Shown here: piece after piece, positions 1-64,000 of the stretch
How positions within the stretch are numbered: position 1 is the first letter of the stretch
Layout of the letters: the number at the start of each line of letters is the position of its first letter
Assembly (NCBI GenBank): GCA_030386295.1
Contig: JANQAO010000002.1
Location: 186,868-250,867 of the forward strand
Length of the DNA: 64,000 nt
Reading direction: 5' to 3'
DNA from: Candidatus Doriopsillibacter californiensis
GTDB taxonomy: Bacteria > Pseudomonadota > Gammaproteobacteria > Tethybacterales > Persebacteraceae
Notes under the pieces: generated by a model
The model's input: only the letters and a program-made list of their open reading frames with translations
What the model was told of the DNA's origin: nothing
The model's database searches: none
Position numbers and translations under genes: made by a program

Positions 1-2
1 GC

Positions 3-263
3 AGCGGCTGGTGCATCTGCGCCGCGGGCAACCCTGGGCTAGCACAAGCGGGCGCAGGCGATGTGCTCGCTGGCATTATCGGCGCTCTACTAGCACAAAC
101 ACAAAATGCGGAATTTGCTGCCCGCGCCGGAGTTTGGCTACATGCGGCAGCTGCAGACGAGCAGGCTGCTCAAAGCGGCACAATTGGATTGAATTTAAAC
201 ACATTAGCTGAAACGGCAGCACGCCGACTCAATTTGTATATTGAAAATCAAGTCGGCGATTAG
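3..263 (+). CDS. 3' end of NAD(P)H-hydrate dehydratase / YjeF C-terminal-domain protein (5' end truncated by window edge)
   Basis: The frame is open from the window edge. It translates ...GNPGLAQAGAGDVLAGIIGALLAQ..., the conserved C-terminal motif of YjeF/Nnr dehydratases. Confidence 0.65.
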   Translation, partial: SGWCICAAGNPGLAQAGAGDVLAGIIGALLAQTQNAEFAARAGVWLHAAAADEQAAQSGTIGLNLNTLAETAARRLNLYIENQVGD

Positions 264-272
264 CTCTTTTCA

Positions 273-1688
273 TCAACAAGAATAATACATCTCGAATTCT
301 ATGGGCTGCGGAGACTCACGAAAACGTGCCACTTCTTGCTGCTTCAATTCCAAATAAGCGTCTATGGCATCATCGTCAAAAACGCCCGTAGACGTCAGAA
401 ATTTGCGATCTTTATCTAATTCCACCAACGCATCAGCCAGCGAACCACACACTTCCTTTACTTTGCGCACCTTTTGGTCTGTAGAACGTGAATCATGATA
501 AAGGTTGAAATCACAAGGATCACCGGGATCAATTTTATTTTTAATGCCGTCCAACCCTGCCAATAACAATCCTGCAAAACACAAATATGGATTTGCCGAA
601 GAATCAGGAAAACGCGTTTCCACTCGCCGCGAAGATGCTGAAGAATGAGGAATACGTAACGCCGCTGAACGGTTGCGAGCAGAATAAGCAAGTTTGACCG
701 GCGCTTCAAATCCCGGCATCAATCGCCGGTAAGAATTGGTAGAAGCGTTAGTCAACGCATTAAGTGCGCGGGCGTGCTTCAAAATTCCGCCAACATACCA
801 CAGCGCTTCTTGGGACAATCCTCCATACAACCCTCCCTGAAAGATATTTTTACCGTTTTTGGAAATAGATTGATGCACATGCATGCCACTTCCATTGTCA
901 CCTTTGAGCGGTTTGGGCATAAATGTCGCCGTCTTGCCAAACTGATGCGCCACGTTGAGCACCACATATTTCAAAAATTGATTGTCATCGCCTCGCGCCA
1001 CCGCTGCCCCACCGCGAGTACCAATTTCACACTGACCGGCAGTCGCCACTTCGTGGTGGTGCACTTCCGCTTCCATGCCCATGTCACACAACCGTAAACA
1101 CATTTCATTACGCATATCAACTAAAGAATCCACCGGAGGCACCGGAAAATAACCGCCTTTAACACCGGGACGATGACCGCTGTTAAAACCGTCAAGATCC
1201 AAACTCGATGACCACGCTCCCTCTTCGCTACGAATGGAAAAACCGGTTTTATGCATATCATTTTTGAACTGCACCGAATCAAAAACAAAAAATTCCTGTT
1301 CAGATCCAAACATCACCGAATCACCAATACCCGTCTTTTTCAAATAGGTTGTAGCGGCGGCAGCAATGGAACGCGGACAACGGTTGTAAGGCTTATTATC
1401 ATGAGGACGAAACACGTCACACATCAAAATCAGCGTTTTTTCATCCAAAAATGGATCTACACGGGCAGAAGAAGCATCCGGCATCAACACCATATCTGAA
1501 TCTTCAATGCCGCGCCAGCCAGGAATAGATGAACCATCAAAACCTTTGCCTTCAGACAAAAAATCGGCATCCACGTGCGTCGCTGGTGCGGTGATGTGAT
1601 GGCATTTGCCATAGTAATCAGTAAACCGAAAATCTACAAAAACAATATTTTCATCTTTGATTTTTTTCAGAATTTTGGTGTTGCTCAT
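273..1688 (-). CDS. glnA: Glutamine synthetase type I
   Basis: Full-length GS-I-like translation (FVDFRFTD..., GSGMHVHQS, NPYL). I chose the internal ATG at 1688 (MSNTKILKK), which is preceded by AAGGA, over the longer ORF start at 1742. Confidence 0.95.
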   Translation of the reverse strand: MSNTKILKKIKDENIVFVDFRFTDYYGKCHHITAPATHVDADFLSEGKGFDGSSIPGWRGIEDSDMVLMPDASSARVDPFLDEKTLILMCDVFRPHDNKPYNRCPRSIAAAATTYLKKTGIGDSVMFGSEQEFFVFDSVQFKNDMHKTGFSIRSEEGAWSSSLDLDGFNSGHRPGVKGGYFPVPPVDSLVDMRNEMCLRLCDMGMEAEVHHHEVATAGQCEIGTRGGAAVARGDDNQFLKYVVLNVAHQFGKTATFMPKPLKGDNGSGMHVHQSISKNGKNIFQGGLYGGLSQEALWYVGGILKHARALNALTNASTNSYRRLMPGFEAPVKLAYSARNRSAALRIPHSSASSRRVETRFPDSSANPYLCFAGLLLAGLDGIKNKIDPGDPCDFNLYHDSRSTDQKVRKVKEVCGSLADALVELDKDRKFLTSTGVFDDDAIDAYLELKQQEVARFRESPQPIEFEMYYSC

Positions 1689-1963
1689 TTTAAGTTCCTT
1701 TGTCTTTAAAGTGATGTAAATCAAACAATGCTCATTATACATTAATTTTTTGATTGGATATCATTATTTTTTCTTATGATTAGATACGCCTCTACCTTCT
1801 ATTAATAAAAAAATAAAAAACTATCCAATTTTAAAAGACTAGACCGAGCAGATGAAGGCATATCGATTGACGCCGATTTGTTAACTTCGGTTACGTAGCC
1901 AATAAATTACAACAAAGCAGTGCCACCAAGCACTAAATCGCCGATTGAATTCAACCGTTGTGC

Positions 1964-2464
1964 CTAATATTGGTTTTTCAATATGCGTTGTTGTTGTCGT
2001 TGCCAATCACGTTTTTGCAACGCGTCGCGCTTGTCGTGTTTTTTCTTTCCCCGCGCTAATCCCACCAGAATTTTTATTTTACCGCGCACTAAATGCAGAT
2101 TAAGCGGCACTAGAGTAAGGCCTACCTGTTGTGTTTTGCCAATAAGGTAGCTAATTTCCTTTGCCGTCATCAATAGTTTGCGGCTGCGTAATGGCTCCGC
2201 TTCAACATGTGTAGATGCCGCCGTTAATGGCGAAAAATGGCTTCCCAACAAAAACAACTCGCCGCGCGACACAGCAACATAGCTTTCGCCGATTTGTGCT
2301 CGACCGCCGCGTACGGATTTAACTTCCCACCCCTGCAATACCAAACCAGCGGTATACGTTTCCAAAATTTCATAATTAAACCGGGCACGACGATTTTCAG
2401 CCAGCCTTCGTTGCGCCGCTGCCCGTGCCTGTTGTTGGTCGCTTTTTGAAGACTTTCCCATCAT
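1964..2464 (-). CDS. smpB: SsrA-binding protein SmpB
   Basis: 166 aa with ENRRARFNYEI...GWEVKS and a basic C-terminal tail. It sits in the conserved neighbourhood with ratA/rnfH. Confidence 0.95.
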   Translation of the reverse strand: MMGKSSKSDQQQARAAAQRRLAENRRARFNYEILETYTAGLVLQGWEVKSVRGGRAQIGESYVAVSRGELFLLGSHFSPLTAASTHVEAEPLRSRKLLMTAKEISYLIGKTQQVGLTLVPLNLHLVRGKIKILVGLARGKKKHDKRDALQKRDWQRQQQRILKNQY

Positions 2465-3132
2465 TCATGCGTCGCTGCCCGCTTGCGCCGAGCCGCGCGC
2501 GGATCTCGCACTAGTGATTGATAAATTTCCACACGGTCACCATCCTCCAGTCGCTCATCGCGCCCACATAATCGCCCAAAAACACCCACCGATGTTGCTT
2601 CTTCACAATTATCCGCAGCCAAAGCATCGCCCACCGTGGCCCCTCCCGACAAAGTCAGCATTCGCTCTTTACCACCGTTGGTAATAGCCACTCGGATATT
2701 GCCGCGCCCTGCTTCGCCGTAACGTTCTTTGGCGAGTGCGATAAAACTATCGACAAAACGACCAAACACAGCATCAAGCACTCGACTAAACAGTTTTTTT
2801 AGCGGCCCACTCTTAAATTCATATTCCAATTCAAACTCTACTCGACTGCGACCGTCACCCAAGTTAACAAAATTCCAACCGCCCTGCAAGGAATTAAGCG
2901 GCCCCTCAGCCAATGTCATGTCAATGCGTGACGGCCGTTGATGGCGGTTATCTGTGGCAAAAAATACTTTAACCCCGCAATAATGAATATGCAAGACGGC
3001 GCGCACCAATTCACCGTTGCGCGTAACCTCTGCTCGTTCGCACCACGGCAAAAAATCAGGATACGACTCGATGTCATCCACCAATGCAAACATTTGCTCG
3101 GCGGAATAAGAAACAATAAGCGTGCGCCGCAT
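2461..3132 (-). CDS. RatA-like SRPBCC (ribosome-association toxin / CoQ-binding) domain fused to an RnfH (UPF0125, ubiquitin-like) domain
   Basis: The N-terminal ~140 aa are RatA/YfjG-like (SYSAEQMFALVDDIESYPDFLPWC). The C-terminal ~78 aa are RnfH-like (VGVFGR...LEDGDRVEIYQSLVRDPRAARRKRA). It is one uninterrupted frame, with the start taken at MRRTLIV (3132). Confidence 0.7.
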   Translation of the reverse strand: MRRTLIVSYSAEQMFALVDDIESYPDFLPWCERAEVTRNGELVRAVLHIHYCGVKVFFATDNRHQRPSRIDMTLAEGPLNSLQGGWNFVNLGDGRSRVEFELEYEFKSGPLKKLFSRVLDAVFGRFVDSFIALAKERYGEAGRGNIRVAITNGGKERMLTLSGGATVGDALAADNCEEATSVGVFGRLCGRDERLEDGDRVEIYQSLVRDPRAARRKRAATHE

Positions 3133-3136
3133 GGCG

Positions 3137-4609
3137 TTATGAATTAAAGCTGCCACGCTCACTAGCGTTTGGCGACTGATCAAAACTGTCGTGTTCCTCA
3201 GTGGCTTGTGCAAACCGAGTGTGTTTTTTATCGAAAATTAGAGGCACAGTACCTGTCGGACCGTTACGCTGTTTGCCTATAATCAATTTGACCTTTGTTC
3301 CGCTATCGTGACCACCATAGCTTTCCGACTCGTCCGTTTTTTCGTGTAAAAATAACACCAAGTCAGCGTCCTGTTCAATTGCACCGCTTTCTCGCAAATC
3401 CGACAGCACGGGCTCTTTGTTAGGGCGCACGTCCACACTGCGATTGAGCTGTGACAGCGCCACCACAGGCACATTCAATTCTTTCGCCAGTGCTTTCAGT
3501 CCGCGTGACACTGCTGACACTTCCAGCACTCGATTTTCTACTCCGTCACCACCCGCACTCATCAACTGTAAATAGTCCACCACTATTAAAGAGAGTTTGC
3601 AACCATCTCGCGACAGCTGCCGGCGCGCACGACGCGCCATGCTACGTGCTTCCAAAATATTAAGTGCGCCACGGTCTTCTATGTATATATTGCGCTGCCC
3701 CAGTGTAGATACCGACTCAGTAAATTTTCGCAAATCATCACCGTCCATGGCACGCCCGTCCCAGTGCTTGCCGGTGCGCAACAAATTCGCGTCTAAACCA
3801 TCCTGTGAAATTAGACGCATCACCAGTAAATTAACCGACATTTCCAAACTAAAAAACACCACGCCACCACCAGTTGCAGAAACATGACGCGCTACATTTA
3901 AGGAAAACGCCGTTTTGCCGGCGCCGGGGCGACCTGCAATAATCACTAAATCACCACCGTGTAGGCCATTGGTCATTTTGTCCAATTTGGGGTATCCAGT
4001 AGGCGCCCCTCGCAAAGCATCAAAATTTTTACTTTGTATGATGGGAATCATGCGATTAAGATAACTTTCTGCCTCTTTACCCGCTAAACGCATACCAGCT
4101 GCTTCACCAGCAAACTGACCGCCAATAGCCGCTAGTCGCGACTCGGCTTCATCTAATAATTTAAGTGGCGGCTTATCGCCTGGGTGATACACTTCTGCTG
4201 CCGCTTCGGACAATACTTGTGCCATTTGTCGCAACAACGCCATATCGCGCACCAACTCCGCATAGGCCGACACATTCACTGCAGCCGCACCGCTATCAGC
4301 AATGGCAGCGATGTATTCGGCGCCGCCGGCTTCTCGTAACCGGTCGTCCGCTTGTAGACGCTGAGTCAGTAAAATGGGATCAGCGTGCTGATTCAGCGCT
4401 AATTCCTGAATACACTTGAATATCAGTTGGTGCCGCTTGTCATAAAAATGCTCACTGCGTAACGTGCCATCCAAGTCGTTGAATAAATCGTTATTGAGCA
4501 ACAACGCACCCAACAACGCCTGCTCAGCCTCCACCGCGTGCGGTGAGGTCAACTTATTGCGCGGCGTGTCGTCAATAACGGGATGAGCAATGTCGGATTG
4601 GCTGTTCAT
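3137..4609 (-). CDS. dnaB: Replicative DNA helicase DnaB
   Basis: Walker A GRPGAGKT, SLEMS, and the DnaB N-terminal domain motif AEQALLGALLLNN. Start chosen at MNSQSD. Confidence 0.95.
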   Translation of the reverse strand: MNSQSDIAHPVIDDTPRNKLTSPHAVEAEQALLGALLLNNDLFNDLDGTLRSEHFYDKRHQLIFKCIQELALNQHADPILLTQRLQADDRLREAGGAEYIAAIADSGAAAVNVSAYAELVRDMALLRQMAQVLSEAAAEVYHPGDKPPLKLLDEAESRLAAIGGQFAGEAAGMRLAGKEAESYLNRMIPIIQSKNFDALRGAPTGYPKLDKMTNGLHGGDLVIIAGRPGAGKTAFSLNVARHVSATGGGVVFFSLEMSVNLLVMRLISQDGLDANLLRTGKHWDGRAMDGDDLRKFTESVSTLGQRNIYIEDRGALNILEARSMARRARRQLSRDGCKLSLIVVDYLQLMSAGGDGVENRVLEVSAVSRGLKALAKELNVPVVALSQLNRSVDVRPNKEPVLSDLRESGAIEQDADLVLFLHEKTDESESYGGHDSGTKVKLIIGKQRNGPTGTVPLIFDKKHTRFAQATEEHDSFDQSPNASERGSFNS

Positions 4610-4756
4610 GGCAGTCAGCAAGAAAAAGATTATATCCCGCACGGAATTTTTTACTTGTAGTCATTTTGTTGATAACCTGTGCGAAAGATATGCTGTGGTA
4701 AATTGTGGTTAGAATACCAACGGCTAGCCGATGTTAAATAATCTATTAGGATAAAA

Positions 4757-6262
4757 ATGTCTTTTTCAACCTCCACAACCCCAAAATACGGTCCCGACAG
4801 CGTATTACCAAAACAAAAATTGTTCATCAACGGACATTTTGTTGATGCAACGTCCGATGACGCTTTTGACACTATCAATCCAGCAACCAATAAAACTATC
4901 TGCTCTGTACAACAAGCATCGCAGCAAGATATAGACAAAGCGGTTTCCGCCGCGCGTGACGCTTTTCCTGCTTGGGCGGCAACACCGGCGCGAGAACGGG
5001 GAACAATATTGCGCCGCGCTGCCAAGATTTTACTCGCTCGCAATGAGGAATTAGCTGCCTTAGAAACACTGGATACCGGCAAGGCAATTAGTGAAACACA
5101 AACGGTTGACATCATCACCGGCGTAGAAGTGCTGGAATACTATGCTGGCATTGCACCCACTTTGCATGGTGATTATTTTGACCATCCGCCCACCGCGTTC
5201 AGCATTATTCATCGCGAACCGCTGGGAGTATGTGCCGGAATCGGGGCGTGGAACTACCCCATCCAAATCGCTATGTGGAAATCGGCGCCAGCACTAGCTT
5301 GCGGCAATACCATGGTATTTAAACCAGCAGAATTGACTCCACTGAGCGCGCTGGCATTGGCCGACATTTATTGTGAAGCTGGTGTCCCAAACGGTGTCTT
5401 CAATGTAGTGCAAGGCGACGCCCGGATTGGAAGAATGCTGTCTTTGCACCCAGGCATTGACAAAGTATCACTCACCGGCGAGGCTGGCACCGGAAAAAAA
5501 GTCATGGCGGATGCCGCTACCACGCTCAAACACGTAACTTTTGAATTGGGTGGCAAATCACCGTTGCTCATTTTTGCCGATGCCGACATAGAAAGTGCCG
5601 TATCGGCAGCGCTGGTGGCGAATTTCTTTTCCACCGGTCAGGTGTGCTCAAACGGCACCCGCGTTTTTGTAGAACGCTCAGTTATTGATGAATTTATCAC
5701 TCGCTTGCGCCCGCGAGTAGAAGCAATGCGTGTAGGTTGTCCATTTGATCCACAAACACAAGTGGGACCGCTCGTCAGCACGAAGCATTGGCAAAAAGTA
5801 ATGTCTTATATGGATGACGCCTTTGCTTCCGCCGCCACACATGTAACCGGCGGACAACGCCCTACCGACTCTTCATTGACGGCGGGAAATTATGTTCTAC
5901 CTGCAGTATTTGCTGATTGTGATGACAATATGCGCTTTGTCCGTGAGGAGGTGTTCGGTCCGCTAATGTCAATATTAACTTTTGACAATGAAGAAGAAGT
6001 GTTGGCACGCGCCAATGCCACTGATTATGGCTTAGCAGCAGCGGTATTTTCCCGTGATTTTTCCCGCGCTCATCGGCTGGCGCAACGATTACAAGCGGGC
6101 ACGGTGTGGATCAACGACTATAACACTCTACCCCCAGAAGTTCCTTTTGGTGGCGTAAAGGGTTCGGGAATAGGTCGCGAAAACGGGCTGCAAGCGGTGG
6201 AACATTACACTCAAACGAAAACTGTATATGCCAATACGGGTGATTTTAAAGGTTGTTACTAA
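4757..6262 (+). CDS. betB: NAD-dependent betaine-aldehyde dehydrogenase-like aldehyde dehydrogenase
   Basis: ALDH family motifs (FELGGKSP, catalytic Cys in GQVCSNGTR, EEVFGP). The N-terminal part resembles BetB (LETLDTGK...VDIITGVEVLEYYAG). Confidence 0.75.
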   Translation: MSFSTSTTPKYGPDSVLPKQKLFINGHFVDATSDDAFDTINPATNKTICSVQQASQQDIDKAVSAARDAFPAWAATPARERGTILRRAAKILLARNEELAALETLDTGKAISETQTVDIITGVEVLEYYAGIAPTLHGDYFDHPPTAFSIIHREPLGVCAGIGAWNYPIQIAMWKSAPALACGNTMVFKPAELTPLSALALADIYCEAGVPNGVFNVVQGDARIGRMLSLHPGIDKVSLTGEAGTGKKVMADAATTLKHVTFELGGKSPLLIFADADIESAVSAALVANFFSTGQVCSNGTRVFVERSVIDEFITRLRPRVEAMRVGCPFDPQTQVGPLVSTKHWQKVMSYMDDAFASAATHVTGGQRPTDSSLTAGNYVLPAVFADCDDNMRFVREEVFGPLMSILTFDNEEEVLARANATDYGLAAAVFSRDFSRAHRLAQRLQAGTVWINDYNTLPPEVPFGGVKGSGIGRENGLQAVEHYTQTKTVYANTGDFKGCY

Positions 6263-6415
6263 ACGTAAAATGATAATCCTGTTTTTTACGGGCTACCGTC
6301 AACAACTGCCACATTCAAAATTCGCATTATTATTGAATTTCGTTATAATTGTTGCCACTGGTGCACTCCAAGTGCTTCGGTTATTTTTTTCTATATTGTA
6401 TAAAAAGGAGAGTTA

Positions 6416-7531
6416 ATGAACACCACAACCAAAAAAATTGTTGCCAGCTTTGCCGCTACCGCCCTGATTGCGGGCAATGCGTTGGCAGCAAAAGACATTG
6501 AATTGACCATCGTGTCATGGGGTGGCGCTTACACTGATAGCCAACAAAACGCCTATCACGCCCCCTACATGAAAGCTAACCCGCATGTTTCCATCATTAA
6601 CGATGACTCTTCCAATGAAGCGGTTCCCAAATTGCGAGCACAAAATGAAGCCGGCAATATTAATTGGGATTTGGTGGACATGGTACCTGCTGATGCAATT
6701 CGCGCCTGCGATGAAGGTATTGTCATAGAAATCGACTTCGACAAAGTGTTGGCTCCGGCACCCGATGGCACCTCGCCAACTCAAGACTTTGGCGCCTCAC
6801 TGGTATCACCCTGTTTTATACCGCAAATCGTTTATTCCACCACTTTTGGTTACCGCTCTGACGTGGCGGAATGGGGCGGCAAAAAACCAACCTCCATAAA
6901 AGATGTATTTGACACCAAAAATTTCCCAGGCAAACGTTCTTTGGAAAAGCGGCCGGTCAACAATATGGAGTGGGCACTCATCGCCGATGGCGTATCGCCA
7001 GATCAAGTGTATGATGCACTTTCCACGCCCGAAGGCGTTGACCGTGCGTTTGCCAAACTGGACACTATTAAAGATGACATTATTTGGTGGAGTTCGGGCG
7101 CAGATACCCCAGATCGTTTAGCTAAAAAAGAAGTAGTTATGGGCTCTACCTACAATGGTCGTCTGTTTGCTCTGATTGAAGAACAAAAGCAGCCAGTGGA
7201 AATGATGTGGGATTGGCAGATTTTTGAGTTGGACGGCTGGGTCATACCCGCCGGCTTGCCAAAAGATCGCCTGCAAGCAGTGTTGGATTATTTGTATTAT
7301 GCTACTGACACCCAACGGCTAGCCGATCAATCAAAATACATTTCTTACGGACCGGCTCGCCAATCTTCCGCACCACTAGTTGGAAAACACGCTACGCTAG
7401 ACATTGATATGGCACCACACATGCCAACCGATCCAAACAATGCCAAAAACACGCTCTACAACAACATAGAGTGGTGGGCGGACAATCGTGATGAATTAGA
7501 CCAGCGTTTTCAAGCTTGGTTAGATCAGTAA
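6416..7531 (+). CDS. ABC transporter periplasmic substrate-binding protein (PotD/PotF-like family 1 SBP)
   Basis: Signal peptide MNTTTKKIVASFAATALIAGNALA followed by an SBP-like body. GGAG lies upstream of the ATG, and two ABC permeases follow. Confidence 0.75.
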   Translation: MNTTTKKIVASFAATALIAGNALAAKDIELTIVSWGGAYTDSQQNAYHAPYMKANPHVSIINDDSSNEAVPKLRAQNEAGNINWDLVDMVPADAIRACDEGIVIEIDFDKVLAPAPDGTSPTQDFGASLVSPCFIPQIVYSTTFGYRSDVAEWGGKKPTSIKDVFDTKNFPGKRSLEKRPVNNMEWALIADGVSPDQVYDALSTPEGVDRAFAKLDTIKDDIIWWSSGADTPDRLAKKEVVMGSTYNGRLFALIEEQKQPVEMMWDWQIFELDGWVIPAGLPKDRLQAVLDYLYYATDTQRLADQSKYISYGPARQSSAPLVGKHATLDIDMAPHMPTDPNNAKNTLYNNIEWWADNRDELDQRFQAWLDQ

Positions 7532-7594
7532 AAACGTTCTTTCTTGGTAGCGCTCGCTCGATTTTTAGTGGCGCTACCTTTTGAAAGAAAAAAA

Positions 7595-8845
7595 ATGACT
7601 GATGTTGTCAACGACACTACACTAAAAACTCGTTTTTCCCGTACCGAACGACGTAAGCGAGTTCGGGCGTTATTGCTGGTATTACCACTATTTTTATTTA
7701 TCTGCGTGACATTTTTGGCCCCCGTAGCCGAAATGCTGTTCCGCAGCACGGATAATACGGCAGTACATAACGCACTCACTAATACACACAAAGCGCTATC
7801 CAGTTGGGACGAAAATAGCGGTGAACTACCGCCACAGGCGGCATATTTGGCCATTATTGCCGACGTTAAGGCAGGTGCGAAAAAAAAAATGTTCACCCGT
7901 GTCGGCCGACGGCTAAACTATCAAATATCCGGCGTTTCCAGCATGTTTCGAAAAACAGCTCGCCAAGCTCGGCGTCTGCCTGACGATATTGCTGACCCGC
8001 AAACAGCTCTCATTAAAATCCACAAAAAATGGGGGGATGTCAATATCTGGCGAGGAATTAAATATTTCACTACACCCTATACCAGCAGCTACTATCTAGA
8101 TGCAACGGATTTTGGCTATGTCCTAGAAAATGGCGACTACGCTCGCAAAGTTGAATCTCAGCGTGTCTATTTGAATCTGTTTTGGCGAACGATTATCATG
8201 TCAGTAGCTATCACCCTGTTGACGTTATTAATGGCCTATCCCACCGCCTTTTTGATTTCCAGTATATCCTCCCAAAGTGCTAATTTATTACTCATTATGG
8301 TGTTATTGCCCTTTTGGACATCGCTTTTGGTGCGCACTACTTCATGGATTGTGCTGTTATATCAGGAAGGCGTAATTAACGATTTACTCGTGTCTCTGGG
8401 GCTAGTAAGCGACGACGGGCGACTGGAACTCATTCATAATACCACCGGCACCATCGTGGCAATGACCCACATTTTATTGCCTTTTATGTTACTACCGCTG
8501 TACAGCGTAATGAAAACTATTAATCCCGCATATATGCGGGCAGCTCGTTCCATGGGAGCGGGAGCGTTCACAGCGTTTCGGCGCGTGTATTTCCCTCAGA
8601 CCGTGCCTGGCATTGGTGCCGGTGCTATTTTAGTCTTCATCCTTGCCATCGGCTATTATATAACGCCAGAACTAGTCGGCGGCGTAGAAGGCACGTTTAT
8701 CTCCAACCGCATTGCATATCATGTGCGCAGTTCGGGTAACTGGGGTCTGGCGTCAGCGCTAGGCTTTATATTACTGATCTTAGTGCTATTAATGTATTGG
8801 TGTTACGACAAAATTGTCGGCATTGACAATATGAAATTGGGTTAA
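7595..8845 (+). CDS. ABC transporter permease (PotB-like) with a large loop after TM1
   Basis: Multi-TM protein of the BPD-transporter inner-membrane component type (EAA-like region AARSMGAGAFTAFRRVYFPQ). About 150 hydrophilic residues lie between TM1 and TM2. ATG chosen at 7595. Confidence 0.8.
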   Translation: MTDVVNDTTLKTRFSRTERRKRVRALLLVLPLFLFICVTFLAPVAEMLFRSTDNTAVHNALTNTHKALSSWDENSGELPPQAAYLAIIADVKAGAKKKMFTRVGRRLNYQISGVSSMFRKTARQARRLPDDIADPQTALIKIHKKWGDVNIWRGIKYFTTPYTSSYYLDATDFGYVLENGDYARKVESQRVYLNLFWRTIIMSVAITLLTLLMAYPTAFLISSISSQSANLLLIMVLLPFWTSLLVRTTSWIVLLYQEGVINDLLVSLGLVSDDGRLELIHNTTGTIVAMTHILLPFMLLPLYSVMKTINPAYMRAARSMGAGAFTAFRRVYFPQTVPGIGAGAILVFILAIGYYITPELVGGVEGTFISNRIAYHVRSSGNWGLASALGFILLILVLLMYWCYDKIVGIDNMKLG

Positions 8846-8847
8846 CC

Positions 8848-9696
8848 ATGATGCCGTCTTATGTACAGGGCTGGGAAAAAATATGGCATTACGTTCTGCG
8901 GGTGATTGCCGGCTTAGTTTTGTTTTATCTTATTTTTCCAATTTTTGTCATCGTTCCGCTGTCGTTTAACGCGTTGCCGTATTTTGTTTTCACCGAAGAA
9001 ATGCTGTCGCTGGACCCAGCAGGTTATTCGCTGCAATGGTACAAAGATTTTTTTACTGACATTAACTGGCAAACAGCGGTAAAAAACAGCGTGATTATTT
9101 CTCTGTTCTCCACGCTGCTCGCAACTTTCCTTGGAACATTAGCGGCGCTGGGCCTATCGCGTTCTTATCTACCGTTCCGCCGCGCTATTATGGCCATGTT
9201 AATTTCACCGATGATCGTACCGCTCATTATCTCGGCGGCAGCCATGTTTTTCTTTTATTCCAGTATTAATTTGCAAGGCACTTACGTCGGCGTCATCCTA
9301 GCACACACCGCGCTAGCCACACCATTTGTTGTTATTACGGTAACGGCAACACTGTCCAACTTTGATTATTCATTGGTACGCGCATCTCACAGCTTGGGCG
9401 CGTCACCCACTACTACATTTTTTCGTATTATTGTGCCGATAATTTTTCCCGGCGTTATTTCGGGAGCTTTGTTTGCTTTCATCACTTCGTTTGATGAAGT
9501 AGTAGTAATACTTTTTGTTGGTTCATACGAGCAACACACCATACCTTGGCAAATGTTTTCCGGTATTCGCGAGCGCATCAGCCCCACTATTTTAGCGGTA
9601 GCGACAATATTAATATTCCTATCCATTTTGCTACTGCTTGCCACAGAACTACTACGCCGACGCACTGAACGGCTACGTGGTATCACCGGTGTGTAA
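8848..9696 (+). CDS. ABC transporter permease (PotC-like)
   Basis: Six-TM permease with an EAA-like loop (RASHSLGASPTTTFFRIIVP). It starts 2 nt after the preceding permease. Confidence 0.85.
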   Translation: MMPSYVQGWEKIWHYVLRVIAGLVLFYLIFPIFVIVPLSFNALPYFVFTEEMLSLDPAGYSLQWYKDFFTDINWQTAVKNSVIISLFSTLLATFLGTLAALGLSRSYLPFRRAIMAMLISPMIVPLIISAAAMFFFYSSINLQGTYVGVILAHTALATPFVVITVTATLSNFDYSLVRASHSLGASPTTTFFRIIVPIIFPGVISGALFAFITSFDEVVVILFVGSYEQHTIPWQMFSGIRERISPTILAVATILIFLSILLLLATELLRRRTERLRGITGV

Positions 9697-9781
9697 TACT
9701 CAACACTCCAAAAATAATTTTTCAGTAATTTTTCTACTTTAGCATTATGGTAACGGCTTCAAACACCGCTTAAAACGTAAT

Positions 9782-10348
9782 TTATGCACGCTCCATATAT
9801 TCACCGCTATCGGTATTAACACGAATTTTTTCGCCGCTAGAAACGAACGGCGGCACCATCACCGTAATACCGGTTTCTACTGTTGCTGGCTTGTATGAAG
9901 AACTTGCCGTTGCACCTTTAGCTTGCGGATCAGTATTGGTGATTTCCAACGTTACTGATGTTGGCAATGTAATACCAATGGCACGTTCATTGTAAAAATT
10001 GACTTCAACTAACATGTCGGGCAGCATAAAACCTTCGCGTCCTTCAAACATATCAGCACCCAATGTTGTTTGTTCAAAAGACTCTTCATCCATAAACACA
10101 AAACCGTCGGCGTCTTGATACAAAAAACGCATTTTGTGCTGCTCTACGTGCGGGCGCTCAATTTTGTCATCTGTGTGCAACCGCAAACTATTTTTGGAGC
10201 CAGTTTCAATATCTTTTACTTCCACCTGCATGTAAGCACCACCGCGCCCCCCCACATGCACATGCCGCGCTCGAACTACGCGCCATAATCGCTTATCAAC
10301 TTCAATTAAAATTCCGCCTCGCACTTCAGTAGCCAATATTTTTGCCAT
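9782..10348 (-). CDS. efp: Elongation factor P
   Basis: 189 aa with EF-P KOW/OB architecture and GATASSSYKPATVETG...DSGEYMERA. The ATG at 10348 is preceded by AAGGA. Confidence 0.9.
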   Translation of the reverse strand: MAKILATEVRGGILIEVDKRLWRVVRARHVHVGGRGGAYMQVEVKDIETGSKNSLRLHTDDKIERPHVEQHKMRFLYQDADGFVFMDEESFEQTTLGADMFEGREGFMLPDMLVEVNFYNERAIGITLPTSVTLEITNTDPQAKGATASSSYKPATVETGITVMVPPFVSSGEKIRVNTDSGEYMERA

Positions 10349-10432
10349 GTTTTCCGTCCTTACCCCGTTCAAGAGATAGTAAAATAGCGATTTTAGCCCA
10401 TATTCATCTCGCGAAAGGATTTTTTCACTGGC

Positions 10433-12382
10433 ATGGAACACTCTTTGATTGTCATCATTTTGCTAGTGTTAGTAGCGGCGTTTGCGTCTGTGATGGCTCT
10501 CAACATTTTGCGCTGGCCTACCATTCCCGCCTACTTTGTCGCCGGCTTGGTTGTAGGACCAAACGGTTTGGGAGTACTACAAAGCGGTGAAAATGCTCAC
10601 TTTATCGCCGAATTCGGCGTGATTTTTTTGCTTTTTACCATCGGCGTAAAAATCAGTCTCAGTTCCTTACGCACTATGCGTCGACATGTAATCGTGCTCG
10701 GCGGCTTACAAACCGGTTTGACAATGCTAGCCTTTGCCGCACCAATATGGCTATGGAGTGGCAACGCCATTTTGTCATTACTCGTTGGTTCAGTAGCAGC
10801 CATGTCTTCAACAGCAATCATTAGTCAAATACTGATACAAGAAAACACACTCTCCTCACCTATGGGCCGTCGCGCCATGAGCGTTCTGTTGTTTCAAGAC
10901 TTAGCAGTTATTCCGTTGATTGTAATTTTTTCCACTGACGCCAATGCCGAGTCTGCGCTATATACGACTGTTGGGGTAATTCTCAAAATCTCGCTAATTA
11001 TGGGGCTCGTTCTTTTTGCAGGTGGCCGCGTTATGGCCGCCTGGCTCAACTGGGTATCACACTACGGTGACAATGAGCTATACATGCTCAATCTCATCAC
11101 AATTATTGTTGTGCTTTCGGGACTCACGGCATTTGCCGGTTTGTCCTATGCACTGGGTGCGTTTTTGGCCGGTATTTTAATGTCAGAAACGATGCATCGT
11201 TATCGCGTCATGCGCATCGTGGAGCCTTTCCGGCAATTATTTTTAGGATTCTTTTTCATGTCATTGGGAGTACTGGTCAGTCCCTCTTACCTAGCAGAAC
11301 ATTGGCCTGCTGTGTTGCTAACTGCCGTCACACTGCTAGCGGTTAAGGCACCTCTACTCTATGGTTGCGTGCGCTTGGCCGGCTCTCATCGAAAAACCGC
11401 GCTGCTGTCAACTATCTTGCTATGCGGTGCTGGTGAATTTGGTTTTTTATTGCTAACTTTGGCGCGCGGAAGCGAATTAGTAGCAGAAAACATTTTTCAA
11501 TTACTGCTTTCTGCCAATCTTCTGGCATTAATGGCGACGCCGTTTTTATGGCGACAGCGGGAAGCCATCATACGTGTCCTACGCCTTGGTGATTGGCTGA
11601 CAAACGCCCAAAATGTCACAAAGAATTTATCTAAATCACAACGCATAAACAATCACGTTATTATTTGTGGTTTTGGTCGCACAGGTCAATCTGTCGCCGG
11701 CATTTTACGAGACAGTAGCGTCCCTTATGTAGCGGTGGAGGAAAATTACATCATTTTACGTGCCGTTGGTGGTACCGATAACGTGGTGTACGGCGAGAGC
11801 ACAGGCGCCGACAGCCTCATCGGCGCTGGTATTTTGCGCGCCAAAGTGCTGGTGGTATCGTTTATTGATCCGGTGGACTCACGAAATGTAGTCAAAAAAG
11901 CACGCCTGCTTAACCGCAATTTATTTATTACTGCAAAAGCCGACACCACCAGCATGGCCAGTATTTTGCGAGAAGCCGGCGCCAATCACGTTTTTGTAGA
12001 CGCGCACGAAACCGGCTTTTCTATCGCCAAAAAATCTGCCGCCATATGTGGCGGCGCGTCGAACAAAACACTCAGTGATGCAATTAGCCGTGCTCGAGGC
12101 AAACAAAATCCTTTTTTCACCGGTGGCTTTCTCGGTGCTGATGAGAACAGCGATGCCAGCGATGAAAGTGTATCATTTGTCGGCTGTGTTGTGCGTTCAG
12201 ATGTAGATTCGCTGGCGACTGTGTTAGGTAGCTGCACCGTTATTTCATGGCTGCGCGACAGCACACATTTGGATGTAGGCGACATTGATAAACCACTACA
12301 AGTCGGCGACGAACTAGTACTGTCCGGCAAAACCATTCAACTGTTAAAAGTTAAAGACACACTGGAAAACGAGCATAATTAA
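10433..12382 (+). CDS. CPA2-family monovalent cation:proton antiporter with C-terminal RCK/TrkA domains (KefB/KefC-like)
   Basis: About 380 aa of multi-TM Na+/H+-exchanger-like domain. This is followed by a Rossmann motif VIICGFGRTGQSV and a TrkA-C-like tail. Confidence 0.8.
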   Translation: MEHSLIVIILLVLVAAFASVMALNILRWPTIPAYFVAGLVVGPNGLGVLQSGENAHFIAEFGVIFLLFTIGVKISLSSLRTMRRHVIVLGGLQTGLTMLAFAAPIWLWSGNAILSLLVGSVAAMSSTAIISQILIQENTLSSPMGRRAMSVLLFQDLAVIPLIVIFSTDANAESALYTTVGVILKISLIMGLVLFAGGRVMAAWLNWVSHYGDNELYMLNLITIIVVLSGLTAFAGLSYALGAFLAGILMSETMHRYRVMRIVEPFRQLFLGFFFMSLGVLVSPSYLAEHWPAVLLTAVTLLAVKAPLLYGCVRLAGSHRKTALLSTILLCGAGEFGFLLLTLARGSELVAENIFQLLLSANLLALMATPFLWRQREAIIRVLRLGDWLTNAQNVTKNLSKSQRINNHVIICGFGRTGQSVAGILRDSSVPYVAVEENYIILRAVGGTDNVVYGESTGADSLIGAGILRAKVLVVSFIDPVDSRNVVKKARLLNRNLFITAKADTTSMASILREAGANHVFVDAHETGFSIAKKSAAICGGASNKTLSDAISRARGKQNPFFTGGFLGADENSDASDESVSFVGCVVRSDVDSLATVLGSCTVISWLRDSTHLDVGDIDKPLQVGDELVLSGKTIQLLKVKDTLENEHN

Positions 12383-12415
12383 TTTTTGACGCGCCCCCGC
12401 CTTCTCGAAAAATTA

Positions 12416-14500
12416 TTAATTACCGTTTCCCTGCTGCCACAAAGGAATGCGCAACAGCATCCGAGCGCCGTTATTGACATTTTCTAGTCGCGCTTCACCG
12501 CCGTGCTCCTCCATCACTTTGCGCACCACCGCTAACCCTAGTCCAGTACCTTGTGTTTTGGTAGTCACATAAGGGCTAAATACCTGATCTATCAAATTTT
12601 CAGCCACACCGCCACCGTTATCTTCAATACTGAGTTGCGCATACTCATCAGCAACGCTAGTTTGCACCACAATGTGTGGCGACGGTTTGTCTAAAACCGC
12701 ATCTGAAGCATTGCCCAGCAAATTGTGCAATACCTGCCGCAGAAGCAACGCATCGCCGGCTACCGCTGGCAATTTTTCGTCCCATTTCAATTGCAATGTT
12801 AAACCGGGATATTCGTACAATTGCGCAACTTCCGCCGCTAATTGATTAAGATCTGTCGCTTTCATACGCCGACGTTGATTATTGGCATATGATCGAAAAG
12901 AGTCCACCATCTCACGCATAGCGGTAACTTGATTGGTAATTGTCGTTGACATCCGCGACAACAATTCGGCATCATCCGTTTCCAATTTTCCACCTAATTT
13001 ATTTTCCAGTCGCTCTGCCGCCAATTGAATAGGAGTAAGCGGATTTTTAATTTCGTGTGCAAAACGCTGTGACGCCTCTTCCCAAATGGCGTCCCGCTCT
13101 GCCTGTAGTTGACCGCTAATATCATCTACCACCACCAACAAGCCGCCGGCGATGGTAGTTAGCTGCCGCAAACGCACCAACAGTGTGCGCCCCTCTTCAT
13201 CTTGTGACAAACGATGTTCAGCACTAGCGACGCCGCTTGCTGTTATTTTTTTTATCATGGCAGCTAAGCTGTCCATGCCAGCCCAGTTATCCACATGCAG
13301 GCCCACAAAAGAAACCAGCGATATTTTTAATAGCTGTTCGGCACTGCGATTAGCACGAATTAAACGCCCTTGCCCGTCTAGCACCAACACTCCCGCTGTC
13401 AATGAAGATAGCAAATTTTCCAGCGATGTATTAGCTTCTGACAATGCCGCCTGCCGCTCGCTGACTTGTTGTTGTGAACGATCTAAGTCGTCCACCATAG
13501 AGTTAAAGGCATGGCTGAGCTTGGCTATTTCGTCTTCTTGATTGCCAGCGGGAAGGCGTTGATTAAAATCTCCGCGCCCTACCGCTTGTGCTGCAGCAGT
13601 AATTTTGACTAACGGTTTAACCAATTGCAATCCCAGTCGCAAAGACACCCACAAAGCGGTTGCCAGTACCATCACAAAAGATAGCGTTAGTGTCGCCATA
13701 AATGACAGCAATAACCCACGCCGTAGAATTAGTAATTTTTCATATTCGTGCCGACCGCGCTCTATCTCGCCAAGCCCGTCAGCAATACCTTCTGGCAGTG
13801 CGCGCGACACCCGCAGCGCATAACCACTACGTTGATAAGGCATGATTACAGAGACCTGCAAATCGCGACGTAAATTACCCAAACTAGAAACGGTGTGGTG
13901 CACGCTTTTTTCACGCAAAGACTCCAATACAGCGCGCTCCAAATTACCACCCAAAGAATTCCCCAAAGGACGACCGTGAACGTCAAATAGCTCCACCTCA
14001 TCAAGCTGATACAGTAACCGTAAATCGTCTAGCCAAAAAGGTAATGAGCGCCGCCCACTGCCCACTTCATTAGCGATATTACGTGCCGTTTCTTCCAGCC
14101 GGCTAAATTCTTGCCGTAATATATATTGACCAAAAGCCATGCCTTTTTCAAATGCTCTATCCAATGGTGTTGCAAACCATGATTCAATGCCGCGAAACAC
14201 ACCGCTAGCCGACACCAAATACAATGCCGTCGCCGGCACCATAGCGGTAACCAAAAACAAACCGGCCAACCGAACGGACAATCGAGATCCGGCACTATCG
14301 CGCCGCCAAGCACGCCACAAGCGCACCGCTACCGTAATGACCACAATGAGCATAATTACAATGAGCGTCACGTTTGCAATCAGTAAAGAAAAAAACCAAT
14401 CACTCACTGGTCCTAGCTCTTGAAAAGTAGCAACATGCGTAAGCGCCAGCGTCATGAGCGCCAGTGTTAGCAACCCAGCGTACCAAGTACCAGCTTTCAT
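12416..14500 (-). CDS. NtrY-like sensor histidine kinase (TM-HAMP-PAS-HisKA-HATPase)
   Basis: H-box FAHEIKNPLTPIQLAAERL, N-box HNLLGNA, G-boxes DNGGG and GTGLGL. The ATG at 14500 overlaps the upstream stop (ATGA). Confidence 0.8.
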   Translation of the reverse strand: MKAGTWYAGLLTLALMTLALTHVATFQELGPVSDWFFSLLIANVTLIVIMLIVVITVAVRLWRAWRRDSAGSRLSVRLAGLFLVTAMVPATALYLVSASGVFRGIESWFATPLDRAFEKGMAFGQYILRQEFSRLEETARNIANEVGSGRRSLPFWLDDLRLLYQLDEVELFDVHGRPLGNSLGGNLERAVLESLREKSVHHTVSSLGNLRRDLQVSVIMPYQRSGYALRVSRALPEGIADGLGEIERGRHEYEKLLILRRGLLLSFMATLTLSFVMVLATALWVSLRLGLQLVKPLVKITAAAQAVGRGDFNQRLPAGNQEDEIAKLSHAFNSMVDDLDRSQQQVSERQAALSEANTSLENLLSSLTAGVLVLDGQGRLIRANRSAEQLLKISLVSFVGLHVDNWAGMDSLAAMIKKITASGVASAEHRLSQDEEGRTLLVRLRQLTTIAGGLLVVVDDISGQLQAERDAIWEEASQRFAHEIKNPLTPIQLAAERLENKLGGKLETDDAELLSRMSTTITNQVTAMREMVDSFRSYANNQRRRMKATDLNQLAAEVAQLYEYPGLTLQLKWDEKLPAVAGDALLLRQVLHNLLGNASDAVLDKPSPHIVVQTSVADEYAQLSIEDNGGGVAENLIDQVFSPYVTTKTQGTGLGLAVVRKVMEEHGGEARLENVNNGARMLLRIPLWQQGNGN

Positions 14501-15054
14501 TCCCGAACCTCTATAGCAAATGTTTTCCAGCCTGAAAAAATCGGCCAATCATCGGTAAGCAAAGATACCTGCAGCGGTTGCGGCAGGTTTTCCAGCAACA
14601 AATCATAGCGGGTAAGTAAATACACATCCGGCACCGTGACAATACGAGCCAACCCCTCACTGTAAGACGGTGAAGCGCGTAACTTGCCCGCACGCAAGAG
14701 TACTTCGGCTAAACTATCTATTTCTTCACTGCGCTCACCTACTTTAAATGTATAGCGCCCAAGCAAAGAATCATATGATATTTCCGGTTGCCAAGTAATG
14801 TCTCCCAGCTCTTTATCGGGTAACCAGTTACGTTTTTTCATAAAACGCATTTCAAATACAAATTGCAAAGTGTATCCGCTTTTTAACAACTGTTGTAGCA
14901 AAGTTGACGGTCCGGCGGACAAGTCCGCTTGCAAAGACAATCCCTGATCCGAACGCTGAAACCACATATCACGCACCGAAAATTCTCCAGCTCGCGCAGG
15001 TAATGACAGTACCATCAGCGCTATGGCAAACAACGACAAAAAAAGGCGGTGCAT
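14497..15054 (-). CDS. Secreted/periplasmic protein, possibly DUF4390 family
   Basis: Signal peptide MHRLFLSLFAIALMVLSLPARA. It is translationally coupled to the NtrY-like kinase. The family assignment is from memory of rsmB-DUF4390-ntrY neighbourhoods. Confidence 0.45.
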   Translation of the reverse strand: MHRLFLSLFAIALMVLSLPARAGEFSVRDMWFQRSDQGLSLQADLSAGPSTLLQQLLKSGYTLQFVFEMRFMKKRNWLPDKELGDITWQPEISYDSLLGRYTFKVGERSEEIDSLAEVLLRAGKLRASPSYSEGLARIVTVPDVYLLTRYDLLLENLPQPLQVSLLTDDWPIFSGWKTFAIEVRE

Positions 15055-15746
15055 TAAATTTCCCGTAACCGCATCATGCCACGAATAGGCAAATGCGGCA
15101 CAATACGTGCGCCAGGCAGCCAGGGCTTGAGCGTATCAGCATGACCGCCAGTAATAATAATAGCGGCACCCGCTAACTGGCGGCGCCTAAATGTTAGCAC
15201 CGCACCGCTTGCAGCCAGTTGCGCCCCCACAGTCATAGCACTTATTGTATCCATTGGTGGCCAATTAGCTTGCACTGGCATTGCCAATGGTAATGACGTA
15301 GAGTCGGCTAATGCGCGTTGCATAGCGTTCAGTCCGGGTAATATAACGCCACCTAAAAATACACCGGTTGCGCTAACCGCATCAATTGTTATCGCTGTAC
15401 CAGCGCTGACAATAATTAAATCGCGAAATTGTATTCGCGCTGCCACTAATCCCAGCCAGCGATCAACACCCAGTGACTCGGGTGGCTGATAGTTGTTTTT
15501 CACTCCGGCAGTATGCGCTTGACTAATTAAAAAATTCCCTCCACCGCAAGGCGCCAGCAACGTTCGTAATCGTGCCGCCTGCTGTACACTTCCTACATGT
15601 GATACCCAAGCATCGTCTGCCTCTGCCGCCGCTTTGCTAAGTGCTTGTAAATTATTGCTGTCAGCATATTCTACAACCAATGAACTATTACCGCCCAAAA
15701 GTGCCCACTTAATGAAGCTGTTACCCGAATCAACTGCCAGCCACAT
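15054..15746 (-). CDS. coaX: Type III pantothenate kinase
   Basis: MWLAVDSGNSFIKWAL start, ASKHA-fold motifs, GTA.TID. It lies downstream of birA, as in many Proteobacteria. Confidence 0.85.
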   Translation of the reverse strand: MWLAVDSGNSFIKWALLGGNSSLVVEYADSNNLQALSKAAAEADDAWVSHVGSVQQAARLRTLLAPCGGGNFLISQAHTAGVKNNYQPPESLGVDRWLGLVAARIQFRDLIIVSAGTAITIDAVSATGVFLGGVILPGLNAMQRALADSTSLPLAMPVQANWPPMDTISAMTVGAQLAASGAVLTFRRRQLAGAAIIITGGHADTLKPWLPGARIVPHLPIRGMMRLREI

Positions 15747-16638
15747 GCGCAATTTCTCCTGACACAGTGCTTTGCAAGCGTTTGCCACAGCGCATCATCA
15801 ATGCGCCATTGTTGTCAAAACCGGCAAATACGCCGTTTTTTTTATAGTCGTTTAAAATTAATGAAAATGGCATATTCATTTTTATGCAATGCGCTCGCAC
15901 AGCATCATCTAAAAATGTCTTCATACAAGTTTGCTCAAATGCCTGCACTGCCTCACGCAAGGTTGTTGCTATAAGCGTAGCGTAATAATGGCGCGTCATA
16001 TTTTCACCCAGTGCCGCCGCCAAACCGCCAACGGGACGATCAATATGAGCTTGCAAGTGTGGTGTCATAAACAAGTTTAGTCCCACCCCGATAATAACGC
16101 TTTCTCCTGCGGTTTCAATCAGCACCCCTCCAACTTTTCGCCCCGCCGAATCCATTAAATCATTTGGCCATTTCAGCAATAACCGCTCATCTCCAGCCAG
16201 CGTCCTCCACAAAGCGGTACCTACGGCCAAAGACAAACCAGACAATTGTGGAGGAGATGGCAGGCGCATTGACATTAATATGGAAGCAGCCGGCAAAGCC
16301 AACCACGTTCGTCCACGCCGCCCACGTCCTTGCGTTTGATGTTCGGAAAAAAAATATATACCGTTATGCTGGCGCGCTAAATCGTTAGTACTGGAGGTTT
16401 CATCCGTTACGATAACATTTCCCAATGCATCGTTTAATGCGGGTAACTTCAGCCATTCCAAGCGATGCCGCAAACGCCAACACCCATCTTCTTGCACCAC
16501 TGTGCCATATATGTTTTGCAAAACGGCAAGACATTTTTTGATATCACACGACGAAATTTGTAACGCCAGCTGTTCCGTTGTCAATGCTTGACACGCCGAC
16601 AGCGCTCGCAATATTGGAATAACGCCGGTCATTGACAT
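15730..16638 (-). CDS. birA: Biotin--[acetyl-CoA-carboxylase] ligase
   Basis: GRGRRGRTW biotin-binding loop, KWPNDL, and GIGLN. Confidence 0.85.
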   Translation of the reverse strand: MSMTGVIPILRALSACQALTTEQLALQISSCDIKKCLAVLQNIYGTVVQEDGCWRLRHRLEWLKLPALNDALGNVIVTDETSSTNDLARQHNGIYFFSEHQTQGRGRRGRTWLALPAASILMSMRLPSPPQLSGLSLAVGTALWRTLAGDERLLLKWPNDLMDSAGRKVGGVLIETAGESVIIGVGLNLFMTPHLQAHIDRPVGGLAAALGENMTRHYYATLIATTLREAVQAFEQTCMKTFLDDAVRAHCIKMNMPFSLILNDYKKNGVFAGFDNNGALMMRCGKRLQSTVSGEIAHVAGS

Positions 16639-16645
16639 GATGGCA

Positions 16646-16679
16646 TCAAAAAGGGGCTTTTGCCGTAAGCAAAAGCCCC
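16646..16679 (-). terminator. Rho-independent terminator after the H1-like gene
   Basis: On the minus strand, GGGGCUUUUGC-loop-GCAAAAGCCCC is followed by UUUUUUG. Confidence 0.65.
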
Positions 16680-16695
16680 CAAAGGGATGAGAAAA

Positions 16696-17055
16696 TCAGA
16701 CCCTTTTCTTGGCTGGCCGACCAACTTTTTTCTTAATAGATTTCCCTGATTTTTTAACGGCTTTCTTAGCGACCTTCTTCGCCGCTTTTTTTACTGGCTT
16801 CTTTGCTACTTTTTTAGTGCTTTTCTTTACCGCTTTTTTAGCAACCTTTTTAGTAACTTTCTTCGCCGATTTTTTTACTGACTTCTTTGCTACTTTTTTA
16901 GTGCTTTTCTTTACCGCTTTTTTAACGACCTTCTTTGCCGCTTTTTTTACTGGCTTCTTTGCTACTTTTTTAGTGCTTTTCTTTACCACTTTTTTAGTAA
17001 CTTTCTTTGCCACTTTTTTAACGACTTTTGTTGTTTTTTTTGTTGCTGGGGCCAT
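16696..17055 (-). CDS. Lysine/alanine-rich histone H1-like nucleoid protein
   Basis: 119 aa made almost entirely of KKxxKK repeats (KKSTKKVAKKPVKKAAKK...). An SD-like GAGGAG lies upstream, and an extremely AT-rich upstream region is present. Confidence 0.7.
   Translation of the reverse strand: MAPATKKTTKVVKKVAKKVTKKVVKKSTKKVAKKPVKKAAKKVVKKAVKKSTKKVAKKSVKKSAKKVTKKVAKKAVKKSTKKVAKKPVKKAAKKVAKKAVKKSGKSIKKKVGRPAKKRV
16786..17000. repeat. Three near-identical ~54-bp copies (spacing 84 and 72 bp) inside the H1-like gene
   Basis: TTTTTTACTG(G/A)CTTCTTTGCTACTTTTTTAGTGCTTTTCTTTACC(G/A)CTTTTTTA recurs starting near 16786, 16870 and 16942. Confidence 0.8.
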
Positions 17056-17176
17056 TGAGATATCTCCTCTTTAATGGTTGAATAGTTAGCCTAAAGAAAA
17101 CACAGCCGCACAAATTAATTAATAATATAAATTTGCATAAATAATTAAATATTATTAATAATTTAATAAAAATTAA

Positions 17177-18262
17177 TCAGTCCCAGCTAAGCTTTCCTCC
17201 TGTTTGGTATTCTATCACACGCGTTTCAAAAAAGTTTTTCTCTTTTTTCAAATCAATTACTTCACCCATCCAAGGAAATGGATTACGCGCATTACTAAAA
17301 GCTGCAGGCAGACCGATTTGCTCCAAGCGGCGATTGGCAACAAAATGCACAAACTCTGTAAACATACCGCAATTTAATCCAAGCATGCCGCGCGGCATAG
17401 TTTCTTCTGCGTAGCGACATTCCAGCGATGCTGCTATTTTCATCATACCCACCACTTCAGCTTGAAACTCTGGCGTCCACAGGCGAGCATTTTCTATTTT
17501 AATTTGATTAATAACATCTATGCCAAAATTTAAGTGTAATGACTCGTCGCGCAAAATATACTGTACTTGCTCAGAACAACCCGGCATTTTATTTTGTCGT
17601 CCCAAAGACAAAACTTGCACAAAGCCAACATAAAAGAATAATCCTTCCATAATCATAGCAAAGGCAATTAATGATTTTAATAATTGCTGGTCAGCTTCAA
17701 ATGTGCCGGTATTAAATTTGGGGTTGGTAAGCGTGTCAATATATTCTAGGCAAAAAGCGTCTTTATCATGCACACAAGGCACTTCCATGTACATGTTAAA
17801 TATCTCTCCTTCGTCCAGCCCCAGCGACTCAATAATGTATTGATAAGCATGTACGTGCACTGCCTCTTCAAATGCTTGCCGCAATAAATATTGTCTACAT
17901 TCGGGATTTGTGATGAGGCGATAAGTGCCAAGTAATATATTATTGGCGGCAAGCGATTCGGCCGTAGCAAAGAAACCAAAATTTCTTTTTAACATGTGCC
18001 GTTCATCCGGATTCAATGCGTTGCCACGCCACTGCTCAATATCTCGTTGCATGGAAACCTCATTGGGCATCCAATGATTGGCGCAGCTATTAAGATACTT
18101 TTTCCACGCCCACTGATATTTAATCGGCATTAATTGATTGACATCGGCGCGACAGTTAATGATGCGCTTATCATCTACTTTGACGCGGCGAAAAGTTTCT
18201 GGACTGGGTTGTGGGTGAACAAGCACCTTTTCTTCCTCATCGTTCCATTGTAGTGTAGTCAT
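17177..18262 (-). CDS. nrdB: Class Ia ribonucleotide reductase beta subunit
   Basis: Di-iron/tyrosyl radical protein motifs (EAVHVHAY..., ESLHLNF). C-terminal tail ...[11 protein letters not shown]. Confidence 0.95.
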
Positions 18263-18282
18263 ACGTATTCCTCTTTTTGTCG

Positions 18283-19722
18283 TTATGTTAATAATTCAGG
18301 CGTTAGTTTTTCCAAATCTCCATTTTGCCTCTTCTTTTTAAAGCACTCTGGCCATTTTTCTTTATTTGTCGGATGTACTTTCAGCCACCTTGAATTTTCT
18401 GAGTGCTGAATTTTTGAAACTTCTATTGCATCATCCTTAGAAATAATCCATCCATGAGGCTTAAAAGGCGAAATTCCGAGTAAAAATAAATAGTCATACT
18501 CTTTATCTTTTTTTATTTGTTCAAATGTATATGCACCGCTTTCCCAAAGAAAAGAAAGCTTAACTGCCATTTTTTTATCGTTTACTTCTATTATTTCATT
18601 TTTCGGTTTAACAGAACATTTCACCCAATATTCAGACAAAAATTTAGTAACAAGTTCCCTTGCCTTTTTCCCTTTAGTAGCAGGGGCCGCTATATGTAAC
18701 CATTCGTAAGGGCTCCCCTGCCATTCTTTGCGAATTTTACAGCTGCTTTTTAGCTCAAAAGAAGCATGGTCAAAAATATTATCCGCTTTACAATTTTCTT
18801 TACTTACAGCGTCAGATATATCAGAGGCGTCATTTAGTCTCCTAAGCACCACCTCATAAGATTCTTGACTACTATCAATTAAGATATATTTTCTTCTCGT
18901 TTTTTTAGCTGCTTCTCCCAGCGTTCCGCTACCTGCAAAAAAATCCAATACGGTATCCCCAATTTTGGAATGTGTTACAACTATGCGTTTGACGATATCC
19001 AACGGTTTCTGCGTTGCATAATTGACTCTTTCCTTACCGTTGGTCGGTACAATCGTTTGCCACCATACATCTGTACTCAACAAGAAGTCTGTCCCCCATA
19101 CGTCTGTCGGTTTCTTTCCTTTGGCTGCTTTTTCTGCTGATACCAACCCCGGTGCCATGTATGGAATGCGGTCTATATCATCATAGTTAAAAATATAATT
19201 GTCAGGGTCTTTGGCAAACCAATAGATGTTATCGTGTTTAGCCGGCCATTTATTCTTTCCTCGGCCACCAAAGTCATACGCCCAAATAATCTCGTTAATA
19301 CAGTGCGAGCTCCCGCCAAAAATCTCTTCTAATAACAAGCGACAGTTGGCCGCCTCTCGCCAGTCAATATGAAAAAACAGACTGCCGTTAGGCTTCAAAA
19401 TGCGATGCGCTTCTTGCAAGCGCGGTTGTAAAAAGCCAGTAAAATCATCAAAAGAGTCGGCGTAGCCAGATTTTCCGATAACCGTAGAATGATAACGATT
19501 ACCGCAAAATCCCGTACGGTCACCTTCGCCACCATTAATGCGTGTGGTTTTAATTCGTGTGCGGCTTTGTTTTTTACCCGTATTAAACGGCGGATCTATG
19601 TAGATTAGAGAAACTGTTTCAGATTTTATTTGTTTCAATAACGGCAGATTGTCGCCCAACAACATTTCCCCCCCGCCGGGAAGGCGTTTCTGTTTTGTGG
19701 CAAGCTCTTTCAAGGTAGGCAC
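18283..19722 (-). CDS. Beta-class N6-adenine (or N4-cytosine) DNA methyltransferase with an extra ~170-aa C-terminal domain of unknown function
   Basis: Motif [10 protein letters not shown] lies N-terminal to motif I FFAGSGT, which is the PF01555-type order. The C-terminal 170 aa (from about ISDAVSKEN) carry no MTase motifs and are encoded by visibly more AT-rich DNA. Confidence 0.85.
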
Positions 19723-19733
19723 AACAGATTATG

Positions 19734-22628
19734 TTACTGACACGCTTCACAATCTGGGTCATCTATAGCACAAGCCTGAGGCGCGCTACTGCCGTTGCTA
19801 CCACCGGCACTCACCGCGTTGAGTGCGCCAGTGCGAGCTGTATATTTTTCGGTACTGGATGCGCCCATAGAGCGCAAATAATAGGTTGTTTTCAAACCAC
19901 TACGCCACGCCAGTTTATACATTTCATCCAATTTTTTACCGGACGGTTCGGCAATGTACAAATTGAGCGATTGCGCCTGATCCATCCATTTTTGTCGCCG
20001 AGCTGCGCAATCAATCAACCACTTTGGTTCTACTTCAAAAGCCGTTGGATATTTAGCTCGTACCGATTCGGGAATACGAGTAATTTGCTCCAATACGCCA
20101 TCAAAATATTTGATATCTTCCAACATAACATCGTCCCATATCCCCAGCGCTTTAAGGTCATCCACTAGATAGCGGTTAGAAACCGTAAAATCACCAGACA
20201 AATTAGATTTAACATAAATATTTTGGTACGTTGGCTCAATAGATGCCGTTACGCCAACGATATTAGCAATGGTCGCCGTCGGCGCAATTGCCACACAATT
20301 AGAATTCCTCATTCCGTACATTTTGATGCGCTCGCGCAATAACTGCCAGTTTTGCCGTTGTGACAAATCCGCTTGCAAATAGTCACCGTCTAGTCGGTCA
20401 CCACCGCCATCCGCCGACAACGGCAGTTCACCACTCACGTCCACATTGTCACCTCGCTCGGCGGCAAGTAAACGCAATGTATCGTGCGGAAGTATGCCGC
20501 GATCCCACAAACTGCCTTCAAACGATTCGTAAGCCCCTCGCTCGGCTGCCAGTTCAGTAGACGCCAGATAAGCGTGATAACACAGCAATTCAGCAGTATT
20601 ATCAGCAAACTCTACTGCCTCCGGTGAATTGTAGGGAACGTTCATTTCATACAAGCAATCTTGAAATCCCATCATCCCTATACCTACCGGTCGGTGTCGC
20701 TTATTAGCATTTTCGGCTTTGGATACCGCATAGTAGTTAATATCAATAACGTTGTCTAACATACGCATTGCCGTGCGTATCGTTTTTTCCAACTTATCTT
20801 CGTCCAAAACGCCGTCTTTAAAGTGTGCTGGTAGGTTAACTGACCCTAAATTGCACACCGCAATTTCGTCTTGGTTCGTATTGAGCGTAATTTCGGTACA
20901 AAGATTGGAAGAGTGAACAACACCGATATGTTGCTGCGGCGAGCGAATATTGCAGGCATCTTTGAAAGTTATCCACGGATGCCCAGTTTCAAAAAGCATG
21001 GTCAGCATACGCCGCCACAATTCTACCGCTTGCAAAGTTTGGTGATGTAATTCACCACGTGCTGCTTTTTCTTCGTAGGCAACGTAAGCACGCTCAAAAT
21101 TAGCGCCACATAAATCATGCAAATCAGGAACGTCTGCCGGAGAAAACAGTGTCCACTGCCCCTCTTCCATCACTCGCTTCATAAACAAGTCTGGTATCCA
21201 ATTAGCAGTATTCATGTCGTGAGCACGACGACGCTCGTCACCCGTGTTTTTGCGCAAATCTAAAAATTCTAAGATATCCAGATGCCAAGTTTCTAAATAA
21301 ACGCAAACCGCCCCTTTGCGTTTGCCTCCCTGATTCACGGCAACTGCCGTGTCGTTGACAATTTTGAGAAAAGGGATTACACCTTGTGATTTGCCGTTGG
21401 TTCCTTTGATACGAGCACCCATAGCACGCACCGGCGTCCAATCATTACCCAATCCGCCGGCAAACTTGGCCAACAACGCATTTTCACGGTACGAATCAAA
21501 AATCTCCGCTAAATCATCTCCCACTGTTGTCAAATAACAACTAGACAACTGTGAATGGCGGGTACCTGAATTAAACAGTGTCGGAGTGGAACTCATAAAA
21601 CGGAAAGATGACAGTATTTCATAAAATTCTGCCGCACGTTCAGTGGGATTGTCTTCATTGAGCGCCAATCCCATCGCCACACGCATAAAAAAGCTTTGCG
21701 GCAGTTCAATTGGCCGCTCGTCCACACGCAAAAAGTATCGGTCATACAGGGTTTGCATACCTAAATAGCCAAACTGCAAATCGCGCTCTGGTCGCAGTGT
21801 ACTGCCCAACACCGCAAGATCAAACCGAGAAGCCAGCAACGGATTGAGTAATTCACCCGCCACACCAACACGCACCATGTCTAGCAGATGGTTAGCGTAC
21901 AAATCTTCCATTTCAGTGTGGTGCACATCGCGACCAAACACTTCAAAGCGTAAAAAGTCCAACAATAACCGAGCACTGACCTGAGAGTACTGCGGCTCAC
22001 GCTCAATACGTGCTCTAGCAGCTAGATAGAGTGCCTTACAAATTTCTTTTTCGTGTATCCCATCATACATTTCCTGCAGCGATCTTTGTAGCAACGACTC
22101 TACATCCGTCGCGTCCAGCCCTCTACAAGCTTCTTTTACTTGCTCTTGCAGTCGATGTACGTCTAGCTGATACTGCCGACCATTTTTATCAGTCACTTGA
22201 ATGGGTGTTGGCAGTATTTCCCGCGCTTTTTGATTGCGCGCCTCAGCGTGGCGCTCACGATATAACACATAGGCACGTGCCACCTGATGATGCTCACCGC
22301 GCATCAACGCCAATTCGACTTGATCTTGGATTTCTTCAATATGAAAATGCGCTGCAGCTGGGCGGCGACGTGACAACGCTTCCAGCACCCGCTCGGTAGT
22401 ATGTTCTACAATATTTCGCACACTGGCAGAATCGGCGGCACCAGCACCACGAACCTCCAAAAACGCCTTGGTCATTGCTACTGATATTTTTTGGCGGTCA
22501 AATTTTACAACAGCACCATTACGACGAATGACGCGATAATCGCCCAAAATCGGCGAATTGTCGGTAAAATCGTTACTAACAGACCGAACAGAACTAGTAA
22601 CAGCGACTTGTTTAATAATTGGTTGCAT
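19734..22628 (-). CDS. nrdA: Class Ia ribonucleotide reductase alpha subunit (long form with two N-terminal ATP-cones)
   Basis: 964 aa with two ATP-cone-like segments, the catalytic core (NLCTEI, radical Cys region) and a C-terminal CxxC tail (DCEACQ). Confidence 0.95.
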   Translation of the reverse strand: MQPIIKQVAVTSSVRSVSNDFTDNSPILGDYRVIRRNGAVVKFDRQKISVAMTKAFLEVRGAGAADSASVRNIVEHTTERVLEALSRRRPAAAHFHIEEIQDQVELALMRGEHHQVARAYVLYRERHAEARNQKAREILPTPIQVTDKNGRQYQLDVHRLQEQVKEACRGLDATDVESLLQRSLQEMYDGIHEKEICKALYLAARARIEREPQYSQVSARLLLDFLRFEVFGRDVHHTEMEDLYANHLLDMVRVGVAGELLNPLLASRFDLAVLGSTLRPERDLQFGYLGMQTLYDRYFLRVDERPIELPQSFFMRVAMGLALNEDNPTERAAEFYEILSSFRFMSSTPTLFNSGTRHSQLSSCYLTTVGDDLAEIFDSYRENALLAKFAGGLGNDWTPVRAMGARIKGTNGKSQGVIPFLKIVNDTAVAVNQGGKRKGAVCVYLETWHLDILEFLDLRKNTGDERRRAHDMNTANWIPDLFMKRVMEEGQWTLFSPADVPDLHDLCGANFERAYVAYEEKAARGELHHQTLQAVELWRRMLTMLFETGHPWITFKDACNIRSPQQHIGVVHSSNLCTEITLNTNQDEIAVCNLGSVNLPAHFKDGVLDEDKLEKTIRTAMRMLDNVIDINYYAVSKAENANKRHRPVGIGMMGFQDCLYEMNVPYNSPEAVEFADNTAELLCYHAYLASTELAAERGAYESFEGSLWDRGILPHDTLRLLAAERGDNVDVSGELPLSADGGGDRLDGDYLQADLSQRQNWQLLRERIKMYGMRNSNCVAIAPTATIANIVGVTASIEPTYQNIYVKSNLSGDFTVSNRYLVDDLKALGIWDDVMLEDIKYFDGVLEQITRIPESVRAKYPTAFEVEPKWLIDCAARRQKWMDQAQSLNLYIAEPSGKKLDEMYKLAWRSGLKTTYYLRSMGASSTEKYTARTGALNAVSAGGSNGSSAPQACAIDDPDCEACQ

Positions 22629-22687
22629 AACTTTCTTCTTTTCACCTCTGAATTACAGGTTTTTTACACAGGAATTAGACTCTTTTT

Positions 22688-22733
22688 GCACAACATATAG
22701 CCTTCTTTTTATTAAAAAATCGCACATATGGTG
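22688..22733 (-). promoter_or_regulatory. Two candidate NrdR-box-like palindromic elements upstream of nrdA
   Basis: On the minus strand, GGCTATATGTTGTGC and CACCATATGTG have centres about 31 bp apart, 60-105 bp upstream of the nrdA ATG. They only partly match the NrdR box as I recall it (acaCwAtATaTwGtgt). Confidence 0.3.
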
Positions 22734-22744
22734 ATTCCTAGATG

Positions 22745-22808
22745 TTACACTTAAATTACACTTAAATTACATTACACTTAAATTAAATTACACCTAAATT
22801 ACAATTAA
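22745..22808. repeat. Imperfect 11-bp-period tandem repeat (TTACACTTAAA)n
   Basis: TTACACTTAAA TTACACTTAAA TTACA TTACACTTAAA TTAAA TTACACCTAAA TTACAATTAA, located between the kinase stop and the nrdA promoter region. Confidence 0.7.
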
Positions 22809-22836
22809 TACTATTGAGTAGCAAAGTAAATTTAAT

Positions 22837-24402
22837 TTATTGGGACAGCAAAGCAAAAGTGACCTCACCGGAAATATTTTTTTCTAGTGCTGCACGATAA
22901 CCTTTCTTTTCTGCTTCCATCGCCAATTGATGCAAGGCAACGCCAAACCCAGAGTCAGATTGTACCGGAGCCGCAAACAAGTGCGCCGCCGTTACCGCCA
23001 CTACCGGTGCGCCGTCGTCAGTAACGCGTAAAGTCATCTGTCCGGGGGCTGTTTCTGATAGAGACGCCGTTATCGTCGTTACCTGCTTATGCAACGCATT
23101 TTCTAAAAAATTATCTAATGCCCTGTCAAATAATGCACTTGACACCATTGATATCGCCGTTGTGGGAACAAAATACGCCTTGGTGTGTAAATGGCGCGAA
23201 GCAGCGTCCCGCCACCATGTCGCCGCATCCGCAAAACGATCATCATCGTCCTGATTTTGTAGCTTGGCTACCGCCGTCTCCAATCGCTGCCGCAAAATTG
23301 GCAACTGCCGCCGTAACAAAGCGTCATCTTTAACCATTGTCAACACCGCCAACGCATGTAAAATATTTTTAATGTCATGAGTTAAACGAGCTCCTGTTTG
23401 ATGCACAGCAACAAGTAAATTTTGCGCCCGCTGCTCTTCTTCCCGCCGTTTAGCAACGTAATATTCACTGACAATACGGCACAACAAATAGCGACCAAAC
23501 CACATCCACGGCGACACAAATCGTCGCGAATAAAACGTCAGCGTCAGCGGCGGACTAGCCACTTGAGCTCGATATTTGCTTTCCCGCCCCACCTGTTGCG
23601 GTACATTATCGCCAATACGCCATGCCAATCCCGTTATTCCGGGCAAACTATCGGCCAATTCCCGCATAGTAGCCTCCAAAAAATCTGCGGCACTTTCTTT
23701 CTCTGCAGCAATCGCGGAAATTTTTTCCACCCACTTATCCACTGGCACGTCCAACGCAAAAGCTTGGGATGTCAGACCGCCACCGGTCAGTGGTGCCAAT
23801 ACCAAACTTATTGCAGCGATAGCAGCACAAAAACCCGCAGCGGAAATAGCCACCACTTGTGGATATAAGTCAAGGTGCAATGACAGTAATTTAACTGTAA
23901 GCGCAAAAGCCAAAAATATCAGCGCCAGCAACGCACAAATCAGAGGATCGGCGGTGGTTTGTCGGCGACTAAAACCAATCAACACAATCAGACAAAGAAG
24001 TCCGGCAATCACGACGCTGTTATTCCCATCAATAATCGGCGGCAGACGATAATTCAGTGTGAAAAGAATAATTTGCAAACATAAGGCGGCGGCGGCAATA
24101 CGTCCCAGCTGTACTCGCCGATTATCGGCCAGCATGGCTTCGGTAGCAAAAATGCCGGCAAGCAAGCAAGCACACGGTAGCGGTAACCAAATTGACACTG
24201 CCGTCAATGCTACCGCCGCTACCAACATGCGAGCCAATTGCCCATCAATGGTACGATGTAACAAATGAACGCCCGCCGCTACCCCCACCAATGCATTAGG
24301 CGCTTCCGACCATGCCAGTACCGCCAACAATATTGGCGACAACGCCCCCAACACAAAACGTCCTACCATTATCAGACGACGGACACCGTTACCACCACTC
24401 AT
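22837..24402 (-). CDS. Polytopic membrane sensor histidine kinase (PrsK-like architecture), orphan
   Basis: About 200 aa of multi-TM N-terminus, H-box LTHDIKNILHAL, N-box ENALHK, and G-boxes DDGAP and SGFGVAL. Its start overlaps the comF stop (ATGA). Confidence 0.65.
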   Translation of the reverse strand: MSGGNGVRRLIMVGRFVLGALSPILLAVLAWSEAPNALVGVAAGVHLLHRTIDGQLARMLVAAVALTAVSIWLPLPCACLLAGIFATEAMLADNRRVQLGRIAAAALCLQIILFTLNYRLPPIIDGNNSVVIAGLLCLIVLIGFSRRQTTADPLICALLALIFLAFALTVKLLSLHLDLYPQVVAISAAGFCAAIAAISLVLAPLTGGGLTSQAFALDVPVDKWVEKISAIAAEKESAADFLEATMRELADSLPGITGLAWRIGDNVPQQVGRESKYRAQVASPPLTLTFYSRRFVSPWMWFGRYLLCRIVSEYYVAKRREEEQRAQNLLVAVHQTGARLTHDIKNILHALAVLTMVKDDALLRRQLPILRQRLETAVAKLQNQDDDDRFADAATWWRDAASRHLHTKAYFVPTTAISMVSSALFDRALDNFLENALHKQVTTITASLSETAPGQMTLRVTDDGAPVVAVTAAHLFAAPVQSDSGFGVALHQLAMEAEKKGYRAALEKNISGEVTFALLSQ

Positions 24403-25052
24403 AATGTTGACTTTTTGGGTACAGTGCGGGCGATAATTAAATTAATCACCTTAGCGGCTCCCGCTTTTTTCAGCACTTTCGCAATTTCCTGCATAGTAGC
24501 ACCACTGCTCATTACGTCATCCACTACCAACACCCGACGTCCTCGCACCGCAGCGGCAACAGTAAAAGCACCCTTAACGTTGCGTCGCCGTGCTGCCACA
24601 TTGGTCTGACGCGTTTGCGGCAGTGTGTCCACCACTCGCCGTAACCAATCATCACGCAATGGCGGTGCTGGCGACGGCAACATTTTTGCCAGTTCTCGGG
24701 CTTGATTAAAACCACGCCAACTCTCGCGGGTAGGATGTAACGGCACCGGCAACATCACATCCGCCGCTGGCGCAACAGCAAAACTTGCCAACAATTCCGC
24801 TAATTGCCAACTCCCGTAAAACTTAAAATATTGCACCAACATGGTTAGCGGCGGCAGGTAGCAAAGCGCGGCAACAGTGCAATCAAAAGCCGGTGGTTGT
24901 TTTATACAGACGCCGCAAAGTCCGTCCGTCGGCGCCGCGCATTGCGGACAAGCCACAACAACCCGCAATCGCTCAACATCGACCATACAAGGAGGGCACA
25001 ATGTACCGCGGCACAACGCCCGACACAGCGCACAACAAGTCAATAACAACAT
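24399..25052 (-). CDS. comF: ComF-family protein (zinc-ribbon plus phosphoribosyltransferase domain)
   Basis: N-terminal CxxC...CxxC ribbons and the PRTase motif VLVVDDVMSSGATM. Confidence 0.75.
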   Translation of the reverse strand: MLLLTCCALCRALCRGTLCPPCMVDVERLRVVVACPQCAAPTDGLCGVCIKQPPAFDCTVAALCYLPPLTMLVQYFKFYGSWQLAELLASFAVAPAADVMLPVPLHPTRESWRGFNQARELAKMLPSPAPPLRDDWLRRVVDTLPQTRQTNVAARRRNVKGAFTVAAAVRGRRVLVVDDVMSSGATMQEIAKVLKKAGAAKVINLIIARTVPKKSTL

Positions 25053-25164
25053 TAATCCTTATCTGTGAAAAATATATACAAATCAGTGACTATTTAAATT
25101 TTTCTATCATACAATACAAGGCTTGGTAATTTTTAATATTTTCGCCACCTTTTTATAATATTTT

Positions 25165-26601
25165 ATGCGTAAGCAAATTGCCGCGATTTTTGCCCTACTC
25201 CTCACTACCGGCTTACTACAAGTCGGACACGGAGCAGTGTCGGCAATGATTATTCAGTACGGTGGGCAACTAAAGTTTTCAGCTACCGTGTTGGGACTAC
25301 TGACGGCGGCAATGTATGTAGGAATGATTGCCGGCAATATCTTACAACGCCGACTGTTGCCGCGCATTTCTTATATCCGCACTTTTGCCGTATGCGCAAC
25401 AATAACGACACTACTGTCTATGTTTCTTCCTATGCTACCCGATATTTGGACATGGTTGTTAATGCGCGTAATCTATGGCGTGTTTTACAGTGTTGCGATG
25501 GTAGTATGCATGGACTGGGTCAATTCCAAGTCAACTCAAGAAAATCGTAGCCGTTTGATGGGCACGATGATGACCGTAATGTTTCTAGCGTACGGTCTCA
25601 GTCAATACATTTTGCTGTTGGGTAAAAACCATCCGGATAAGGCATTCATTCTTGCCACCGCTTTTTTGTTGTTTTCTTTGGTACCGGTTTGCCTTACGCG
25701 CTTTCCCGAACCGCAAGCACCGCCGCGCGCAGAAAACAGCAGCATCAGCTTACGCGAAGCCTATCAAGTTGCTCCGGTGTCTTATATAGGGCAGTTTGGT
25801 TTTGGCTTAGCTACCGGAGCAGGCTGGTTATTTATATCTTATTTAGATTCATTAAATGTGTCGTCAACAGTAGGTGCAACCATGGCAGTAGTGTTGTATG
25901 GTAGTGGTTTTATACTGCAACTGCCAATGGGCTGGCTATCCGATAAGCTAGCTGATCGGCGTAACCTGATAGTAGTGCTAGCCGGCGCATCAGCCGCACT
26001 GGCGGCACTGCTATTTTTTGGCTCGTACATGTCGTCAGGTATACTTTTATTTTTACTTTTTATGTTCAGCGCGATATCCAATCCTTTGTATTCACTCAAC
26101 ATTAGCTACGGACAAGGTTTTGTAGACAGTGGCAAATCAGCAGATTATTCTTTTCGGCTAATTCAGATTTACGCAATCGGCGCACTTATTGGTCCACCGA
26201 TAACGGGTTTTTTGATGAGTACCATCGCACCAGATGCACTCTTTGCCTTTATCGGAATTATTTTTGCCGCTGTTACTATCATTACCGCTACCAATCGCTT
26301 TATGCCGCATTATCGTCCTGCCCACACCGAACAACTTCGCCCGCTATCACCATTGATGGCGTCGCAAGCAGTTAGTGAGGAAGTTATGTATTCTGAATTA
26401 GATATTGGCCCCGACTTTTCGCCGATTTCTCCCCAAAAATCAATTATGGATGACACTGCAGCAATAGGACCCGATTTACCAGATGAACCGATAACGGCGG
26501 CTGATGCGGCAACGATGGGGCCAGATTTCCCCGACGAGGCAACGGCAGAAACCGAAATAATCGGACCGGCATCGTCGAAAAATAAACAGGAGAACGCATG
26601 A
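25165..26601 (+). CDS. MFS transporter with a repeat-containing C-terminal tail
   Basis: About 12 predicted TM segments over 390 aa. An ~85-aa acidic tail follows, with four (I/M)GPD(F/L)(S/P) motifs. Confidence 0.7.
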   Translation: MRKQIAAIFALLLTTGLLQVGHGAVSAMIIQYGGQLKFSATVLGLLTAAMYVGMIAGNILQRRLLPRISYIRTFAVCATITTLLSMFLPMLPDIWTWLLMRVIYGVFYSVAMVVCMDWVNSKSTQENRSRLMGTMMTVMFLAYGLSQYILLLGKNHPDKAFILATAFLLFSLVPVCLTRFPEPQAPPRAENSSISLREAYQVAPVSYIGQFGFGLATGAGWLFISYLDSLNVSSTVGATMAVVLYGSGFILQLPMGWLSDKLADRRNLIVVLAGASAALAALLFFGSYMSSGILLFLLFMFSAISNPLYSLNISYGQGFVDSGKSADYSFRLIQIYAIGALIGPPITGFLMSTIAPDALFAFIGIIFAAVTIITATNRFMPHYRPAHTEQLRPLSPLMASQAVSEEVMYSELDIGPDFSPISPQKSIMDDTAAIGPDLPDEPITAADAATMGPDFPDEATAETEIIGPASSKNKQENA

Positions 26602-26894
26602 GCAAAATTAATACGGAAGATTTGGTGCGATTGGCGCGAATGACGCGACTAGAAGTACCACCAGAAAAAACGCCGGAAGCTTTACAGGCACTTAACGCCA
26701 TTTTAGATATGATGGAACAATTGCAGCACGCCAATGTAGATGCCGTAGACGCGCTCACGCATGTGCAATTTCAGGGACAAACGTTGCGATTGCGTGATGA
26801 CACGGCGCAAGTTGGATACAACACGGATGCACTTTTCGCCGGTGCTCCTCAAACGGACGACGGCTGTTTTATCGTACCTCGGGTGATTGAATGA
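26598..26894 (+). CDS. gatC: Glu/Asp-tRNA amidotransferase subunit C
   Basis: 98 aa (LARMTRLEV...), overlapping gatA in a gatCAB operon. Confidence 0.9.
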   Translation: MSKINTEDLVRLARMTRLEVPPEKTPEALQALNAILDMMEQLQHANVDAVDALTHVQFQGQTLRLRDDTAQVGYNTDALFAGAPQTDDGCFIVPRVIE

Positions 26895-28324
26895 ATACCG
26901 AGTTGTCCACCGCTGGAGTACGCGGTTTAGTTGCACTATTAACCGCCGGCGACGTATCAGCCACAGAAGTCTCAGCGCATTTTCAGCGACAAATAAAAGC
27001 CCAAAAACAACTTAATGCATTCGTACAGATAGAAGACAACCCAACGGTACCCGCCAATAATGGAACTTTGGCAGGAGTGCCCATCGCACACAAAGATATT
27101 TTTTGCGCTCGTGATGTAGCAAGTACTTGTGGCTCAAACATATTAAAAAATTACAACCCGCCTTACGATGCCGCCATAGTGGAGCGCGCACACGCTGCCG
27201 GCATGGTGTGTCTGGGTCGCACCAACATGGATGAATTTGCCATGGGGTCATCGGGAGAACATTCCGTATATGGTGCCACGCTTAACCCGTGGAATGAAAC
27301 GCGCACCCCTGGCGGTAGTTCCAGCGGTTCAGCAGCGGCGGTCGCGGCGCGCCTGACGCCAGTAGCGACAGCAACCGATACCGGTGGATCTATCCGCCAA
27401 CCTGCAGCGTTTTGCGGTGTAACCGGAGTCAAACCTACTTATGGACGCATCTCTCGCTGGGGCATGGTAGCTTTTGCCTCCAGTTTTGACCAAGGCGGTG
27501 TAATCGCAGTTAGTGCCGACGACTGCGCTCTTGCGCTCAATGCTTTGTGTGGATTTGACGCGCGCGATTCCACTTCACTGGACGTGCCGACAGAAGATTT
27601 CACTCACGATATTCATACACCGCTGTCTGGTCTAAAGATTGGAGTTCCTGCGGAATTTTTTGGTGACGGGTTAAACGCCGAAACCGGCACCCGAGTTCAA
27701 GAAGCGTTGCAAACAATGCAAAAAGCTGGAGCTGAGTTGGTTGACGTACGCCTGCCAGCGGTGAATTTCGCCATCCCAGCCTACTATGTGCTGACCTGCG
27801 CCGAGGCTTCCAGCAATTTATCACGTTTTGACGGCGTAAGATACGGCCTGCGTGCCGATAACGCCAATGATTTGCTCTCTATGTACGAAAAAACCCGCGC
27901 AGCCGGCTTTGGTGAAGAAGTCAAGCGACGGATTTTGGTAGGCGCCTACGTACTGTCCTACGGCTACTATGATGCCTATTATCGTCGCGCCATGAAAGTG
28001 CGCAAATTGGTAGCCGATGATTTTGCTCGCGCCTTTGAACAATGTGATCTTATTGCTGGACCAACTACTCCGGGACCGGCATTTGCACTCAATGAAATTG
28101 CCGACAGCGATCCGGTAACCATGTACAAGCAAGATATTTATACCGTGCCAATTAATTTAGCCGGGCTGCCGGCGGCATCTGTACCGTGCGGTTTTGCAGG
28201 AGCACTGCCGGTAGGATTACAGCTTATCGCACCACCGATGGAAGAAGCGCGTTTGTTACGGGTGGCACACCAATATCAACAACATACAGATTTTCATCAA
28301 CGCCTACCGGTGACAGTAGCATGA
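26891..28324 (+). CDS. gatA: Glu/Asp-tRNA amidotransferase subunit A
   Basis: Amidase signature [13 protein letters not shown]...[10 protein letters not shown]. Confidence 0.95.
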
Positions 28325-29763
28325 AATGGGAATGCGTTATTGGTTTAGAAATTCACGCACAATTAAAAACGGCGAGTAAAATTTTTTCGCCAGCGGCGGC
28401 GACCTATTGCGACACACCCAATCAGCACGTACGCGAAGTGGATTGCGGTCTACCCGGCGCCTTACCAGTGCTCAATCGTACCGTAGTGGAATATGCTATT
28501 CGTTTAGGGTTAGCGCTGGAATCCGAAATCAGTGAGCTATCCGAATTTGCACGTAAAAATTATTTTTATCCAGACCTCCCAAAAGGCTATCAAATCAGCC
28601 AGTTTGACTATCCTATCGTCAGCGGCGGTCGACTCGCCATTGACATGCCGGACGGTGAAAAAATTATTGGTATCACCCGCGCACATTTAGAAGAAGACGC
28701 CGGTAAACTATTACACGACGTGGCTGACGGTGCTTCCGGAGTGGACTTAAATCGCGCTGGGGTACCGTTGTTGGAAATTGTTTCCGAGCCAGACATGCGT
28801 AGTATTGCCGAAGCAACCGCATATGCCAAAGCCATGCACCGGTTGGTACGGTGGCTTGGCGTGTGTGATGGCAACATGCAAGAAGGTTCGTTTCGAGTGG
28901 ACGCCAATATCTCCGTGCGTCGTCCAAATGCGCAGTTTGGCACTCGCTGTGAAATCAAAAATCTCAATTCATTCCGCTTTTTAGAACAAGCACTAGAATA
29001 TGAAATGATGCGACAGATTAACGTGCTGGAAGGAGGCGGAACAATTGAACAGCAAACGCGTTTATTTGATTCTGTGAAGGGCGTCACTCGGGCGATGCGT
29101 AGTAAAGAAAATGCGCATGATTATCGTTATTTTCCCGACCCTGATTTACCACCACTAGCAGTATCAAAAGCATGGATAGAACGAGTGCGACAAAACATGC
29201 CTGAACTGCCGGCGACTCGCCGAACGCGTTTTATGGAAGTGCTGGGATTGTCAGCATATGACGCTGGCGTACTGACCGCAGAGCGCGAGCTAGCGGATTA
29301 TTTTGAAGCCGTGCTAGCTGCATTTTCAGAAAATAACGAGCCGACAGCGGCTAAAACTTGTGCCAACTGGGTTTGTGGTGAATTGTCAGGGTTAATGAAT
29401 AAATCTGGCGTTAGCGTGGCGGCGTTGCCGGTATCAGCAGTCAATTTAGCGAATTTGTTGCAACGTATTGTGGCAGGAGACGTGTCGGGCAAAACGGCCA
29501 AAACCGTTTTGGAAAAAATGTGGGCACACGGTGAAGATGCCGACGTGGTTATCACGCGTGAAGGGCTGGCGCAAATCAGCGATGCCGACGCGCTAGAAAA
29601 AATCGCTGATGAGATTATTGCTGCCAATCCAACACAAACTGAGCAATATCGTGCTGGCAAAGAAAAATTGTTCGGCTTTTTTGTTGGGCAGATGATGAAA
29701 GCAACCAAAGGACAAGCCAATCCGGCACAAACCAATGAAATTTTACGGCGTAAATTGACATAA
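28321..29763 (+). CDS. gatB: Glu/Asp-tRNA amidotransferase subunit B
   Basis: [15 protein letters not shown] start with an ATGA overlap onto the gatA stop. The longer ORF start at 28186 lies inside gatA and was rejected. Confidence 0.95.
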
Positions 29764-29980
29764 AAATGGCAGATAAAACTAATTTAAAAAAGATTCAAAA
29801 TTGCCGTTAACGAAAAATATAAAATATAACAAAGCGAATGAATTTTGAGCAGCTTTTCGGCACAGCCGATTAAAAAACCCTACTCAGCCATGATGACAAA
29901 AAATAAAATTGCCTTTACACATATCAATTACCGATTTTTTTTCGTGATTAGGCATCGGGGAAAGTTGCGCGCAACATAGC

Positions 29981-30787
29981 ATGGCCACTTACGCTATTGG
30001 CGATATTCATGGCTGTTTGCGTACCTTTCAGGCTTTGTTGACACGGGTTAATTTCAATCCAGCCCGCGACACTTTATGGCTTACTGGCGACATTGTTAAT
30101 CGGGGACCAAATTCACTTGAAATGTTGCGCTGGGTGCACGACCACCGACATTGCTTGCGTCTAGTGCTGGGTAATCATGATTTAGCGTTGCTAGCGGCAC
30201 ACCTTGGCGTTCATCCGCCCACTGCTGCCACGCAACTAATTTTACGTGCTGATGACGGCAATAAATTATGTCACTGGCTGCGCAGACAACCACTAGCCAT
30301 TGCCGAAAGCGATTATGTAATGATTCACGCTGGGCGGCTTGCCACGTGGGAACAAACGCAAACACTGGAATTGGCGGCGGAAGTAGCAACACGCATACAG
30401 ACGGATGATGATTTTTTTAATGTGATGTACGGCAATAATCCTACTCGTTGGCATCCAGCTTTTTCGGCAGATAATCGTTGTCGATTAATTATCAACGCTC
30501 TGACTCGCCTGCGGTTGCTCAATAATGACGGCAGTTTGTATTTGGATTATGCCGGCGAGCCAAACCAACGTCCGCCCGGTACCGTTCCGTGGTTTGATTT
30601 CCCGCATCGGCAGTGGTGGCAAGCAACGGTAATTTTTGGCCATTGGTCATCGCTAGGACTTGTTATGCGTTCCGACATCATGGCCATTGACACCGGTTGC
30701 TTGTGGGGACGACAACTTACGGCGGTGAGGTTAGAAGACCGCACCGTGTTTCAAGTTCCCACACAAGAAGACGACATACCGCTTTAA
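29981..30787 (+). CDS. apaH: Symmetrical bis(5'-nucleosyl)-tetraphosphatase
   Basis: Metallophosphatase motifs YAIGDIHGC, GDIVNRGP and GNHD. Confidence 0.9.
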   Translation: MATYAIGDIHGCLRTFQALLTRVNFNPARDTLWLTGDIVNRGPNSLEMLRWVHDHRHCLRLVLGNHDLALLAAHLGVHPPTAATQLILRADDGNKLCHWLRRQPLAIAESDYVMIHAGRLATWEQTQTLELAAEVATRIQTDDDFFNVMYGNNPTRWHPAFSADNRCRLIINALTRLRLLNNDGSLYLDYAGEPNQRPPGTVPWFDFPHRQWWQATVIFGHWSSLGLVMRSDIMAIDTGCLWGRQLTAVRLEDRTVFQVPTQEDDIPL

Positions 30788-30856
30788 GCAGTTAAAAAAT
30801 CGGAGCATTATGGCTCAGCGCACACACTGGCACGTTATAATTCTGAAAAAATATCT

Positions 30857-31750
30857 ATGGCAAACACATTTTTATCAGACAAAACTCGCGTCGGTTGCAT
30901 AGGACTAGGAATTATGGGTTTGCCTGCAGCAAAAAATCTACAACGCGCTGGCTATACGGTTTCGGCATACGCCCGCCGTCCAGAATCCACAAAAACATTA
31001 GGAGGCACTGTTGCATCGTATAGCTCTCCAAAAGAACTGGGCGCGGTTTGTGATGTGGTAGTTATTAACGTGTCGGACACGCCAGACGTTGAAGAAGTCA
31101 CTTTGGGGAAAAACGGCTTGGTACACGGGATGAAACCGGGTAGCGCAATTATTGACATGTCCACTATTTCACCGGCAACGACGCGTCATGTTGCCGAGAA
31201 ACTGGCAGAAAAAGACATTACTTTTTTAGACGCGCCGGTTTCCGGTGGCCAAAAAGGCGCCATAGACGGAACGCTAACAATTATGGTCGGTGGCAGTGTA
31301 GACATGTTTACCAAAGCGCAACCACTACTTGCAGCAATGGGAAAAACCATCACTCATATTGGCACCAGTGGTGCCGGACAAGTAGCTAAGGCATGCAATC
31401 AGATTATTATTGGTGCTACCATTGAAGGTGTTGCCGAAGCCATGGTGTTGGCACAAAAAAACGGAGTGGATGCTGCTGCCGTGCGAGAGGCGTTGCTGGG
31501 TGGCTTTGCCGGTAGTAAAGTGTTGGAAATGCACGCACCGCGTATGCTACATAATAATTTTACACCTGGATTCAAATCTGTATTACACGAAAAAGACATG
31601 AAAATTGCGCTAACCAACGGTGGCGAAAATAACTTATCGTTACCTGCTGCAGAACTGTTTTTACAGCGTCTACAAGCCCTCATTGCGTTGGGTGGCGGTG
31701 ACTTGGACTCAACCGCCATATATAAAGTTATCACCGGCGAAAAACCGTAA
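30857..31750 (+). CDS. NAD(P)-dependent 3-hydroxyacid dehydrogenase (2-hydroxy-3-oxopropionate / 3-hydroxyisobutyrate reductase family)
   Basis: GCIGLGIMG Rossmann motif, DAPVSGG, and the catalytic Lys region GAGQVAKACNQ. Confidence 0.8.
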   Translation: MANTFLSDKTRVGCIGLGIMGLPAAKNLQRAGYTVSAYARRPESTKTLGGTVASYSSPKELGAVCDVVVINVSDTPDVEEVTLGKNGLVHGMKPGSAIIDMSTISPATTRHVAEKLAEKDITFLDAPVSGGQKGAIDGTLTIMVGGSVDMFTKAQPLLAAMGKTITHIGTSGAGQVAKACNQIIIGATIEGVAEAMVLAQKNGVDAAAVREALLGGFAGSKVLEMHAPRMLHNNFTPGFKSVLHEKDMKIALTNGGENNLSLPAAELFLQRLQALIALGGGDLDSTAIYKVITGEKP

Positions 31751-31842
31751 CGCCATAACGCTTCACAGCACATTTTTTCTCAGCCGCGTCAAAGTGCAAT
31801 GTTAGAATAGAAGGATTGTTAATCTATAAAAAAACTAAATAT

Positions 31843-32256
31843 ATGAGCGAAAAAACCCTTTCCATTATCAAACCGGATGCCGTTCTAAAAAACAAAATCG
31901 GTGCTATTATTTCCCGCTTTGAGGACAACAACCTGAAAGTTATTGCCGCACAAATGCTCATGCTGTCACGCGAACAAGCTGGCGCATTTTATTCTGTTCA
32001 CAAAGAGCGCCCTTTTTATCAAGGTTTGCTAGACTTTATGACTTCCGGTCCAGTGCTAGTAATGACGCTGGAAGGCAACAATGCCATTACCAAAAACCGC
32101 GAACTCATGGGTGCCACTGATCCCGCTAAAGCCGATACTGGAACCATTCGCGCCGATTTTGCCGACAATGTTGAAGCCAACGCTGTACACGGCTCCGACT
32201 CTCCAGAAACGGCAGCTACTGAAATAGCCTTTTTCTTTCCGAATTTAGGTGGCTAA
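31843..32256 (+). CDS. ndk: Nucleoside diphosphate kinase
   Basis: [10 protein letters not shown]...[11 protein letters not shown] at 31843. Confidence 0.95.
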
Positions 32257-33322
32257 ATCGCATAATTTGCTCAACTATGATCGCGTCGCCATGGCCGATT
32301 TTTTTGAGCAACAGGGAGAGAAAGCCTATCGTGCTACGCAAGTTTTTCGTCGACTACATCACGATAGCCCGCAATCAACGGATATTTTTTGCGATCTGCC
32401 GACGGCGTTACGCACCAAGCTAGCGCAGACTACGAGTTATCCTAACTTGCCACTGGCGTCCGATCATGTCGCCACTGATGGCGTTTGCAAACTACTATTT
32501 GACGTAGGTGGTGACCGCATAGAAACGGTGATTATCCCCGAATCCAACCGTACAACATTGTGCGTTTCATCCCAAGTGGGTTGTGCACTGGCTTGCCGTT
32601 TCTGTCTAACTGGTAAACAGGGTTTTTCCCGCAATTTGAGTACCGCTGAAATTATCAGTCAACTACGCCAAGCCAACCGTTTGCTACCCCCAGGAAAAAA
32701 AATTACCAACGTAGTATTTATGGGTATGGGCGAGCCACTACTTAATTTAGATGCAGTACTATCAGCGTTGAAGATAATGATTGACACTCACGGCTATGCT
32801 CTGCCACCGCGCCGAGTAACGGTTTCCACTGCCGGAGTAGTGCCAGCAATGGCTCGGCTAGCAACACTTCCAGTGGCATTGGCGGTGTCGTTACATGCTC
32901 CAACTGACACACTACGTGATGAAATCATGCCAATCAACCGCAAATATCCACTAGACACATTGATGGCGGCTTGTCACCGCCATATACTCAATCGCTCACG
33001 TGCTTTTATAACTTTTGAGTACGTGATGCTGGATGGCGTCAATGATAGTGTTGCTTGCGCCCGTGCGCTTATCCGCCTGTTGCACGGCTTGCGCTGCAAA
33101 GTGAATTTAATACCTTTTAATATTTTCCCTGATACACCTTATCAACCATCACCATATGAAGCAATTGACCGTTTTCGTGATGTACTCATGCGTGGCGGAG
33201 TGATGACCACTGTTCGCAAAACGCGCGGTAATGACATTCTCGCCGCCTGTGGTCAATTAGCGGGTAGTGTGCAAGCACGAACGATGGGTTTGGGTAGCGA
33301 AAAGCCACTGTTGCGCGCATGA
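32249..33322 (+). CDS. rlmN: 23S rRNA/tRNA A2503 C2-methyltransferase, radical SAM
   Basis: [18 protein letters not shown] radical-SAM cluster motif. The N-terminus aligns with RlmN ([14 protein letters not shown]), which implies the GTG start at 32249. Confidence 0.9.
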
Positions 33323-34542
33323 AAAGTACTACCCGCCACCACACACAACCGGTGAATGTTGACGGTGTTACTATCGGCGGTGGCGCACCAATAGTAGTGC
33401 AAGCAATGACCGACACCGACACCGCTAATGCCAAAGCCACAGCTGACCAGTGTTCGGCTTTAGCCAATGCTGGTGCCGAATTGGTACGCATTACCGTTAA
33501 CAACCCGCGTGCTGCACAAGCTGTTCCAGAAATTCGAGCATTGCTAGATGACAGAGGTGTTACCGTTCCGCTTATTGGTGATTTTCATTTTAATGGTCAC
33601 AAATTACTTGAGCAATACCCTGATTGCGCACGCGTGCTGGCAAAGTACCGCATTAATCCGGGCAATGTAGGACGTGGTGAAAAACATGATTCACAATTTG
33701 CCGCCATTATTAAAAAAGCACTGAAATATGGCAAACCTGTACGTATCGGCGTTAATTGGGGCAGTCTAGACCAAGATTTGCTGGTGCGGTTGATGGAAGA
33801 AAATTCCCGCCGAGTTTCGCCGCTAGATGCCGCCGCCGTACTGCGTGAAGCACTGGTGCAATCGGCATTGCTGTCGGCGAAAATGGCAGAAGAAATGGGC
33901 ATGACCACGCAACAAATTGTCATTTCGTGCAAAACTAGCCGCATTCCTGATTTGCTGACTGTGTACCAACAACTGGCAAACAATTGTGATTATGCGCTAC
34001 ATTTAGGTCTTACTGAAGCGGGGATGGGACTGCGTGGCATCACCGCCACCGCTGCTGCACTGGCGGTACTATTGCACGGTGGCATTGGCGATACTATCCG
34101 CGCTTCTTTGACACCGACACCAAATGGCGCCCGTGAGGACGAAGCTCGGTTATGTTGTAATTTGCTGCAAACTATGAATTTTCGTGCGTTTTCACCACAA
34201 GTTACTGCCTGCCCAGGGTGCGGGCGCACGACCAGCGACTTTTTCCGACGACTGGCTGCGGAGGTAGAATCACATGTAGCAACACGCCTACCACATTGGA
34301 AAAAACGCTATCCGGGCGTAGAAAATCTTAATATTGCCGTTATGGGCTGCATAGTCAACGGTCCCGGTGAATCTAAACACGCCGACATTGGTATTTCATT
34401 GCCCGGCAGTGGCGAGCATCCGGTAGCACCGATTTACATAGACGGCAAAAAATTCACCGCACTCAAAGGCGATTCCATTCCTGCCGACTTTATCAGTATT
34501 GTAGAATCCTATATAGAAAAACGTTTTCAGGCCGCACCGTAA
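33319..34542 (+). CDS. ispG: HMBPP synthase
   Basis: GcpE motifs ([28 protein letters not shown]). Confidence 0.95.
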
Positions 34543-35031
34543 TTACAATTTTTTCCCGACTTCCAAATCTTGGCGCAGTCTCCATATAATTTTTGCAATT
34601 TTTTCGCGCTTGTTGAGCGGCGCATTTTGTTGAGCTCGCGCCAACCAGTACAACGCTTTCTCATCATCGCGCTTTACCGATTCACCCAAGTGATAACGGT
34701 TAGCTAATCGAATCTGCTCTTTCCAATCGCCATTTTCGGCACGGGCAATATGATTCGCTATGATATGTGAAGAACTAGGAAAATGATCCATATGCCGCTC
34801 GTTGCCAGTAAGCAAAAATTTCATACCACTACCCGCCTCATTTAGAAAATAAAATAAGGCAATCCACGGTCGACTCACGGCAATATTGTCACCGATACGA
34901 ATAAGACGCAATTGATTTATCGTTTGTGGATAATCGTGTACGGAGGACAAAATTAATCCAGTTCCAGAAAAAACTGCTGTTGCCAGAAAGAAACGAATCA
35001 AGAAAATCTTCTTGCGTGATGCTATTTTCAT
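34543..35031 (-). CDS. Small membrane-anchored protein with one Sel1-like repeat
   Basis: N-terminal TM segment, and a C-terminal segment LANRYHLGESVKRDDEKALYWLARAQQ that resembles a Sel1/TPR-like repeat. Confidence 0.4.
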   Translation of the reverse strand: MKIASRKKIFLIRFFLATAVFSGTGLILSSVHDYPQTINQLRLIRIGDNIAVSRPWIALFYFLNEAGSGMKFLLTGNERHMDHFPSSSHIIANHIARAENGDWKEQIRLANRYHLGESVKRDDEKALYWLARAQQNAPLNKREKIAKIIWRLRQDLEVGKKL

Positions 35032-35061
35032 AATATTGCTATTTTTTATAAAACAGGTAGG

Positions 35062-35628
35062 TTAGCGACTAAAAGAACGCTCCCGACCGCGCAATAAATC
35101 AGCAATATTTCGCCAATGGCGAACAATAACCAGTGCAGCTACGCCGCAACCCGCCCATGCAATTATTAAAGGCGTCCACATTATTAGCATGACGACACCA
35201 GTAAGCATAGCGGCAATGGAAGCCAGCGCTGACGTGCGGCACAAAACAAAAACCAACGCCCACGCAACCAACGACACGATACCCGCCAACCAATACCAAG
35301 CACAAAAAACTCCCAATGCGGTGGCTACTCCTTTACCTCCTTTAAAGCGCAAAAATATAGAAAACACATGTCCCACCACTGCCATGCCGCCAGCTAATGC
35401 CGCCATAATAGAAGAATCGGCGAGCACTACCAAAACAGCGCCTTTACCGAAGTCGGCTAGTAGTGTTAAAACAGTGGCCGCTTTATTGCCGCTACGCGCG
35501 ACATTAGTCGCTCCCGGATTACCAGAGCCATAATGCCGTGGATCAGGCACTCCAAAGACACGCGCGATAACAACGGCAAAAGGCACAGCCCCCAAAAAGT
35601 AAGCCGCCACGATAACTGTTGCGGTCAT
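35062..35628 (-). CDS. plsY: Acyl-phosphate:glycerol-3-phosphate acyltransferase
   Basis: GSGNPGATNVARSG motif and a polytopic profile. ATG at 35628. Confidence 0.9.
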   Translation of the reverse strand: MTATVIVAAYFLGAVPFAVVIARVFGVPDPRHYGSGNPGATNVARSGNKAATVLTLLADFGKGAVLVVLADSSIMAALAGGMAVVGHVFSIFLRFKGGKGVATALGVFCAWYWLAGIVSLVAWALVFVLCRTSALASIAAMLTGVVMLIMWTPLIIAWAGCGVAALVIVRHWRNIADLLRGRERSFSR

Positions 35629-35664
35629 AAGAAAATAGGGTTTAATAACGGCATCGCACATATT

Positions 35665-36033
35665 ATGCCGACAAATAACAACGATTGCCAAGCCGACTAC
35701 CGCATTATCATTAAAGGATTACGGCTATCCTGCACCATCGGCATTGATATGGCAGAAACGGGAGTTTCCCAACAAGTACTGCTAGACGTGATTATTATTC
35801 CTTCTACTAAGTCCAATGACGACGTTCCAGCGGTTGATTACGCAGTAGTTGCGCAGCGGCTGCGAGAGTTTTCCACTAGCAAGACGCACGGGTTACTGGA
35901 AACTTTTGTTAATGAATCGGCAGCATTTATTATGAAAGAATTCGCCACTGTTGAAGTACGAATTTATTGTCGTAAACCGCATATTGCATCCGATTTGGAG
36001 GAAGTCGGAGTAGAAGTGATAAAACGACGTTAG
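35665..36033 (+). CDS. folB: Dihydroneopterin aldolase
   Basis: 122 aa (IIKGLRLSCTIGI...VLLDV...) divergent from plsY, as in E. coli ygiH-folB. ATG chosen at 35665. Confidence 0.7.
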   Translation: MPTNNNDCQADYRIIIKGLRLSCTIGIDMAETGVSQQVLLDVIIIPSTKSNDDVPAVDYAVVAQRLREFSTSKTHGLLETFVNESAAFIMKEFATVEVRIYCRKPHIASDLEEVGVEVIKRR

Positions 36034-36944
36034 CCGCGCGGGTGATGGTGTTGATGCAGGTCGGCTAAGCGCTTGGCAGCAATGTGCGTATAAATTTGCG
36101 TGGTGGAAATGCTGGCGTGTCCGAGCATCAGCTGTATGGCGCGCAAATCGGCGCCGTGATTGAGCAAATGTGTAGCAAAGGCGTGACGTAGCGTGTGTGG
36201 TGACAGCGAGCGAATACCAGCAACTACAGCATAACGCTTGATTAATAACCAAAACATCTGTCGGCTCATTGCAGCACTACGGTTAGTCAAAAATAGCGCA
36301 TCGCTGGGGCGGCGCAGCAACTGCGGACGGGCTTTGTGTAAATACCGTTCTAACAGGTCACTGGCGGTATTGTTAAGCGGTACAATACGCTCACGTTTCC
36401 CCTTGCCTATTATTTGCACTCCCCCCATGTCTAAACGCAACGCATCCATTGGCATAGACACCAGTTCGCTTACTCGCAAACCACAAGCATACATCAATTC
36501 CAACATAGCACGATCGCGCAAACCAGCAACAGTGTCTGTGTTAGGCGCGTCCAACAACGCTTCCACTTCTTTTTCATTGAGTAATTTAGGCAGTGGTCGC
36601 AATCGTTGTGGCTGTCGCAAATGCACCGTTGGGTCATCAGAGCGAACACCAGCAAGTAAGAGATGACGATACAATCGCCGTGCAGCCGACAACGCCCGCC
36701 CTGCCGATGCTGGGCTTTTGCCGGCGACCATCAGAGCACTTTGATAAGCGGTAAGATGTTGCGTACACGCTTGTCGCAAGCTGACATTATCTCGCTGCAG
36801 ATAGTTCGCTAACGCGCGTAAATCGCTGAGATAAGCACTTACAGTTTTGTCACTACAACCATCAACAAAAAGCAGCTGATAAGAAAAAGTTTCCAGCACT
36901 GCACAACTGTCGGCAATGGTAGCCGCCAAATTTCCCACCATCAC
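36030..36944 (-). CDS. xerD: Tyrosine recombinase XerD
   Basis: R..HxxR..Y catalytic set (LRHAFATHLL..., LGHASISTTQIYTH) and an XerD-type N-terminal domain. Confidence 0.9.
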   Translation of the reverse strand: MMVGNLAATIADSCAVLETFSYQLLFVDGCSDKTVSAYLSDLRALANYLQRDNVSLRQACTQHLTAYQSALMVAGKSPASAGRALSAARRLYRHLLLAGVRSDDPTVHLRQPQRLRPLPKLLNEKEVEALLDAPNTDTVAGLRDRAMLELMYACGLRVSELVSMPMDALRLDMGGVQIIGKGKRERIVPLNNTASDLLERYLHKARPQLLRRPSDALFLTNRSAAMSRQMFWLLIKRYAVVAGIRSLSPHTLRHAFATHLLNHGADLRAIQLMLGHASISTTQIYTHIAAKRLADLHQHHHPRG

Positions 36945-37448
36945 TTAAACGGTAACGCCCTCGTGCCGAAGCAACGCTTGCTTGAGGTGAATATTTAATC
37001 GATGGTTACGATTGTCTCCCATAAACCCGCCAAGTCCATCTTGCGCGACCACACGATGGCAGGGAACGAGTAACGGTAGACGATTGGCGCGGCAAGCACC
37101 GCCAACAGCGCGCGGTGCAGAATGGATATATTTGGCCACATCACCATAAGTTTGCGTTTCCCCACCGGCTAAATTTTGCAATACCTTACGCACACGCTCT
37201 TGAAACGGAGTGCAGGCAGCATGTAGTGGCAAATCAAATTGGTGTCCACGCGGGCGCCGTAGCCAAGCTTTGATTTGTCGTGCAGCTTCTTCCGCCAGAG
37301 CATTTTGAGGTGGCAACGGTGCTGTTTTGCCGAATAAATAATCACTTTCAATGATACCGTACTCATCACAGCGTACTGCCAGCACGCATTCCAAAATGGG
37401 AATTTTTAACTGCCATCGCGGCTTAGCATTATGGGAAACGGCTGTCAT
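36945..37448 (-). CDS. ogt: Methylated-DNA--protein-cysteine methyltransferase
   Basis: Active-site PCHRVV. Start chosen at MTAVSHN (37448). Confidence 0.85.
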   Translation of the reverse strand: MTAVSHNAKPRWQLKIPILECVLAVRCDEYGIIESDYLFGKTAPLPPQNALAEEAARQIKAWLRRPRGHQFDLPLHAACTPFQERVRKVLQNLAGGETQTYGDVAKYIHSAPRAVGGACRANRLPLLVPCHRVVAQDGLGGFMGDNRNHRLNIHLKQALLRHEGVTV

Positions 37449-37449
37449 A

Positions 37450-37901
37450 TCAATTGGAGGTACCGGCAATCAACCTCGACCAATTATGGTCGGCACTATC
37501 AATGTAGGCATTGATTTTCCACTCCCAACGCTTTCGGGTGGGAGGTTGTAGTTGAAATACAATTTGCCATTGTGCACCGTCCACTCTTCCGGATCGCAAA
37601 ACGCCAGCGCGTTTTGCGCAGCGGCATAAGCACAATAACCACCATAATAAGGCACATAGTTAGCAGGCGCGGTAATAAACATATCACGATTTTTACTACT
37701 AGGAAAATGCCATGTTATATTGCCATAATCAGCCGAAAATTCGGTTAGCCCGCGCACTGCTTGCTTGTCGGTAAAATACGCCACCACATCATAACTGTCA
37801 GCGCCCAAATCGCTGGGATAAGGGTACCATAGATAATCATCAGCACGAGCAGTAAGTGCTAACAAACAAGTTATTAATACAATCGTCGCTGTTTTCATCA
37901 T
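37450..37901 (-). pseudogene. YHS-domain periplasmic protein, reading frame broken near the 3' end (frameshift or sequencing error)
   Basis: Signal peptide plus YDVVAYF...YYGGYCAYA...GKLYFNYN in one frame. The expected family C-terminus RKRWEWKINAYIDSADHNW is encoded in another frame (ORF 37450..37635). The switch lies near 37536-37547. Confidence 0.45.
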
Positions 37902-38138
37902 TAAATATTATTACTTTGCACTCTAACACAGCTTTTACTTATTGACAGCATAACTGGTTAATTTATGTGACCATGTCTCAATTACCTTCTGCCCACCACT
38001 TCGTTGGTCAATTACCACCGTAATCTCACTACCTATTTGTTACCGATTATTAAGTTATATCATGGGACGACAGTAGCAAAAAAATAATCCCAATGCTCAT
38101 GTCAGCAACTCTCCACCAACCTAATTTTTATCTGATTA

Positions 38139-38792
38139 CTAACGCGCTAGCTTGTTGAAAAATGATGTGCACATGCTCAATGCCAGCCAGTAAAGCACTA
38201 GCCCTGACGGCATAGAATAAATAAGCATAAAAATTACCACGGCAATAAACATAAATTTTCTTTGCGCTGCCAAGTTATCCGCATAAAAAAAATAAGCGTC
38301 GGCAACACTCCATAGCAATACCATAAACGGCAATAGGTTGACCGCAATATCTCCCATAGACAAAAAATCATCCGGCAACGACAAGTCAGCAATCATGCCA
38401 AAGCTTTTTCCCTGCAACGTATCACCGTCAATAAACAACAAAACAGCACTTATCAAAAATGGCAACTGGAACAAAAATGAGGCCCCCGACAATATGTTAT
38501 ATGCAGGATGAAACCCGTGGTGCAAATAAATGGCATCGGTTGCCTCAAAAAATTTCTCGCCTTTTAGTGTGCTATCTAATGCGCTAATGTCTTCTCGTGC
38601 CCGCCTATTTTTTTCGGCAATACGTACCTCCAACCGCCGACCGTATTGCTGAATTGGCCGAGAAATTATGGCAAACGTTGCTGCCAAAAGTAACACTCCC
38701 ACACCAACAGAGCCAGAAAAATCGGCATACATCGCAAATATTTTTTCCATCAAAAAAGTAATCGGCCACAATGGCACACGCAAAATATCCAT
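38139..38792 (-). CDS. Small YidC/Oxa1-like membrane protein
   Basis: 217 aa and about 5 TM segments. After TM1 comes a basic amphipathic segment (RPIQQYGRRLEVRIAEKNRRAREDI), as in short YidC-type insertases. Assignment is tentative. Confidence 0.45.
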   Translation of the reverse strand: MDILRVPLWPITFLMEKIFAMYADFSGSVGVGVLLLAATFAIISRPIQQYGRRLEVRIAEKNRRAREDISALDSTLKGEKFFEATDAIYLHHGFHPAYNILSGASFLFQLPFLISAVLLFIDGDTLQGKSFGMIADLSLPDDFLSMGDIAVNLLPFMVLLWSVADAYFFYADNLAAQRKFMFIAVVIFMLIYSMPSGLVLYWLALSMCTSFFNKLAR

Positions 38793-38797
38793 TGCGC

Positions 38798-40213
38798 TTA
38801 TTTGCGAAATTCAAGATAATATAATTGTCTGCTTCCTCCTTTGACTACCAACGACTCTCTGATGGTAAAGCGTTTTTTTAATTCCGCCTCAAAAGCTGCA
38901 AGATTATAATCATCGTATTGCTCTTTCTTGTTTAATAGCAATTTTTTTGTCATTTCATCATCGCGTCCAACAAATTCGACAATGGCATCAGCACCTAAGT
39001 TATGCAGCCAGTCCAAAAACAGCGGCATTGGTATATTGGCGGCAATACGCAAGTGATGCACCAAAGCCAAACATAAAACTAGTTGTGGCTTTTGCCGCGC
39101 ATCAAACGCTGCCCGCTCTTTACCCGCCCATCCCTGATTGGGAGACATATTGGCCAAATTCATTACCAATGGCAAAATGTTGCCATTGGTGGTTTCTTTT
39201 TCTTTGACGTACATTCGCTCCACCGCTTCAATGTCGCTATCCACCGCCACTACAGTTTGAGCGTGCAGCGCGCACAATCTTGAAAAGTCTCCTGTGTTAG
39301 CCCCCAAATCCCATACTATCTGCCGCTGCTGCGTCGCTGCGTGGCGCGCTACAAACTCTCGCTTTGCCTGAATATCAGCATCTGCGTACGAATGCGTTTG
39401 CGCGTAATGTGACCAAGCACTATGCTGCTGCCCCGGTCGGAGTTTGCGTACTGTGTTGCGTACACCCTGCACCAACCCAAAAATCATTGCTTCCGACTGC
39501 GGTTTGACTTCCCGTTTTTGCGCCGGCGCCCGATCACGCTCGCGTTTGAGTATGGAGTTTTCTACAGAAGCTGGCAGATGCACGTGCGCCATCACACCGG
39601 ATTTAAAGCGTCGCCAGCCACCAAAATACTTTGCCGCCGTCGACGGCGAAATACCATCTAAATCGGCGCGCAACGAACCATTGAAATCTATATTTAAATG
39701 CGCTTTGAGCATCAGTGGATACAAAAAAAGCATACAAAATTGCCGGTATGCCAGCCACGGCTCTCCTGCTACCGCCGGCACGATAGACGGCACATCAATA
39801 AATATCGGCTTAGCTCCTTGCCACTGGATATTGTAAGGCGTCGCGTCTTTGATGGTCCAACTGTTTTGCATCGCCGTTTCCAGCAATTCCAGCTGTAATA
39901 GTGCCGCATCTTGCAACATAAAAAATGCCCACTCATACGGATAGGAAACAAAGGGCACCGGCGCATGCTCCACCACTTCCGCCCAACCATCAGCGCGCAC
40001 GGCAGCAGTATCGGCATCATCAACAGCATGAATTGTTTTTACTATTTTCCCAGCCGACACCCATTCCTGAAAAAATGGTTGCGTTATCAATTTAGCGCAG
40101 TGCGCGGCGGCAGTTTTGTCTAACCCGCGCAAAATACGTCCTTCTGCAGTTTGATATATCCGGTTAACTGGATCTCGGAATGAACCAGTATTTGCTATGG
40201 GTTTTGACGTCAC
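38798..40213 (-). CDS. Two-domain protein: unknown N-terminal ~290 aa plus C-terminal class I SAM-dependent methyltransferase
   Basis: SAM motif I VWDLGANTGDFS and post-I acidic VAVDSD. The N-terminal domain has no motifs I can name other than KDATPYNIQW...IFIDVPS. Confidence 0.6.
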   Translation of the reverse strand: MTSKPIANTGSFRDPVNRIYQTAEGRILRGLDKTAAAHCAKLITQPFFQEWVSAGKIVKTIHAVDDADTAAVRADGWAEVVEHAPVPFVSYPYEWAFFMLQDAALLQLELLETAMQNSWTIKDATPYNIQWQGAKPIFIDVPSIVPAVAGEPWLAYRQFCMLFLYPLMLKAHLNIDFNGSLRADLDGISPSTAAKYFGGWRRFKSGVMAHVHLPASVENSILKRERDRAPAQKREVKPQSEAMIFGLVQGVRNTVRKLRPGQQHSAWSHYAQTHSYADADIQAKREFVARHAATQQRQIVWDLGANTGDFSRLCALHAQTVVAVDSDIEAVERMYVKEKETTNGNILPLVMNLANMSPNQGWAGKERAAFDARQKPQLVLCLALVHHLRIAANIPMPLFLDWLHNLGADAIVEFVGRDDEMTKKLLLNKKEQYDDYNLAAFEAELKKRFTIRESLVVKGGSRQLYYLEFRK

Positions 40214-40373
40214 GATGCCGCGCTTACCTTTGCGGGAAACATCTTATACCTTACAGTAAGTAATAAATTTATTTTACGTGCTGTCATATTTGTTGAAATT
40301 GGAACAATCTCATTATAAAAAAACAACGCTAAGTTTAAGTTTTACCTAGCAAAACGCTATTGTCACTTGGACG

Positions 40374-42002
40374 TCACATTTGCTTGTAATTTGGGCCACC
40401 ACCGCCTTCCGGCGTTGTCCATTGAATATTTTGTGTCGGATCTTTAATATCGCAAGTTTTACAATGCACACAATTTTGCGCATTAATTACCAACTTTTTT
40501 TCGCCTGCTTCATCGTCCACATATTCGTACACGCCTGCAGGACAATAGTGTGCCTCAGGACCGGCGTATTGTTTCCAATTAACCTCCACCGCCCGTACCG
40601 GCTCGCGCAAGCGCAAATGCGCTGGTTGATCGGCTTCGTGATTCACACCAGAATACGCTAGATTGTCTAGCCGCGAAAAACTGAGCACCCCATCCGGCTT
40701 AGGATAATCAATCGGCTTGTGTTTTGCAGTCGTTTCTAATTGTGTATGGTCTGGTTTGTGTTTGAAAGTCCACGGTGCCCGCCCGCGCAAAACATAAGTG
40801 TCTAAAGCGGCGTTAGCCAAGCCTAAATATAAACCGCGACTAAATCCCGGGCGGATATTGCGAGCACGGCGCAATTCTTCACCAATCCAACTGTTACGCA
40901 CAGCGGTATCATAGTCGGTTATATCAGTAGCGACGTTGTCGCTTACCAGTGCGTCCATTGTTGCCTGTGCCGCCAGCATACCGCTTTTCATTGCCGTGTG
41001 CGCGCCTTTAATTTTGGGAACGTTTAACAATCCGGCGGCACAACCGACGATAAGCGCACCAGGCATAGACAGTTTAGGCAGACTTTGCCAGCCTCCTTCA
41101 TTGAGTGCTCGTGCCCCGTAAGCAATGCGCCGACCATCACGTAGCAACGAAGCAATTGCCTGATGATGCTTAAAACGTTGAAATTCTTCATATGGAGATA
41201 GGTAAGGATTGCGATAATCCAACCCGACAACAAACCCTAGTGCAATTTTGTTCGCTTCCAAATGATAAACAAAAGAACCACCATAAGTGTTGGTGGAAAG
41301 TGGCCAGCCGATGGAATGCAATACTCGCCCCGGCTCTGCAGCAGACGTTTCCCACAATTCTTTAATGCCGATAGCGTAAGTTTGCGGACAGCAACCATCG
41401 GTTAAATTATATTTTTTCATCACCAATTGCGTGAGCGAACCGCGACAACCTTCAGCAAAAATCGTACGGCGAGCGCGCAACTCTACACCAGGCTGATAGT
41501 TTGAACCTTTATCGCCATTTTTGAGTACGCCCATGTCACCGGTAACAACGCCGACTACCGTATTATTATCATCGTACAACACTTCCGCCGCAGCAAAGCC
41601 GGGAAAAATATCCACCCCCAATGTTTCAGCTTGCGCGCCCAGCCACGACACGACACGACCCAAACTGACAATATAATTTCCTTTATTACACATTTGCGGT
41701 GGTGGTGGTAATTTGAATTTCTTGTTTTCAGTAAGAAAACAAAATTCATCGTGCGTTACTGCTGTTTGCACTGGCGCACCTTTGTCGCGCCAGTCGGGTA
41801 TGAGTTCATCCAGAGCCCGCGTTTCTAAAACGGCACCAGCAAGAGTGTGGGCACCTACTTCGGCTCCTTTTTCTACGACACAAACACTGATATCCTGACC
41901 AGCCTTTTCGGCGCATTGTCGCAAATGAATAGCGGCAGCAAGCCCCGCCGGACCGGCACCGACAATAAGCACGTCAAACTCAAGCGTTTCGCGGACGGTC
42001 AC
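40374..42002 (-). CDS. Electron-transfer flavoprotein:ubiquinone oxidoreductase
   Basis: FAD motif DVLIVGAGPAGLAAA and the C-terminal 4Fe-4S region CVHCKTCDIKDP...WTTPEGGGGPNY. Confidence 0.95.
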   Translation of the reverse strand: MTVRETLEFDVLIVGAGPAGLAAAIHLRQCAEKAGQDISVCVVEKGAEVGAHTLAGAVLETRALDELIPDWRDKGAPVQTAVTHDEFCFLTENKKFKLPPPPQMCNKGNYIVSLGRVVSWLGAQAETLGVDIFPGFAAAEVLYDDNNTVVGVVTGDMGVLKNGDKGSNYQPGVELRARRTIFAEGCRGSLTQLVMKKYNLTDGCCPQTYAIGIKELWETSAAEPGRVLHSIGWPLSTNTYGGSFVYHLEANKIALGFVVGLDYRNPYLSPYEEFQRFKHHQAIASLLRDGRRIAYGARALNEGGWQSLPKLSMPGALIVGCAAGLLNVPKIKGAHTAMKSGMLAAQATMDALVSDNVATDITDYDTAVRNSWIGEELRRARNIRPGFSRGLYLGLANAALDTYVLRGRAPWTFKHKPDHTQLETTAKHKPIDYPKPDGVLSFSRLDNLAYSGVNHEADQPAHLRLREPVRAVEVNWKQYAGPEAHYCPAGVYEYVDDEAGEKKLVINAQNCVHCKTCDIKDPTQNIQWTTPEGGGGPNYKQM

Positions 42003-42937
42003 TCTTCCAATGCCGCTTGCAGTTGCGGGATAATTTCAAATAAATCCCCCACCAATCCGTAATCCGCAATTTCAAAAATAGGCGCGTCCGCATCTTTGTT
42101 AATTGCAACAATACATTTGGAATCGCGAATACCCGCCAAGTGCTGAATGGCTCCAGAAATACCAACGGCCATGTATAAATCGGGCGCGACAATTTTTCCA
42201 GTCTGCCCCACCTGGAAATCATTGGGTGCGTAACCTTCGTCCACCGCGGCACGTGATGCGCCAATACCAGCGCCAAGTTTGTCGGCCAATGCCTCTAATA
42301 ATTTAAAATTATCAGCACTGCCCACACCGCGCCCACCCGAAATGATGATTTGTGCAGCGGTCAATTCGGGACGCTCCAACGCCGATACTCGCTCACCAAT
42401 AAATTCCGTCAACCCGGAGTCACCGCCACTGGTAATCGCTGTCACCTTACAAGGCGTATCGGCATCTCCTGTTACCGGTTCAAATGCTGTTGTGCGGATG
42501 GATAAAAATTTCACCGCATCTAAACTTTGCACCGTCGTAAACGCATTTCCTGCGTAAATCGGACGTACAAAAGTATCAGCAGCTTCAATCCCAATTATTT
42601 CGCTAATCATTTGACTATCCGCTAATGCTGCAGCACGCGGTAACCACATGCGCGCCAGCGAGCCAGCCGCCATAATCACATGCGTTATTTCACCCACTTG
42701 TTCGGCAATTAGCGGAGCACAATTTTCGGCTAACCCGTTTTTATAAGCAATGTTTTCGGCCACACGTACAGCGGCTAACCCCGGAGCGTGACTGACAATA
42801 TCGGCTACGGCACGGCAATTTTCGCCAATCACCAAAGCTTCAATTTGCCCGCCTAATTGACCGGCCGCGGCTAACGCGTAGCGAAAATTTTCTCGCGGCG
42901 CCTGATTATCATGTTCAACAACAATTAATACGCTCAT
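41999..42937 (-). CDS. etfA: Electron transfer flavoprotein alpha subunit
   Basis: GISGAIQHLAGI...VAINKDADAPIF signature. It overlaps both neighbouring genes by 4 nt. Confidence 0.95.
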   Translation of the reverse strand: MSVLIVVEHDNQAPRENFRYALAAAGQLGGQIEALVIGENCRAVADIVSHAPGLAAVRVAENIAYKNGLAENCAPLIAEQVGEITHVIMAAGSLARMWLPRAAALADSQMISEIIGIEAADTFVRPIYAGNAFTTVQSLDAVKFLSIRTTAFEPVTGDADTPCKVTAITSGGDSGLTEFIGERVSALERPELTAAQIIISGGRGVGSADNFKLLEALADKLGAGIGASRAAVDEGYAPNDFQVGQTGKIVAPDLYMAVGISGAIQHLAGIRDSKCIVAINKDADAPIFEIADYGLVGDLFEIIPQLQAALEE

Positions 42938-43686
42938 GACAACACCTTCGCTTCCTCGCGCAACACGCGAACCAATTCTTGAGCATCGGCCACTTTGCGC
43001 CCAGAAGGACGCGGTGGTGGCTCACTAACACGCAGTACTTTTAAGCGCGGCGATAAATCCACACCCAGATCTGCCGCGGTCAGTTCCTCCATCGGCTTAC
43101 GCCGCGCTTTCATAATGTTAGGCAACGTTGCATAGCGTGGTTGATTTAACCGCAAATCGGCGGTCAATACGCAAGGAAGCTTAATACGCACGTTAACAAT
43201 ACCGTTATCCACTTCCGAATCCGCCGATACTGTACCGTCTTCCAGCGTAGCAGCAGATAAAAATAGTCCCTGCCCCCATCCTAATAATGCGGCAACCATT
43301 TGGCCAGTTTGGTTGAAATCTCCATCCGCCGCCTGTTTACCCATCCATATTACTTCCGGTTTTTCGCGACGCGCGACGGCAGCGATGAGTTTGGCTGCTA
43401 TCAGCGGCACCGGTAGCATTTCCGTATTGACTAAAATAGCGCGGTCAGCACCCATTGCCAGTGCCATACGCAAAGTTTCCGCCGTATCTGCACCGCCGGC
43501 TGACATTGCCACCACTTCCGTTACCACACCATTATCTTTCCAGCGTAGGGCCTCTTCCAATGCGTTTTCACAAAATGGATTCATCGCCATTTTGACGTCA
43601 TTTTTTTCTACATCCAATCCATCAGCACGCACCCTGACTTTGACATAGGGATCAATCACCCGCTTGACTGTAACCAGTGCTTTCAT
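42934..43686 (-). CDS. etfB: Electron transfer flavoprotein beta subunit
   Basis: MKALVTVKRVIDPYVKVRV N-terminus and ETF-beta length. Confidence 0.95.
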   Translation of the reverse strand: MKALVTVKRVIDPYVKVRVRADGLDVEKNDVKMAMNPFCENALEEALRWKDNGVVTEVVAMSAGGADTAETLRMALAMGADRAILVNTEMLPVPLIAAKLIAAVARREKPEVIWMGKQAADGDFNQTGQMVAALLGWGQGLFLSAATLEDGTVSADSEVDNGIVNVRIKLPCVLTADLRLNQPRYATLPNIMKARRKPMEELTAADLGVDLSPRLKVLRVSEPPPRPSGRKVADAQELVRVLREEAKVLS

Positions 43687-43807
43687 ATTGTTCTCCTATC
43701 CTCAAAAATATGCTTTTGATAATTTATTAATATGCAATTAAAACAAATTTTTTACGATAATCATTCAAAAAAGCACATTCTTTGCGTATAGTATATAAAA
43801 ATTCATT

Positions 43808-43823
43808 AACTAACTAGTTAGTT
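43808..43823. promoter_or_regulatory. Perfect 16-bp palindrome AACTAACTAGTTAGTT, candidate TetR-family operator in the etfB / regulator divergent intergenic region
   Basis: Exact reverse-complement symmetry, 48 bp upstream of the regulator ATG. A further half-site-like TTAGT lies at about 43848. Confidence 0.5.
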
Positions 43824-43870
43824 TTTATAGTTTTGTATATAATTGAGTTAGTAAATTGGAGAGTGCCTTG

Positions 43871-45385
43871 ATGTTAAAAGAAAAAACGAATGTAGTCGGA
43901 AACCCTGTTGGCAAAGCCGACCGCATGCGTGATCGCCTTATTGATGCCGCAATTGAATCCGTCTACAGAAACGGCTTTTCCGATACAACGGTAGCAAAAA
44001 TCAGTGAAATAGCCGATGTTTCCACTGCTACCGTGCATCATCATTTCACTCACAAAGAAGATTTACTGGAACAAGCGATGTCAGTGTTGCTGGAACAAAT
44101 GCGCCACAAAGTGGTGAATGGCTGTACACAGGCTGAAGGCCCTCGCGGCAAACTGTGGGCGGTTATTCAAGCCGTACTCGGCGAAGAACAAAGCAATGAC
44201 CGCGCTGCCAATGTATGGCTGGCGTTTTGGGTTGCGGCAGAGCATTTTGAATCACTGCGCCGAGTACGCAACATTTACACCCGCCGTTTGTACAGCAATG
44301 TCCGCGGTTATTTACGCCAGATACTTCTGGAAATCGGCGCGCCCAATCCGTTTGAACGGACGGAATACGGCACTTTAATGATTATTTCCGTACTGCACGG
44401 CTCGTGGCTCAGTTTTGCCTTAAAAGAAGAAGCTGCACAAGATTTGGAACGTTGCCGCTTGATGGTTTGGGAATGCTTGGAAATGTTGCTCTCGCGTGCT
44501 CGTGAAAATCTGGTAGGAGATCGCGGTATGGTAGCTACTTCATCGCGCTTGCTAAATGGCGTGAGTTTGGAGATGCTTAGTGCCGACATTGACCAAGCCC
44601 AAAATTGGCATGGTACCTTGAATGATGATTCACGGATGTTTGTGCCACATTTTCGCAATCTTAATATGGAAGAAAGCACCCGTACAGCCGGCAAAATTAT
44701 TGACCAAGGCATGACTCCCGTGGCGCATGTAGCGGCGCGTAATATCGCCGATGAAAACGAATTAGAGCGCATTGTTGCTGGATTTACCGGTGTTGGAGTA
44801 CACGAATTTTTGTTACTTGGCGGCGGCGAGGCAACACCGGCGGGGAAATTCGAAAATTCCATGCAGTTGTTACAGACCGGTATTTTTCAACACTACAACG
44901 CTCGCAAAGTCGGGTTTGCCGGTCATCCTGAAGAACACCCAGCACAGCCGCGAGATATTATGCGCCAGGCGTTGTTAGACAAACTTCGTTATGCCTCTGC
45001 ACACGACATGGAAGCTTTTATTGTCACTCAATTTTGCTTTGCCGTCACTCCTTATTTTGATTTTTTGGACTGGCTCAAAAGCGAAAAAATATCCGTGCCG
45101 GTGCGTTTAGGTATTGCTGGGCGGGTCGGTGCCAAAAAACTATTTAAATATGCTGCATTTTGTGGAATTGGTCGTTCAGTCGGCTTTTTTCGCCGACAAT
45201 TTGGCAAAACGTTGGGACTAGTTAATTTCTCCCCCGAAGGCATTATTGCCGAATTAGCAGGACGCGTAGCAGTGCGTCAATACGATTTTCCCATCAGTCT
45301 CCATTTCTATCCATTTGGAGCTGTTCGAGAAACCTTGGCGGTCATCTCAGAGGCGCAAATCAACGGCGTCGCTGAGGTGGCTTAA
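43871..45385 (+). CDS. BetI-like TetR-family regulator fused in frame to a methylenetetrahydrofolate-reductase-like domain
   Basis: N-terminal HTH TVAKISEIADVSTATVHHHF and the BetI-like WLAFWVAAEH...RRLYSN. The C-terminal ~290 aa carry MTHFR-fold landmarks (VAHVAARN, AGHPEEHP, IVTQFCFA, LHFYPFG). GGAG lies 9 nt upstream of the ATG at 43871. Confidence 0.7.
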   Translation: MLKEKTNVVGNPVGKADRMRDRLIDAAIESVYRNGFSDTTVAKISEIADVSTATVHHHFTHKEDLLEQAMSVLLEQMRHKVVNGCTQAEGPRGKLWAVIQAVLGEEQSNDRAANVWLAFWVAAEHFESLRRVRNIYTRRLYSNVRGYLRQILLEIGAPNPFERTEYGTLMIISVLHGSWLSFALKEEAAQDLERCRLMVWECLEMLLSRARENLVGDRGMVATSSRLLNGVSLEMLSADIDQAQNWHGTLNDDSRMFVPHFRNLNMEESTRTAGKIIDQGMTPVAHVAARNIADENELERIVAGFTGVGVHEFLLLGGGEATPAGKFENSMQLLQTGIFQHYNARKVGFAGHPEEHPAQPRDIMRQALLDKLRYASAHDMEAFIVTQFCFAVTPYFDFLDWLKSEKISVPVRLGIAGRVGAKKLFKYAAFCGIGRSVGFFRRQFGKTLGLVNFSPEGIIAELAGRVAVRQYDFPISLHFYPFGAVRETLAVISEAQINGVAEVA

Positions 45386-45424
45386 TTTTAATAAAACTTT
45401 ATTCTTATTGAGAGAGAGAAAAAC

Positions 45425-46759
45425 ATGTCCATTAAAAAACTATCAGAAGCCGAAGCCACTTGGCCGGCCGATCAATCCTTACTGAAAACGCGCCGCGTAC
45501 CTATTCAATTGCGGCAAAGTGGTGATTCCCATGCCACCCCGGGGCTAGAAGGCATTAGTGCCGAAGGCTCAAGAATGCTGATTGATCAGCGCATTCGCAA
45601 GGGCCCCTACTGGCATCTGTCGCAGGAAGCTGGTTGCTGGTGCCATTCGGTGTACAACCGGATTTATCATCCTCGCGCCTATATCAAACCCGAAGACGGT
45701 GGCTTGATGGAAGAATACAAATATCTTACCGAGCATGTAACCATGTGGAACGTTGCAGTAGAACGCCAAATTCAAGTCAAAGGTCCAGATGCTGAAAAAT
45801 TCGTAGATATGGTTATCACCCGCAAAGCTTCGTCATGTGCGGTAATGAAAGCACGCTATGTGATTCTATGCAATCAATACGGCGGTGTACTCAACGATCC
45901 CGTCATGCTACGTCTTGCCGAAGATGAATTTTGGTTTTCATTGTCAGACTCAGATTTGGAATTTTGGTTGCAAGGCGTAAACGCCTTTGGTCAATACGAC
46001 GTAGAAATTCACGAAATTGACGTGGCACCAGTGCAAATTCAAGGCCCCAAGTCAACGCCGCTCATGCGCAAAATTTTTGGTGCCGCCATTGATGACGTAG
46101 CCTACTATGGTCTTATGCGCGGGGAAATAGGTGGTTGCGAAGTTATTATTTCTCGTTCTGGATTTTCCGCCGAGGCAGGTTATGAAATTTACCTGTACGA
46201 TGCCACAAAAAATGCCGAAAAAATGTGGAATTCTGTATTGGAAGCGGGCAAAGAATTTAACCTCAAAGTTATCGCTCCCGGTCATCATCGCCGCATTGAA
46301 GCTGGTATCCTTTCTTGGGGACAAGATATGGACCAAGAAATAAACCCATTTGAAATTGGCCTTGACTGGCAGGTAGATTTTGGCAAGGATAACTTTATCG
46401 GTAAAGCCGCATTACAAAAAATCAAAGATGCCGGTGTGACCCACAAACTATGTGGTGTGCGCATGGGCGGCAAAGACATTACTTGGTATCCGTCTGATTT
46501 TTATCATGTCTTTGATTCTGATGGCAAAAAATTGGTAGGTTATATCACGTCAGCGTGGTATTCACCAGCACAAAAGTCCAACATCGGCTTTGCCTTTTTA
46601 CCGGTGAAATACACACAATTAGGAACAAACCTGAATGTGTCGTTGCCTGAAATTTACAATCCCGATAATAAACCTGTGGAAGCTGAAGTAGTTTCAACTC
46701 CATTCAAAAAGCCTTATGACCCAGGTACCGGATTGGCAGAAACCGGAAAAAAATTGTAA
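45425..46759 (+). CDS. GcvT-family (aminomethyltransferase-fold) tetrahydrofolate-dependent demethylase-like protein
   Basis: ISRSGFSAEAGYEIY (compare GcvT SRTGYTGEDGFEI), QIQGPKS and GGVLNDPV. A strong SD GAGAGAGAGAAAAAC lies upstream. The N-terminus is ~50 aa longer than typical. Confidence 0.8.
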   Translation: MSIKKLSEAEATWPADQSLLKTRRVPIQLRQSGDSHATPGLEGISAEGSRMLIDQRIRKGPYWHLSQEAGCWCHSVYNRIYHPRAYIKPEDGGLMEEYKYLTEHVTMWNVAVERQIQVKGPDAEKFVDMVITRKASSCAVMKARYVILCNQYGGVLNDPVMLRLAEDEFWFSLSDSDLEFWLQGVNAFGQYDVEIHEIDVAPVQIQGPKSTPLMRKIFGAAIDDVAYYGLMRGEIGGCEVIISRSGFSAEAGYEIYLYDATKNAEKMWNSVLEAGKEFNLKVIAPGHHRRIEAGILSWGQDMDQEINPFEIGLDWQVDFGKDNFIGKAALQKIKDAGVTHKLCGVRMGGKDITWYPSDFYHVFDSDGKKLVGYITSAWYSPAQKSNIGFAFLPVKYTQLGTNLNVSLPEIYNPDNKPVEAEVVSTPFKKPYDPGTGLAETGKKL

Positions 46760-46772
46760 TCATTTCCTCTCA

Positions 46773-46807
46773 AGCAGGTCGGCTAAATAGCCGACCTGCT
46801 TTTTTTG
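46773..46807 (+). terminator. Rho-independent terminator
   Basis: AGCAGGTCGGC-TAAATA-GCCGACCTGCT followed by TTTTTTG. Confidence 0.85.
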
Positions 46808-47002
46808 TGCCTCTGTTACCTGAGTAAAACATAAAACAGTACCAGCTATATAGTAATAAAAATAATTTAGCACTCGGAAAATATTGTTATAGAAACACAA
46901 CACATAAGATACGATAAAAGCTGAACATTTATTTCGTTGTATCAAGTTAATTTAACTATGCTAGGGTTATTTTTTTATCCTTACTTATTCAGACATTAAT
47001 AA

Positions 47003-47905
47003 TTATTTTTTACAGTTATCGTCACCAGGCTCAGTTCGCCGATTAGCGATTAATAAACCGAACATCACCAAACTGGCACCGACAAAAAAGGCAGTTCCGA
47101 TATTCTCGTTCAGCAACATCACACCCAAAATCACCGCCACCAGCGGAATAATAAATGCTGTTTGTGTCGTGTTAACCGCACCGATTGTTCGTATTAGATA
47201 AAAATACAATAAAAACGCACAATACGTACTGAACATTGCCATACTCGCCACGGCCAACAAAGCACCAGCTGGCGGTAGCGGCATTTGCCACGGAGCTTCC
47301 CACAAACACAATGGCAACAACAACAATGTCGCCCAAATCAATTGGCCACAAGCGTTTTCCATAGGCGCAAAATCAGCAGTATAACGGCGGGCAAAAATCG
47401 CTACTACCCCATAAGAAGCTGATGCTGCCAGCCCCGCCATACTCCCCCAAAAAAAGGCATCATCAGTTTCCAGTCCCGGTTGAAAAAGAACCGTAATTCC
47501 AACGACACCGATAAACAATCCTACCAATCGCCGCCAGCGCATGGTTTCTTCACCGACCATACACGCCATTACCAGCGTAAACAAGGGTGTGGTGGAATTG
47601 AGCACTCCTGCCAAAGAACTGTCTATGTATTGTTGTCCCCAAGAAAATCCTGCAAAAGGAAAAGCACTACCAAAAAAAGCGAGGACAATATACTTGCGCC
47701 TTCGTTGCCAAATCACGCCCAACCACATGCCACGAACTCGCAAAGTTATACACAATAGTACTGCCGCTGTACCAATGCGAAAAAAAACGATAGTAAATGG
47801 AGCAAGTGCCTTAAGTGCAATTTCCGCCATCAAGAAAGAACTACCCCACAACACAGCGAGCAATGTTACCAACGCCCAATGACGCGCATTCATTAATAAA
47901 ATCAA
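47003..47905 (-). CDS. DMT-superfamily (EamA-like) transporter
   Basis: 300 aa and 10 predicted TM segments in two EamA-like halves. Confidence 0.8.
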   Translation of the reverse strand: MILLMNARHWALVTLLAVLWGSSFLMAEIALKALAPFTIVFFRIGTAAVLLCITLRVRGMWLGVIWQRRRKYIVLAFFGSAFPFAGFSWGQQYIDSSLAGVLNSTTPLFTLVMACMVGEETMRWRRLVGLFIGVVGITVLFQPGLETDDAFFWGSMAGLAASASYGVVAIFARRYTADFAPMENACGQLIWATLLLLPLCLWEAPWQMPLPPAGALLAVASMAMFSTYCAFLLYFYLIRTIGAVNTTQTAFIIPLVAVILGVMLLNENIGTAFFVGASLVMFGLLIANRRTEPGDDNCKK

Positions 47906-47912
47906 AAACCGT

Positions 47913-49409
47913 TTAGTACAAATTAACCCAAGCTGATTTCATTTGCGTATATTCCAACAAGCTTTCAAAACACTTGTCACGGGTGTTTCCTGATTGTTTA
48001 TAGCCGCCAAAAGGTTGTGTCATATCATCTTCAAAATAAGTATTCACCCACACCACACCGGCTTCAATCTCGCGTACGGCACGGTGAGCGCGACCAATGT
48101 CGCGAGTCCAAACAGATGCAGCCAACCCATAAATAGTGTCATTAGCCAGCTGAATGGCGTCATCAATACCATCAAATGGTAATACCGCAGCAACCGGTCC
48201 AAACACTTCCTCACGCGCCAGTGCTGAATCGCGCTTAACTCTAGTAATAAGAGTTGGTTCAACAAAAGCTCCATCAGCAAGATTTTTTGGCACTCCGCCG
48301 CCAACAACAACGTGAGCGCCAACATCGGCGCTATCTTTAATGCAGCCCAACACTCGTTTTTGATCGGCATGAGTGACTAGTGGCCCAAGCGGCGTTTCCC
48401 ATGCCAGCGGGTTCCCCGGTGCAAACTGCCCCACCAACGAAGCAAGTTTTTCTACAAATTCATCATGCCGGCAACGATCAATGAGTAGCCGTGAACCGGC
48501 ATTACACACCTGTCCTGAATTAGAAAAAATACCTTCTGCCGCTGCCGCTACTGCAGCATCCATGTCGGGCATATCATCCAAAAAAACCTGCGGCGACTTG
48601 CCGCCACATTCTAAGCCCACGCGCTTCATATTGGATTCACCCGCGTAGATGAGCATTTTCTTTCCTACCGCCGTAGAACCGGTAAAACTGATTTTAGCCA
48701 CATTCGGGTGGCGTGCCAGTGCCTGCCCAGCCACTTCGCCAATACCATTGACCACATTAAAAACTCCTGCCGGTCCACCAGCCTCTACAAACAGCCGCGC
48801 CAACAACAAGCACGATAACGGCGCTTGTTCCGCTGGTTTTAATACTACCGTGTTGCCTGCCGCCAGTGCTGGCGCAAATTTCCACGCCGCCATCAACGCC
48901 GGATAATTCCACGGAGAAATAGCACCAACAACTCCCAGCGGCTCGCGCAATACATAATGCAGAACGTCATGCTTAGTAGCCGTAACTTTACCTTCCACTT
49001 TGTCAATGCATTCGGCAAAAAATCGGATAGTTTTAACCACTTCGGGAATATCACCGTCATAGGCACTACATATAGGCTTACCCATACAAAGTGTTTCTAG
49101 TAATGCAAGCGTTTCGGCATTTTGTTTAATCAAATCGGCAAAACGCCACATAATGGCAGCCCGCTTGCGAGGAGCAAGGCAACGCCAAACACCGTCTTTG
49201 TGTGCGGTGGTAGCGGCGGCGACGGCGAGATCAATATCTTTTTGGTTACCGGCGACGGCTTCTATCAGCGTTTCGCCAGTCGCTGGATTGACAACGGCAC
49301 AACGCCCGCCGTCAACGGCATCAAGGTAAGCACCATTAATAAACAATCGTGCTTCAATGTTTAGCGTCGCTGCCGCTTCCTGCCAATCATGTTGTTCGGG
49401 GATAATCAT
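47913..49409 (-). CDS. NAD-dependent aldehyde dehydrogenase (PuuC-like)
   Basis: ALDH motifs (LECGGKSP, GQVCNAGSR, EEVFGP). The N-terminus resembles gamma-glutamyl-gamma-aminobutyraldehyde dehydrogenase (IEARLFINGAY...LETLCMGKPI). Confidence 0.85.
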   Translation of the reverse strand: MIIPEQHDWQEAAATLNIEARLFINGAYLDAVDGGRCAVVNPATGETLIEAVAGNQKDIDLAVAAATTAHKDGVWRCLAPRKRAAIMWRFADLIKQNAETLALLETLCMGKPICSAYDGDIPEVVKTIRFFAECIDKVEGKVTATKHDVLHYVLREPLGVVGAISPWNYPALMAAWKFAPALAAGNTVVLKPAEQAPLSCLLLARLFVEAGGPAGVFNVVNGIGEVAGQALARHPNVAKISFTGSTAVGKKMLIYAGESNMKRVGLECGGKSPQVFLDDMPDMDAAVAAAAEGIFSNSGQVCNAGSRLLIDRCRHDEFVEKLASLVGQFAPGNPLAWETPLGPLVTHADQKRVLGCIKDSADVGAHVVVGGGVPKNLADGAFVEPTLITRVKRDSALAREEVFGPVAAVLPFDGIDDAIQLANDTIYGLAASVWTRDIGRAHRAVREIEAGVVWVNTYFEDDMTQPFGGYKQSGNTRDKCFESLLEYTQMKSAWVNLY

Positions 49410-49485
49410 GCCGCTATTGTATCTTTACGCAGGTAAAAAACGACAGTTTTATAAAAGATTGACTGTTCTGTTTTTGTCGGCAGAG

Positions 49486-51681
49486 TTAATCATCCCGCAG
49501 CGCATTCGGCGCCAATATCTTACGGGCTCCGGTATTGTCCGGGGCGGAAATAAGACCCGCTTTTTCCATATCTTCTATTATGCGGGCGGCACGGTTATAA
49601 CCAATACGCAGTTTGCGCTGAACCAGCGAAATAGAAGGACGTTTGTGACAGAGTACGGCCTCCACCGCCTGATCGTACAAATCATCGGACTCGCCACCGT
49701 TACCGACACTATCGCCACCGCCATAACTCATCGCCGGGTTATCAGTAAGCGGTACATTAAAGTCCACAGCGTAATTACTTTTTCCTTGTTTGCGCAAATG
49801 ACTCGCCACGCGCACTACTTCGTTATCCGAAACATAAGCACCGTGGACTCGCATCGGCAACGGCGCACCCGCCGGCAAATACAGCATATCACCCATACCA
49901 AGCAGCACTTCAGCACCCATTTGATCAATGATGGTACGTGAATCCACTTTCGAAGCCACTTGAAAAGCGATACGACAAGGGACATTAGCTTTGATAACGC
50001 CAGTGATAACATCAACCGAAGGCCGTTGCGTAGCGAGAATCAGATGAATGCCAGCAGCGCGCGCTTTTTGCGCCAAACGGCTGATGGTAATTTCTACTTT
50101 TTTGCCAATTGTCATCATCAAATCCGCTAGTTCATCAATGACAATAACAATGTACGGAAATGGCGTTACGTTTTCACCTTCTTCATTTTTAACTTCGCCA
50201 GCACGAACTTTAGCGTTGTAGCCGACAATATTGCGAGCGCCAACGGTAGACATTTGACGATAACGGTTTTCCATTTCCTGTACTGCCCAGTTCAGTGCTG
50301 CCGGCGCTAAATTCACATCCGTCACCACCGGCGCCAGTAGATGCGGAATATCGTGATAAACCGCCAATTCCAGCATTTTAGGATCAATCAGCAACAACCT
50401 CAGATTATCTGGCGACGAAGAATACAGCAAGCTTAGTAGCATGGCGTTAATACACACTGATTTTCCGGCGCCTGTGGCGCCCGCCACCAACAAGTGCGGC
50501 ATCTTTGCCAAATCAGAAATTAACGGCTTACCGGCAGCGTCTTTTCCCAGTGCCAGTGGTAAGGTGTTTGTGGAATAAGAAGAAGTGTGAATGACGTCAG
50601 CGAAATACACCGTCATGCGATCTTTGTTAGGGATTTCCAATCCCATACAGCTACTGCCGGGAATGGTTTCTAATACACGCACACCGACTACGGACAAGGC
50701 ACGGGCGAGGTCTCGCACCAAAGAAACAATTTGCGCACCTTTGACACCGGTGTCAGGCAGAATATCATAGCGGGTAATAACCGGTCCGGGATGTGAAGCA
50801 AGAACTTTTGCCCGCACGCCAAAATTTTCCAGCGTCTGTTCAATGAGTGTGGCATTATGCTCCAGCACTTCCTGGGAAACGCCACTATCAGTATCAATTA
50901 CTGGATCCAGTAATGATTCTGGCGGCAAAAGCTCCGAAGAAGATTCTTTTAACAACAACGGTTCCGGCAATTTTTGTGGCGGCGGCGCCTTGGGTTTATT
51001 TTTTAATTTCCGACGGCGCGTGATGGCGGTGAAGTGCTGCTCCGGATTTGATAACGTCGTACTGGACGATGGTTTTACTTTTTGTTGTATGCGATGGTCA
51101 TTAATTTTTTTTACTGCACGGATAAAAAACAGAAGACCCTTTTCTAATCCTGCGCCGATGGATTCAAAAAACACAAACCACGACATGCCCACAGCCAAAC
51201 TCCAGCTGATAATCCAAAAACACAGTAACAACATGATGGTGCCGGTTTCTCCAAAAGCATACCGCATGCTGTTTACCACCAGCCCACCTAATCCGCCGCC
51301 GGCACCGGAAGGCAAAAATTCTGCATAACGCACAAAGCGAATATTTTCTAATGCCGCTGACGAAATAATAAACAATATGATTCCCAGCAAGCACCAATGC
51401 CATGCCAGACGGCTTTCTATCAACGGCGGATGCAACGCCGCATACAAAGCAGCAAACGCAATAGCACACAATAAATAAGCTGAATTGCCGAGCACCGACA
51501 ACGCAATATCGGCGGTATAAGCACCGACAAGCCCTCCCCAGTTGAGAATAGTATCGCTATCACCACCGCTCGCCGACCACGCAGGATCATCGGGTGAATA
51601 GGAAAACAGCGTGACAAATAGCAACCCAATGCCAAAACAGCCGGCAATCAGGATAATTTCACGAACAGCGCGGCTAGGCAT
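49486..51681 (-). CDS. ftsK: DNA translocase FtsK
   Basis: N-terminal TM domain, linker, motor domain with Walker A GATGAGKS, and the C-terminal gamma domain (LYDQAVEAV...SISLVQRKLRIGYNRAARII). Confidence 0.9.
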   Translation of the reverse strand: MPSRAVREIILIAGCFGIGLLFVTLFSYSPDDPAWSASGGDSDTILNWGGLVGAYTADIALSVLGNSAYLLCAIAFAALYAALHPPLIESRLAWHWCLLGIILFIISSAALENIRFVRYAEFLPSGAGGGLGGLVVNSMRYAFGETGTIMLLLCFWIISWSLAVGMSWFVFFESIGAGLEKGLLFFIRAVKKINDHRIQQKVKPSSSTTLSNPEQHFTAITRRRKLKNKPKAPPPQKLPEPLLLKESSSELLPPESLLDPVIDTDSGVSQEVLEHNATLIEQTLENFGVRAKVLASHPGPVITRYDILPDTGVKGAQIVSLVRDLARALSVVGVRVLETIPGSSCMGLEIPNKDRMTVYFADVIHTSSYSTNTLPLALGKDAAGKPLISDLAKMPHLLVAGATGAGKSVCINAMLLSLLYSSSPDNLRLLLIDPKMLELAVYHDIPHLLAPVVTDVNLAPAALNWAVQEMENRYRQMSTVGARNIVGYNAKVRAGEVKNEEGENVTPFPYIVIVIDELADLMMTIGKKVEITISRLAQKARAAGIHLILATQRPSVDVITGVIKANVPCRIAFQVASKVDSRTIIDQMGAEVLLGMGDMLYLPAGAPLPMRVHGAYVSDNEVVRVASHLRKQGKSNYAVDFNVPLTDNPAMSYGGGDSVGNGGESDDLYDQAVEAVLCHKRPSISLVQRKLRIGYNRAARIIEDMEKAGLISAPDNTGARKILAPNALRDD

Positions 51682-51710
51682 ATCGCCACACCGCACCGCA
51701 ATAACAAAGA

Positions 51711-53039
51711 CTATTGGTAATCGCGCAATGCCTCTCGCGTTTTGTCAAAAATCTCGTCTAAGTGGCTTTTTTCAGCGATAAGCGGTGGCGAAAATGCCAA
51801 GGTATCACCAGTTACGCGCATCATAATGTCTTTTTCATGAAAGCACCGTTCAAAGATATTAAATGCTCGATCACCCACTTTACCCGGAATGCTTTCTAAT
51901 TCCACTGCACCCATAAAGCCAATATTGCGAATGTCTTTAACATTTGGACAATCACGCAACGAATGAATAGCTTCTTCAAAATACGCACTAAGCCCCTCGC
52001 TATCAATGCGCTCCATCAGACCTTCTTCTTCGTACAAATTTAAAGCACCACGACCGGCTGCAACAGAAAGCGGGTGACCGGAATAGGTATAGCCATGGAA
52101 AAAATCAATCTCCTTTTCTTGAGCGGCATCTATAAAAGTCTGGCGAATATCATCACGCACCAACACGCCACCCAAAGGCGCACAACCGCTAGTAACACCT
52201 TTGGCAAAGGTAATCATATCTGGAGTAACACCAAAATATTCTGCTGCTGTCTTTTTGCCCAACCGCCCAAAGGCAGTAATTACTTCGTCATAAATAAGCA
52301 AAATATCGTTGGCACTACAAATTTCGCGCAATCGTTTTAAGTATCCTTGAGGCGGCGGTAGCACGCCGGCAGAGCCGGATACCGGTTCTACTATCACCGC
52401 AGCGATAGTAGAAGCATCGTGTAGAGCGATAATTTGTTGTAAAGCATCGGCGTAGGATTCGCCGCCATGTTCGGGGATACCGCGAGAAAAGCCATTTTTT
52501 TGTGGATTATGAGTGTGCGGTAGATGATCAACTCTGAGCATTTGATTACCAAACCACAGACGATTTTTTACAATACCGCCCACCGACATTCCGCCAAAGC
52601 CCACGCCATGATAGCCGCGCTCACGACCTACTAATAATTGTTTGCCGCCGTTACCGCGAATTTTGTGATAGGCCAAGGCCATTTTGAGCGCACTGTCATC
52701 GGCTTCCGAGCCAGAATTAGTCAAGAAAACGCTGTTGAGTTCGTCGGGAAAGTATGTCGCCAATCGTTCGCTAAATTCAAAAACACTCGGGTGTCCCAAG
52801 TGGAAAGTTGGGGCAAAATCTAACACGGCCGCCTGTTCTTGAATAGCACGCACAATGGGCTCACGGCAATGTCCTCCATTGCTACACCACAAGCCAGAAG
52901 TTGCATCCAGCAGCTTCCGTCCGTCCATGTCATAACAGTGCATGTCTTTTGCCGAAGCGAGTAATCGTGGCTTTGATTTAAAATTTTTATTAGATGAATA
53001 AGGCATCCAAAAAGCATCCATAGTGGGTTGTATCGTCAT
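51711..53039 (-). CDS. Class III (omega-amino acid:pyruvate type) aminotransferase
   Basis: PLP fold-type I motifs (DEVITAFGRLG, Lys in TFAKG). The N-terminus is typical of beta-alanine--pyruvate transaminases (FWMPYSSN). Confidence 0.85.
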   Translation of the reverse strand: MTIQPTMDAFWMPYSSNKNFKSKPRLLASAKDMHCYDMDGRKLLDATSGLWCSNGGHCREPIVRAIQEQAAVLDFAPTFHLGHPSVFEFSERLATYFPDELNSVFLTNSGSEADDSALKMALAYHKIRGNGGKQLLVGRERGYHGVGFGGMSVGGIVKNRLWFGNQMLRVDHLPHTHNPQKNGFSRGIPEHGGESYADALQQIIALHDASTIAAVIVEPVSGSAGVLPPPQGYLKRLREICSANDILLIYDEVITAFGRLGKKTAAEYFGVTPDMITFAKGVTSGCAPLGGVLVRDDIRQTFIDAAQEKEIDFFHGYTYSGHPLSVAAGRGALNLYEEEGLMERIDSEGLSAYFEEAIHSLRDCPNVKDIRNIGFMGAVELESIPGKVGDRAFNIFERCFHEKDIMMRVTGDTLAFSPPLIAEKSHLDEIFDKTREALRDYQ

Positions 53040-53061
53040 TGATAATTCCTTTCTCAACAGA

Positions 53062-53472
53062 TTATAAAATTGCCATAAAATGGCGGTTAGCTATTTCTTT
53101 CCGCGCTTGCGCGTCCAGCCAGCTTTGCAAAATCACACTAGCCGCCGCACTATCGGTATCGGCATGATGCGCAACAATTTGGGTTGTCAAACGCTCATCG
53201 GCAAATGCGACCGGCAGATTAACTTGTTCTTGCAAACGACGGGCAAAATCGCGGCAATAGGTAGTCATACTGTGTTCTGTGTCATCCATATGTCGGGGCA
53301 GACCGACAATAATTTGTTGTGGTTGCCATTGCCGAATAAGTTCGCCGATAGCAGTAAGCTGACTGCTGCGCCCACCGCGCACGGTAGTAAGAGGACGGGC
53401 GGAGGCAGTCAAGGTGTTGCCGACGGCAATACCCGACTTCTTACGTCCCACATCAATGGCCAGCAACACCAA
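53062..53472 (-). CDS. ruvX: Holliday-junction resolvase-like / pre-16S rRNA nuclease
   Basis: YqgF family: LLAIDVGRKKSGIAVG...DERLTT. Confidence 0.9.
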   Translation of the reverse strand: MVLLAIDVGRKKSGIAVGNTLTASARPLTTVRGGRSSQLTAIGELIRQWQPQQIIVGLPRHMDDTEHSMTTYCRDFARRLQEQVNLPVAFADERLTTQIVAHHADTDSAAASVILQSWLDAQARKEIANRHFMAIL

Positions 53473-53484
53473 AGGTCTGTCTCA

Positions 53485-54021
53485 TTAAGCGTTACCTATG
53501 TCGCTAGAATAACTGGTGATGTCAAATCCCAAGCGGCGCGCCGCTTCGTGCAAGCGTTGTGGTGGCGGCATGTCAAAAATAATATCGGGGCTGGCTTCTA
53601 CTGCCAGCCAGGCGTTGTCACTAATTTCACTTTCCAACTGACCTTTGGACCAACCGGCATAACCAAAGGCAAAAAGCATTTTTTGCGGCGCTCGATTTTC
53701 GCTAATGGCAGCTAAAATATCCTTGGACATGGTAACGCCGATTTTGTCGTCTACTTTGATAGTAACGTCGTACTCTTCTGGTGGACTGTGCAAAATAAAC
53801 ACTTGTTCGGGCTTGACTGGCCCGCCTTTGAGCACCGGCGTTTTTCCGCCAACACCACCAATTTCAAGTGAACTAAGTAGCTCCGTTACCGACGTATCAC
53901 TGGGTTTGTTGACAACCAAACCAAAAGCGCCATCATCATCGTGACGGCAAACATAAATCACCGATTGCTCAAAAACGGAACGATCCAAATTGCTTGTGGC
54001 AATAAGGAAGTGATTAGTCAT
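53485..54021 (-). CDS. yqgE: YqgE/AlgH-family protein
   Basis: HFLIATSNL...SVIYVCRHDDDGAFGLVVNKP matches the family N-terminus. It lies upstream of ruvX, as in E. coli. Confidence 0.85.
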   Translation of the reverse strand: MTNHFLIATSNLDRSVFEQSVIYVCRHDDDGAFGLVVNKPSDTSVTELLSSLEIGGVGGKTPVLKGGPVKPEQVFILHSPPEEYDVTIKVDDKIGVTMSKDILAAISENRAPQKMLFAFGYAGWSKGQLESEISDNAWLAVEASPDIIFDMPPPQRLHEAARRLGFDITSYSSDIGNA

Positions 54022-54172
54022 ATTTAGAAATTCTTTAGCGGGTTTCATTGCTCCCATTGTAGCAAAAAGCGCGAAAAAACTAGGGAGAAATAGCCGAAAA
54101 ATTCGAGTTAGTCCGTGATACTGAAATGACCGTCAATATTGCCGTAATGCGAATCGTTTCTTACTACCATCC

Positions 54173-54200
54173 GCCGAAACTTCTTTTTCGGCTTTTATTG
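54173..54200 (+). terminator. Terminator-like hairpin with no upstream ORF (possible 3' end of a small RNA)
   Basis: GCCGAAA-CTTCTT-TTTCGGC followed by TTTTATTGCTTTTG, inside a ~500-bp noncoding gap. Confidence 0.4.
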
Positions 54201-54553
54201 CTTTTGCTAGTCTCCGTCTCCTTCAGTTTTATAGAATAATTAGTAAAGAACACATCATTTTAATAACAGCTTATCCTGTAATTTTCAATGCCCGCCACCA
54301 ATATTTGAGCCCCTTTACGAAGCTGATTTACGAGAGTTTTTACCTTTTGGCACAATCGTATTTTGTTATCTTATAATAATGAAAATTATAAATTTCGCTA
54401 GAAATTAGACTTGACGCCACCTCAAGAGGCTGAGCTTAGTGTGTCCGATTCTTAGATATAAATAAAATCTAGCGTCCCCAATTTTTTATATTGAAAAAGA
54501 AAAAACATGAGCGATACAAATTATTTTTTGGGCTTTATTGATGGACAGCGGAC

Positions 54554-55654
54554 ATGAATATTCCATCAACCATGCGCGCCGTCGTCCTTACCGGTCACGG
54601 CGGTTTAGATAAATTATCTTATCGGGAAGACTGGCCAACTCCCACACCGCAAGCCGGCGAAGCGTTAATTAAAGTTGCCGCTTGCGGGCTTAACAATACC
54701 GACATTAACACTCGGACGGCGTGGTATTCCAAAGCGGTAAATAGCGGCACGACGAATGACGGTATCAAAACAGAGTCTGCCGACACTGCCGAACAAGATG
54801 CCAGCTGGGGAGGCAACGCCATCACTTTCCCACGCATCCAGGGAGCGGATCCAGTTGGTACGGTAGTCGCACTAGGCAACGGAGCACCAAAATCGTTGTT
54901 GGGGCAGCGGGTGATGATAGAAACTTGGCTGTGTTCGGATAATGCAGGTACTTCCAGCATCGGCTACTTTGGTTCGGAATGTGATGGTGGCTATGCCGAT
55001 TACACGGTTGCACCAGTGCGCAATATTCATCCCATCGACTGCCCGTTGAGCGATGCAGAATTAGCCACTTTTGCTACTTCTTATGTGACTGCCGAAAACA
55101 TGCTCACTCGTGCCGGAGTAAAGACCGGCGATGCGGTGTTAATTACCGGTGCTTCTGGCGGCGTAGGTTCGGCGTTAATACAACTTACCGCCCGCCGCGG
55201 TGCTATACCAGTAGGTATGGCAACAGAAAACAAACATGCGGCACTAGCACCACTGGGATGTCCGTTGCTGCCGCGCGAACCAGAAAATTTAAAGGTGGCA
55301 CTACAACAAGCCATCGGACGCGCCGATGTCGATGTGATTGCCGATGTAGTAGGCGGTGACTCATGGCGACAATGGATTAATGTTTTACACCGTAGCGGAC
55401 GCTATGTAGTATCTGGCGCTATTGCCGGTCCGATGGTGGAGTTAGACTTGCGCACACTATATTTGCAGGACTTAATTTTTTACGGTGCCACCGTTGCTCC
55501 ACCACTCATATTTTCTAATTTAGTAAACTACATCACTCGCGGTGAGATCAAACCGCTACTGGCAAAAACTTTTCCGCTACGAGAGCTGACACAAGCACAA
55601 GAGATGTTTGTCGCAAAAAAACACATCGGCAATATTGTAGTGACCATGGCGTAA
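54554..55654 (+). CDS. Medium-chain dehydrogenase/reductase (zinc-type alcohol dehydrogenase / quinone oxidoreductase family)
   Basis: MRAVVLTGHGG...LINV start typical of the MDR family, and the cofactor motif ITGASGGVGSALIQL. Confidence 0.8.
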   Translation: MNIPSTMRAVVLTGHGGLDKLSYREDWPTPTPQAGEALIKVAACGLNNTDINTRTAWYSKAVNSGTTNDGIKTESADTAEQDASWGGNAITFPRIQGADPVGTVVALGNGAPKSLLGQRVMIETWLCSDNAGTSSIGYFGSECDGGYADYTVAPVRNIHPIDCPLSDAELATFATSYVTAENMLTRAGVKTGDAVLITGASGGVGSALIQLTARRGAIPVGMATENKHAALAPLGCPLLPREPENLKVALQQAIGRADVDVIADVVGGDSWRQWINVLHRSGRYVVSGAIAGPMVELDLRTLYLQDLIFYGATVAPPLIFSNLVNYITRGEIKPLLAKTFPLRELTQAQEMFVAKKHIGNIVVTMA

Positions 55655-55926
55655 ATCGTATTTGGGGGTGTTTATAAATCACCCACTTGAGTGCTGAACT
55701 CTGAGAGCAAAACCACCGACGCGATGCTTAATAAATCGCTAAAAATACCGAAAATTGGGTGTTGGAAAAGACAACTTATTTCATATCCTTAGGTTACAAC
55801 AGCTCTGCCAAGTGTAAGTACAACTGATTTTCCAATTTTTGAATGTTTTTTTATGGTATTATTTATGGTTCCGCGTTTTGTGACCGGTTAATATTAAAAC
55901 AATCTAATCTTGAAGGAATCACTACC

Positions 55927-56991
55927 ATGACAACGAAAAGAGACTTAGTCACCCGCTTAGATGATGGCGGCGTGTTATGTGCTGAAGGCTTTTTATTTGA
56001 AATAGAGCGGCGCGGCTATATGGCATCTGGTGCTTTTGTTCCCGAAGTAGCACTGGAAAACCCCCATGCTCTGCGTACGCTACACAAAGACTTTCAACAT
56101 GCTGGCAGCGATGTTGTACAAGCTTTTACATACAATGGCCACCGCGAAAAAATGCGGGTTTTAGGCAAAGAAGAGCTATTGGAGCCACTCAACAAGGCAG
56201 CGTTACAAATTGCTACCGACGTGGCAAATGACGTCCCCGAAGGCATCGAACCCAATCTCGTCGCCGGAAATATCTCCAATACTAACCTTTGGCATCCAGA
56301 TGATAAAAACGCACAAAAAGAAGTGCGCAAAATGTTTGACGAAATGATTGGCTGGGCGGTTGACGCTGGCGTTGACTTGATTATCGGCGAAACTTTTTAT
56401 TATGCCGGCGAAGCCTTTGCCGCACTAGAAGCCATTCAACAAAGTGGCTTGCCAGCGGTGGTGACGATTTCACCGATGGGTGAAAACAAAATGCGTGATG
56501 ACTGGGATGTTGTAGACACCTGCGCCGAACTGGAACAACGCGGTGCTACAGTAACCGGCATGAACTGTTTTCGTGGTCCACAAACGATGATGCCTTATAT
56601 CCACGAGATTCGCAAGCGCGTAAAGTGCCATGTCGCAGCACTACCGATAACTTTTCGGACCACACCAGAGCACCCGACATTTTTTAATCTGCCAGATAAC
56701 AACGGCTGCACCTGCCCAGCACCACACGGCCGGTCGTTTCCTACCGCATTAGAAGCGATGTCGTGCAACCGTTATGAAATTCGCGCCTTTGCTGACGAAG
56801 CGTGGGCGTTGGGGGTGAATTATCTGGGTGTCTGTTGCGGTGCCGTGCCGATTTACATCCGCGAAGTAGCAGAAGCGATGGGACGGCGTCCTCCAGCAAG
56901 CCGCTATGATGTAGATATGTCACGCCATTTTATTTATGGCTCACACGAACGCCTTGCCAACCACATTACATCTTACGGCGACCGAGCATAA
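55927..56991 (+). CDS. bhmt: Betaine--homocysteine S-methyltransferase-like (Hcy-binding domain) protein
   Basis: GVLCAEGFLFEIERRGY, HKDFQHAGSDVVQAFTY and GVCCG are collinear with animal/bacterial BHMT as I recall it. The ATG at 55927 is preceded by GAAGGA. Confidence 0.75.
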   Translation: MTTKRDLVTRLDDGGVLCAEGFLFEIERRGYMASGAFVPEVALENPHALRTLHKDFQHAGSDVVQAFTYNGHREKMRVLGKEELLEPLNKAALQIATDVANDVPEGIEPNLVAGNISNTNLWHPDDKNAQKEVRKMFDEMIGWAVDAGVDLIIGETFYYAGEAFAALEAIQQSGLPAVVTISPMGENKMRDDWDVVDTCAELEQRGATVTGMNCFRGPQTMMPYIHEIRKRVKCHVAALPITFRTTPEHPTFFNLPDNNGCTCPAPHGRSFPTALEAMSCNRYEIRAFADEAWALGVNYLGVCCGAVPIYIREVAEAMGRRPPASRYDVDMSRHFIYGSHERLANHITSYGDRA

Positions 56992-57116
56992 TTTTAGATG
57001 GGCGGGAGGATTACCTTCCCGCTTACTGTTGGTAGCAATTAAGTAGCGTTGGCAATCTAATAAGCCGACGCCACATCTCATGTTAGACGATTACTTGGGT
57101 AGTAACGACATTAGTA

Positions 57117-58742
57117 ATCTACGATAGCAGAAATTATATGTGCCTATTAGACGACAAAAGAAAAATCACTTCCAAAAAAGATCTACGATAGTAGAAATTA
57201 TATGTGCCTATTAGACAACCATGAGACCAGTCGGTAACCGCGTATCTACGATAGTAGAAATTATATGTGCCTATTAGACCCGGTGTAAAAATCAACGGTC
57301 AGAGAAATCTACGATAGTAGAAATTATATGTGCCTATTAGACACGTATAAACCTAATAAGTAGCATCACAATCTACGATAGTAGAAATTATATGTGCCTA
57401 TTAGACAACAGCGCAAGAAGCCGAAAATTCATAAATCTACGATAGTAGAAATTATATGTGCCTATTAGACCCTCACGAACGGATATAAACCCATCGTAAT
57501 ATCTACGATAGTAGAAATTATATGTGCCTATTAGACATAATAGGCGAAGACGGGTTAACCGAAATCTACGATAGTAGAAATTATATGTGCCTATTAGACG
57601 GGCATAACAGTATTACGTAATCCTTATTATCTACGATAGTAGAAATTATATGTGCCTATTAGACATTCGCGTGCCTAATGTTATCGCACCTATCTACGAT
57701 AGTAGAAATTATATGTGCCTATTAGACTAGCCGGCAGAATATAATCAGAAACAATCTACGATAGTAGAAATTATATGTGCCTATTAGACTCGGACAGTAA
57801 TAAATCATCACGCGCGATCTACGATAGTAGAAATTATATGTGCCTATTAGACGCGGAAGCAAAGCGGCTGGCTATATGGCATCTACGATAGTAGAAATTA
57901 TATGTGCCTATTAGACACAGCGCAAGACGCTGAAAACTCATAACAATCTACGATAGTAGAAATTATATGTGCCTATTAGACTGCCAAGAATATTAACTAC
58001 GCTCACTATCTACGATAGTAGAAATTATATGTGCCTATTAGACTTTTAAATAGCCATACTTACTAAGGAGGATCTACGATAGTAGAAATTATATGTGCCT
58101 ATTAGACATTAATTAATTGCATCTCGGAGGGAGGATCTACGATAGTAGAAATTATATGTGCCTATTAGACCATCAATCTCAACAATTAATTCACTCAATC
58201 TACGATAGTAGAAATTATATGTGCCTATTAGACTGGGGATGACCCTCATGCAGATTTAATATCTACGATAGTAGAAATTATATGTGCCTATTAGACGATT
58301 TTAATACCCGGAATGCCATGAAATCTACGATAGTAGAAATTATATGTGCCTATTAGACGAGACTAACCGGGTGGAACGGCATAGCCGATCTACGATAGTA
58401 GAAATTATATGTGCCTATTAGACCTCTGGTCATTTATTCATGTGGTCGGAATCTACGATAGTAGAAATTATATGTGCCTATTAGACAAAAGAAAAATTAC
58501 TCGTAGAAGTTAAATCTACGATAGTAGAAATTATATGTGCCTATTAGACGTCAAGAAAAGACAATAAAAGGTTATAATCTACGATAGTAGAAATTATATG
58601 TGCCTATTAGACACATATAAAACCTGTCAAGCCGAAGGGTGTATCTACGATAGTAGAAATTATATGTGCCTATTAGACGTAAAAATGAAAAGGAAGTAAA
58701 AATGAAATCTACGATAGTAGAAATTATATGTGCCTATTAGAC
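57117..58742 (-). CRISPR. Type V-A CRISPR array: 26 repeats of 36 bp, 25 spacers of 26-30 nt
   Basis: In the transcribed sense the repeat is GTCTAATAGGCACATATAATTTCTACTATCGTAGAT. Its 3' part, AAUUUCUAC-UAUC-GUAGAU, is the Cas12a crRNA handle. Repeats start at 57117, 57181, 57244 ... 58707. Only the distal repeat (57117) carries a substitution. Confidence 0.97.
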
Positions 58743-58748
58743 AGCTAT

Positions 58749-58777
58749 TTAATAAAAACATCGCCTTTCGCATTCAA
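58749..58777 (-). promoter_or_regulatory. Candidate sigma70 promoter in the CRISPR leader
   Basis: On the minus strand, TTGAAT-17 nt-TATTAA ends 6 nt before the first repeat. The leader (58743-58895) is AT-rich and also contains the palindrome GTTTGCAAAC (58859-58868). Confidence 0.35.
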
Positions 58778-58895
58778 CGAACGCGATTTTTTACTTTTTA
58801 TCGCTGTTTTTAATGAACAGTAAGCTTTTTCTCGGAAGATTTTTTCATTAAGACCAAGGTTTGCAAACGCTTTTTCTAGCACGATTCAGATTCTA

Positions 58896-59168
58896 TCATA
58901 AGACAATTAAATCCGTATCGTCATTTAGTGCATAACCATAATGGGTAATTTTGCATTGTTTGCTCATACTAAAAATCATGATGCTATCGCGCTGAGAAAA
59001 TCTTTTTTCAAATCGTCCCTTGATTTCCGACTCTATAATTGCCAAAACTCGCGCGCTATTTCTTATCTCAAAAATAGAATATTGCAACCGATAACCAAAT
59101 TTACTTAAATATTTAGAAAACTCAGTACGTAGTTTCGTATCGCTAATGTCATAAGAAACAATCAGCAT
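58896..59168 (-). CDS. cas2: CRISPR-associated endoribonuclease Cas2
   Basis: 90 aa, MLIVSYDIS...YSIFE ferredoxin-like Cas2 pattern. It overlaps cas1 by 7 nt. Confidence 0.95.
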   Translation of the reverse strand: MLIVSYDISDTKLRTEFSKYLSKFGYRLQYSIFEIRNSARVLAIIESEIKGRFEKRFSQRDSIMIFSMSKQCKITHYGYALNDDTDLIVL

Positions 59169-60154
59169 TTTTCATTCAAAAATTTATTAAATAACGGATA
59201 TTCGTCAACTGGTTTCTGTCGCATAAAGCAACGATAATACTGTTGAGTGTACAAAAACATGCCCTGCTTGTGTGTCAAAATTTCCTCTAGCAACCATTTC
59301 AAATAGCTACGCGATTTTTCTCCAAACAAACGATATTGCCCCTGTATCACATCAAAATCTTCTACATTAACCTGCCCCAAACTAAAAGCCTTGCGGATAC
59401 GGCTGTCAATAATAGGACGAAAAGGCTCCACCAAATCACAAACTAACGACTTGCGCTGATAAAACTGCTGATGATACACACCCCTATACAGGTCAAAGCC
59501 ATACAGATTAAGTAAGCCTTCCACAAAATTAAATAGCAGCGTATAGCCGATATCTAGTAACGTGTTGGTCGGATCTTGCTTAGCTCGAGGTTTTCTGCCG
59601 TGCCAACTCTCTCGTCCAAATAGTTGTTGAAAATAAACCCGCGCAGCACTACCTTCTAATCCTAATAAATTTTGTAAATCCAAATCAGGAGAAGGAAGTC
59701 GCGCTTCATGATTTTGCAGGTGTTGAATTGCTATCCGTTTTTTTTCATCTTTATTGCGAATATTTTTTAACACTTCTCGCTGTTGCTGAATTTTGTTCAT
59801 AACTAAGTGTTGGGCAAGATCAGTGTTTTCATAGTCATATTGTCTTTTCCGAAGTACTACATTACCCTCAGTTTTATTATTAAATTGACCATACACTGTC
59901 AGGTTGTGTCCCATCAATATCAGGCTAAAACCAAATTTTTTCGCACGCTGCAACAATCCCGAAGTAACAACAACATGACCAACAATAAACAAAGCAAAAA
60001 GTCGGTAACAGGTAGACTGATGTTTAATGTTTTCATCTTCACCTCTGATAATAATATTGTCATTTTTAAAACTCAGCTTGTCCCCCCGACTTAGCAATGC
60101 CAGCACAATTTGTTTTTGTTTAAAATCTGGCGCGCTAAGCATGGTCTCAATCAA
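59162..60154 (-). CDS. cas1: CRISPR-associated integrase Cas1
   Basis: 330 aa with conserved Cas1 C-terminal domain motifs (DPTNTLLDIGYTLL, SLVCDLVEPFRPIID). Confidence 0.95.
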   Translation of the reverse strand: MIETMLSAPDFKQKQIVLALLSRGDKLSFKNDNIIIRGEDENIKHQSTCYRLFALFIVGHVVVTSGLLQRAKKFGFSLILMGHNLTVYGQFNNKTEGNVVLRKRQYDYENTDLAQHLVMNKIQQQREVLKNIRNKDEKKRIAIQHLQNHEARLPSPDLDLQNLLGLEGSAARVYFQQLFGRESWHGRKPRAKQDPTNTLLDIGYTLLFNFVEGLLNLYGFDLYRGVYHQQFYQRKSLVCDLVEPFRPIIDSRIRKAFSLGQVNVEDFDVIQGQYRLFGEKSRSYLKWLLEEILTHKQGMFLYTQQYYRCFMRQKPVDEYPLFNKFLNEKC

Positions 60155-60157
60155 CCC

Positions 60158-60718
60158 TCAATCGGCCAGCGAGTAATCACACAATGCCCGGTAGACACAC
60201 TGCCGACATTTATTAACGTTGGCAACAAACGGTGCATTTAGTTCAAAATCCCGCATTTGTTGAATAAGTACCTCAAAGTCCCGCAATTTGTCTGGAGCGT
60301 CTTGTGGTAGCGGCACAAAGTAGCTTTTGTTGTCGTCCATGCTGTAGAGTTTGATTTTTTGCACCGGATAACCCATTTCAGTCAAACAAAAATATTGAGC
60401 ATATAGTTGAAAAACATAGCCGTTATATAGCATTTTTATTTTCTTTTTACGCTCGGTTAGCAACCGCTTATTTTGGTCATAAGTATCCACCTTGCCGCAT
60501 AGCCCATAAGTATCGCTGTACACCTCCACTCCCTGCATTACCGCTTTGGCGGTAGTATATGTTTTGTTGTCTATAGTTCGGTGTGCGTTCAATCCTGCCG
60601 TTTGATGAGTCGTATGATAAAAACGTTTTGACATTTTGCCGTAAAGCTGATGAAAATAAATAGAGCGCGGGCAAAAAAGAAAATCATTCAGAAAAGATAT
60701 TTGTATATACGATTCCAT
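60158..60718 (-). CDS. cas4: CRISPR-associated exonuclease Cas4
   Basis: N-terminal Cys (FLFCPR), RecB-like GKVD...ERK, QLYAQY, and the C-terminal CRQCVYRALC Fe-S cysteines. Confidence 0.9.
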   Translation of the reverse strand: MESYIQISFLNDFLFCPRSIYFHQLYGKMSKRFYHTTHQTAGLNAHRTIDNKTYTTAKAVMQGVEVYSDTYGLCGKVDTYDQNKRLLTERKKKIKMLYNGYVFQLYAQYFCLTEMGYPVQKIKLYSMDDNKSYFVPLPQDAPDKLRDFEVLIQQMRDFELNAPFVANVNKCRQCVYRALCDYSLAD

Positions 60719-60763
60719 TGTGTTCCTAATAATATAGATTAACTCGGTTTTTATTCATGTTTA

Positions 60764-63700
60764 CTAAACAGTTAATATTTTTTCGTTATCTAAATCGGGA
60801 GATTTTTCTTGCACAAATTGATACCATTCTTTGTTGGTAATGTTTAATCTCTCTTCTCCTTTGTTAATTTGCTCTAACGCCCATAACCCTTTTAGTGCAA
60901 TGTGATACGCTCCGTTAGCATCAGCATTTTGCGGGACATCGCCACCCACATCGCGAGAGTCAAAGAAATTTCCATTCGCATCCGGTATCGGCGAAATCAT
61001 CCAATCCTCATCTGAATTAATACGGCTATTACGAAGTTGTAAAGTTAACCTGAGCAATCGAATAAGTTCTTTGAAAAAACCTGTGTCATTTTGATTTTCA
61101 ATATCGCTTTTAATATCTTCTTTATTTTCATAGTCAATAACCGTGTTTTTAAATAATTCTTTGAATTTTTCGGTTAAATTAATTTCTCTTGTGTCCCATT
61201 TATCATTTTTAGAGGTTCTAAAATTCTCAAGCCGCTTACCATAGGAACAAATTGTCCATTTTTGTTTACTGTCTTCAGCCTTATCCGTAAATTTTTTATA
61301 ATCCAAATGAAATTCAAAATATTGTTTTTCAGTATTAAATTTTATCAAATCAAATTTGTTAAAAAATTCTTGTGCCTTCTTAACAGTTTCATAATGAGGA
61401 TATAGTAAGTTCACAAACCCTGTCACTGGGCAAATTTTGGACGTGTGGTAGGCAGAGACATAAAAAACAACTCCAGTTTGCTTGCCCATTTTTTGAAAAC
61501 TTTTAAATGGTGCTGTCAGCTGCAATGCTTTTAGCACTCCGCCAGCATGGCTTGGTTCTTTCTCTTTTAGCACTAAATAATTAAGTTTGTCTATCAACAT
61601 TTTTTCCAGTTTTTGATAGATTTGTTTTTCTACCTTAAAGCGGCCTTTTTTGAAACCAAAATTTAAATCTTCAAGTACTACAATAGCGTTGTGTTCTACT
61701 ATCATCCGACAAATTTTGTGCACGACTTGCGACAAATAACCCTCTTTCAAGTCCTTAATCCGTTCAATACTTCCCCAAGACTTTCTAGATTTATCTCGCT
61801 CAACTTCTCTTTTATTCAAAAGATAATGATAGTCTTTTGAATAAATTTTTCCTTTATTATCACTTTCTATTACATTAAAACTGCCCTGCAAATACTTACC
61901 ATTCACATCTTGAAGTATTTCCCTTTTTTGGTTAATCAGCGTGTAATAAGCTAAGTGACGCTCTCCTCTATCTATCCCCAAAATATTGACGGTTGGATTA
62001 TCTTTTAGAAATGCATTAATTTTGTCATTAAAGTGAGGTGCTCCTAAAGCTTTAAAATTACACCCAATGGATACATGAAACAAGTATCTGTCTTTGGCAT
62101 AACGTTTGTCTTTGATAATAGGAAGGCGCTTGCCATTCTTGTCAAACTTTCCTTTCAATTCTTCGTAGTGATGCCCCTGTTCCCAAATTTTTTCATCATA
62201 CTTAATAGATGCTTTCCTAAAAAATAGTTCTGCTTTTCCATTAAGTTTATAAACCACATTTTTTAAATTTTCAGGGGTAAATAAATTTCTCCAATACAAG
62301 GTTTGTAAACTAGGTTTTCCTTTTGCATGTGGCGAAAAGTCTTTGCTATAAATCTCAAACAAATATAATTCCCCTTCTTCCACACATTGATCTATATAGC
62401 TCACCGAAATATCTTGAAAAGATATTTTGTAACCCTGATGCTCTACCTCTTTATAAAACCCACTTAAGTCGTTATACTGACTTGTGTCTGAAAACTTAAA
62501 TCCAAAACCTCTCCATTCTGGACGAGAATTAATTGATTCTTTAAAAAAATCAATTATATTTCTCATATCTTTTACATCAAATTCCTCTTTTTCATAACCT
62601 TTTTGAGGAGTGCCTTTTTGGGTATGAGTGGCATGGTTCCTAATTCTCAAAATCTCATCAGACGGATTATAATAATTTATATTTTCTTTACTGAAAAATA
62701 CCTTCGGTAACATTTTGCTTGCCCCAGGAAGAAGTTTATATTCCATTTTTTGGTAATTATCAGATGTGTTTTTTAGCGCTTCCAAAGATTTTGCTTGTTT
62801 CTTTATGTTTTTTTCCATATTTTCTAATTTATTCTTCAAATCATCATAAGCTTTTGTGCCTTCTTTTTTGTTTAATAAGATTGCCTTATGTTCTTCAATT
62901 TTTTTTATGTTTTCCGCCATACTATCTTCAATTGATTTTGGACTTAAATTATCACTTTCAAATAATTTTGCTGTTCGTCTATCCATAACACCCAAAAAAT
63001 ATTTTTCGCCTTTGCGTAAAAGCACACAAGTATTATCAGTTTCTTTATTTTTATCCCATCCATCTGCTAACGTGATATTTTCAAAATTTAACTTATATTT
63101 TTCTATGTTGTACGGCTTTTTTGTAAGATAGTTACGTGTTTGATTATAAAGTGGCGTAATCTGTTCTAGCACTTCATACAAACGATCAAAATCCCCATAA
63201 AAAGCACTATCTTTATCTAGCACATCAGCATGTTCTTTTTCTTTCTGCTTGACTTTTTTGCGGTGTGGTTGTTTTTCCGTTAGCACATCAGCATGTTCTT
63301 TTTCTTTCTGCTTGACAAATAACGGTTTTAAAAACTGCTGTAAATCTTGCACTGCATCTAAATATACTTTGATTTTAGATACCTCTTTTTTATTATTTTT
63401 TAACGTTTCTGTTTTTTCGCCTTTATATTGTTTTAACACATTAAAAGCGGGTGGCGCTAATTTTATAATTTCATCAAGCAATTCTTTCTCTTCAAAAACA
63501 TCGGTTTCTTCATTCTTTTTTCTAAACATTAAATTTTCAAAATAGCGAAAAAGCGGTTCGCTCATTGCTTTTTTTTTCATTTCTATAGTAACACCTTCAT
63601 CCTTATTATCTACAAGATCTTCGTCTTTATATTGCTCAAAATCTTTTTTTAATGCTTTATGAATAGTATCAAATGAAAAATAAGTGCTCTTAAGCCATGA

Positions 63701-64000
63701 TTCTCTTGCTTGCTCAGTAAATCGCTTAGACTCACCTTTTTTATTTTTCCCCAGTAATCTATTTTCTGCATAATTTTCTAAGCTTCGTTTTATGACATCC
63801 CAGTCACCAAATAAAAACTGAGAAATGTTAGCAAGCTCTTTGCCGTTTTTGATATAAATACTTTGAGCATCTGCTTCTGATATGCTTTCAAGGATCTCTC
63901 TTAACTGCTTAGTAATATTAAAATCTTCAGTGTTTTTATTTCCTTTCTCATCTTCAATTTCTTCTCTGCCAATTAACTCATCCTTTTCATTTAATTGGAA
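60764..64000 (-). CDS. cas12a: Cas12a (Cpf1) type V-A effector, 5' end beyond the window (at least 1078 aa present)
   Basis: RuvC I GIDRGERHLAYY, RuvC II VVLEDLNFGFK, RuvC III DADANGAYHIALKG, Nuc SKICPVTGF, and LLPGASKMLPKVFF. It is extensively collinear with FnCas12a. My hand translation shows the frame stays open from 63581 to 64000, so the listed 938-aa ORF is not the full gene. Confidence 0.95.
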   Translation of the reverse strand, partial: FQLNEKDELIGREEIEDEKGNKNTEDFNITKQLREILESISEADAQSIYIKNGKELANISQFLFGDWDVIKRSLENYAENRLLGKNKKGESKRFTEQARESWLKSTYFSFDTIHKALKKDFEQYKDEDLVDNKDEGVTIEMKKKAMSEPLFRYFENLMFRKKNEETDVFEEKELLDEIIKLAPPAFNVLKQYKGEKTETLKNNKKEVSKIKVYLDAVQDLQQFLKPLFVKQKEKEHADVLTEKQPHRKKVKQKEKEHADVLDKDSAFYGDFDRLYEVLEQITPLYNQTRNYLTKKPYNIEKYKLNFENITLADGWDKNKETDNTCVLLRKGEKYFLGVMDRRTAKLFESDNLSPKSIEDSMAENIKKIEEHKAILLNKKEGTKAYDDLKNKLENMEKNIKKQAKSLEALKNTSDNYQKMEYKLLPGASKMLPKVFFSKENINYYNPSDEILRIRNHATHTQKGTPQKGYEKEEFDVKDMRNIIDFFKESINSRPEWRGFGFKFSDTSQYNDLSGFYKEVEHQGYKISFQDISVSYIDQCVEEGELYLFEIYSKDFSPHAKGKPSLQTLYWRNLFTPENLKNVVYKLNGKAELFFRKASIKYDEKIWEQGHHYEELKGKFDKNGKRLPIIKDKRYAKDRYLFHVSIGCNFKALGAPHFNDKINAFLKDNPTVNILGIDRGERHLAYYTLINQKREILQDVNGKYLQGSFNVIESDNKGKIYSKDYHYLLNKREVERDKSRKSWGSIERIKDLKEGYLSQVVHKICRMIVEHNAIVVLEDLNFGFKKGRFKVEKQIYQKLEKMLIDKLNYLVLKEKEPSHAGGVLKALQLTAPFKSFQKMGKQTGVVFYVSAYHTSKICPVTGFVNLLYPHYETVKKAQEFFNKFDLIKFNTEKQYFEFHLDYKKFTDKAEDSKQKWTICSYGKRLENFRTSKNDKWDTREINLTEKFKELFKNTVIDYENKEDIKSDIENQNDTGFFKELIRLLRLTLQLRNSRINSDEDWMISPIPDANGNFFDSRDVGGDVPQNADANGAYHIALKGLWALEQINKGEERLNITNKEWYQFVQEKSPDLDNEKILTV
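63218..63316. repeat. 36-bp direct repeat with 63-bp period inside cas12a (in-frame 21-aa duplication)
   Basis: TAGCACATCAGCATGTTCTTTTTCTTTCTGCTTGAC occurs at 63218-63253 and 63281-63316. It encodes KQKEKEHADVL twice. Confidence 0.9.

What the first reader, a model, noticed from the sequence alone, without database searches (positions are those of the whole stretch)
43687..45385. In-frame fusion of a BetI-like TetR repressor to an MTHFR-fold domain, with a perfect palindromic operator
One 504-codon frame joins a TetR/BetI-type DNA-binding and regulatory core (about aa 10-200) to a ~290-aa domain with methylenetetrahydrofolate-reductase landmarks. I know of no described TetR regulator whose C-terminal extension is an MTHFR barrel. 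By-eye alignment puts GGG (FLLLGGGE) where E. coli MetF has the catalytic RGD, so the domain may bind folate or flavin rather than act as an enzyme. The gene is divergent from etfB-etfA-ETF:QO and precedes a GcvT-family demethylase. The shared intergenic region holds the perfect 16-bp palindrome AACTAACTAGTTAGTT. A plausible role is a one-component regulator that senses methyl-THF or methylene-THF status to control methyl-group oxidation.
Basis: partly seen in the sequence, partly recalled or inferred. Interest (0 to 1): 0.65.

Follow-up and report, generated by a model that had tools for sequence, protein, structure and literature searches.

The report
Repressor fused to methyl-folate oxidising enzyme
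One gene in a marine animal symbiont joins a BetI-like TetR repressor to a methyl-tetrahydrofolate-oxidising ("type 4" MTHFR-like) barrel, made by fusing the first two genes of a three-gene demethylation operon; it is a real, conserved and apparently undescribed architecture built from known parts.

Summary
ORF 43871-45385 (504 aa) is intact in four independent assemblies and conserved in about 50 protein clusters. The N-terminal half is a BetI-type TetR regulator.

The C-terminal half is not a generic MetF. Its closest solved relative is S6MTHFR (7xg9/7xlf; E 3e-35, TM 0.91), the founder of the "type 4" MTHFRs. These oxidise methyl-THF and pair with THF-dependent demethylases. A DmdA-like demethylase lies directly downstream in every locus that extends that far.

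Two unfused operons (L032, L034) encode the same TetR, barrel and demethylase as separate genes with overlapping stop and start codons. The fusion therefore joined two operon neighbours.

The barrel keeps Glu, Gln, Phe/Tyr, Cys and the YPFG loop. The catalytic Asp is Gly, followed by Glu/Asp. That signature also occurs in the free-standing barrels, so it does not mark a fusion-specific loss of catalysis.

The ETF neighbourhood occurs only in this lineage. The palindrome is a plausible operator, and candidate operators co-vary with the recognition helix.

Most likely this is an autorepressor plus a working methyl-THF dehydrogenase on one chain. Whether the barrel's state controls DNA binding (PutA-like) is open. 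I rate it a new variant of a known kind, of moderate interest.

The parts
43871..45385 (+). Fusion gene, 504 aa plus stop. An alternative TTG start lies at 43856.
   Evidence: The frame is intact in 4 assemblies and in about 50 orthologous clusters.
43871..44497 (+). BetI-like TetR module (aa 1-209). HTH at aa 23-68 with recognition helix ...VSTATVHHHF; TetR_C_6 ligand and dimerisation domain at aa 91-207.
   Evidence: Pfam and NCBIfam. Best PDB match is 3e7q. The model shows 9 helices, H15-H208.
44498..44533 (+). Flexible linker (about aa 210-221; pLDDT about 59). It sits where the unfused operons have the overlapping stop and start codons.
   Evidence: L032 ATGA overlap; L034 8-nt overlap.
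44534..45382 (+). Type-4-like MTHFR (beta-alpha)8 barrel (aa 222-504). Retained: E234, H286, R290, Q387-F388, Y427, C431, H478-F479-Y480-P481-F482-G483. Changed: P259-H260-F261 in place of T-F-L, and G317-G318-G319-E320 in place of A-G-D-P.
   Evidence: Residue roles are from PMC11868366.
43808..43823 (.). Perfect 16-bp palindrome AACTAACTAGTTAGTT, the candidate operator. It lies 48-63 nt upstream of the ATG and overlaps, or lies just downstream of, the promoter-like hexamers.
   Evidence: L001 has the same layout and the motif co-varies with the recognition helix.
43846..43852 (+). Third copy of the half-site AGTTAGT, just after a TATAAT hexamer (43838-43843).
   Evidence: L001 has the equivalent repeat TTTAGTTAAT after its TATAAT.
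45425..46759 (+). DmdA-like, GcvT-family, THF-dependent demethylase (444 aa). It is co-oriented and 39 nt downstream of the fusion gene. The substrate is unverified.
   Evidence: Pfam GCV_T + GCV_T_C. NCBIfam DmdA 297 bits, below its cut-off of 410. PDB 3tfh at E 1e-66. Adjacent in 9 of 9 genome loci that extend downstream, and in L027-L032 and L034.
46772..46801 (+). Intrinsic-terminator-like hairpin (13-bp stem followed by a T run) that closes the two-gene operon.
40374..43686 (-). Divergent etfB-etfA-ETF:quinone oxidoreductase operon. It shares the 184-bp intergenic region. This association is lineage-specific.
   Evidence: Present next to the module only in the window and L001.

Best explanation
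The gene encodes a two-function protein created when the first two genes of a three-gene operon (betI-like repressor, type-4-like MTHFR, DmdA-like demethylase) lost the stop/start overlap between them.

The N-terminal TetR module binds as a dimer to the palindrome in its own promoter. There it represses the fusion-demethylase operon, and in this lineage probably also the divergent etfBA/ETF-QO operon. It is released when a methylated onium substrate of the pathway (of the betaine, DMSP or choline type) fills the BetI-type pocket.

The C-terminal barrel is a working flavoenzyme. It oxidises the 5-methyl-THF made by the co-transcribed demethylase to 5,10-methylene-THF. This regenerates THF and feeds the C1 pool. 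The electrons go to an acceptor other than NAD(P)+, such as a quinone or ETF.

Shown here: the architecture, its homology to S6MTHFR, the conserved pairing with the demethylase, the existence of the unfused state, and retention of most catalytic residues.

Inferred: flavin binding, catalysis, the inducer, the operator assignment and the electron acceptor. In this reading the fusion needs no cross-talk between the two halves.
For: The barrel matches S6MTHFR at E 2.9e-35 and TM 0.91, far better than canonical MetF (E 0.02, TM about 0.7).

S6MTHFR oxidises CH3-THF, rejects NADH and is genetically paired with THF-dependent demethylases (PMC11868366).

A demethylase lies directly downstream in every locus that extends that far, with no terminator before it.

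Unfused operons L032 and L034 carry an orthologous TetR (47% and 44% identity), the barrel and the demethylase (78%) as separate genes with overlapping stop and start codons. These free-standing barrels carry the same PHF/GGGE signature.

The fused sequences form one clade with 90% support. The unfused-operon barrels P0056 and P0079 branch just outside it, within a wider clade that has 92% support.

The Glu21, Gln175, Phe176, Phe215, Cys219 and Tyr267-Pro268-Phe269-Gly270 equivalents are conserved. All invariant polar residues lie at the C-terminal ends of the eight strands.

The bulky F261 sits at the position where Leu48 blocks NADH in S6MTHFR. Canonical enzymes have Gly there.

An acidic residue follows the GGG in 26 of 27 fusions. 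In Mfr a Glu fills the Asp120 role (PMC11094777).

The HTH residues are conserved. The palindrome lies in the promoter region, and the candidate operators co-vary with the recognition helix.
Against: The Asp that binds the pterin and is needed for catalysis in E. coli (D120N retains 0.3% of kcat) is Gly here.

The beta2 residues T-F-L-P of S6MTHFR are P-H-F-R here, and Arg78 is Asn. One of the three type-4 motifs is therefore not met.

No biochemical data exist for any member with this signature, so flavin binding is unproven.

The exact palindrome is not conserved across the family, and its chance probability in this intergenic region is only about 0.02.

A repressor and an enzyme are normally needed in very different amounts. 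Persistence of the fusion therefore hints at some functional coupling that this reading does not explain.
Confidence: 0.45

Rival explanations
1. PutA-like 'trigger enzyme'. The barrel is catalytically active, and its state (CH3-THF bound, or flavin reduced and docked on its electron acceptor) changes the DNA affinity of the attached TetR dimer. Expression would then follow flux through methyl-THF as well as, or instead of, the level of a small-molecule inducer.
For: All the evidence that the barrel is an enzyme applies here too. The fusion has been kept across at least 50 clusters down to 46% identity, and in a second 50%-level cluster, P0076. That persistence suggests selection for physical linkage. 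The linker is short, about 12 residues. In the unfused operons the two genes are translationally coupled, which fits two proteins that already interacted. MTHFR and the PutA proline dehydrogenase barrel are both FAD-binding (beta-alpha)8 barrels (from my own knowledge). The physiological acceptor of type-4 MTHFR is unknown, and menadione works in vitro.
Against: There is no direct evidence of inter-domain communication. The inter-domain geometry is uncertain (pTM 0.61). The complete BetI-type ligand domain is retained, so a conventional inducer pocket is available. No other DNA-binding domain was found fused to this barrel family, even among the best hits with long N-terminal extensions.
Confidence: 0.25
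2. One reading: the barrel has lost catalysis and serves only as a sensor domain for folate (methyl-THF or methylene-THF) or flavin, attached to a one-component regulator.
For: The catalytic Asp is replaced by Gly, and the beta2 motif next to the flavin and folate is changed. Residues that contact CH3-THF in S6MTHFR are conserved, as a binding-only domain would also require.
Against: The same signature occurs in free-standing barrels. Two of these are encoded as separate genes next to the same demethylase, where a DNA-independent sensor makes little sense and an enzyme is expected. The general-acid Glu (E234) is invariant, and an acidic residue follows the GGG in 26 of 27 fusions. Without an MTHFR activity the demethylase would trap THF as CH3-THF, apart from what methionine synthase consumes.
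Confidence: 0.2
3. Assembly or annotation artefact, or a decaying pseudogene in a reduced symbiont genome.
For: The host genomes are small (1.7-2.2 Mb contigs). One database protein, P0057, is a frameshift chimera of barrel and demethylase.
Against: The junction is identical in 4 independent assemblies. There are about 50 intact orthologous clusters with strong conservation in both halves.
Confidence: 0.02

Closest known systems
S6MTHFR / 'type 4' MTHFR of Sphingobium lignivorans SYK-6 (PDB 7XG9, 7XLF; Yu et al. 2025, PMC11868366)
   Same: It is the best sequence and fold match (E 2.9e-35; TM 0.91, 2.2 A). The Glu21, Gln175, Phe176, Phe215 (Tyr here), Cys219 and Tyr-Pro-Phe-Gly loop equivalents are conserved. 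A bulky residue sits at the position that blocks NADH. The gene is paired with a THF-dependent demethylase.
   Different: The barrel here is fused to a TetR repressor. Asp107 is Gly, followed by Glu. The T-F-L-P motif is P-H-F-R, and Arg78 is Asn. The partner is DmdA-like and not LigM, DesA, CmuAB or Dmt. Sequence identity is only about 28-35%. No biochemistry is available.
BetI, the choline-responsive TetR-family repressor of the bet genes
   Same: TetR_N plus TetR_C_6 (the BetI-type C-terminal domain). NCBIfam PRK00767 scores above its cut-off. The gene is autoregulator-like, with a palindrome in a divergent promoter region. It sits in a methylated-onium-compound context.
   Different: TIGR03384 scores below its cut-off (138 against 201). 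No betA, betB or betT genes are adjacent. The protein carries a 290-aa enzyme barrel. The inducer is unknown.
PutA of E. coli and Salmonella (a DNA-binding domain fused to a flavin-dependent proline dehydrogenase barrel); 'trigger enzymes' in general
   Same: A transcriptional repressor domain and an FAD-type (beta-alpha)8 catabolic enzyme of the regulated pathway lie on one polypeptide. This offers a template for redox- or substrate-coupled derepression.
   Different: PutA uses a ribbon-helix-helix domain and not TetR, and it has no separate ligand-binding regulatory domain. The enzyme family and pathway differ. The coupling is demonstrated for PutA and is only hypothetical here. This comparison rests on my own knowledge, not on a test made here.
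The ligM-metF-ligH operon (SYK-6) and the cmu and dmt clusters: a demethylase plus a methyl-THF-oxidising MTHFR
   Same: The same two-enzyme logic applies: a demethylase makes CH3-THF and a dedicated MTHFR oxidises it.
   Different: The gene order and the demethylase family branch differ. No formyl-THF enzyme is in the operon. The regulator is fused to the MTHFR.
DmdA, the DMSP demethylase of Pelagibacter and Ruegeria (PDB 3TFH)
   Same: The partner gene is the closest to DmdA among solved structures (E 1e-66), and DmdA is its best NCBIfam hit.
   Different: Its score is below the DmdA equivalog cut-off (297 against 410). It has an extra N-terminal segment of about 50 aa. Distant homologs sit beside soxBDAG or BHMT-like genes, so the substrate could be an N-methyl compound and not DMSP.

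Membership tests
TetR family / BetI subfamily | N-terminal TetR-type helix-turn-helix | tested here: met
   PF00440 at 43.2 bits (cut-off 24), aa 23-68. The HTH residues are invariant across 27 fusions.
TetR family / BetI subfamily | BetI-type C-terminal ligand and dimerisation domain | tested here: met
   PF13977 at 49.6 bits (cut-off 27). PRK00767 at 132 bits (cut-off 118). TIGR03384, however, scores 138, below its cut-off of 201.
TetR family / BetI subfamily | Binds a palindromic operator in its own promoter; released by choline or a related ligand | not testable with these tools
   A candidate operator lies at 43808-43823, with a clade-specific counterpart in other loci. No binding data exist.
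MTHFR superfamily (PF02219) | (beta-alpha)8 barrel homologous to MetF | tested here: met
   Pfam scores 21.5 bits, below its cut-off of 24. However, phmmer against 7xg9 gives E 2.9e-35 and Foldseek gives TM 0.91 to 7xlf and 0.65-0.73 to E. coli and Thermus MTHFR.
MTHFR superfamily (PF02219) | Catalytic tetrad Glu28 / Asp120 / Gln183 / Phe223 (E. coli numbering) | tested here: inconclusive
   E234, Q387 and Y427 (Phe or Tyr) are present. Asp120 aligns with G319, and E320 (E/D in 26 of 27 fusions) follows it.
Type 4 (S6MTHFR-type) MTHFR | Helix alpha8 motif (Phe215 ... Cys219) | tested here: met
   Y427 and C431 (a few members have Ser), with G432 invariant.
Type 4 (S6MTHFR-type) MTHFR | Loop beta8-alpha11 motif Tyr-Pro268-Phe269-Gly | tested here: met
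   H478-F479-Y480-P481-F482-G483 are conserved.
Type 4 (S6MTHFR-type) MTHFR | Loop beta2-alpha3 motif Leu48-Pro49, held in place by Arg78 | tested here: not met
   The residues here are F261-R262 and N291. A bulky residue is kept at the Leu48 position, so NADH exclusion is plausible, but the motif itself differs.
Type 4 (S6MTHFR-type) MTHFR | Genetic pairing with a THF-dependent demethylase | tested here: met
   A DmdA-like gene lies directly downstream in all loci that extend that far.
Type 4 (S6MTHFR-type) MTHFR | FAD-dependent CH3-THF oxidation without use of NAD(H) | not testable with these tools
   This needs the purified protein.
PutA-like trigger enzymes | The enzyme's redox or substrate state switches DNA binding | not testable with these tools
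   Only the shared architecture principle applies. No test was possible.

The most novel reading that the evidence does not exclude
The fusion is a TetR-based 'trigger enzyme'. The attached methyl-THF dehydrogenase barrel reports its own turnover (methyl-THF occupancy, or flavin reduction and docking to its acceptor) to the repressor dimer, so that transcription of the demethylation operon follows one-carbon flux directly. That would be the first TetR regulator gated by an in-cis flavoenzyme, and a PutA-type logic evolved independently on a different DNA-binding scaffold.
Probability: 0.25. Interest if true: 0.8.

Novelty: new variant of a known kind. Interest (0 to 1): 0.5.

Why it matters
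TetR regulators are almost always two-domain proteins of about 200 aa. A conserved fusion to an enzyme of the regulated pathway is unusual, and both the fused and the unfused states exist for comparison. This gives a natural system for asking whether linking an enzyme to its repressor creates flux sensing.

The finding extends the recently defined pairing of a demethylase with a methyl-THF-oxidising MTHFR. That pairing was described in lignin- and chloromethane-degrading bacteria. Here it appears in uncultured sponge- and mollusc-associated symbionts, partnered with a very conserved but uncharacterised DmdA-like demethylase.

It also defines a sub-branch of the barrel family with Gly in place of the catalytic Asp and a new invariant His. 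The chemistry and cofactor of this sub-branch are unknown.

Database annotation as 'BetI' hides the enzyme half.

Tried and rejected
1. A conserved ETF link. tblastn and all-against-all clustering of the flanks of 16 loci showed that only the fusion and the demethylase recur. etfBA is adjacent only in the window and L001. I therefore dropped ETF as a conserved partner, although it remains a possible acceptor.

2. Exact conservation of the palindrome. It is not found in other loci. Only clade-specific inverted repeats are seen. There is no second copy in the window with up to 3 mismatches.

3. Other DNA-binding domains fused to this barrel. Nine long hits from the exhaustive search have no extra Pfam domain. 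Only P0076 is another TetR fusion.

4. RNA evidence for co-transcription. No RNA run could be listed.

5. Context of the divergent fused protein P0076. It is not on record.

6. Literature on TetR-MTHFR fusions or on a dmdA-linked TetR. Nothing relevant was found. The 'TetR' hits were word-start matches to 'tetrahydrofolate'.

7. Source names for the demethylase. Only generic 'aminomethyltransferase' labels appear.

It was repeated without that row.

10. I could not check whether the genomes carrying the fusion also encode a canonical metF or a second type-4 MTHFR.
Full report
OBSERVATION

The window has an open frame from 43856 (TTG) or 43871 (ATG) to 45385 on the + strand. A GGAG lies 9 nt before the ATG at 43871, so the product is 504 aa.

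Pfam finds TetR_N (aa 23-68), the BetI-type TetR_C_6 domain (aa 91-207) and a sub-threshold MTHFR match (aa 278-433; 21.5 bits against a cut-off of 24). NCBIfam's BetI model PRK00767 scores above its cut-off (132 against 118). TIGR03384 does not (138 against 201).

- etfB, etfA and ETF:quinone oxidoreductase lie divergently at 40374-43686.
- A 444-aa GcvT-family gene lies 39 nt downstream, at 45425-46759.

The palindrome AACTAACTAGTTAGTT lies at 43808-43823.

IS THE FUSION REAL?

Yes. Contigs from four public runs cover 43600-46800 with no insertion or deletion. They come from mollusc metagenomes and a coded 'organism A', across several studies. The only difference is one SNP, 44612 G>T, which changes Gly248 to Cys.

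A homolog search returned about 50 full-length clusters of 490-530 aa at 46-73% identity with the same architecture. Ten of them lie on contigs of uncultured gammaproteobacterial MAGs from sponges and sea caves. These include Candidatus Persebacter sydneyensis and Candidatus Zeuxoniibacter abyssi. The literature places Persebacter in the Tethybacterales sponge symbionts.

WHAT THE C-TERMINAL HALF IS

Residues 211-504 match one solved protein far better than any other. That protein is 7xg9/7xlf, the MTHFR of Sphingobium lignivorans SYK-6, at E 2.9e-35. E. coli MetF scores only about 0.02.

An AlphaFold2 model built on a 63-sequence alignment has a mean pLDDT of 85.7. It shows nine TetR helices, a low-confidence linker at about aa 210-221, and an eight-stranded barrel. 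Foldseek places the barrel on 7xlf_B at TM 0.91 and 2.2 A, against 0.65-0.73 for canonical MTHFRs.

Yu et al. 2025 (PMC11868366) report the following for S6MTHFR:
- It binds FAD.
- It oxidises 5-methyl-THF to 5,10-methylene-THF (kcat 29 per second) and barely reacts with NADH.
- It founds a 'type 4' MTHFR family that is found together with THF-dependent demethylases.
- The family is defined by three motifs: loop beta2-alpha3 Leu48-Pro49 (with Arg78), helix alpha8 Phe215/Cys219, and loop beta8-alpha11 Pro268-Phe269.
- Its physiological electron acceptor is unknown.

RESIDUE MAP

Conserved in the fusion family:
- Glu21 maps to E234 (invariant).
- Gln175-Phe176 map to Q387-F388 (invariant).
- Phe215 maps to Y427 (Phe or Tyr).
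- Cys219 maps to C431.
- Tyr267-Pro268-Phe269-Gly270 map to Y480-P481-F482-G483.
- His73 and Arg77 map to H286 and R290.

Changed:
- Asp107 (E. coli Asp120) maps to G319, within G317-G318-G319-E320.
- Thr46-Phe47-Leu48-Pro49 map to P259-H260-F261-R262, and PHF is invariant.
- Arg78 maps to N291.

In the model, every invariant polar residue sits at the C-terminal end of a strand, on the catalytic face of the barrel.

Position 320 is Glu or Asp in 26 of 27 aligned fusions. Asp120 binds the pterin N3 and exo-NH2, and D120N retains 0.3% of kcat. In the flavin-independent Mfr a Glu fills the equivalent place (PMC11094777). A shifted acid is therefore plausible, but it is unproven.

F261 is bulky at the site where Leu48 blocks NADH. 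Canonical enzymes have Gly there.

CONTEXT AND ORIGIN

The DmdA-like gene lies directly downstream of the fusion in all nine genome loci that extend that far. It does so too in further metagenomic loci.

It is much more conserved than the regulator: 78-86% identity against 46-73%. Its best solved relative is Pelagibacter DmdA (3tfh, E 1e-66).

No terminator separates the two genes. A strong terminator follows at 46772-46801. Clustering all flanking ORFs of 16 loci shows that nothing else recurs. etfBA is adjacent only in the window and L001.

Two loci from different samples carry the unfused state.
- L032 (a 1.9-Mb circular contig) has a 199-aa TetR (47% identical to the window's TetR half). 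Its TGA overlaps the ATG of a 316-aa barrel, P0056. A demethylase (78% identical) follows.
- L034 has a partial TetR (44% identical), an 8-nt overlap, the barrel P0079, and a demethylase (78% identical).

The free-standing barrels P0056, P0079 and P0081 carry the same PHF and GGGE signature. P0078 has PHF with AGD.

A neighbour-joining tree of the barrels puts all 22 fused sequences in one clade with 90% support. Two long-branch standalone sequences also fall inside it. P0056 and P0079 branch just outside, within a wider clade that has 92% support.

An exhaustive search of 1.84 billion representatives with the barrel alone gave 1679 relatives. Only two of the listed representatives are TetR fusions (P0051 and P0076). 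The other long hits that I checked have no additional domain.

The simplest history is one fusion event at an overlapping stop/start in a betI-like-mthfr4-demethylase operon.

OPERATOR

A perfect 16-bp palindrome is only mildly unusual. The window has four against about one expected, and the probability of one in this AT-rich 184-bp region is about 0.017. Its context helps in three ways.
- It overlaps, or lies just downstream of, the promoter-like hexamers (and the sequence).
- A third half-site, AGTTAGT, follows a TATAAT hexamer at 43846.
- L001 has the same arrangement: TTGACTATTTAGTTAA, then TATAAT, then TTTAGTTAAT.

Across clades the candidate operator changes together with the recognition helix.
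- Loci with ...ATVHHHF or HHYF helices carry TAACTA/TAGTTA- or ACTAAT/ATTAGT-type repeats. These loci are the window, L001, L029/30, L009 and the unfused L032.
- The four loci with ...TTVQNYF helices carry TGGTA-N5-TACCA at a conserved position.

This is what real operators would do, but it is not proof of binding.

MECHANISM

I commit to the following.
- The TetR half autorepresses the two-gene operon at the palindrome. In this lineage it probably also represses the divergent ETF operon.
- It is induced through its BetI-type pocket by the methylated onium substrate.
- The demethylase transfers a methyl group to THF.
- The barrel oxidises the resulting CH3-THF to CH2-THF, using a non-nicotinamide acceptor.

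The substrate is unresolved. DmdA is the nearest characterised enzyme, but the NCBIfam score is below its cut-off. Sources give only generic names. Distant homologs sit next to soxBDAG or to BHMT-like and TauD genes. Nearby genes in some loci include a GMC oxidoreductase and a dimethylglycine-dehydrogenase-like gene.

Alongside the conventional reading (0.45) I keep two rivals.
- A PutA-like trigger enzyme, in which the barrel's state gates DNA binding (0.25).
This one is weakened because the same signature occurs in free-standing proteins of the unfused operons.

An artefact is excluded.

COMPARISON AND NOVELTY

The parts are known: a BetI-type TetR, a type-4 MTHFR, and a DmdA-like demethylase. 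The pairing of a demethylase with a methyl-THF-oxidising MTHFR was described in 2025.

What appears new:
- The covalent union of the repressor with the enzyme.
- The existence of both fused and unfused states.
- The Asp-to-Gly, His-containing sub-branch of the barrel.
- The occurrence of this module in marine animal symbionts.

I found no paper describing it. Where databases name it, they label it BetI.

It fails one of the three type-4 motifs, and its catalytic Asp is displaced. I therefore describe it as type-4-like and not as a proven member.

Verdict: a new variant of a known kind, interest about 0.5.

Noticed in passing
window 45425-46759; P0224-P0343: The partner GcvT-family demethylase belongs to a large family with 64-86% identity across many uncultured lineages. 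It is far more conserved than its regulator and carries only generic 'aminomethyltransferase' names. It scores below the DmdA equivalog cut-off, so its substrate is uncharacterised.
   Followed up: partly
L037 9001-16905; L035/L036 9001-18234: Homologs of that demethylase at about 70-73% identity lack the TetR/MTHFR genes. They sit next to PhyH plus soxBDAG (L037), or near BHMT-like S-methyltransferase, TauD, class-III aminotransferase and HalD genes among many transposases (L035/36). This hints at an N-methyl or sulfonium substrate.
   Followed up: no
window 18283-19722 (-): A 479-aa N6/N4 DNA methyltransferase gene lies between the ribonucleotide reductase large (19734-22628) and small (17177-18262) subunit genes. 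Related loci (L027) carry several N6_N4_Mtase and HNH genes.
   Followed up: no
window 38798-40213 (-) and 22837-24402 (-): Two long ORFs (471 and 521 aa) have no Pfam match at E <= 1e-5. The first lies directly downstream of ETF-QO on the same strand.
   Followed up: no
window 47003-49409 (-), 51711-53057 (-), 4757-9696 (+): Near the module there is an EamA-type transporter plus an aldehyde dehydrogenase, and a class-III aminotransferase. Elsewhere in the window there is a second aldehyde dehydrogenase with an SBP_bac_8 ABC transporter. These are possibly amine or aldehyde catabolism genes. Aldehyde dehydrogenases also flank the module in L027/L028.
   Followed up: no
P0057 (366 aa): This database protein joins the C-terminal part of the barrel to the N-terminus of the demethylase. 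It looks like a frameshift or gene-call chimera in one assembly, not a second kind of fusion.
   Followed up: partly
window 44612: One run (X5) has T instead of G. This changes Gly248 to Cys in a variable loop of the barrel's N-terminal region. It is a natural polymorphism between symbiont populations.
   Followed up: yes
P0059/P0063 and L033 6120-9072: Another standalone branch of the barrel family has A-H-I in beta2 and A-G-G in place of A-G-D. This again pairs a His in beta2 with loss of the Asp. In L033 the barrel sits next to an AsnC-type regulator and a GcvT-family gene. Loss of the Asp has therefore happened, or spread, beyond the fused clade.
   Followed up: partly
window 8525, 50898, 53531: There are three other perfect 16-bp palindromes in the window (CCCGCATATATGCGGG, TTACTGGATCCAGTAA, AAGCGGCGCGCCGCTT). 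With the operator candidate this makes four, against about one expected.
   Followed up: no

Follow-up and report, generated by a model that had tools for sequence, protein, structure and literature searches.

At the right-hand end of a stretch of 64,000 nucleotides (the whole DNA analysed, here termed the window) from Candidatus Doriopsillibacter californiensis, the minus strand carries a row of cas genes beside a repeat array. The question raised by this locus is whether it represents a complete adaptive immunity system of a known kind, as proposed in an initial annotation, and whether its low G+C content and its uniform repeats bear witness to a foreign origin and to recent activity. As judged from its sequence, the locus (56992-64000) is very probably a canonical type V-A (Cas12a) CRISPR-Cas locus of approximately 8 kb. 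It is intact-looking and encodes a divergent Cas12a orthologue within the known type V-A system, not a novel kind of system.

Gene content and genomic setting

Gene content, intact reading frames, conserved catalytic residues, the repeat structure and a compositional offset were observed directly. The left part of the locus and its genes comprise the following features:

56999..57025, no strand assigned: G+C-rich hairpin, located between the methyltransferase-family stop codon (56989-56991) and the array end
57055-57088, minus strand: possible vestigial 27th repeat (GTCTAACATGAGATGTGGCGTCGGCTTATTAGAT), low confidence
57117-58742, minus strand: CRISPR array with 26 repeats (36 nt each) separated by 25 spacers (26-30 nt)
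58743-58895, minus strand: leader, 153 nt, 0.33 G+C
58896-59168, minus strand: cas2 (90 aa); PF09827 50.6 bits, TIGR01573 42 bits (cut-off 24.5)
59162-60142 (ATG start, 326 aa) or to 60154 (TTG start, 330 aa), minus strand: cas1; TIGR04329 cas1_PREFRAN 398.6 bits (cut-off 300)
60158-60718, minus strand: cas4 (186 aa); TIGR04328 cas4_PREFRAN 221.6 bits (cut-off 70)
60764 to beyond 64000, minus strand: cas12a, frame open to base 64000, with the C-terminal 1078 of 1410 codons in the window

The Francisella-type succession cas12a-cas4-cas1-cas2-leader-array claimed in the initial annotation was confirmed by the open reading frames and by curated family models; all four proteins scored above the curated-model cut-offs for type V-A, in line with the claim of a complete system of this type. 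The adaptation module cas4, cas1 and cas2 is located between the effector gene and the array, and the Cas4 and Cas1 models are those of the PREFRAN subtype, with which the PADLOC result (type V PREFRAN adaptation module) agrees. The catalytic motifs described earlier as intact are indeed present in all four proteins: Cas4 possesses the cysteines C16, C171, C174 and C180 and the nuclease residues D78, E89 and K91, Cas1 the residues E163, H224, D236 and E239 (numbering of the 326-aa form), and Cas2 the conserved Asp at position 7. The cas1 gene overlaps cas2 by 7 nt; the gene callers chose the ATG start of cas1, and an exact look-up of Cas1 from the TTG start gave no match; one with Cas4 did. 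No genes besides cas were found within the low-GC block, a 45-codon GTG open reading frame called in the leader (58745-58882) had no family match, and no RNA family was matched in Rfam at gathering thresholds.

A public contig (L001), 100% identical over 13,843 nt, extends the locus past the window end. The extension recovered the first 332 codons of cas12a (full gene: 5723-9955 of that contig) and placed the right junction at hemH (ferrochelatase); the complete cas12a is an uninterrupted open reading frame of 1410 codons that aligns end to end with its homologues and reveals none of the disabling mutations that might have been hidden upstream of the window. The locus is thus flanked in the chromosome by a homocysteine S-methyltransferase-family gene (left) and hemH (right). 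The adjoining hemH product matches the NCBI protein from Candidatus Persebacteraceae bacterium Df01 at 100% identity, which identifies the host; Candidatus Doriopsillibacter californiensis and the NCBI name denote the same uncultured bacterium, which inhabits the skin of the nudibranch Doriopsilla fulva as a symbiont (PMC10262491). CRISPR-Cas is not mentioned in the literature found on the organism, and the locus is, as far as could be found, the first note of such a system in this chemically defensive nudibranch symbiont.

At the left edge, a hairpin of -20.8 kcal/mol (in a 60-nt context) begins 8 nt past the upstream stop codon and marks the left boundary of the low-GC block. Of the terminator-like hairpin previously placed at about 57001-57027, the strong fold stands, at 56999-57025, but a T tract is missing from both strands and the fold was not among the sites given by the terminator scan. 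The upstream gene encodes a PF02574 homocysteine S-methyltransferase-family protein; its earlier name "bhmt" is not established, because it scored 67 bits, far below the cut-off of 338 bits of the NCBIfam betaine-homocysteine methyltransferase model.

The Cas12a effector and its insertions

The full Cas12a is unusually long (1410 aa), matches TIGR04330 cas_Cpf1 with 999 bits (cut-off 300) and contains the Pfam domains REC1, REC2 (cas_Cpf1_2nd), PI (Cpf1_PI-like), RuvC_1 and NUC; no HNH match was obtained in the Pfam search. It aligns with its homologues over 99% of its length. The sites and segments discussed below are encoded as follows:

60920-60922, minus strand: RuvC residue D1359
61031-61033, minus strand: Nuc residue R1322
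61670-61672, minus strand: RuvC residue E1109
61970-61972, minus strand: RuvC residue D1009
62111-62173, minus strand: RNase residues H942, K948 and K962
62786..62953, minus strand: 56-residue insertion, aa 682-737 (alignment and structure prediction)
63251..63313, minus strand: 21-residue in-frame duplication, aa 562-582, REC2 region (repeat search and alignment)

The residues D1009, E1109, D1359 and R1322 are invariant in all 119 homologues compared and align with D917, E1006, D1255 and R1218 of FnCas12a. The pre-crRNA self-processing residues H843, K852 and K869 of FnCas12a correspond to H942, K948 and K962, which were kept in 117, 91 and 115 of the 119 homologues, respectively; the residue set for self-processing is thus conserved, and RNase activity is predicted. 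An apparent loss of the RNase histidine (Glu in place of FnCas12a H843) in the pairwise phmmer alignment was rejected: that alignment displaces the histidine by four residues, and the multiple alignment shows it to be kept. The RNase loop belongs to the "GHH" subtype common to the closest homologues, and the equivalents of the PAM-contacting FnCas12a lysines K613 and K671 are conserved as well.

The only unusual features of the locus are two lineage-specific insertions in Cas12a. In the structure prediction, the first, of 56 residues, folds as an antiparallel hairpin of two helices (pLDDT 95-98) between two WED strands, i.e. in the strand pair immediately before the PI domain, where it stands in place of a 4-residue loop of FnCas12a (644-647). 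An insertion of the same length was present in only two of the 119 homologues (P0016 and P0021), both with the conserved turn K-K-x-G-T-K-x-Y, whereas 115 have a loop of few residues at this site; no other sequence relative was detected in 1.84 billion representatives. The second is the 21-residue REC2 duplication; its two exact copies of 36 nt occupy 63218-63253 and 63281-63316.

It might be argued that these insertions, above all the WED hairpin, alter effector function (PAM or handle recognition, partner docking), which would make the protein a functional variant and not a plain orthologue: the hairpin is predicted with high confidence, it is positioned directly before the PI domain, and its length and turn recur in two orthologues whose overall identity to this protein is only about 50%. 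However, nearly all homologues manage with the short loop, outside Cas12a no sequence related to the hairpin was detected, and all known functional residues as well as the crRNA handle are canonical; surface-loop expansions are, moreover, common in large Cas effectors. A change of function is therefore regarded as improbable. Still less probable is the specific proposal that the WED hairpin, occurring in three scattered Cas12a orthologues only, could be a module with an effect on PAM or handle recognition, or one that brings in a partner such as the Cas4-Cas1-Cas2 complex; if true, the effector would be a mechanistic Cas12a sub-variant rather than a decorated orthologue. Read as a divergent orthologue, the protein adds one member to a very large, well-understood family, leaves the current understanding of type V-A systems unchallenged and is a candidate for routine Cas12a orthologue screening.

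The repeat array, its spacers and the inferred course of immunity

The array consists of 26 copies of the repeat GTCTAATAGGCACATATAATTTCTACTATCGTAGAT. The earlier count of 25 identical repeats out of 26 was reproduced; the deviating copy is the leader-distal one (57117-57152), in which a single A-to-G change leaves the stem paired through G-U. On the cas12a strand the repeat terminates in AATTTCTACTATCGTAGAT, and its 3' end forms the canonical AAUUUCUAC-loop-GUAGAU hairpin: the last 19 nt fold into a 5-bp stem capped by a loop of 4 nt (z = -6.6). Of 51 other cas12a loci, 36 have this handle motif in their arrays, as against none of approximately 165 unrelated loci. An exact scan of one-genome-per-species contigs with the repeat gave no match. 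Across the 8.6-kb locus no inverted match of at least 14 nt to the repeat was detected outside the array, so that at the level of sequence there is no tracrRNA-like anti-repeat. The candidate 27th repeat starts with GTCTAA, ends with TAGAT and follows repeat 26 after exactly 28 nt; it is statistically weak, its local alignment score falling within the shuffle range. The TATAAT in each repeat was considered as a source of internal promoters and dismissed: the promoter scan gave 9 sites versus 11.0 +/- 3.4 in shuffles, and for lack of an excess no such promoters are claimed.

From the properties of the family we infer expression, pre-crRNA processing, PAM use, cleavage and adaptation of the locus. 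Transcription of the array would proceed from the leader and share the orientation of the cas genes; the precursor would be cut by Cas12a upstream of each AAUUUCUACUAUCGUAGAU hairpin by means of H942, K948 and K962, yielding crRNAs of roughly 42-45 nt. The crRNA-Cas12a complex would recognise a T-rich 5' PAM (TTN or TTTV in this family), contacts to which would be made by the two conserved lysines, and the single RuvC site together with the Nuc arginine would cleave both strands of matching invader DNA, while Cas4-Cas1-Cas2 would insert new spacers at the leader end.

The initial annotation had regarded the system as recently active, a claim for which the analysis gave no support: no spacer matched the phage, plasmid and viral contigs searched, and the identical arrays come from the amplified sorted cells of one animal. 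Identical repeats are no proof of recent activity, because any array that grows by duplication of its first repeat should have them. When the whole array was compared by blastn with 50,697 phage and 72,556 plasmid records, no protospacers were detected; the best match (E = 0.01) ran across the border between repeat 1 and the T-rich spacer 1 and is at chance level. Exact IMG/VR scans with seven spacer patterns (eight spacers) likewise gave no match. A possible self-target of spacer 25 at 47653-47677 of the window was attributed to chance (three mismatches, T-rich, E 0.014 within the window, flank CTCG instead of TTTV). Once mantle viromes exist, the spacers are a possible means of identifying phages of the symbiont.

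A rival reading is that the locus is a relic in which interference may persist, adaptation is no longer active and decay is starting in a host-restricted symbiont. Besides the missing spacer matches to any known element searched, two observations would agree with it: the arrays were identical in every assembly covering them, with no spacer turnover seen, and in contig L140 a stretch of 1076 bp between two GCGCGCTA octamers is deleted (window 59059-60134), and with it almost the whole of cas1 and codons 1-37 of cas2. However, the assemblies are whole-genome-amplified sorted cells from a single animal, and the identical arrays are for this reason not independent observations. Contig L224 of the same series contains an inverted chimeric junction inside cas12a; since chimeras thus occur in the same locus, the deletion of L140 may be an amplification artefact, and it was downgraded as evidence of decay. 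In the main 108-kb contig all four cas genes are intact with conserved catalytic residues, and all repeats but one are still identical. A relic is thus considered unlikely.

Base composition, origin and closest known systems

The G+C content is 0.344 at 56992-64000 compared with 0.469 at 1-56991, and 0.47-0.48 on both flanks; of the earlier estimate of one-third against about one-half, the value of the locus stands and that of the flanks is nearer 0.47 than one half. The GC3 of cas12a is 0.27 versus 0.443 +/- 0.026 in 36 host open reading frames. Expressed as z-scores, cas2 and cas12a lie at -5.2 to -6.7, cas1 at -3.4 and cas4 at -0.8, the last within the host range, so that the foreign composition does not extend evenly over the block. 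The claim of a horizontally acquired island is to be divided: the composition does deviate from that of the host, but no integrase, transposase or flanking direct repeat was found at the locus and no tRNA in the window.

Among 23 other cas12a loci (cas12a G+C 0.21-0.48), the gene was below its 7-kb flank in 19, with the largest deficits in higher-GC hosts (0.08-0.23 in eight of the nine loci with a flank of at least 0.40 G+C). The low G+C of the present locus points to a foreign origin, as usual for cas12a loci, and composition does not date the acquisition. With a foreign composition being the norm for cas12a and mobility signatures being absent, a horizontal origin is plausible.

The same figures can be brought forward for the view that the low G+C is no sign of recent transfer, the locus being a long-standing resident whose AT-richness would belong to the cas12a family as such, slowly ameliorating or maintained. 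In addition to the general deficit of cas12a, L025, the relative closest to this Cas12a at genome level, has 0.39 G+C in a flank of 0.62; the missing mobility genes, tRNA and flanking direct repeats and a cas4 already in the host range of GC3 would fit as well. On the other hand, a gap of 5-7 standard deviations in the GC3 of cas12a and cas2 is large for an ancient resident, and the nearest homologues are taxonomically patchy (spirochaetes, Nitrospirales, Bacteriovoracaceae, gammaproteobacteria), a spread from which it follows that the cas12a family moves horizontally. Long residence is possible but less likely than not.

The neighbourhood of the locus is not conserved in the relatives found, all of which are too distant to reveal presence or absence of the locus at this site. 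The nearest hemH sequences are 68-69% identical: a search of genome contigs gave one match, at 68%, with no common neighbours, and the hemH homologues P0122 and P0125 lie in different neighbourhoods. Eighty relatives of the methyltransferase from metagenome contigs (63-79% identity) have no flanking gene in common, and FtsK relatives are at most 46-47% identical over full length. The average amino acid identity to the nearest genomes is 45-53.5% (PMC10262491).

One of the closest known systems is the type V-A locus of Francisella novicida U112 (FnCas12a/Cpf1; PDB 5ng6, 6i1k, 8y0b), which has the same order cas12a-cas4-cas1-cas2-leader-array and a 36-nt repeat starting with GTCTAA and ending in AATTTCTACT-loop-GTAGAT. 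FnCas12a aligns over its whole length (E = 0), and the RuvC D/E/D triad, the Nuc arginine, the RNase His/Lys/Lys set and both PAM lysines are shared. In contrast to the protein described here, it has 1300 instead of 1410 aa, a short loop (644-647) instead of the 56-aa helical hairpin, no 21-aa REC2 duplication and an RNase loop of the I-x-H-P type instead of the "GHH" subtype; the host lineage and habitat differ too. Together with FnCas12a, ReChb (PDB 8qwd; known here by its deposited name) is the best solved structure (E = 0 for both) and the best-scoring one (phmmer 1160 bits, all domains aligned), but has 1261 aa and neither insertion. The nearest sequences in 5.8 billion proteins are the uncharacterised orthologues P0001-P0004 (55-57% BLAST identity, 99% coverage), and the gammaproteobacterial MAG locus L025 exhibits the same cas12a-cas4-cas1-cas2-array order, likewise as a low-GC locus in a high-GC genome; none of these is more than 57% identical and none contains the hairpin insertion. 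Conversely, P0016 (1402 aa) and P0021 (1461 aa) carry the same-length insertion at the same WED position with the conserved turn, but are about 50% identical overall and 20-36% within the insertion, and are not the nearest relatives.

Organization and genomic setting of the locus

The minus strand at 56992-64000 carried a canonical type V-A CRISPR-Cas locus, complete with its extension past the window and intact in appearance, and each of its elements was found where the initial annotation had placed it.

Features of the type V-A locus (window coordinates)
Still open at base 64000, minus strand: cas12a (ORF reading)
60158-60718, minus strand: cas4, 186 aa (TIGR04328 cas4_PREFRAN, 221.6 bits; cut-off 70)
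59162-60142 or to 60154, minus strand: cas1, 326 or 330 aa (TIGR04329 cas1_PREFRAN, 398.6 bits; cut-off 300)
58896-59168, minus strand: cas2, 90 aa (TIGR01573 cas2, 42 bits; cut-off 24.5)
Between cas2 and array, minus strand: AT-rich region, 153 nt
57117-58742, minus strand: repeat array

Cas12a scored 999 bits against TIGR04330 cas_Cpf1 (cut-off 300); all four Cas proteins thus exceeded the cut-offs of the curated type V-A models, Pfam and PADLOC concurred, and the gene order and model scores bear out the original type V-A identification. The motif residues of Cas4 (C16, C171, C174, C180; D78, E89, K91), Cas1 (E163, H224, D236, E239) and Cas2 (D7) were present as read from the sequence. A GTG-initiated ORF of 45 codons (58745-58882, minus strand) covers nearly the whole leader and is annotated as a gene in public assemblies; it had no match in Pfam or PADLOC and is probably spurious.

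An exact-protein look-up using Cas4 extended the locus onto a 108-kb JGI contig (L001/L137), 100% identical to the window across the shared 13,843 nt, on which cas12a is an uninterrupted ORF of 1410 codons. The 5' end, whose recovery had been proposed in the initial annotation, is thereby available and its 5' part is free of disabling mutations; between this start and the divergent hemH lie 126 bp, AT-rich and bearing a Shine-Dalgarno-like AAGGG motif. hemH forms the right junction sought outside the window and is followed by trpC and trpD. The HemH protein was 100% identical to NCBI 'ferrochelatase [Candidatus Persebacteraceae bacterium Df01]'. Specimen Df01 was introduced in the 2023 paper describing Candidatus Doriopsillibacter californiensis, a member of Ca. 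[quoted passage not shown] CRISPR in this organism is mentioned neither there nor in a follow-up paper of 2026.

In a 4.4-kb contig (L140, JGI 3300036131), window positions 59059-60134 were missing, a deletion of 1076 bp lying between two GCGCGCTA octamers (59051-59058 and 60127-60134). Almost the whole of cas1 is lost with it, as are codons 1-37 of cas2, and the array is unaltered. A true allele and an artefact of whole-genome amplification are the two readings of this deletion, which was treated as unconfirmed because a second contig from that series (L224, JGI 3300036136) carries a typical amplification chimera, an inverted junction inside cas12a joining window ~62843 to 61817 with a 14-nt overlap. 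The latter has produced a false 733-aa 'protein' (P0241) that serves as cluster representative in public protein collections.

Base composition and origin

The G+C content was 0.344 at 56992-64000 versus 0.469 in the rest of the window, so that the low-G+C block first estimated by hand was confirmed by measurement; on L001 it spans ~8 kb (0.340) between flanks of 0.476 and 0.471. GC3 values of cas12a (0.27), cas2 (0.31) and cas1 (0.35) compare with 0.443 +/- 0.026 in 36 host ORFs, within the range of which cas4 (0.42) falls. This offset is strong, yet typical of the cas12a family: elsewhere cas12a has 0.21-0.48 G+C and lies below its flank in 19 of 23 other loci, and the gap amounted to 0.08-0.23 in eight of the nine loci with a flank of at least 0.40. 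No integrase, transposase, tRNA or flanking direct repeats were found in or at the block, and the nearest hemH (68-69% identical) and methyltransferase genes (63-79% identical) were situated in other gene neighbourhoods. Foreign origin is the best reading of the locus, in line with the earlier proposal of horizontal acquisition; a recent date for it goes beyond the evidence.

On the contig of the nearest hemH homologue (L222, 524-1921; GCA_973619955.1), hemH is surrounded by a cluster of a TnpB/Cas12f-like (OrfB_IS605) gene, a MazE-like antitoxin and a Peptidase_M78-DUF4411 pair; the hemH neighbourhood in this closest available relative is a variable region too. At the left end, a strong hairpin (56999-57025) begins 8 nt past the upstream gene's stop codon, lacks a T tract and was absent from the terminator scan output. 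That gene (55843-56991) encodes a homocysteine S-methyltransferase domain (PF02574) and scored far under the NCBIfam cut-offs for BHMT, MmuM and MetH, so that its initial name, bhmt, is not established. Marine metagenomes abound in homologues of ~70% identity (at least 558, confirmed among the first 600 pattern matches), and their gene neighbourhood differed every time among the matches listed.

Elsewhere in the window, a 479-aa type II DNA methyltransferase (18283-19722, minus strand; PF01555; PADLOC MTase_II, 368 bits), whose C-terminal residues 332-435 also match a type II restriction-enzyme model, is tightly packed between the ribonucleotide reductase genes nrdA (19734-22628) and nrdB (17177-18262). 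It is the ORF of lowest G+C outside the CRISPR block (0.40; GC3 0.36), followed by nrdB (0.42).

Repeats, spacers and past adaptation

The array comprised 26 copies of the 36-mer GTCTAATAGGCACATATAATTTCTACTATCGTAGAT, of which 25 were identical, as counted before; the deviant copy, farthest from the cas genes, differs by one A-to-G change and retains the stem via a G-U pair. A GTCTAA...TAGAT sequence at 57055-57088, 28 nt past repeat 26, may be a decayed 27th repeat and is statistically indistinguishable from chance. The 3' 19 nt of the repeat (AAUUUCUACUAUCGUAGAU) folded into a 5-bp stem with a 4-nt loop (z = -6.6), matching the typical stem-loop of Cas12a crRNA handles. The pattern ATTTCTAC-N3-6-GTAGAT was present in arrays downstream of cas12a, on the same strand, at 36 of the 51 other cas12a loci retrieved and at none of ~165 loci retrieved with unrelated genes. 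No complement of the repeat was found elsewhere in the locus, which fits a tracrRNA-free system. Every repeat also contains a perfect TATAAT (within CACATATAATTTC) ~7 nt before the stem of the handle, completed by some spacers to a sigma-70-like site; such sites were no more numerous than in shuffled sequences, and no function is claimed.

Among the 25 spacers (26-30 nt), spacers 21 (57407-57434) and 13 (57917-57945) were identical at 24 of 27 positions with a 2-nt offset. This similarity indicates two independent acquisitions from related targets, and the adaptation machinery has accordingly worked repeatedly at some past time. With a target of the form TTTG-TTATGA..., the PAM of spacer 21 would be TTTG; no such target turned up. 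Protospacer searches with the whole array yielded chance-level matches only among 50,697 phage and 72,556 plasmid records, and exact scanning of IMG/VR with seven spacer patterns, one of them degenerate to cover spacers 13 and 21, gave zero matches. A candidate self-target of spacer 25 (47653-47677; three mismatches, T-rich, no adjoining TTTV) looks like chance and was rejected. The arrays in other assemblies were identical save for one base in spacer 11 of contig L002; as these derive from amplified cells of one animal, they are uninformative on spacer turnover. The recent activity initially proposed goes beyond the evidence.

The Cas12a effector

Many Cas12a orthologues aligned across 99% of the 1410-aa protein, the nearest among 5.8 billion proteins being 57% identical; the best relatives of solved structure were ReChb (8qwd) and FnCas12a. 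In an alignment with 119 homologues, RuvC residues D1009, E1109 and D1359 and Nuc residue R1322 were invariant, and the pre-crRNA RNase residues H942, K948 and K962 were conserved in 117, 91 and 115 homologues, respectively. Loss of the RNase histidine, suggested by a Glu opposite FnCas12a H843 in a pairwise alignment, was rejected: the multiple alignment keeps the His within a shorter 'GHH' loop common to this Cas12a and its closest relatives.

The protein exceeds the median homologue (1258 aa) by ~150 residues, and most of the lineage-specific part is explained by two insertions. One duplicates 21 residues in REC2 (aa 562-582), with 36-nt copies that match exactly at 63218-63253 and 63281-63316; the other is a K/E-rich stretch of 56 residues (aa 682-737; window 62786-62953). 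For this stretch, AlphaFold2 modelling of residues 600-900 from an alignment of 50 sequences predicted two long antiparallel helices (pLDDT 95-98). Two orthologues (P0016 and P0021), ~50% identical overall, carry an equally long insertion in which a K-K-x-G-T-K-x-Y turn is conserved, two further homologues have ~20 extra residues at this site, and 115 of 119 have a short loop; HMMER, run with the 56-residue query through all of 1.84 billion representatives, returned as sole match a truncated copy of the same Cas12a. The insertion is rare, though not unique.

New here is a long Cas12a orthologue in a little-sampled animal symbiont. Its 56-residue insertion takes the place of a loop of four residues between two strands of the WED domain, and the lysines with which FnCas12a contacts the PAM, K613 and K671 (numbered as in the 1300-residue chain 8y0b), are both conserved.

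Follow-up and report, generated by a model that had tools for sequence, protein, structure and literature searches.

Among described systems, FnCas12a (Francisella novicida Cpf1; PDB 5NFV, 5MGA, 6I1K, 6I1L) belongs to the same family as the Cas12a protein encoded in the window (the whole 64,000-nt stretch of DNA analysed here). The two proteins have the same architecture, with 48-50% identity where they can be aligned, and the PI type, the lysine loop, the crRNA handle and the order of the locus are all common to them. In contrast, FnCas12a has 25 residues between the conserved anchors YFLGVM and YKLLPG, where the window Cas12a has 81, and it lacks a 21-aa duplication found in REC2 of the window protein.

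A second point of comparison is AsCas12a, whose WED domain carries a two-helix bundle in WED-III, above the pre-crRNA nuclease (PMC6711708). This bundle is present or absent among Cas12a orthologs; DNA cleavage does not require it, and its effect is steric (PMC6711708). It has been argued to be ancestral and then lost (PMC6711708). The extra segment of the window protein, hereafter called the arm, is likewise a two-helix WED module that some orthologs have and others do not. However, it is located in WED-II before the PI domain, it has no sequence relation to the bundle, with which it has the general form alone in common, and it looks gained rather than ancestral. The WED-III segment of the window Cas12a is of Fn-like length and, according to its alignment and to an AF2 prediction, has no more than two short helices, each of 4-6 residues.

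The cas12a locus

The cas12a gene is truncated by the end of the window (Table 1). The full ORF (L001:265-4497:-) codes for 1,410 aa and extends 996 nt past the window end, and the first 332 codons are outside the window, beyond that end. A search of 40 related genomes with the window protein found no Cas12a. The host is a mollusc-associated bacterium.

The core of the enzyme is conventional. The Pfam domains REC1, REC2 (cas_Cpf1_2nd), PI (Cpf1_PI-like), RuvC and NUC were all detected above cut-off, with E-values of 5e-91 for RuvC_1 and 5e-53 for NUC. The RuvC motifs IDRGE, LEDLN and DANGAY are present with an intact acidic D/E/D triad, and the RuvC columns are invariant in a 92-row alignment. 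An AF2 prediction of the window Cas12a, made with a 92-row alignment, matches FnCas12a (6i1l_A) with a Z score of 45.4 and an rmsd of 6.8 over 903 aligned residues. The genes follow the order cas12a-cas4-cas1-cas2-array, as in type V-A. Cas12a systems, which need no tracrRNA, typically have 36-nt repeats that end in a 5'-handle stem-loop (AAUUUCUACU...GUAGAU); the repeats here end accordingly in the handle ...AATTTCTACTATCGTAGAT, with one change in the trailer repeat. Because the RuvC triad, the PAM lysines, the crRNA handle, cas4-cas1-cas2 and the 25 spacers are all intact, the core machinery is very probably untouched, and the enzyme should work as an ordinary T-rich-PAM Cas12a to which the arm would be an accessory module.

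Table 1. Features of the cas12a locus, in window coordinates; residues are those of the full Cas12a protein unless P0001 numbering is given.
Feature	Position	Strand	Basis or remark
CRISPR array, 26 repeats of 36 nt, 25 spacers of 26-30 nt	57117..58742	(-)	
cas2	58896..59168	(-)	Pfam CRISPR_Cas2
cas1	59162..60154	(-)	Pfam Cas_Cas1
cas4	60158..60718	(-)	Pfam Cas_Cas4
cas12a, 3' 3,237 nt	60764..64000	(-)	residues 333-1410 and stop; ORF and translation
YKLLPGASKMLPKVFF, residues 753-768, strand and lysine helix-loop opening the PI domain	62693..62740	(-)	alignment to Fn, Pfam
Interval of 81 residues between the anchors, residues 672-752	62741..62983	(-)	22-26 residues in solved Cas12a
Arm proper, residues 681-747	62756..62956	(-)	sliding identity; homology beyond composition to P0211, the P0015 group and P0009
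Arm helix 2, residues 715-743	62768..62854	(-)	AF2 helix, P0001 383-411, pLDDT 93-95
Arm tip/turn NKKEGT, residues 709-714	62855..62872	(-)	AF2; arm alignment
Arm helix 1, residues 686-708	62873..62941	(-)	AF2 DSSP helix, P0001 354-376
Left anchor YFLGVM, residues 666-671, second strand of the WED-II beta-hairpin	62984..63001	(-)	AF2 strand at P0001 333-339

A two-helix arm before the lysine loop

The initial annotation had reported an insertion of about 50 aa in Cas12a at 62756-62944. The insertion is real; on the minus strand this segment codes for Cas12a residues 685-747, and the plus-strand frame is full of stops. The same annotation had counted about 75 residues from YFLGVM to the next motif. 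The interval is indeed long, but it amounts to 81 residues, the right anchor YKLLPG beginning at residue 753. The spacing of 24-26 given there for reference proteins was correct, as anchor searches gave 25 residues in FnCas12a, 24 in LbCas12a and 26 in AsCas12a; they also gave 23 in MbCas12a, 24 in Lb2Cas12a, 22 in AmCas12a and 25 in ReChb. With 81 residues here and 22-26 in solved Cas12a, the net insert is thus ~56 aa, slightly more than first estimated. When PDB sequences were searched with phmmer, ~60 residues of the query had no aligned counterpart in FnCas12a or ReChb, each of which has 4 residues there. The initial annotation would have been refuted by many characterised orthologs with the same insert, but none of the characterised or solved ones has it.

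The insert is not an assembly artefact, since the identical Cas12a protein is recorded from 6 contigs and the arm is covered without differences by contigs from three other mollusc-metagenome runs. Among the contigs of four runs, which drop rare variants, none joins across the arm as an arm-less allele would.

A long helical hairpin had been surmised from the sequence, and the AF2 model agrees, with two helices, 23 and 29 residues long, at pLDDT 93-95. For helix 1, the pLDDT is ~81 at the first residues and 94-95 from P0001 361 onward. Helix 2 has hydrophobic residues at a regular spacing of 3-4 (Y717, L720, L724, M727, I731, A735, L738 and L741). The same hairpin was predicted for a second carrier, L006p, with helices at pLDDT 96-98, although its arm is only 21% identical. 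These models show the extra ~56 residues as a real, autonomously folding, antiparallel two-helix arm. It takes the place of a short WED-II surface loop and is followed directly by the strand through which the chain enters the PAM lysine loop. Judging from the helix lengths, the arm would be ~35-40 Å long. Its location at the WED-II/PI boundary is as first proposed, the Pfam PI domain starting at residue 757; the proposed adjacency to the lysine loop holds along the sequence only. The net charge of the arm is +1; the stems are rich in K and E and differ among carriers. Structural look-alikes of the arm alone in the ESM Atlas had best scores of 0.82-0.84, as expected by chance, and gave no lead. 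A homodimer complex prediction with two copies of residues 600-860 scored 0.00, below the mark, which speaks neither for nor against pairing.

The leading idea of the initial annotation was that the arm could re-specify the PAM, as it is near the PAM lysine loop in sequence. Residues K651, K761 and K765 align with K613, K667 and K671 of FnCas12a, which we take to be the PAM-reading lysines, and all are conserved. So is the whole LLPGxxKMLPKVFF motif; LLPGASKMLPKVFF in the window Cas12a aligns to Fn 661-674. In addition, homologous arms are found with three types of PI domain, namely Fn-like, As-like (P0211) and YKQ.AD-type (L006p). As the PAM lysines are intact and the arms occur with three PI types, a changed PAM appears unlikely, and its re-specification by the arm itself most improbable; a helix tip ~35 Å from its base would also be an unlikely reader of bases. 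Protospacer searches with the whole array in a phage collection returned only chance-level 36-nt matches to Clostridium phages, and no protospacers were found in the organism's own genome or, with two spacer patterns, in IMG/VR.

Distribution and origin of the arm

We determined the length of the interval in 230 representatives of the Cas12a family. It comprises 22-33 residues in ~205 of them, 44-53 in 16 and 74-101 in 10, i.e. ~89% have a short loop, ~7% a mid-size insert (~20 aa) and ~4% a long insert. Similarly, the best 80 genome loci include 66 with short, five with mid-size and two with long intervals. The arm is therefore rare but not unique. One and the same WED-II site bears a mid-size insert and at least two types of long arm that are not homologous to each other, KKEG and P0016/L074, and inserts are stably inherited in the long-arm clade described below and in the half of the tree that bears the mid-size inserts. 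The insert of P0016/L074 (Bacteroidetes SZAS-28) is also long (86-93 residues), K/E-rich and helical, but it is not detectably homologous to the window arm and is carried by a backbone with an As-like PI domain from another clade. We found no description of a WED-II arm of Cas12a in the full-text literature, the coverage of which is incomplete. The arm adds an undescribed accessory module to a known enzyme, and as such a variation it leaves the nature of Cas12a unchanged.

The arms were compared by Smith-Waterman scores, expressed as z relative to 500 composition-preserving shuffles. The window arm has a z of 14 with the P0211 arm, ~7 with those of P0014/15/19/80 and 5.9 with that of P0009, whereas control K/E-rich helical inserts at the same site scored 1.2 (P0016) and ~0 (mid-size inserts). 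HMMER also matched P0009, with an E-value of 4.5e-17 over residues 655-772. Measured between the YxLGxM and Y.K..YK anchors, the window arm has 76 residues, with the tip NKKEGTKAY midway, and those of the other carriers have 72-77. The tip motif KK[E/P]G[T/S]K.Y, which includes K715 and Y717, is the only motif conserved among carriers, and the identity of the window arm is 36% to that of P0211 and 21% to that of L006p. A search of 5.8 billion proteins with the arm alone (residues 676-745) gave no match at E <= 0.01; this is a limit of sensitivity and not absence, because homologous arms were later found when the flanks were included.

Homologous arms with the same position, length and tip motif are found in a clade of metagenomic/MAG proteins of 1,400-1,534 aa (P0009, P0211, P0208 and P0014/15/19/80), in which the arm appears to be native. 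The backbones of this long-arm clade are only ~30-47% identical to the window protein and form a separate clade with a support of 100. In contrast, the window protein is placed inside a clade of short-loop, Francisella-like Cas12a, also with a support of 100, and is 63-65% identical to short-loop P0005. Its arm is thus a member of the KKEG-tip group, but its backbone is outside the long-arm clade. Sliding identity confined its likeness to the distant long-arm clade, as opposed to its near relatives, to residues 681-745/747. A further homologous arm was found in L006 (Gammaproteobacteria MAG OZ241847.1, 1,422 aa), the backbone of which belongs to the Fn-like subclade and is 47% identical to the window protein. 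L006 Cas12a is nevertheless not its sister; its nearest relative, P0007, has a short loop, and its PI type differs from that of the window protein. AU tests (model LG+G4, with groups named after the first tree had been seen) rejected the grouping of all carriers in one clade (p 1.4e-83) and that of the window protein and L006p as sisters (p 0.0024).

Since the carriers are not one clade and the backbone of the window protein nests among short-loop proteins, the arm looks like a cassette moved by recombination. It is probably non-native, i.e. a homologue of the distant clade's arm that was recombined into a Francisella-like backbone, and L006 would have acquired one separately. As the arm identities are only 21-36%, such a transfer would be ancient or from an unsampled donor; we infer its direction and the number of events from the sequences. 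It is unlikely that the arm was ancestral, inherited vertically and lost independently by many short-loop relatives, or that the arms converged. The arm identities are no higher than the backbone identities to the long-arm clade and show no sign of recent transfer, and the trees are unrooted, all of which would suit vertical descent. However, this scenario needs at least five separate losses in one 14-row clade, each restoring the family-typical loop of 24-25 residues. Moreover, the window and L006p arms are closer to those of the distant clade than to each other, and the AU tests rejected carrier monophyly. Convergence is difficult to reconcile with a z of 14 when other K/E-rich helical inserts score ~0-1.

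Possible roles of the arm

Taken as a whole, the observations are perhaps best explained by a transferred two-helix arm with a steric role on an intact Cas12a, an explanation that we adopt tentatively. As to the role itself, we favour, weakly, that the arm restricts the access of inhibitors. The rigid, charged hairpin would be exposed to solvent on the WED face, next to the PAM cleft and the region of the crRNA handle, and might serve there as a bumper that keeps anti-CRISPRs or other proteins away. We know of no anti-CRISPR of the host or its phages. AcrVA1 and AcrVA5 act at the WED/PI surface that binds the PAM (PMC7556299), and swapping the two-helix WED bundle of AsCas12a swaps sensitivity to AcrVA4 (Knott et al. 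2019, PMC6711708). The putative role of the arm would parallel that of this unrelated WED-III bundle against AcrVA4, but the analogy is functional only, because the bundle is at a different site, by the pre-crRNA nuclease. More specifically, the arm could be a transferable counter-defence cassette, a two-helix shield that moves between cas12a genes and guards the PAM-cleft/crRNA-handle face from Acrs (AcrVA1-, AcrVA4-, AcrVA5-like or unknown), but we regard this as improbable. If true, Cas12a would have a second 'anti-anti-CRISPR' module of independent evolutionary origin, and this would be the first for which horizontal spread among members of the gene family is shown. The stable inheritance of inserts is as compatible with a role in structure or in the handling of DNA as with an arms race.

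Contact with DNA is conceivable, though rather doubtful. The hairpin might lie along the PAM-proximal duplex, with its Lys-rich tip (K710, K711, K715 and Y717) touching the backbone upstream of the PAM, and thereby stabilise PAM binding or bending, which would alter search kinetics but not PAM identity. The tip motif is the sole conserved part of arms that are 21-36% identical, several carriers have arms with a net charge of +3 to +6, and along the sequence the arm comes after the WED-II hairpin that follows K651 and before the strand to the PAM lysine loop. Nevertheless, the net charge is only +1 in the window arm and -2 in that of P0208, with K/E-balanced stems, and the tip motif may have a structural explanation, with a Lys helix C-terminus, a Gly turn, a Thr/Ser N-cap and a Tyr hydrophobic staple. 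We prefer a bumper to a DNA binder on account of the low net charge and the K/E-rich, variable stems, and also because at least two unrelated long arms and a mid-size insert arose at the same site. This diversity of short, mid-size and long inserts would also suit a permissive WED-II surface site that gathers and exchanges K/E-rich helical segments without functional consequence, as would the poor conservation of the stems and the fact that a loop of 24 residues suffices in the closest relatives. Such neutral decoration is, however, unlikely. The length of 72-77 residues and the tip motif have been kept across backbones only ~30-47% identical, and AF2 folds the arm confidently in two carriers, which together point to purifying selection. 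The initial annotation had also proposed a partner-binding surface. Antiparallel coiled coils that are exposed often serve as protein-protein interfaces, and the arm might recruit another protein, such as the adaptation machinery Cas4-Cas1-Cas2 or some host factor, or hold two Cas12a molecules together. We consider this very unlikely, given that the stems are variable and that the arm is not associated with any additional conserved gene; the locus in the window is a plain cas12a-cas4-cas1-cas2-array, whereas that of L006 differs, with a deacetylase upstream and an unassigned 224-aa ORF before cas4.

If the arm shields the enzyme, as we tentatively favour, or contacts flanking DNA, its grafting or deletion could be used to tune Acr sensitivity or target-search kinetics; comparable tuning has already been achieved for the AsCas12a bundle. 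In many lineages, inserts of 20-75 residues are accommodated in the WED-II loop that precedes the PAM lysine loop. This natural tolerance makes the loop a candidate site at which domains could be inserted when Cas12a is engineered, for instance into inlaid editors or sensors. Finally, the conflict between the arm and backbone phylogenies and the association of the arms with three PI types add to the evidence that cas12a genes are mosaics of exchangeable blocks.

The helical arm in WED-II

The window encodes a Cas12a (P0002) with an additional two-helix segment in WED-II, called the arm here, which lies between the anchors YFLGVM and YKLLPG, ahead of the PAM lysine loop. The anchors are 81 residues apart. 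Querying the PDB for the left anchor and for right anchors of two kinds gave intervals of 25 residues for FnCas12a and the reconstructed ReChb, 24 for LbCas12a and Lb2Cas12a, 23 for MbCas12a, 26 for AsCas12a and 22 for AmCas12a, and the arm was seen in none of the solved Cas12a structures. The spacing of 24-26 residues that the initial annotation gave for the Fn, Lb and As proteins is thus correct. In phmmer alignments with PDB sequences, ~60 residues of the query face 4 residues in FnCas12a and ReChb, both flanks being aligned, and the insert amounts to about 56 residues net. An assembly artefact is ruled out: six contigs are recorded with the identical protein, and in three further runs the arm is covered by contigs that show no difference. 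A literature search found no published description of a WED-II arm. The arm is an undescribed variant feature, common to the window protein and a small uncharacterised clade, in an otherwise ordinary Cas12a.

The AlphaFold2 (AF2) model of the 1,078 window-encoded residues, built with a 92-row alignment, has a mean pLDDT of 88.7 and a pTM of 0.82, and it superposes on FnCas12a (6i1l_A) with a Z score of 45.4 and an rmsd of 6.8 over 903 residues. Most of the arm is modelled at pLDDT 93-95, as two helices joined by a six-residue turn. Given the regular spacing of hydrophobic residues every 3-4 positions in helix 2, the arm is predicted to be an antiparallel coiled-coil hairpin, in agreement with the long helical insert initially proposed. 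A second carrier, the Cas12a of Gammaproteobacteria MAG OZ241847.1 (L006p), is predicted to have the same two long helices (pLDDT 96-98), its arm being 21% identical to that of the window protein.

Coordinates of the features of the window Cas12a, its locus and related loci
Feature	Position	Remark
cas12a, whole gene	L001:265-4497, minus strand	1,410 codons
YFLGVM anchor	residues 666-671
Arm helix 1	residues 686-708	AF2
Arm turn NKKEGT	residues 709-714	AF2
Arm helix 2	residues 715-743	AF2
YKLLPG anchor	from residue 753
Junction 8-mers	window 62947-62954 and 62755-62762	minus-strand reading
REC2 direct repeat	window 63218-63253 and 63281-63316	minus-strand cas12a, residues about 561-594
Spacers 21 and 13	window 57407-57434 and 57917-57945	numbered from leader
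Type V-A locus	window 56992-64000 and beyond
18-nt tandem repeat	L006:4938-5078	in cas12a
224-aa ORF	L006:6280-6954	between cas12a and cas4
cas12a with other long insert	L074:1484-5641	Bacteroidetes SZAS-28

Distribution and origin of the arm

Among 230 family members drawn from two database searches, the interval is 22-33 residues (mode 24) in about 205, 44-53 residues in 16 and 74-101 residues in 10. An independent scan with one genome per species yielded 66 short, 5 mid-size and 2 long forms among its 80 best loci. As both surveys contain mid-size and long inserts, the WED-II site is a hot spot for insertion, the long form being rare (about 3-4%). P0016 and the cas12a product of L074 have a long insert of another kind at this site, K/E-rich and helical (86-93 residues), on backbones with an As-like PI domain and with no detectable kinship to the window arm.

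Arms were compared by Smith-Waterman scores against 500 composition-preserving shuffles, with P0016 and the mid-size inserts as controls for K/E-rich helical composition. The window arm scored z 14 with P0211, about 7 with P0014/15/19/80, 5.9 with P0009 and 2.9 with P0208, versus 1.2 with P0016 and about 0 with mid-size inserts; the L006p arm gave 9.9 with P0211 and 8.0 with P0009. Carriers have in common an arm length of 72-77 residues (by one count) and a single tip motif, KK[E/P]G[T/S]K.Y, with variable stems (pairwise identity 21-36%). Three PI-domain types, Fn-like, As-like (P0211) and YKQ.AD-type (L006p), carry homologous arms, and the window arm is nearer to that of P0211 than to that of L006p.

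Apart from its arm, the window protein shares 63-65% identity with P0005 and other short-loop proteins but only about 30-47% with the other carriers; in sliding comparisons, the 'foreign' similarity was confined to positions 681-745. FastTree and IQ-TREE phylogenies, computed with the insert columns removed, unite P0009, P0211, P0208, P0229 and P0015/19/80 in a single clade (100*), which lies in a region of the phylogeny with mid-size inserts as the norm. The window protein and L006p are on separate branches of a 14-row clade (100*) in which 12 rows are short-loop. With groups that were defined once the first tree had been seen, and under the LG+G4 model, AU tests rejected a single clade of all carriers (p 1.4e-83) and a sister relationship of the window protein and L006p (p 0.0024). 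On the simplest reading, the long-arm clade is the native setting of the arm, and cas12a-cas12a recombination later placed copies of it in Fn-like backbones on at least two occasions; the low identities between arms would then mean that the transfers are old or the donors unsampled. The rival reading, vertical descent with losses in the short-loop relatives, requires at least five independent losses, each restoring the family-typical loop of 24-25 residues.

The 8-mer TGATAATT, of which the 64-kb window has only 7 copies, occurs at both arm junctions, 192 nt (64 codons) apart, coding for Ser-Asp-Asn each time. The pair may represent microhomology that either permitted a gain or loss of the cassette or was left behind by it; chance, which we estimate at a few per cent, is the alternative. 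P0126 (733 aa, from a 3,782-nt JGI contig) matches residues 1-715 of the window Cas12a at 99% identity, diverges directly past the arm tip (...KKEGTK) and stops 18 residues on. A simple frameshift does not account for this divergence; the contig may be chimeric or rearranged. In L006, 7.8 copies of an 18-nt unit (95% matches) encode a 6-aa tandem repeat in the C-terminal half of L006p; the locus also has an ORF without assigned family and, upstream, a histone-deacetylase-family gene.

Possible role of the arm

The insert is encoded by the minus strand (many stops interrupt the plus-strand frame), and its ORF leaves the window at the window's end. The whole protein has REC1, REC2, PI, RuvC and NUC domains above the Pfam thresholds. 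The type V-A locus is complete: cas4, cas1 and cas2 (Pfam) lie downstream of cas12a in the same orientation, and beyond them comes an array whose 26 repeats (36 nt) terminate in the Cas12a handle and enclose 25 spacers. The RuvC motifs, crRNA handle, adaptation genes and array are intact, and the counterparts of Fn K613, K667 and K671 are kept in the alignment (K651, K761 and K765), which suggests that the enzyme should work with an ordinary PAM, the arm being accessory.

We weakly favour a steric role, in which the arm would act as a stiff spacer. The net charge of +1 and the K/E-balanced, variable stems resemble such a spacer more than a DNA-binding element, and unrelated protrusions arose repeatedly at the WED-II site. 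There is also a tested precedent: exchanging the two-helix WED bundle of AsCas12a exchanges AcrVA4 sensitivity (PMC6711708). The AsCas12a bundle, absent from the window protein, occupies a different site, in WED-III. The PAM-binding surface of WED/PI is where AcrVA1 and AcrVA5 act (PMC7556299). The main rival to the steric role is contact of the arm with DNA, to which the conserved basic tip would point, but the tip motif may also be explicable as a helix-turn-helix cap. Neutral decoration and partner binding are also possible. An effect on PAM specificity, as initially envisaged, is the least likely given the conserved lysines.

Other features of the locus

The window stretch is present in many mollusc-metagenome runs. 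Searches with the window query found no Cas12a in 40 related genomes (1 of the same genus, 9 of the same family). Horizontal transfer appears to have brought in the type V-A island, which borders upstream on a ferrochelatase-like core gene of the opposite strand. The closest named Cas12a is that of 'Candidatus Haliotispira prima' (51%). Spacers 21 and 13 are diverged copies of one target that differ at 3 positions, which suggests that one mobile element, in variant forms, was sampled repeatedly. In IMG/VR, no match was found to a degenerate pattern that fits both spacers. Finally, REC2 contains an in-frame 21-aa tandem duplication (KQKEKEHADVL twice), seen in the DNA as two identical 36-nt stretches in direct orientation with a period of 63 nt; the AF2 model is of low confidence there (pLDDT about 55). 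In runs X16 and X17, short contigs run across both copies. A contig of run X18, with another organism label and 7 mismatches, jumps exactly 63 nt (63217 to 63281), which means that a related strain is without the duplication.
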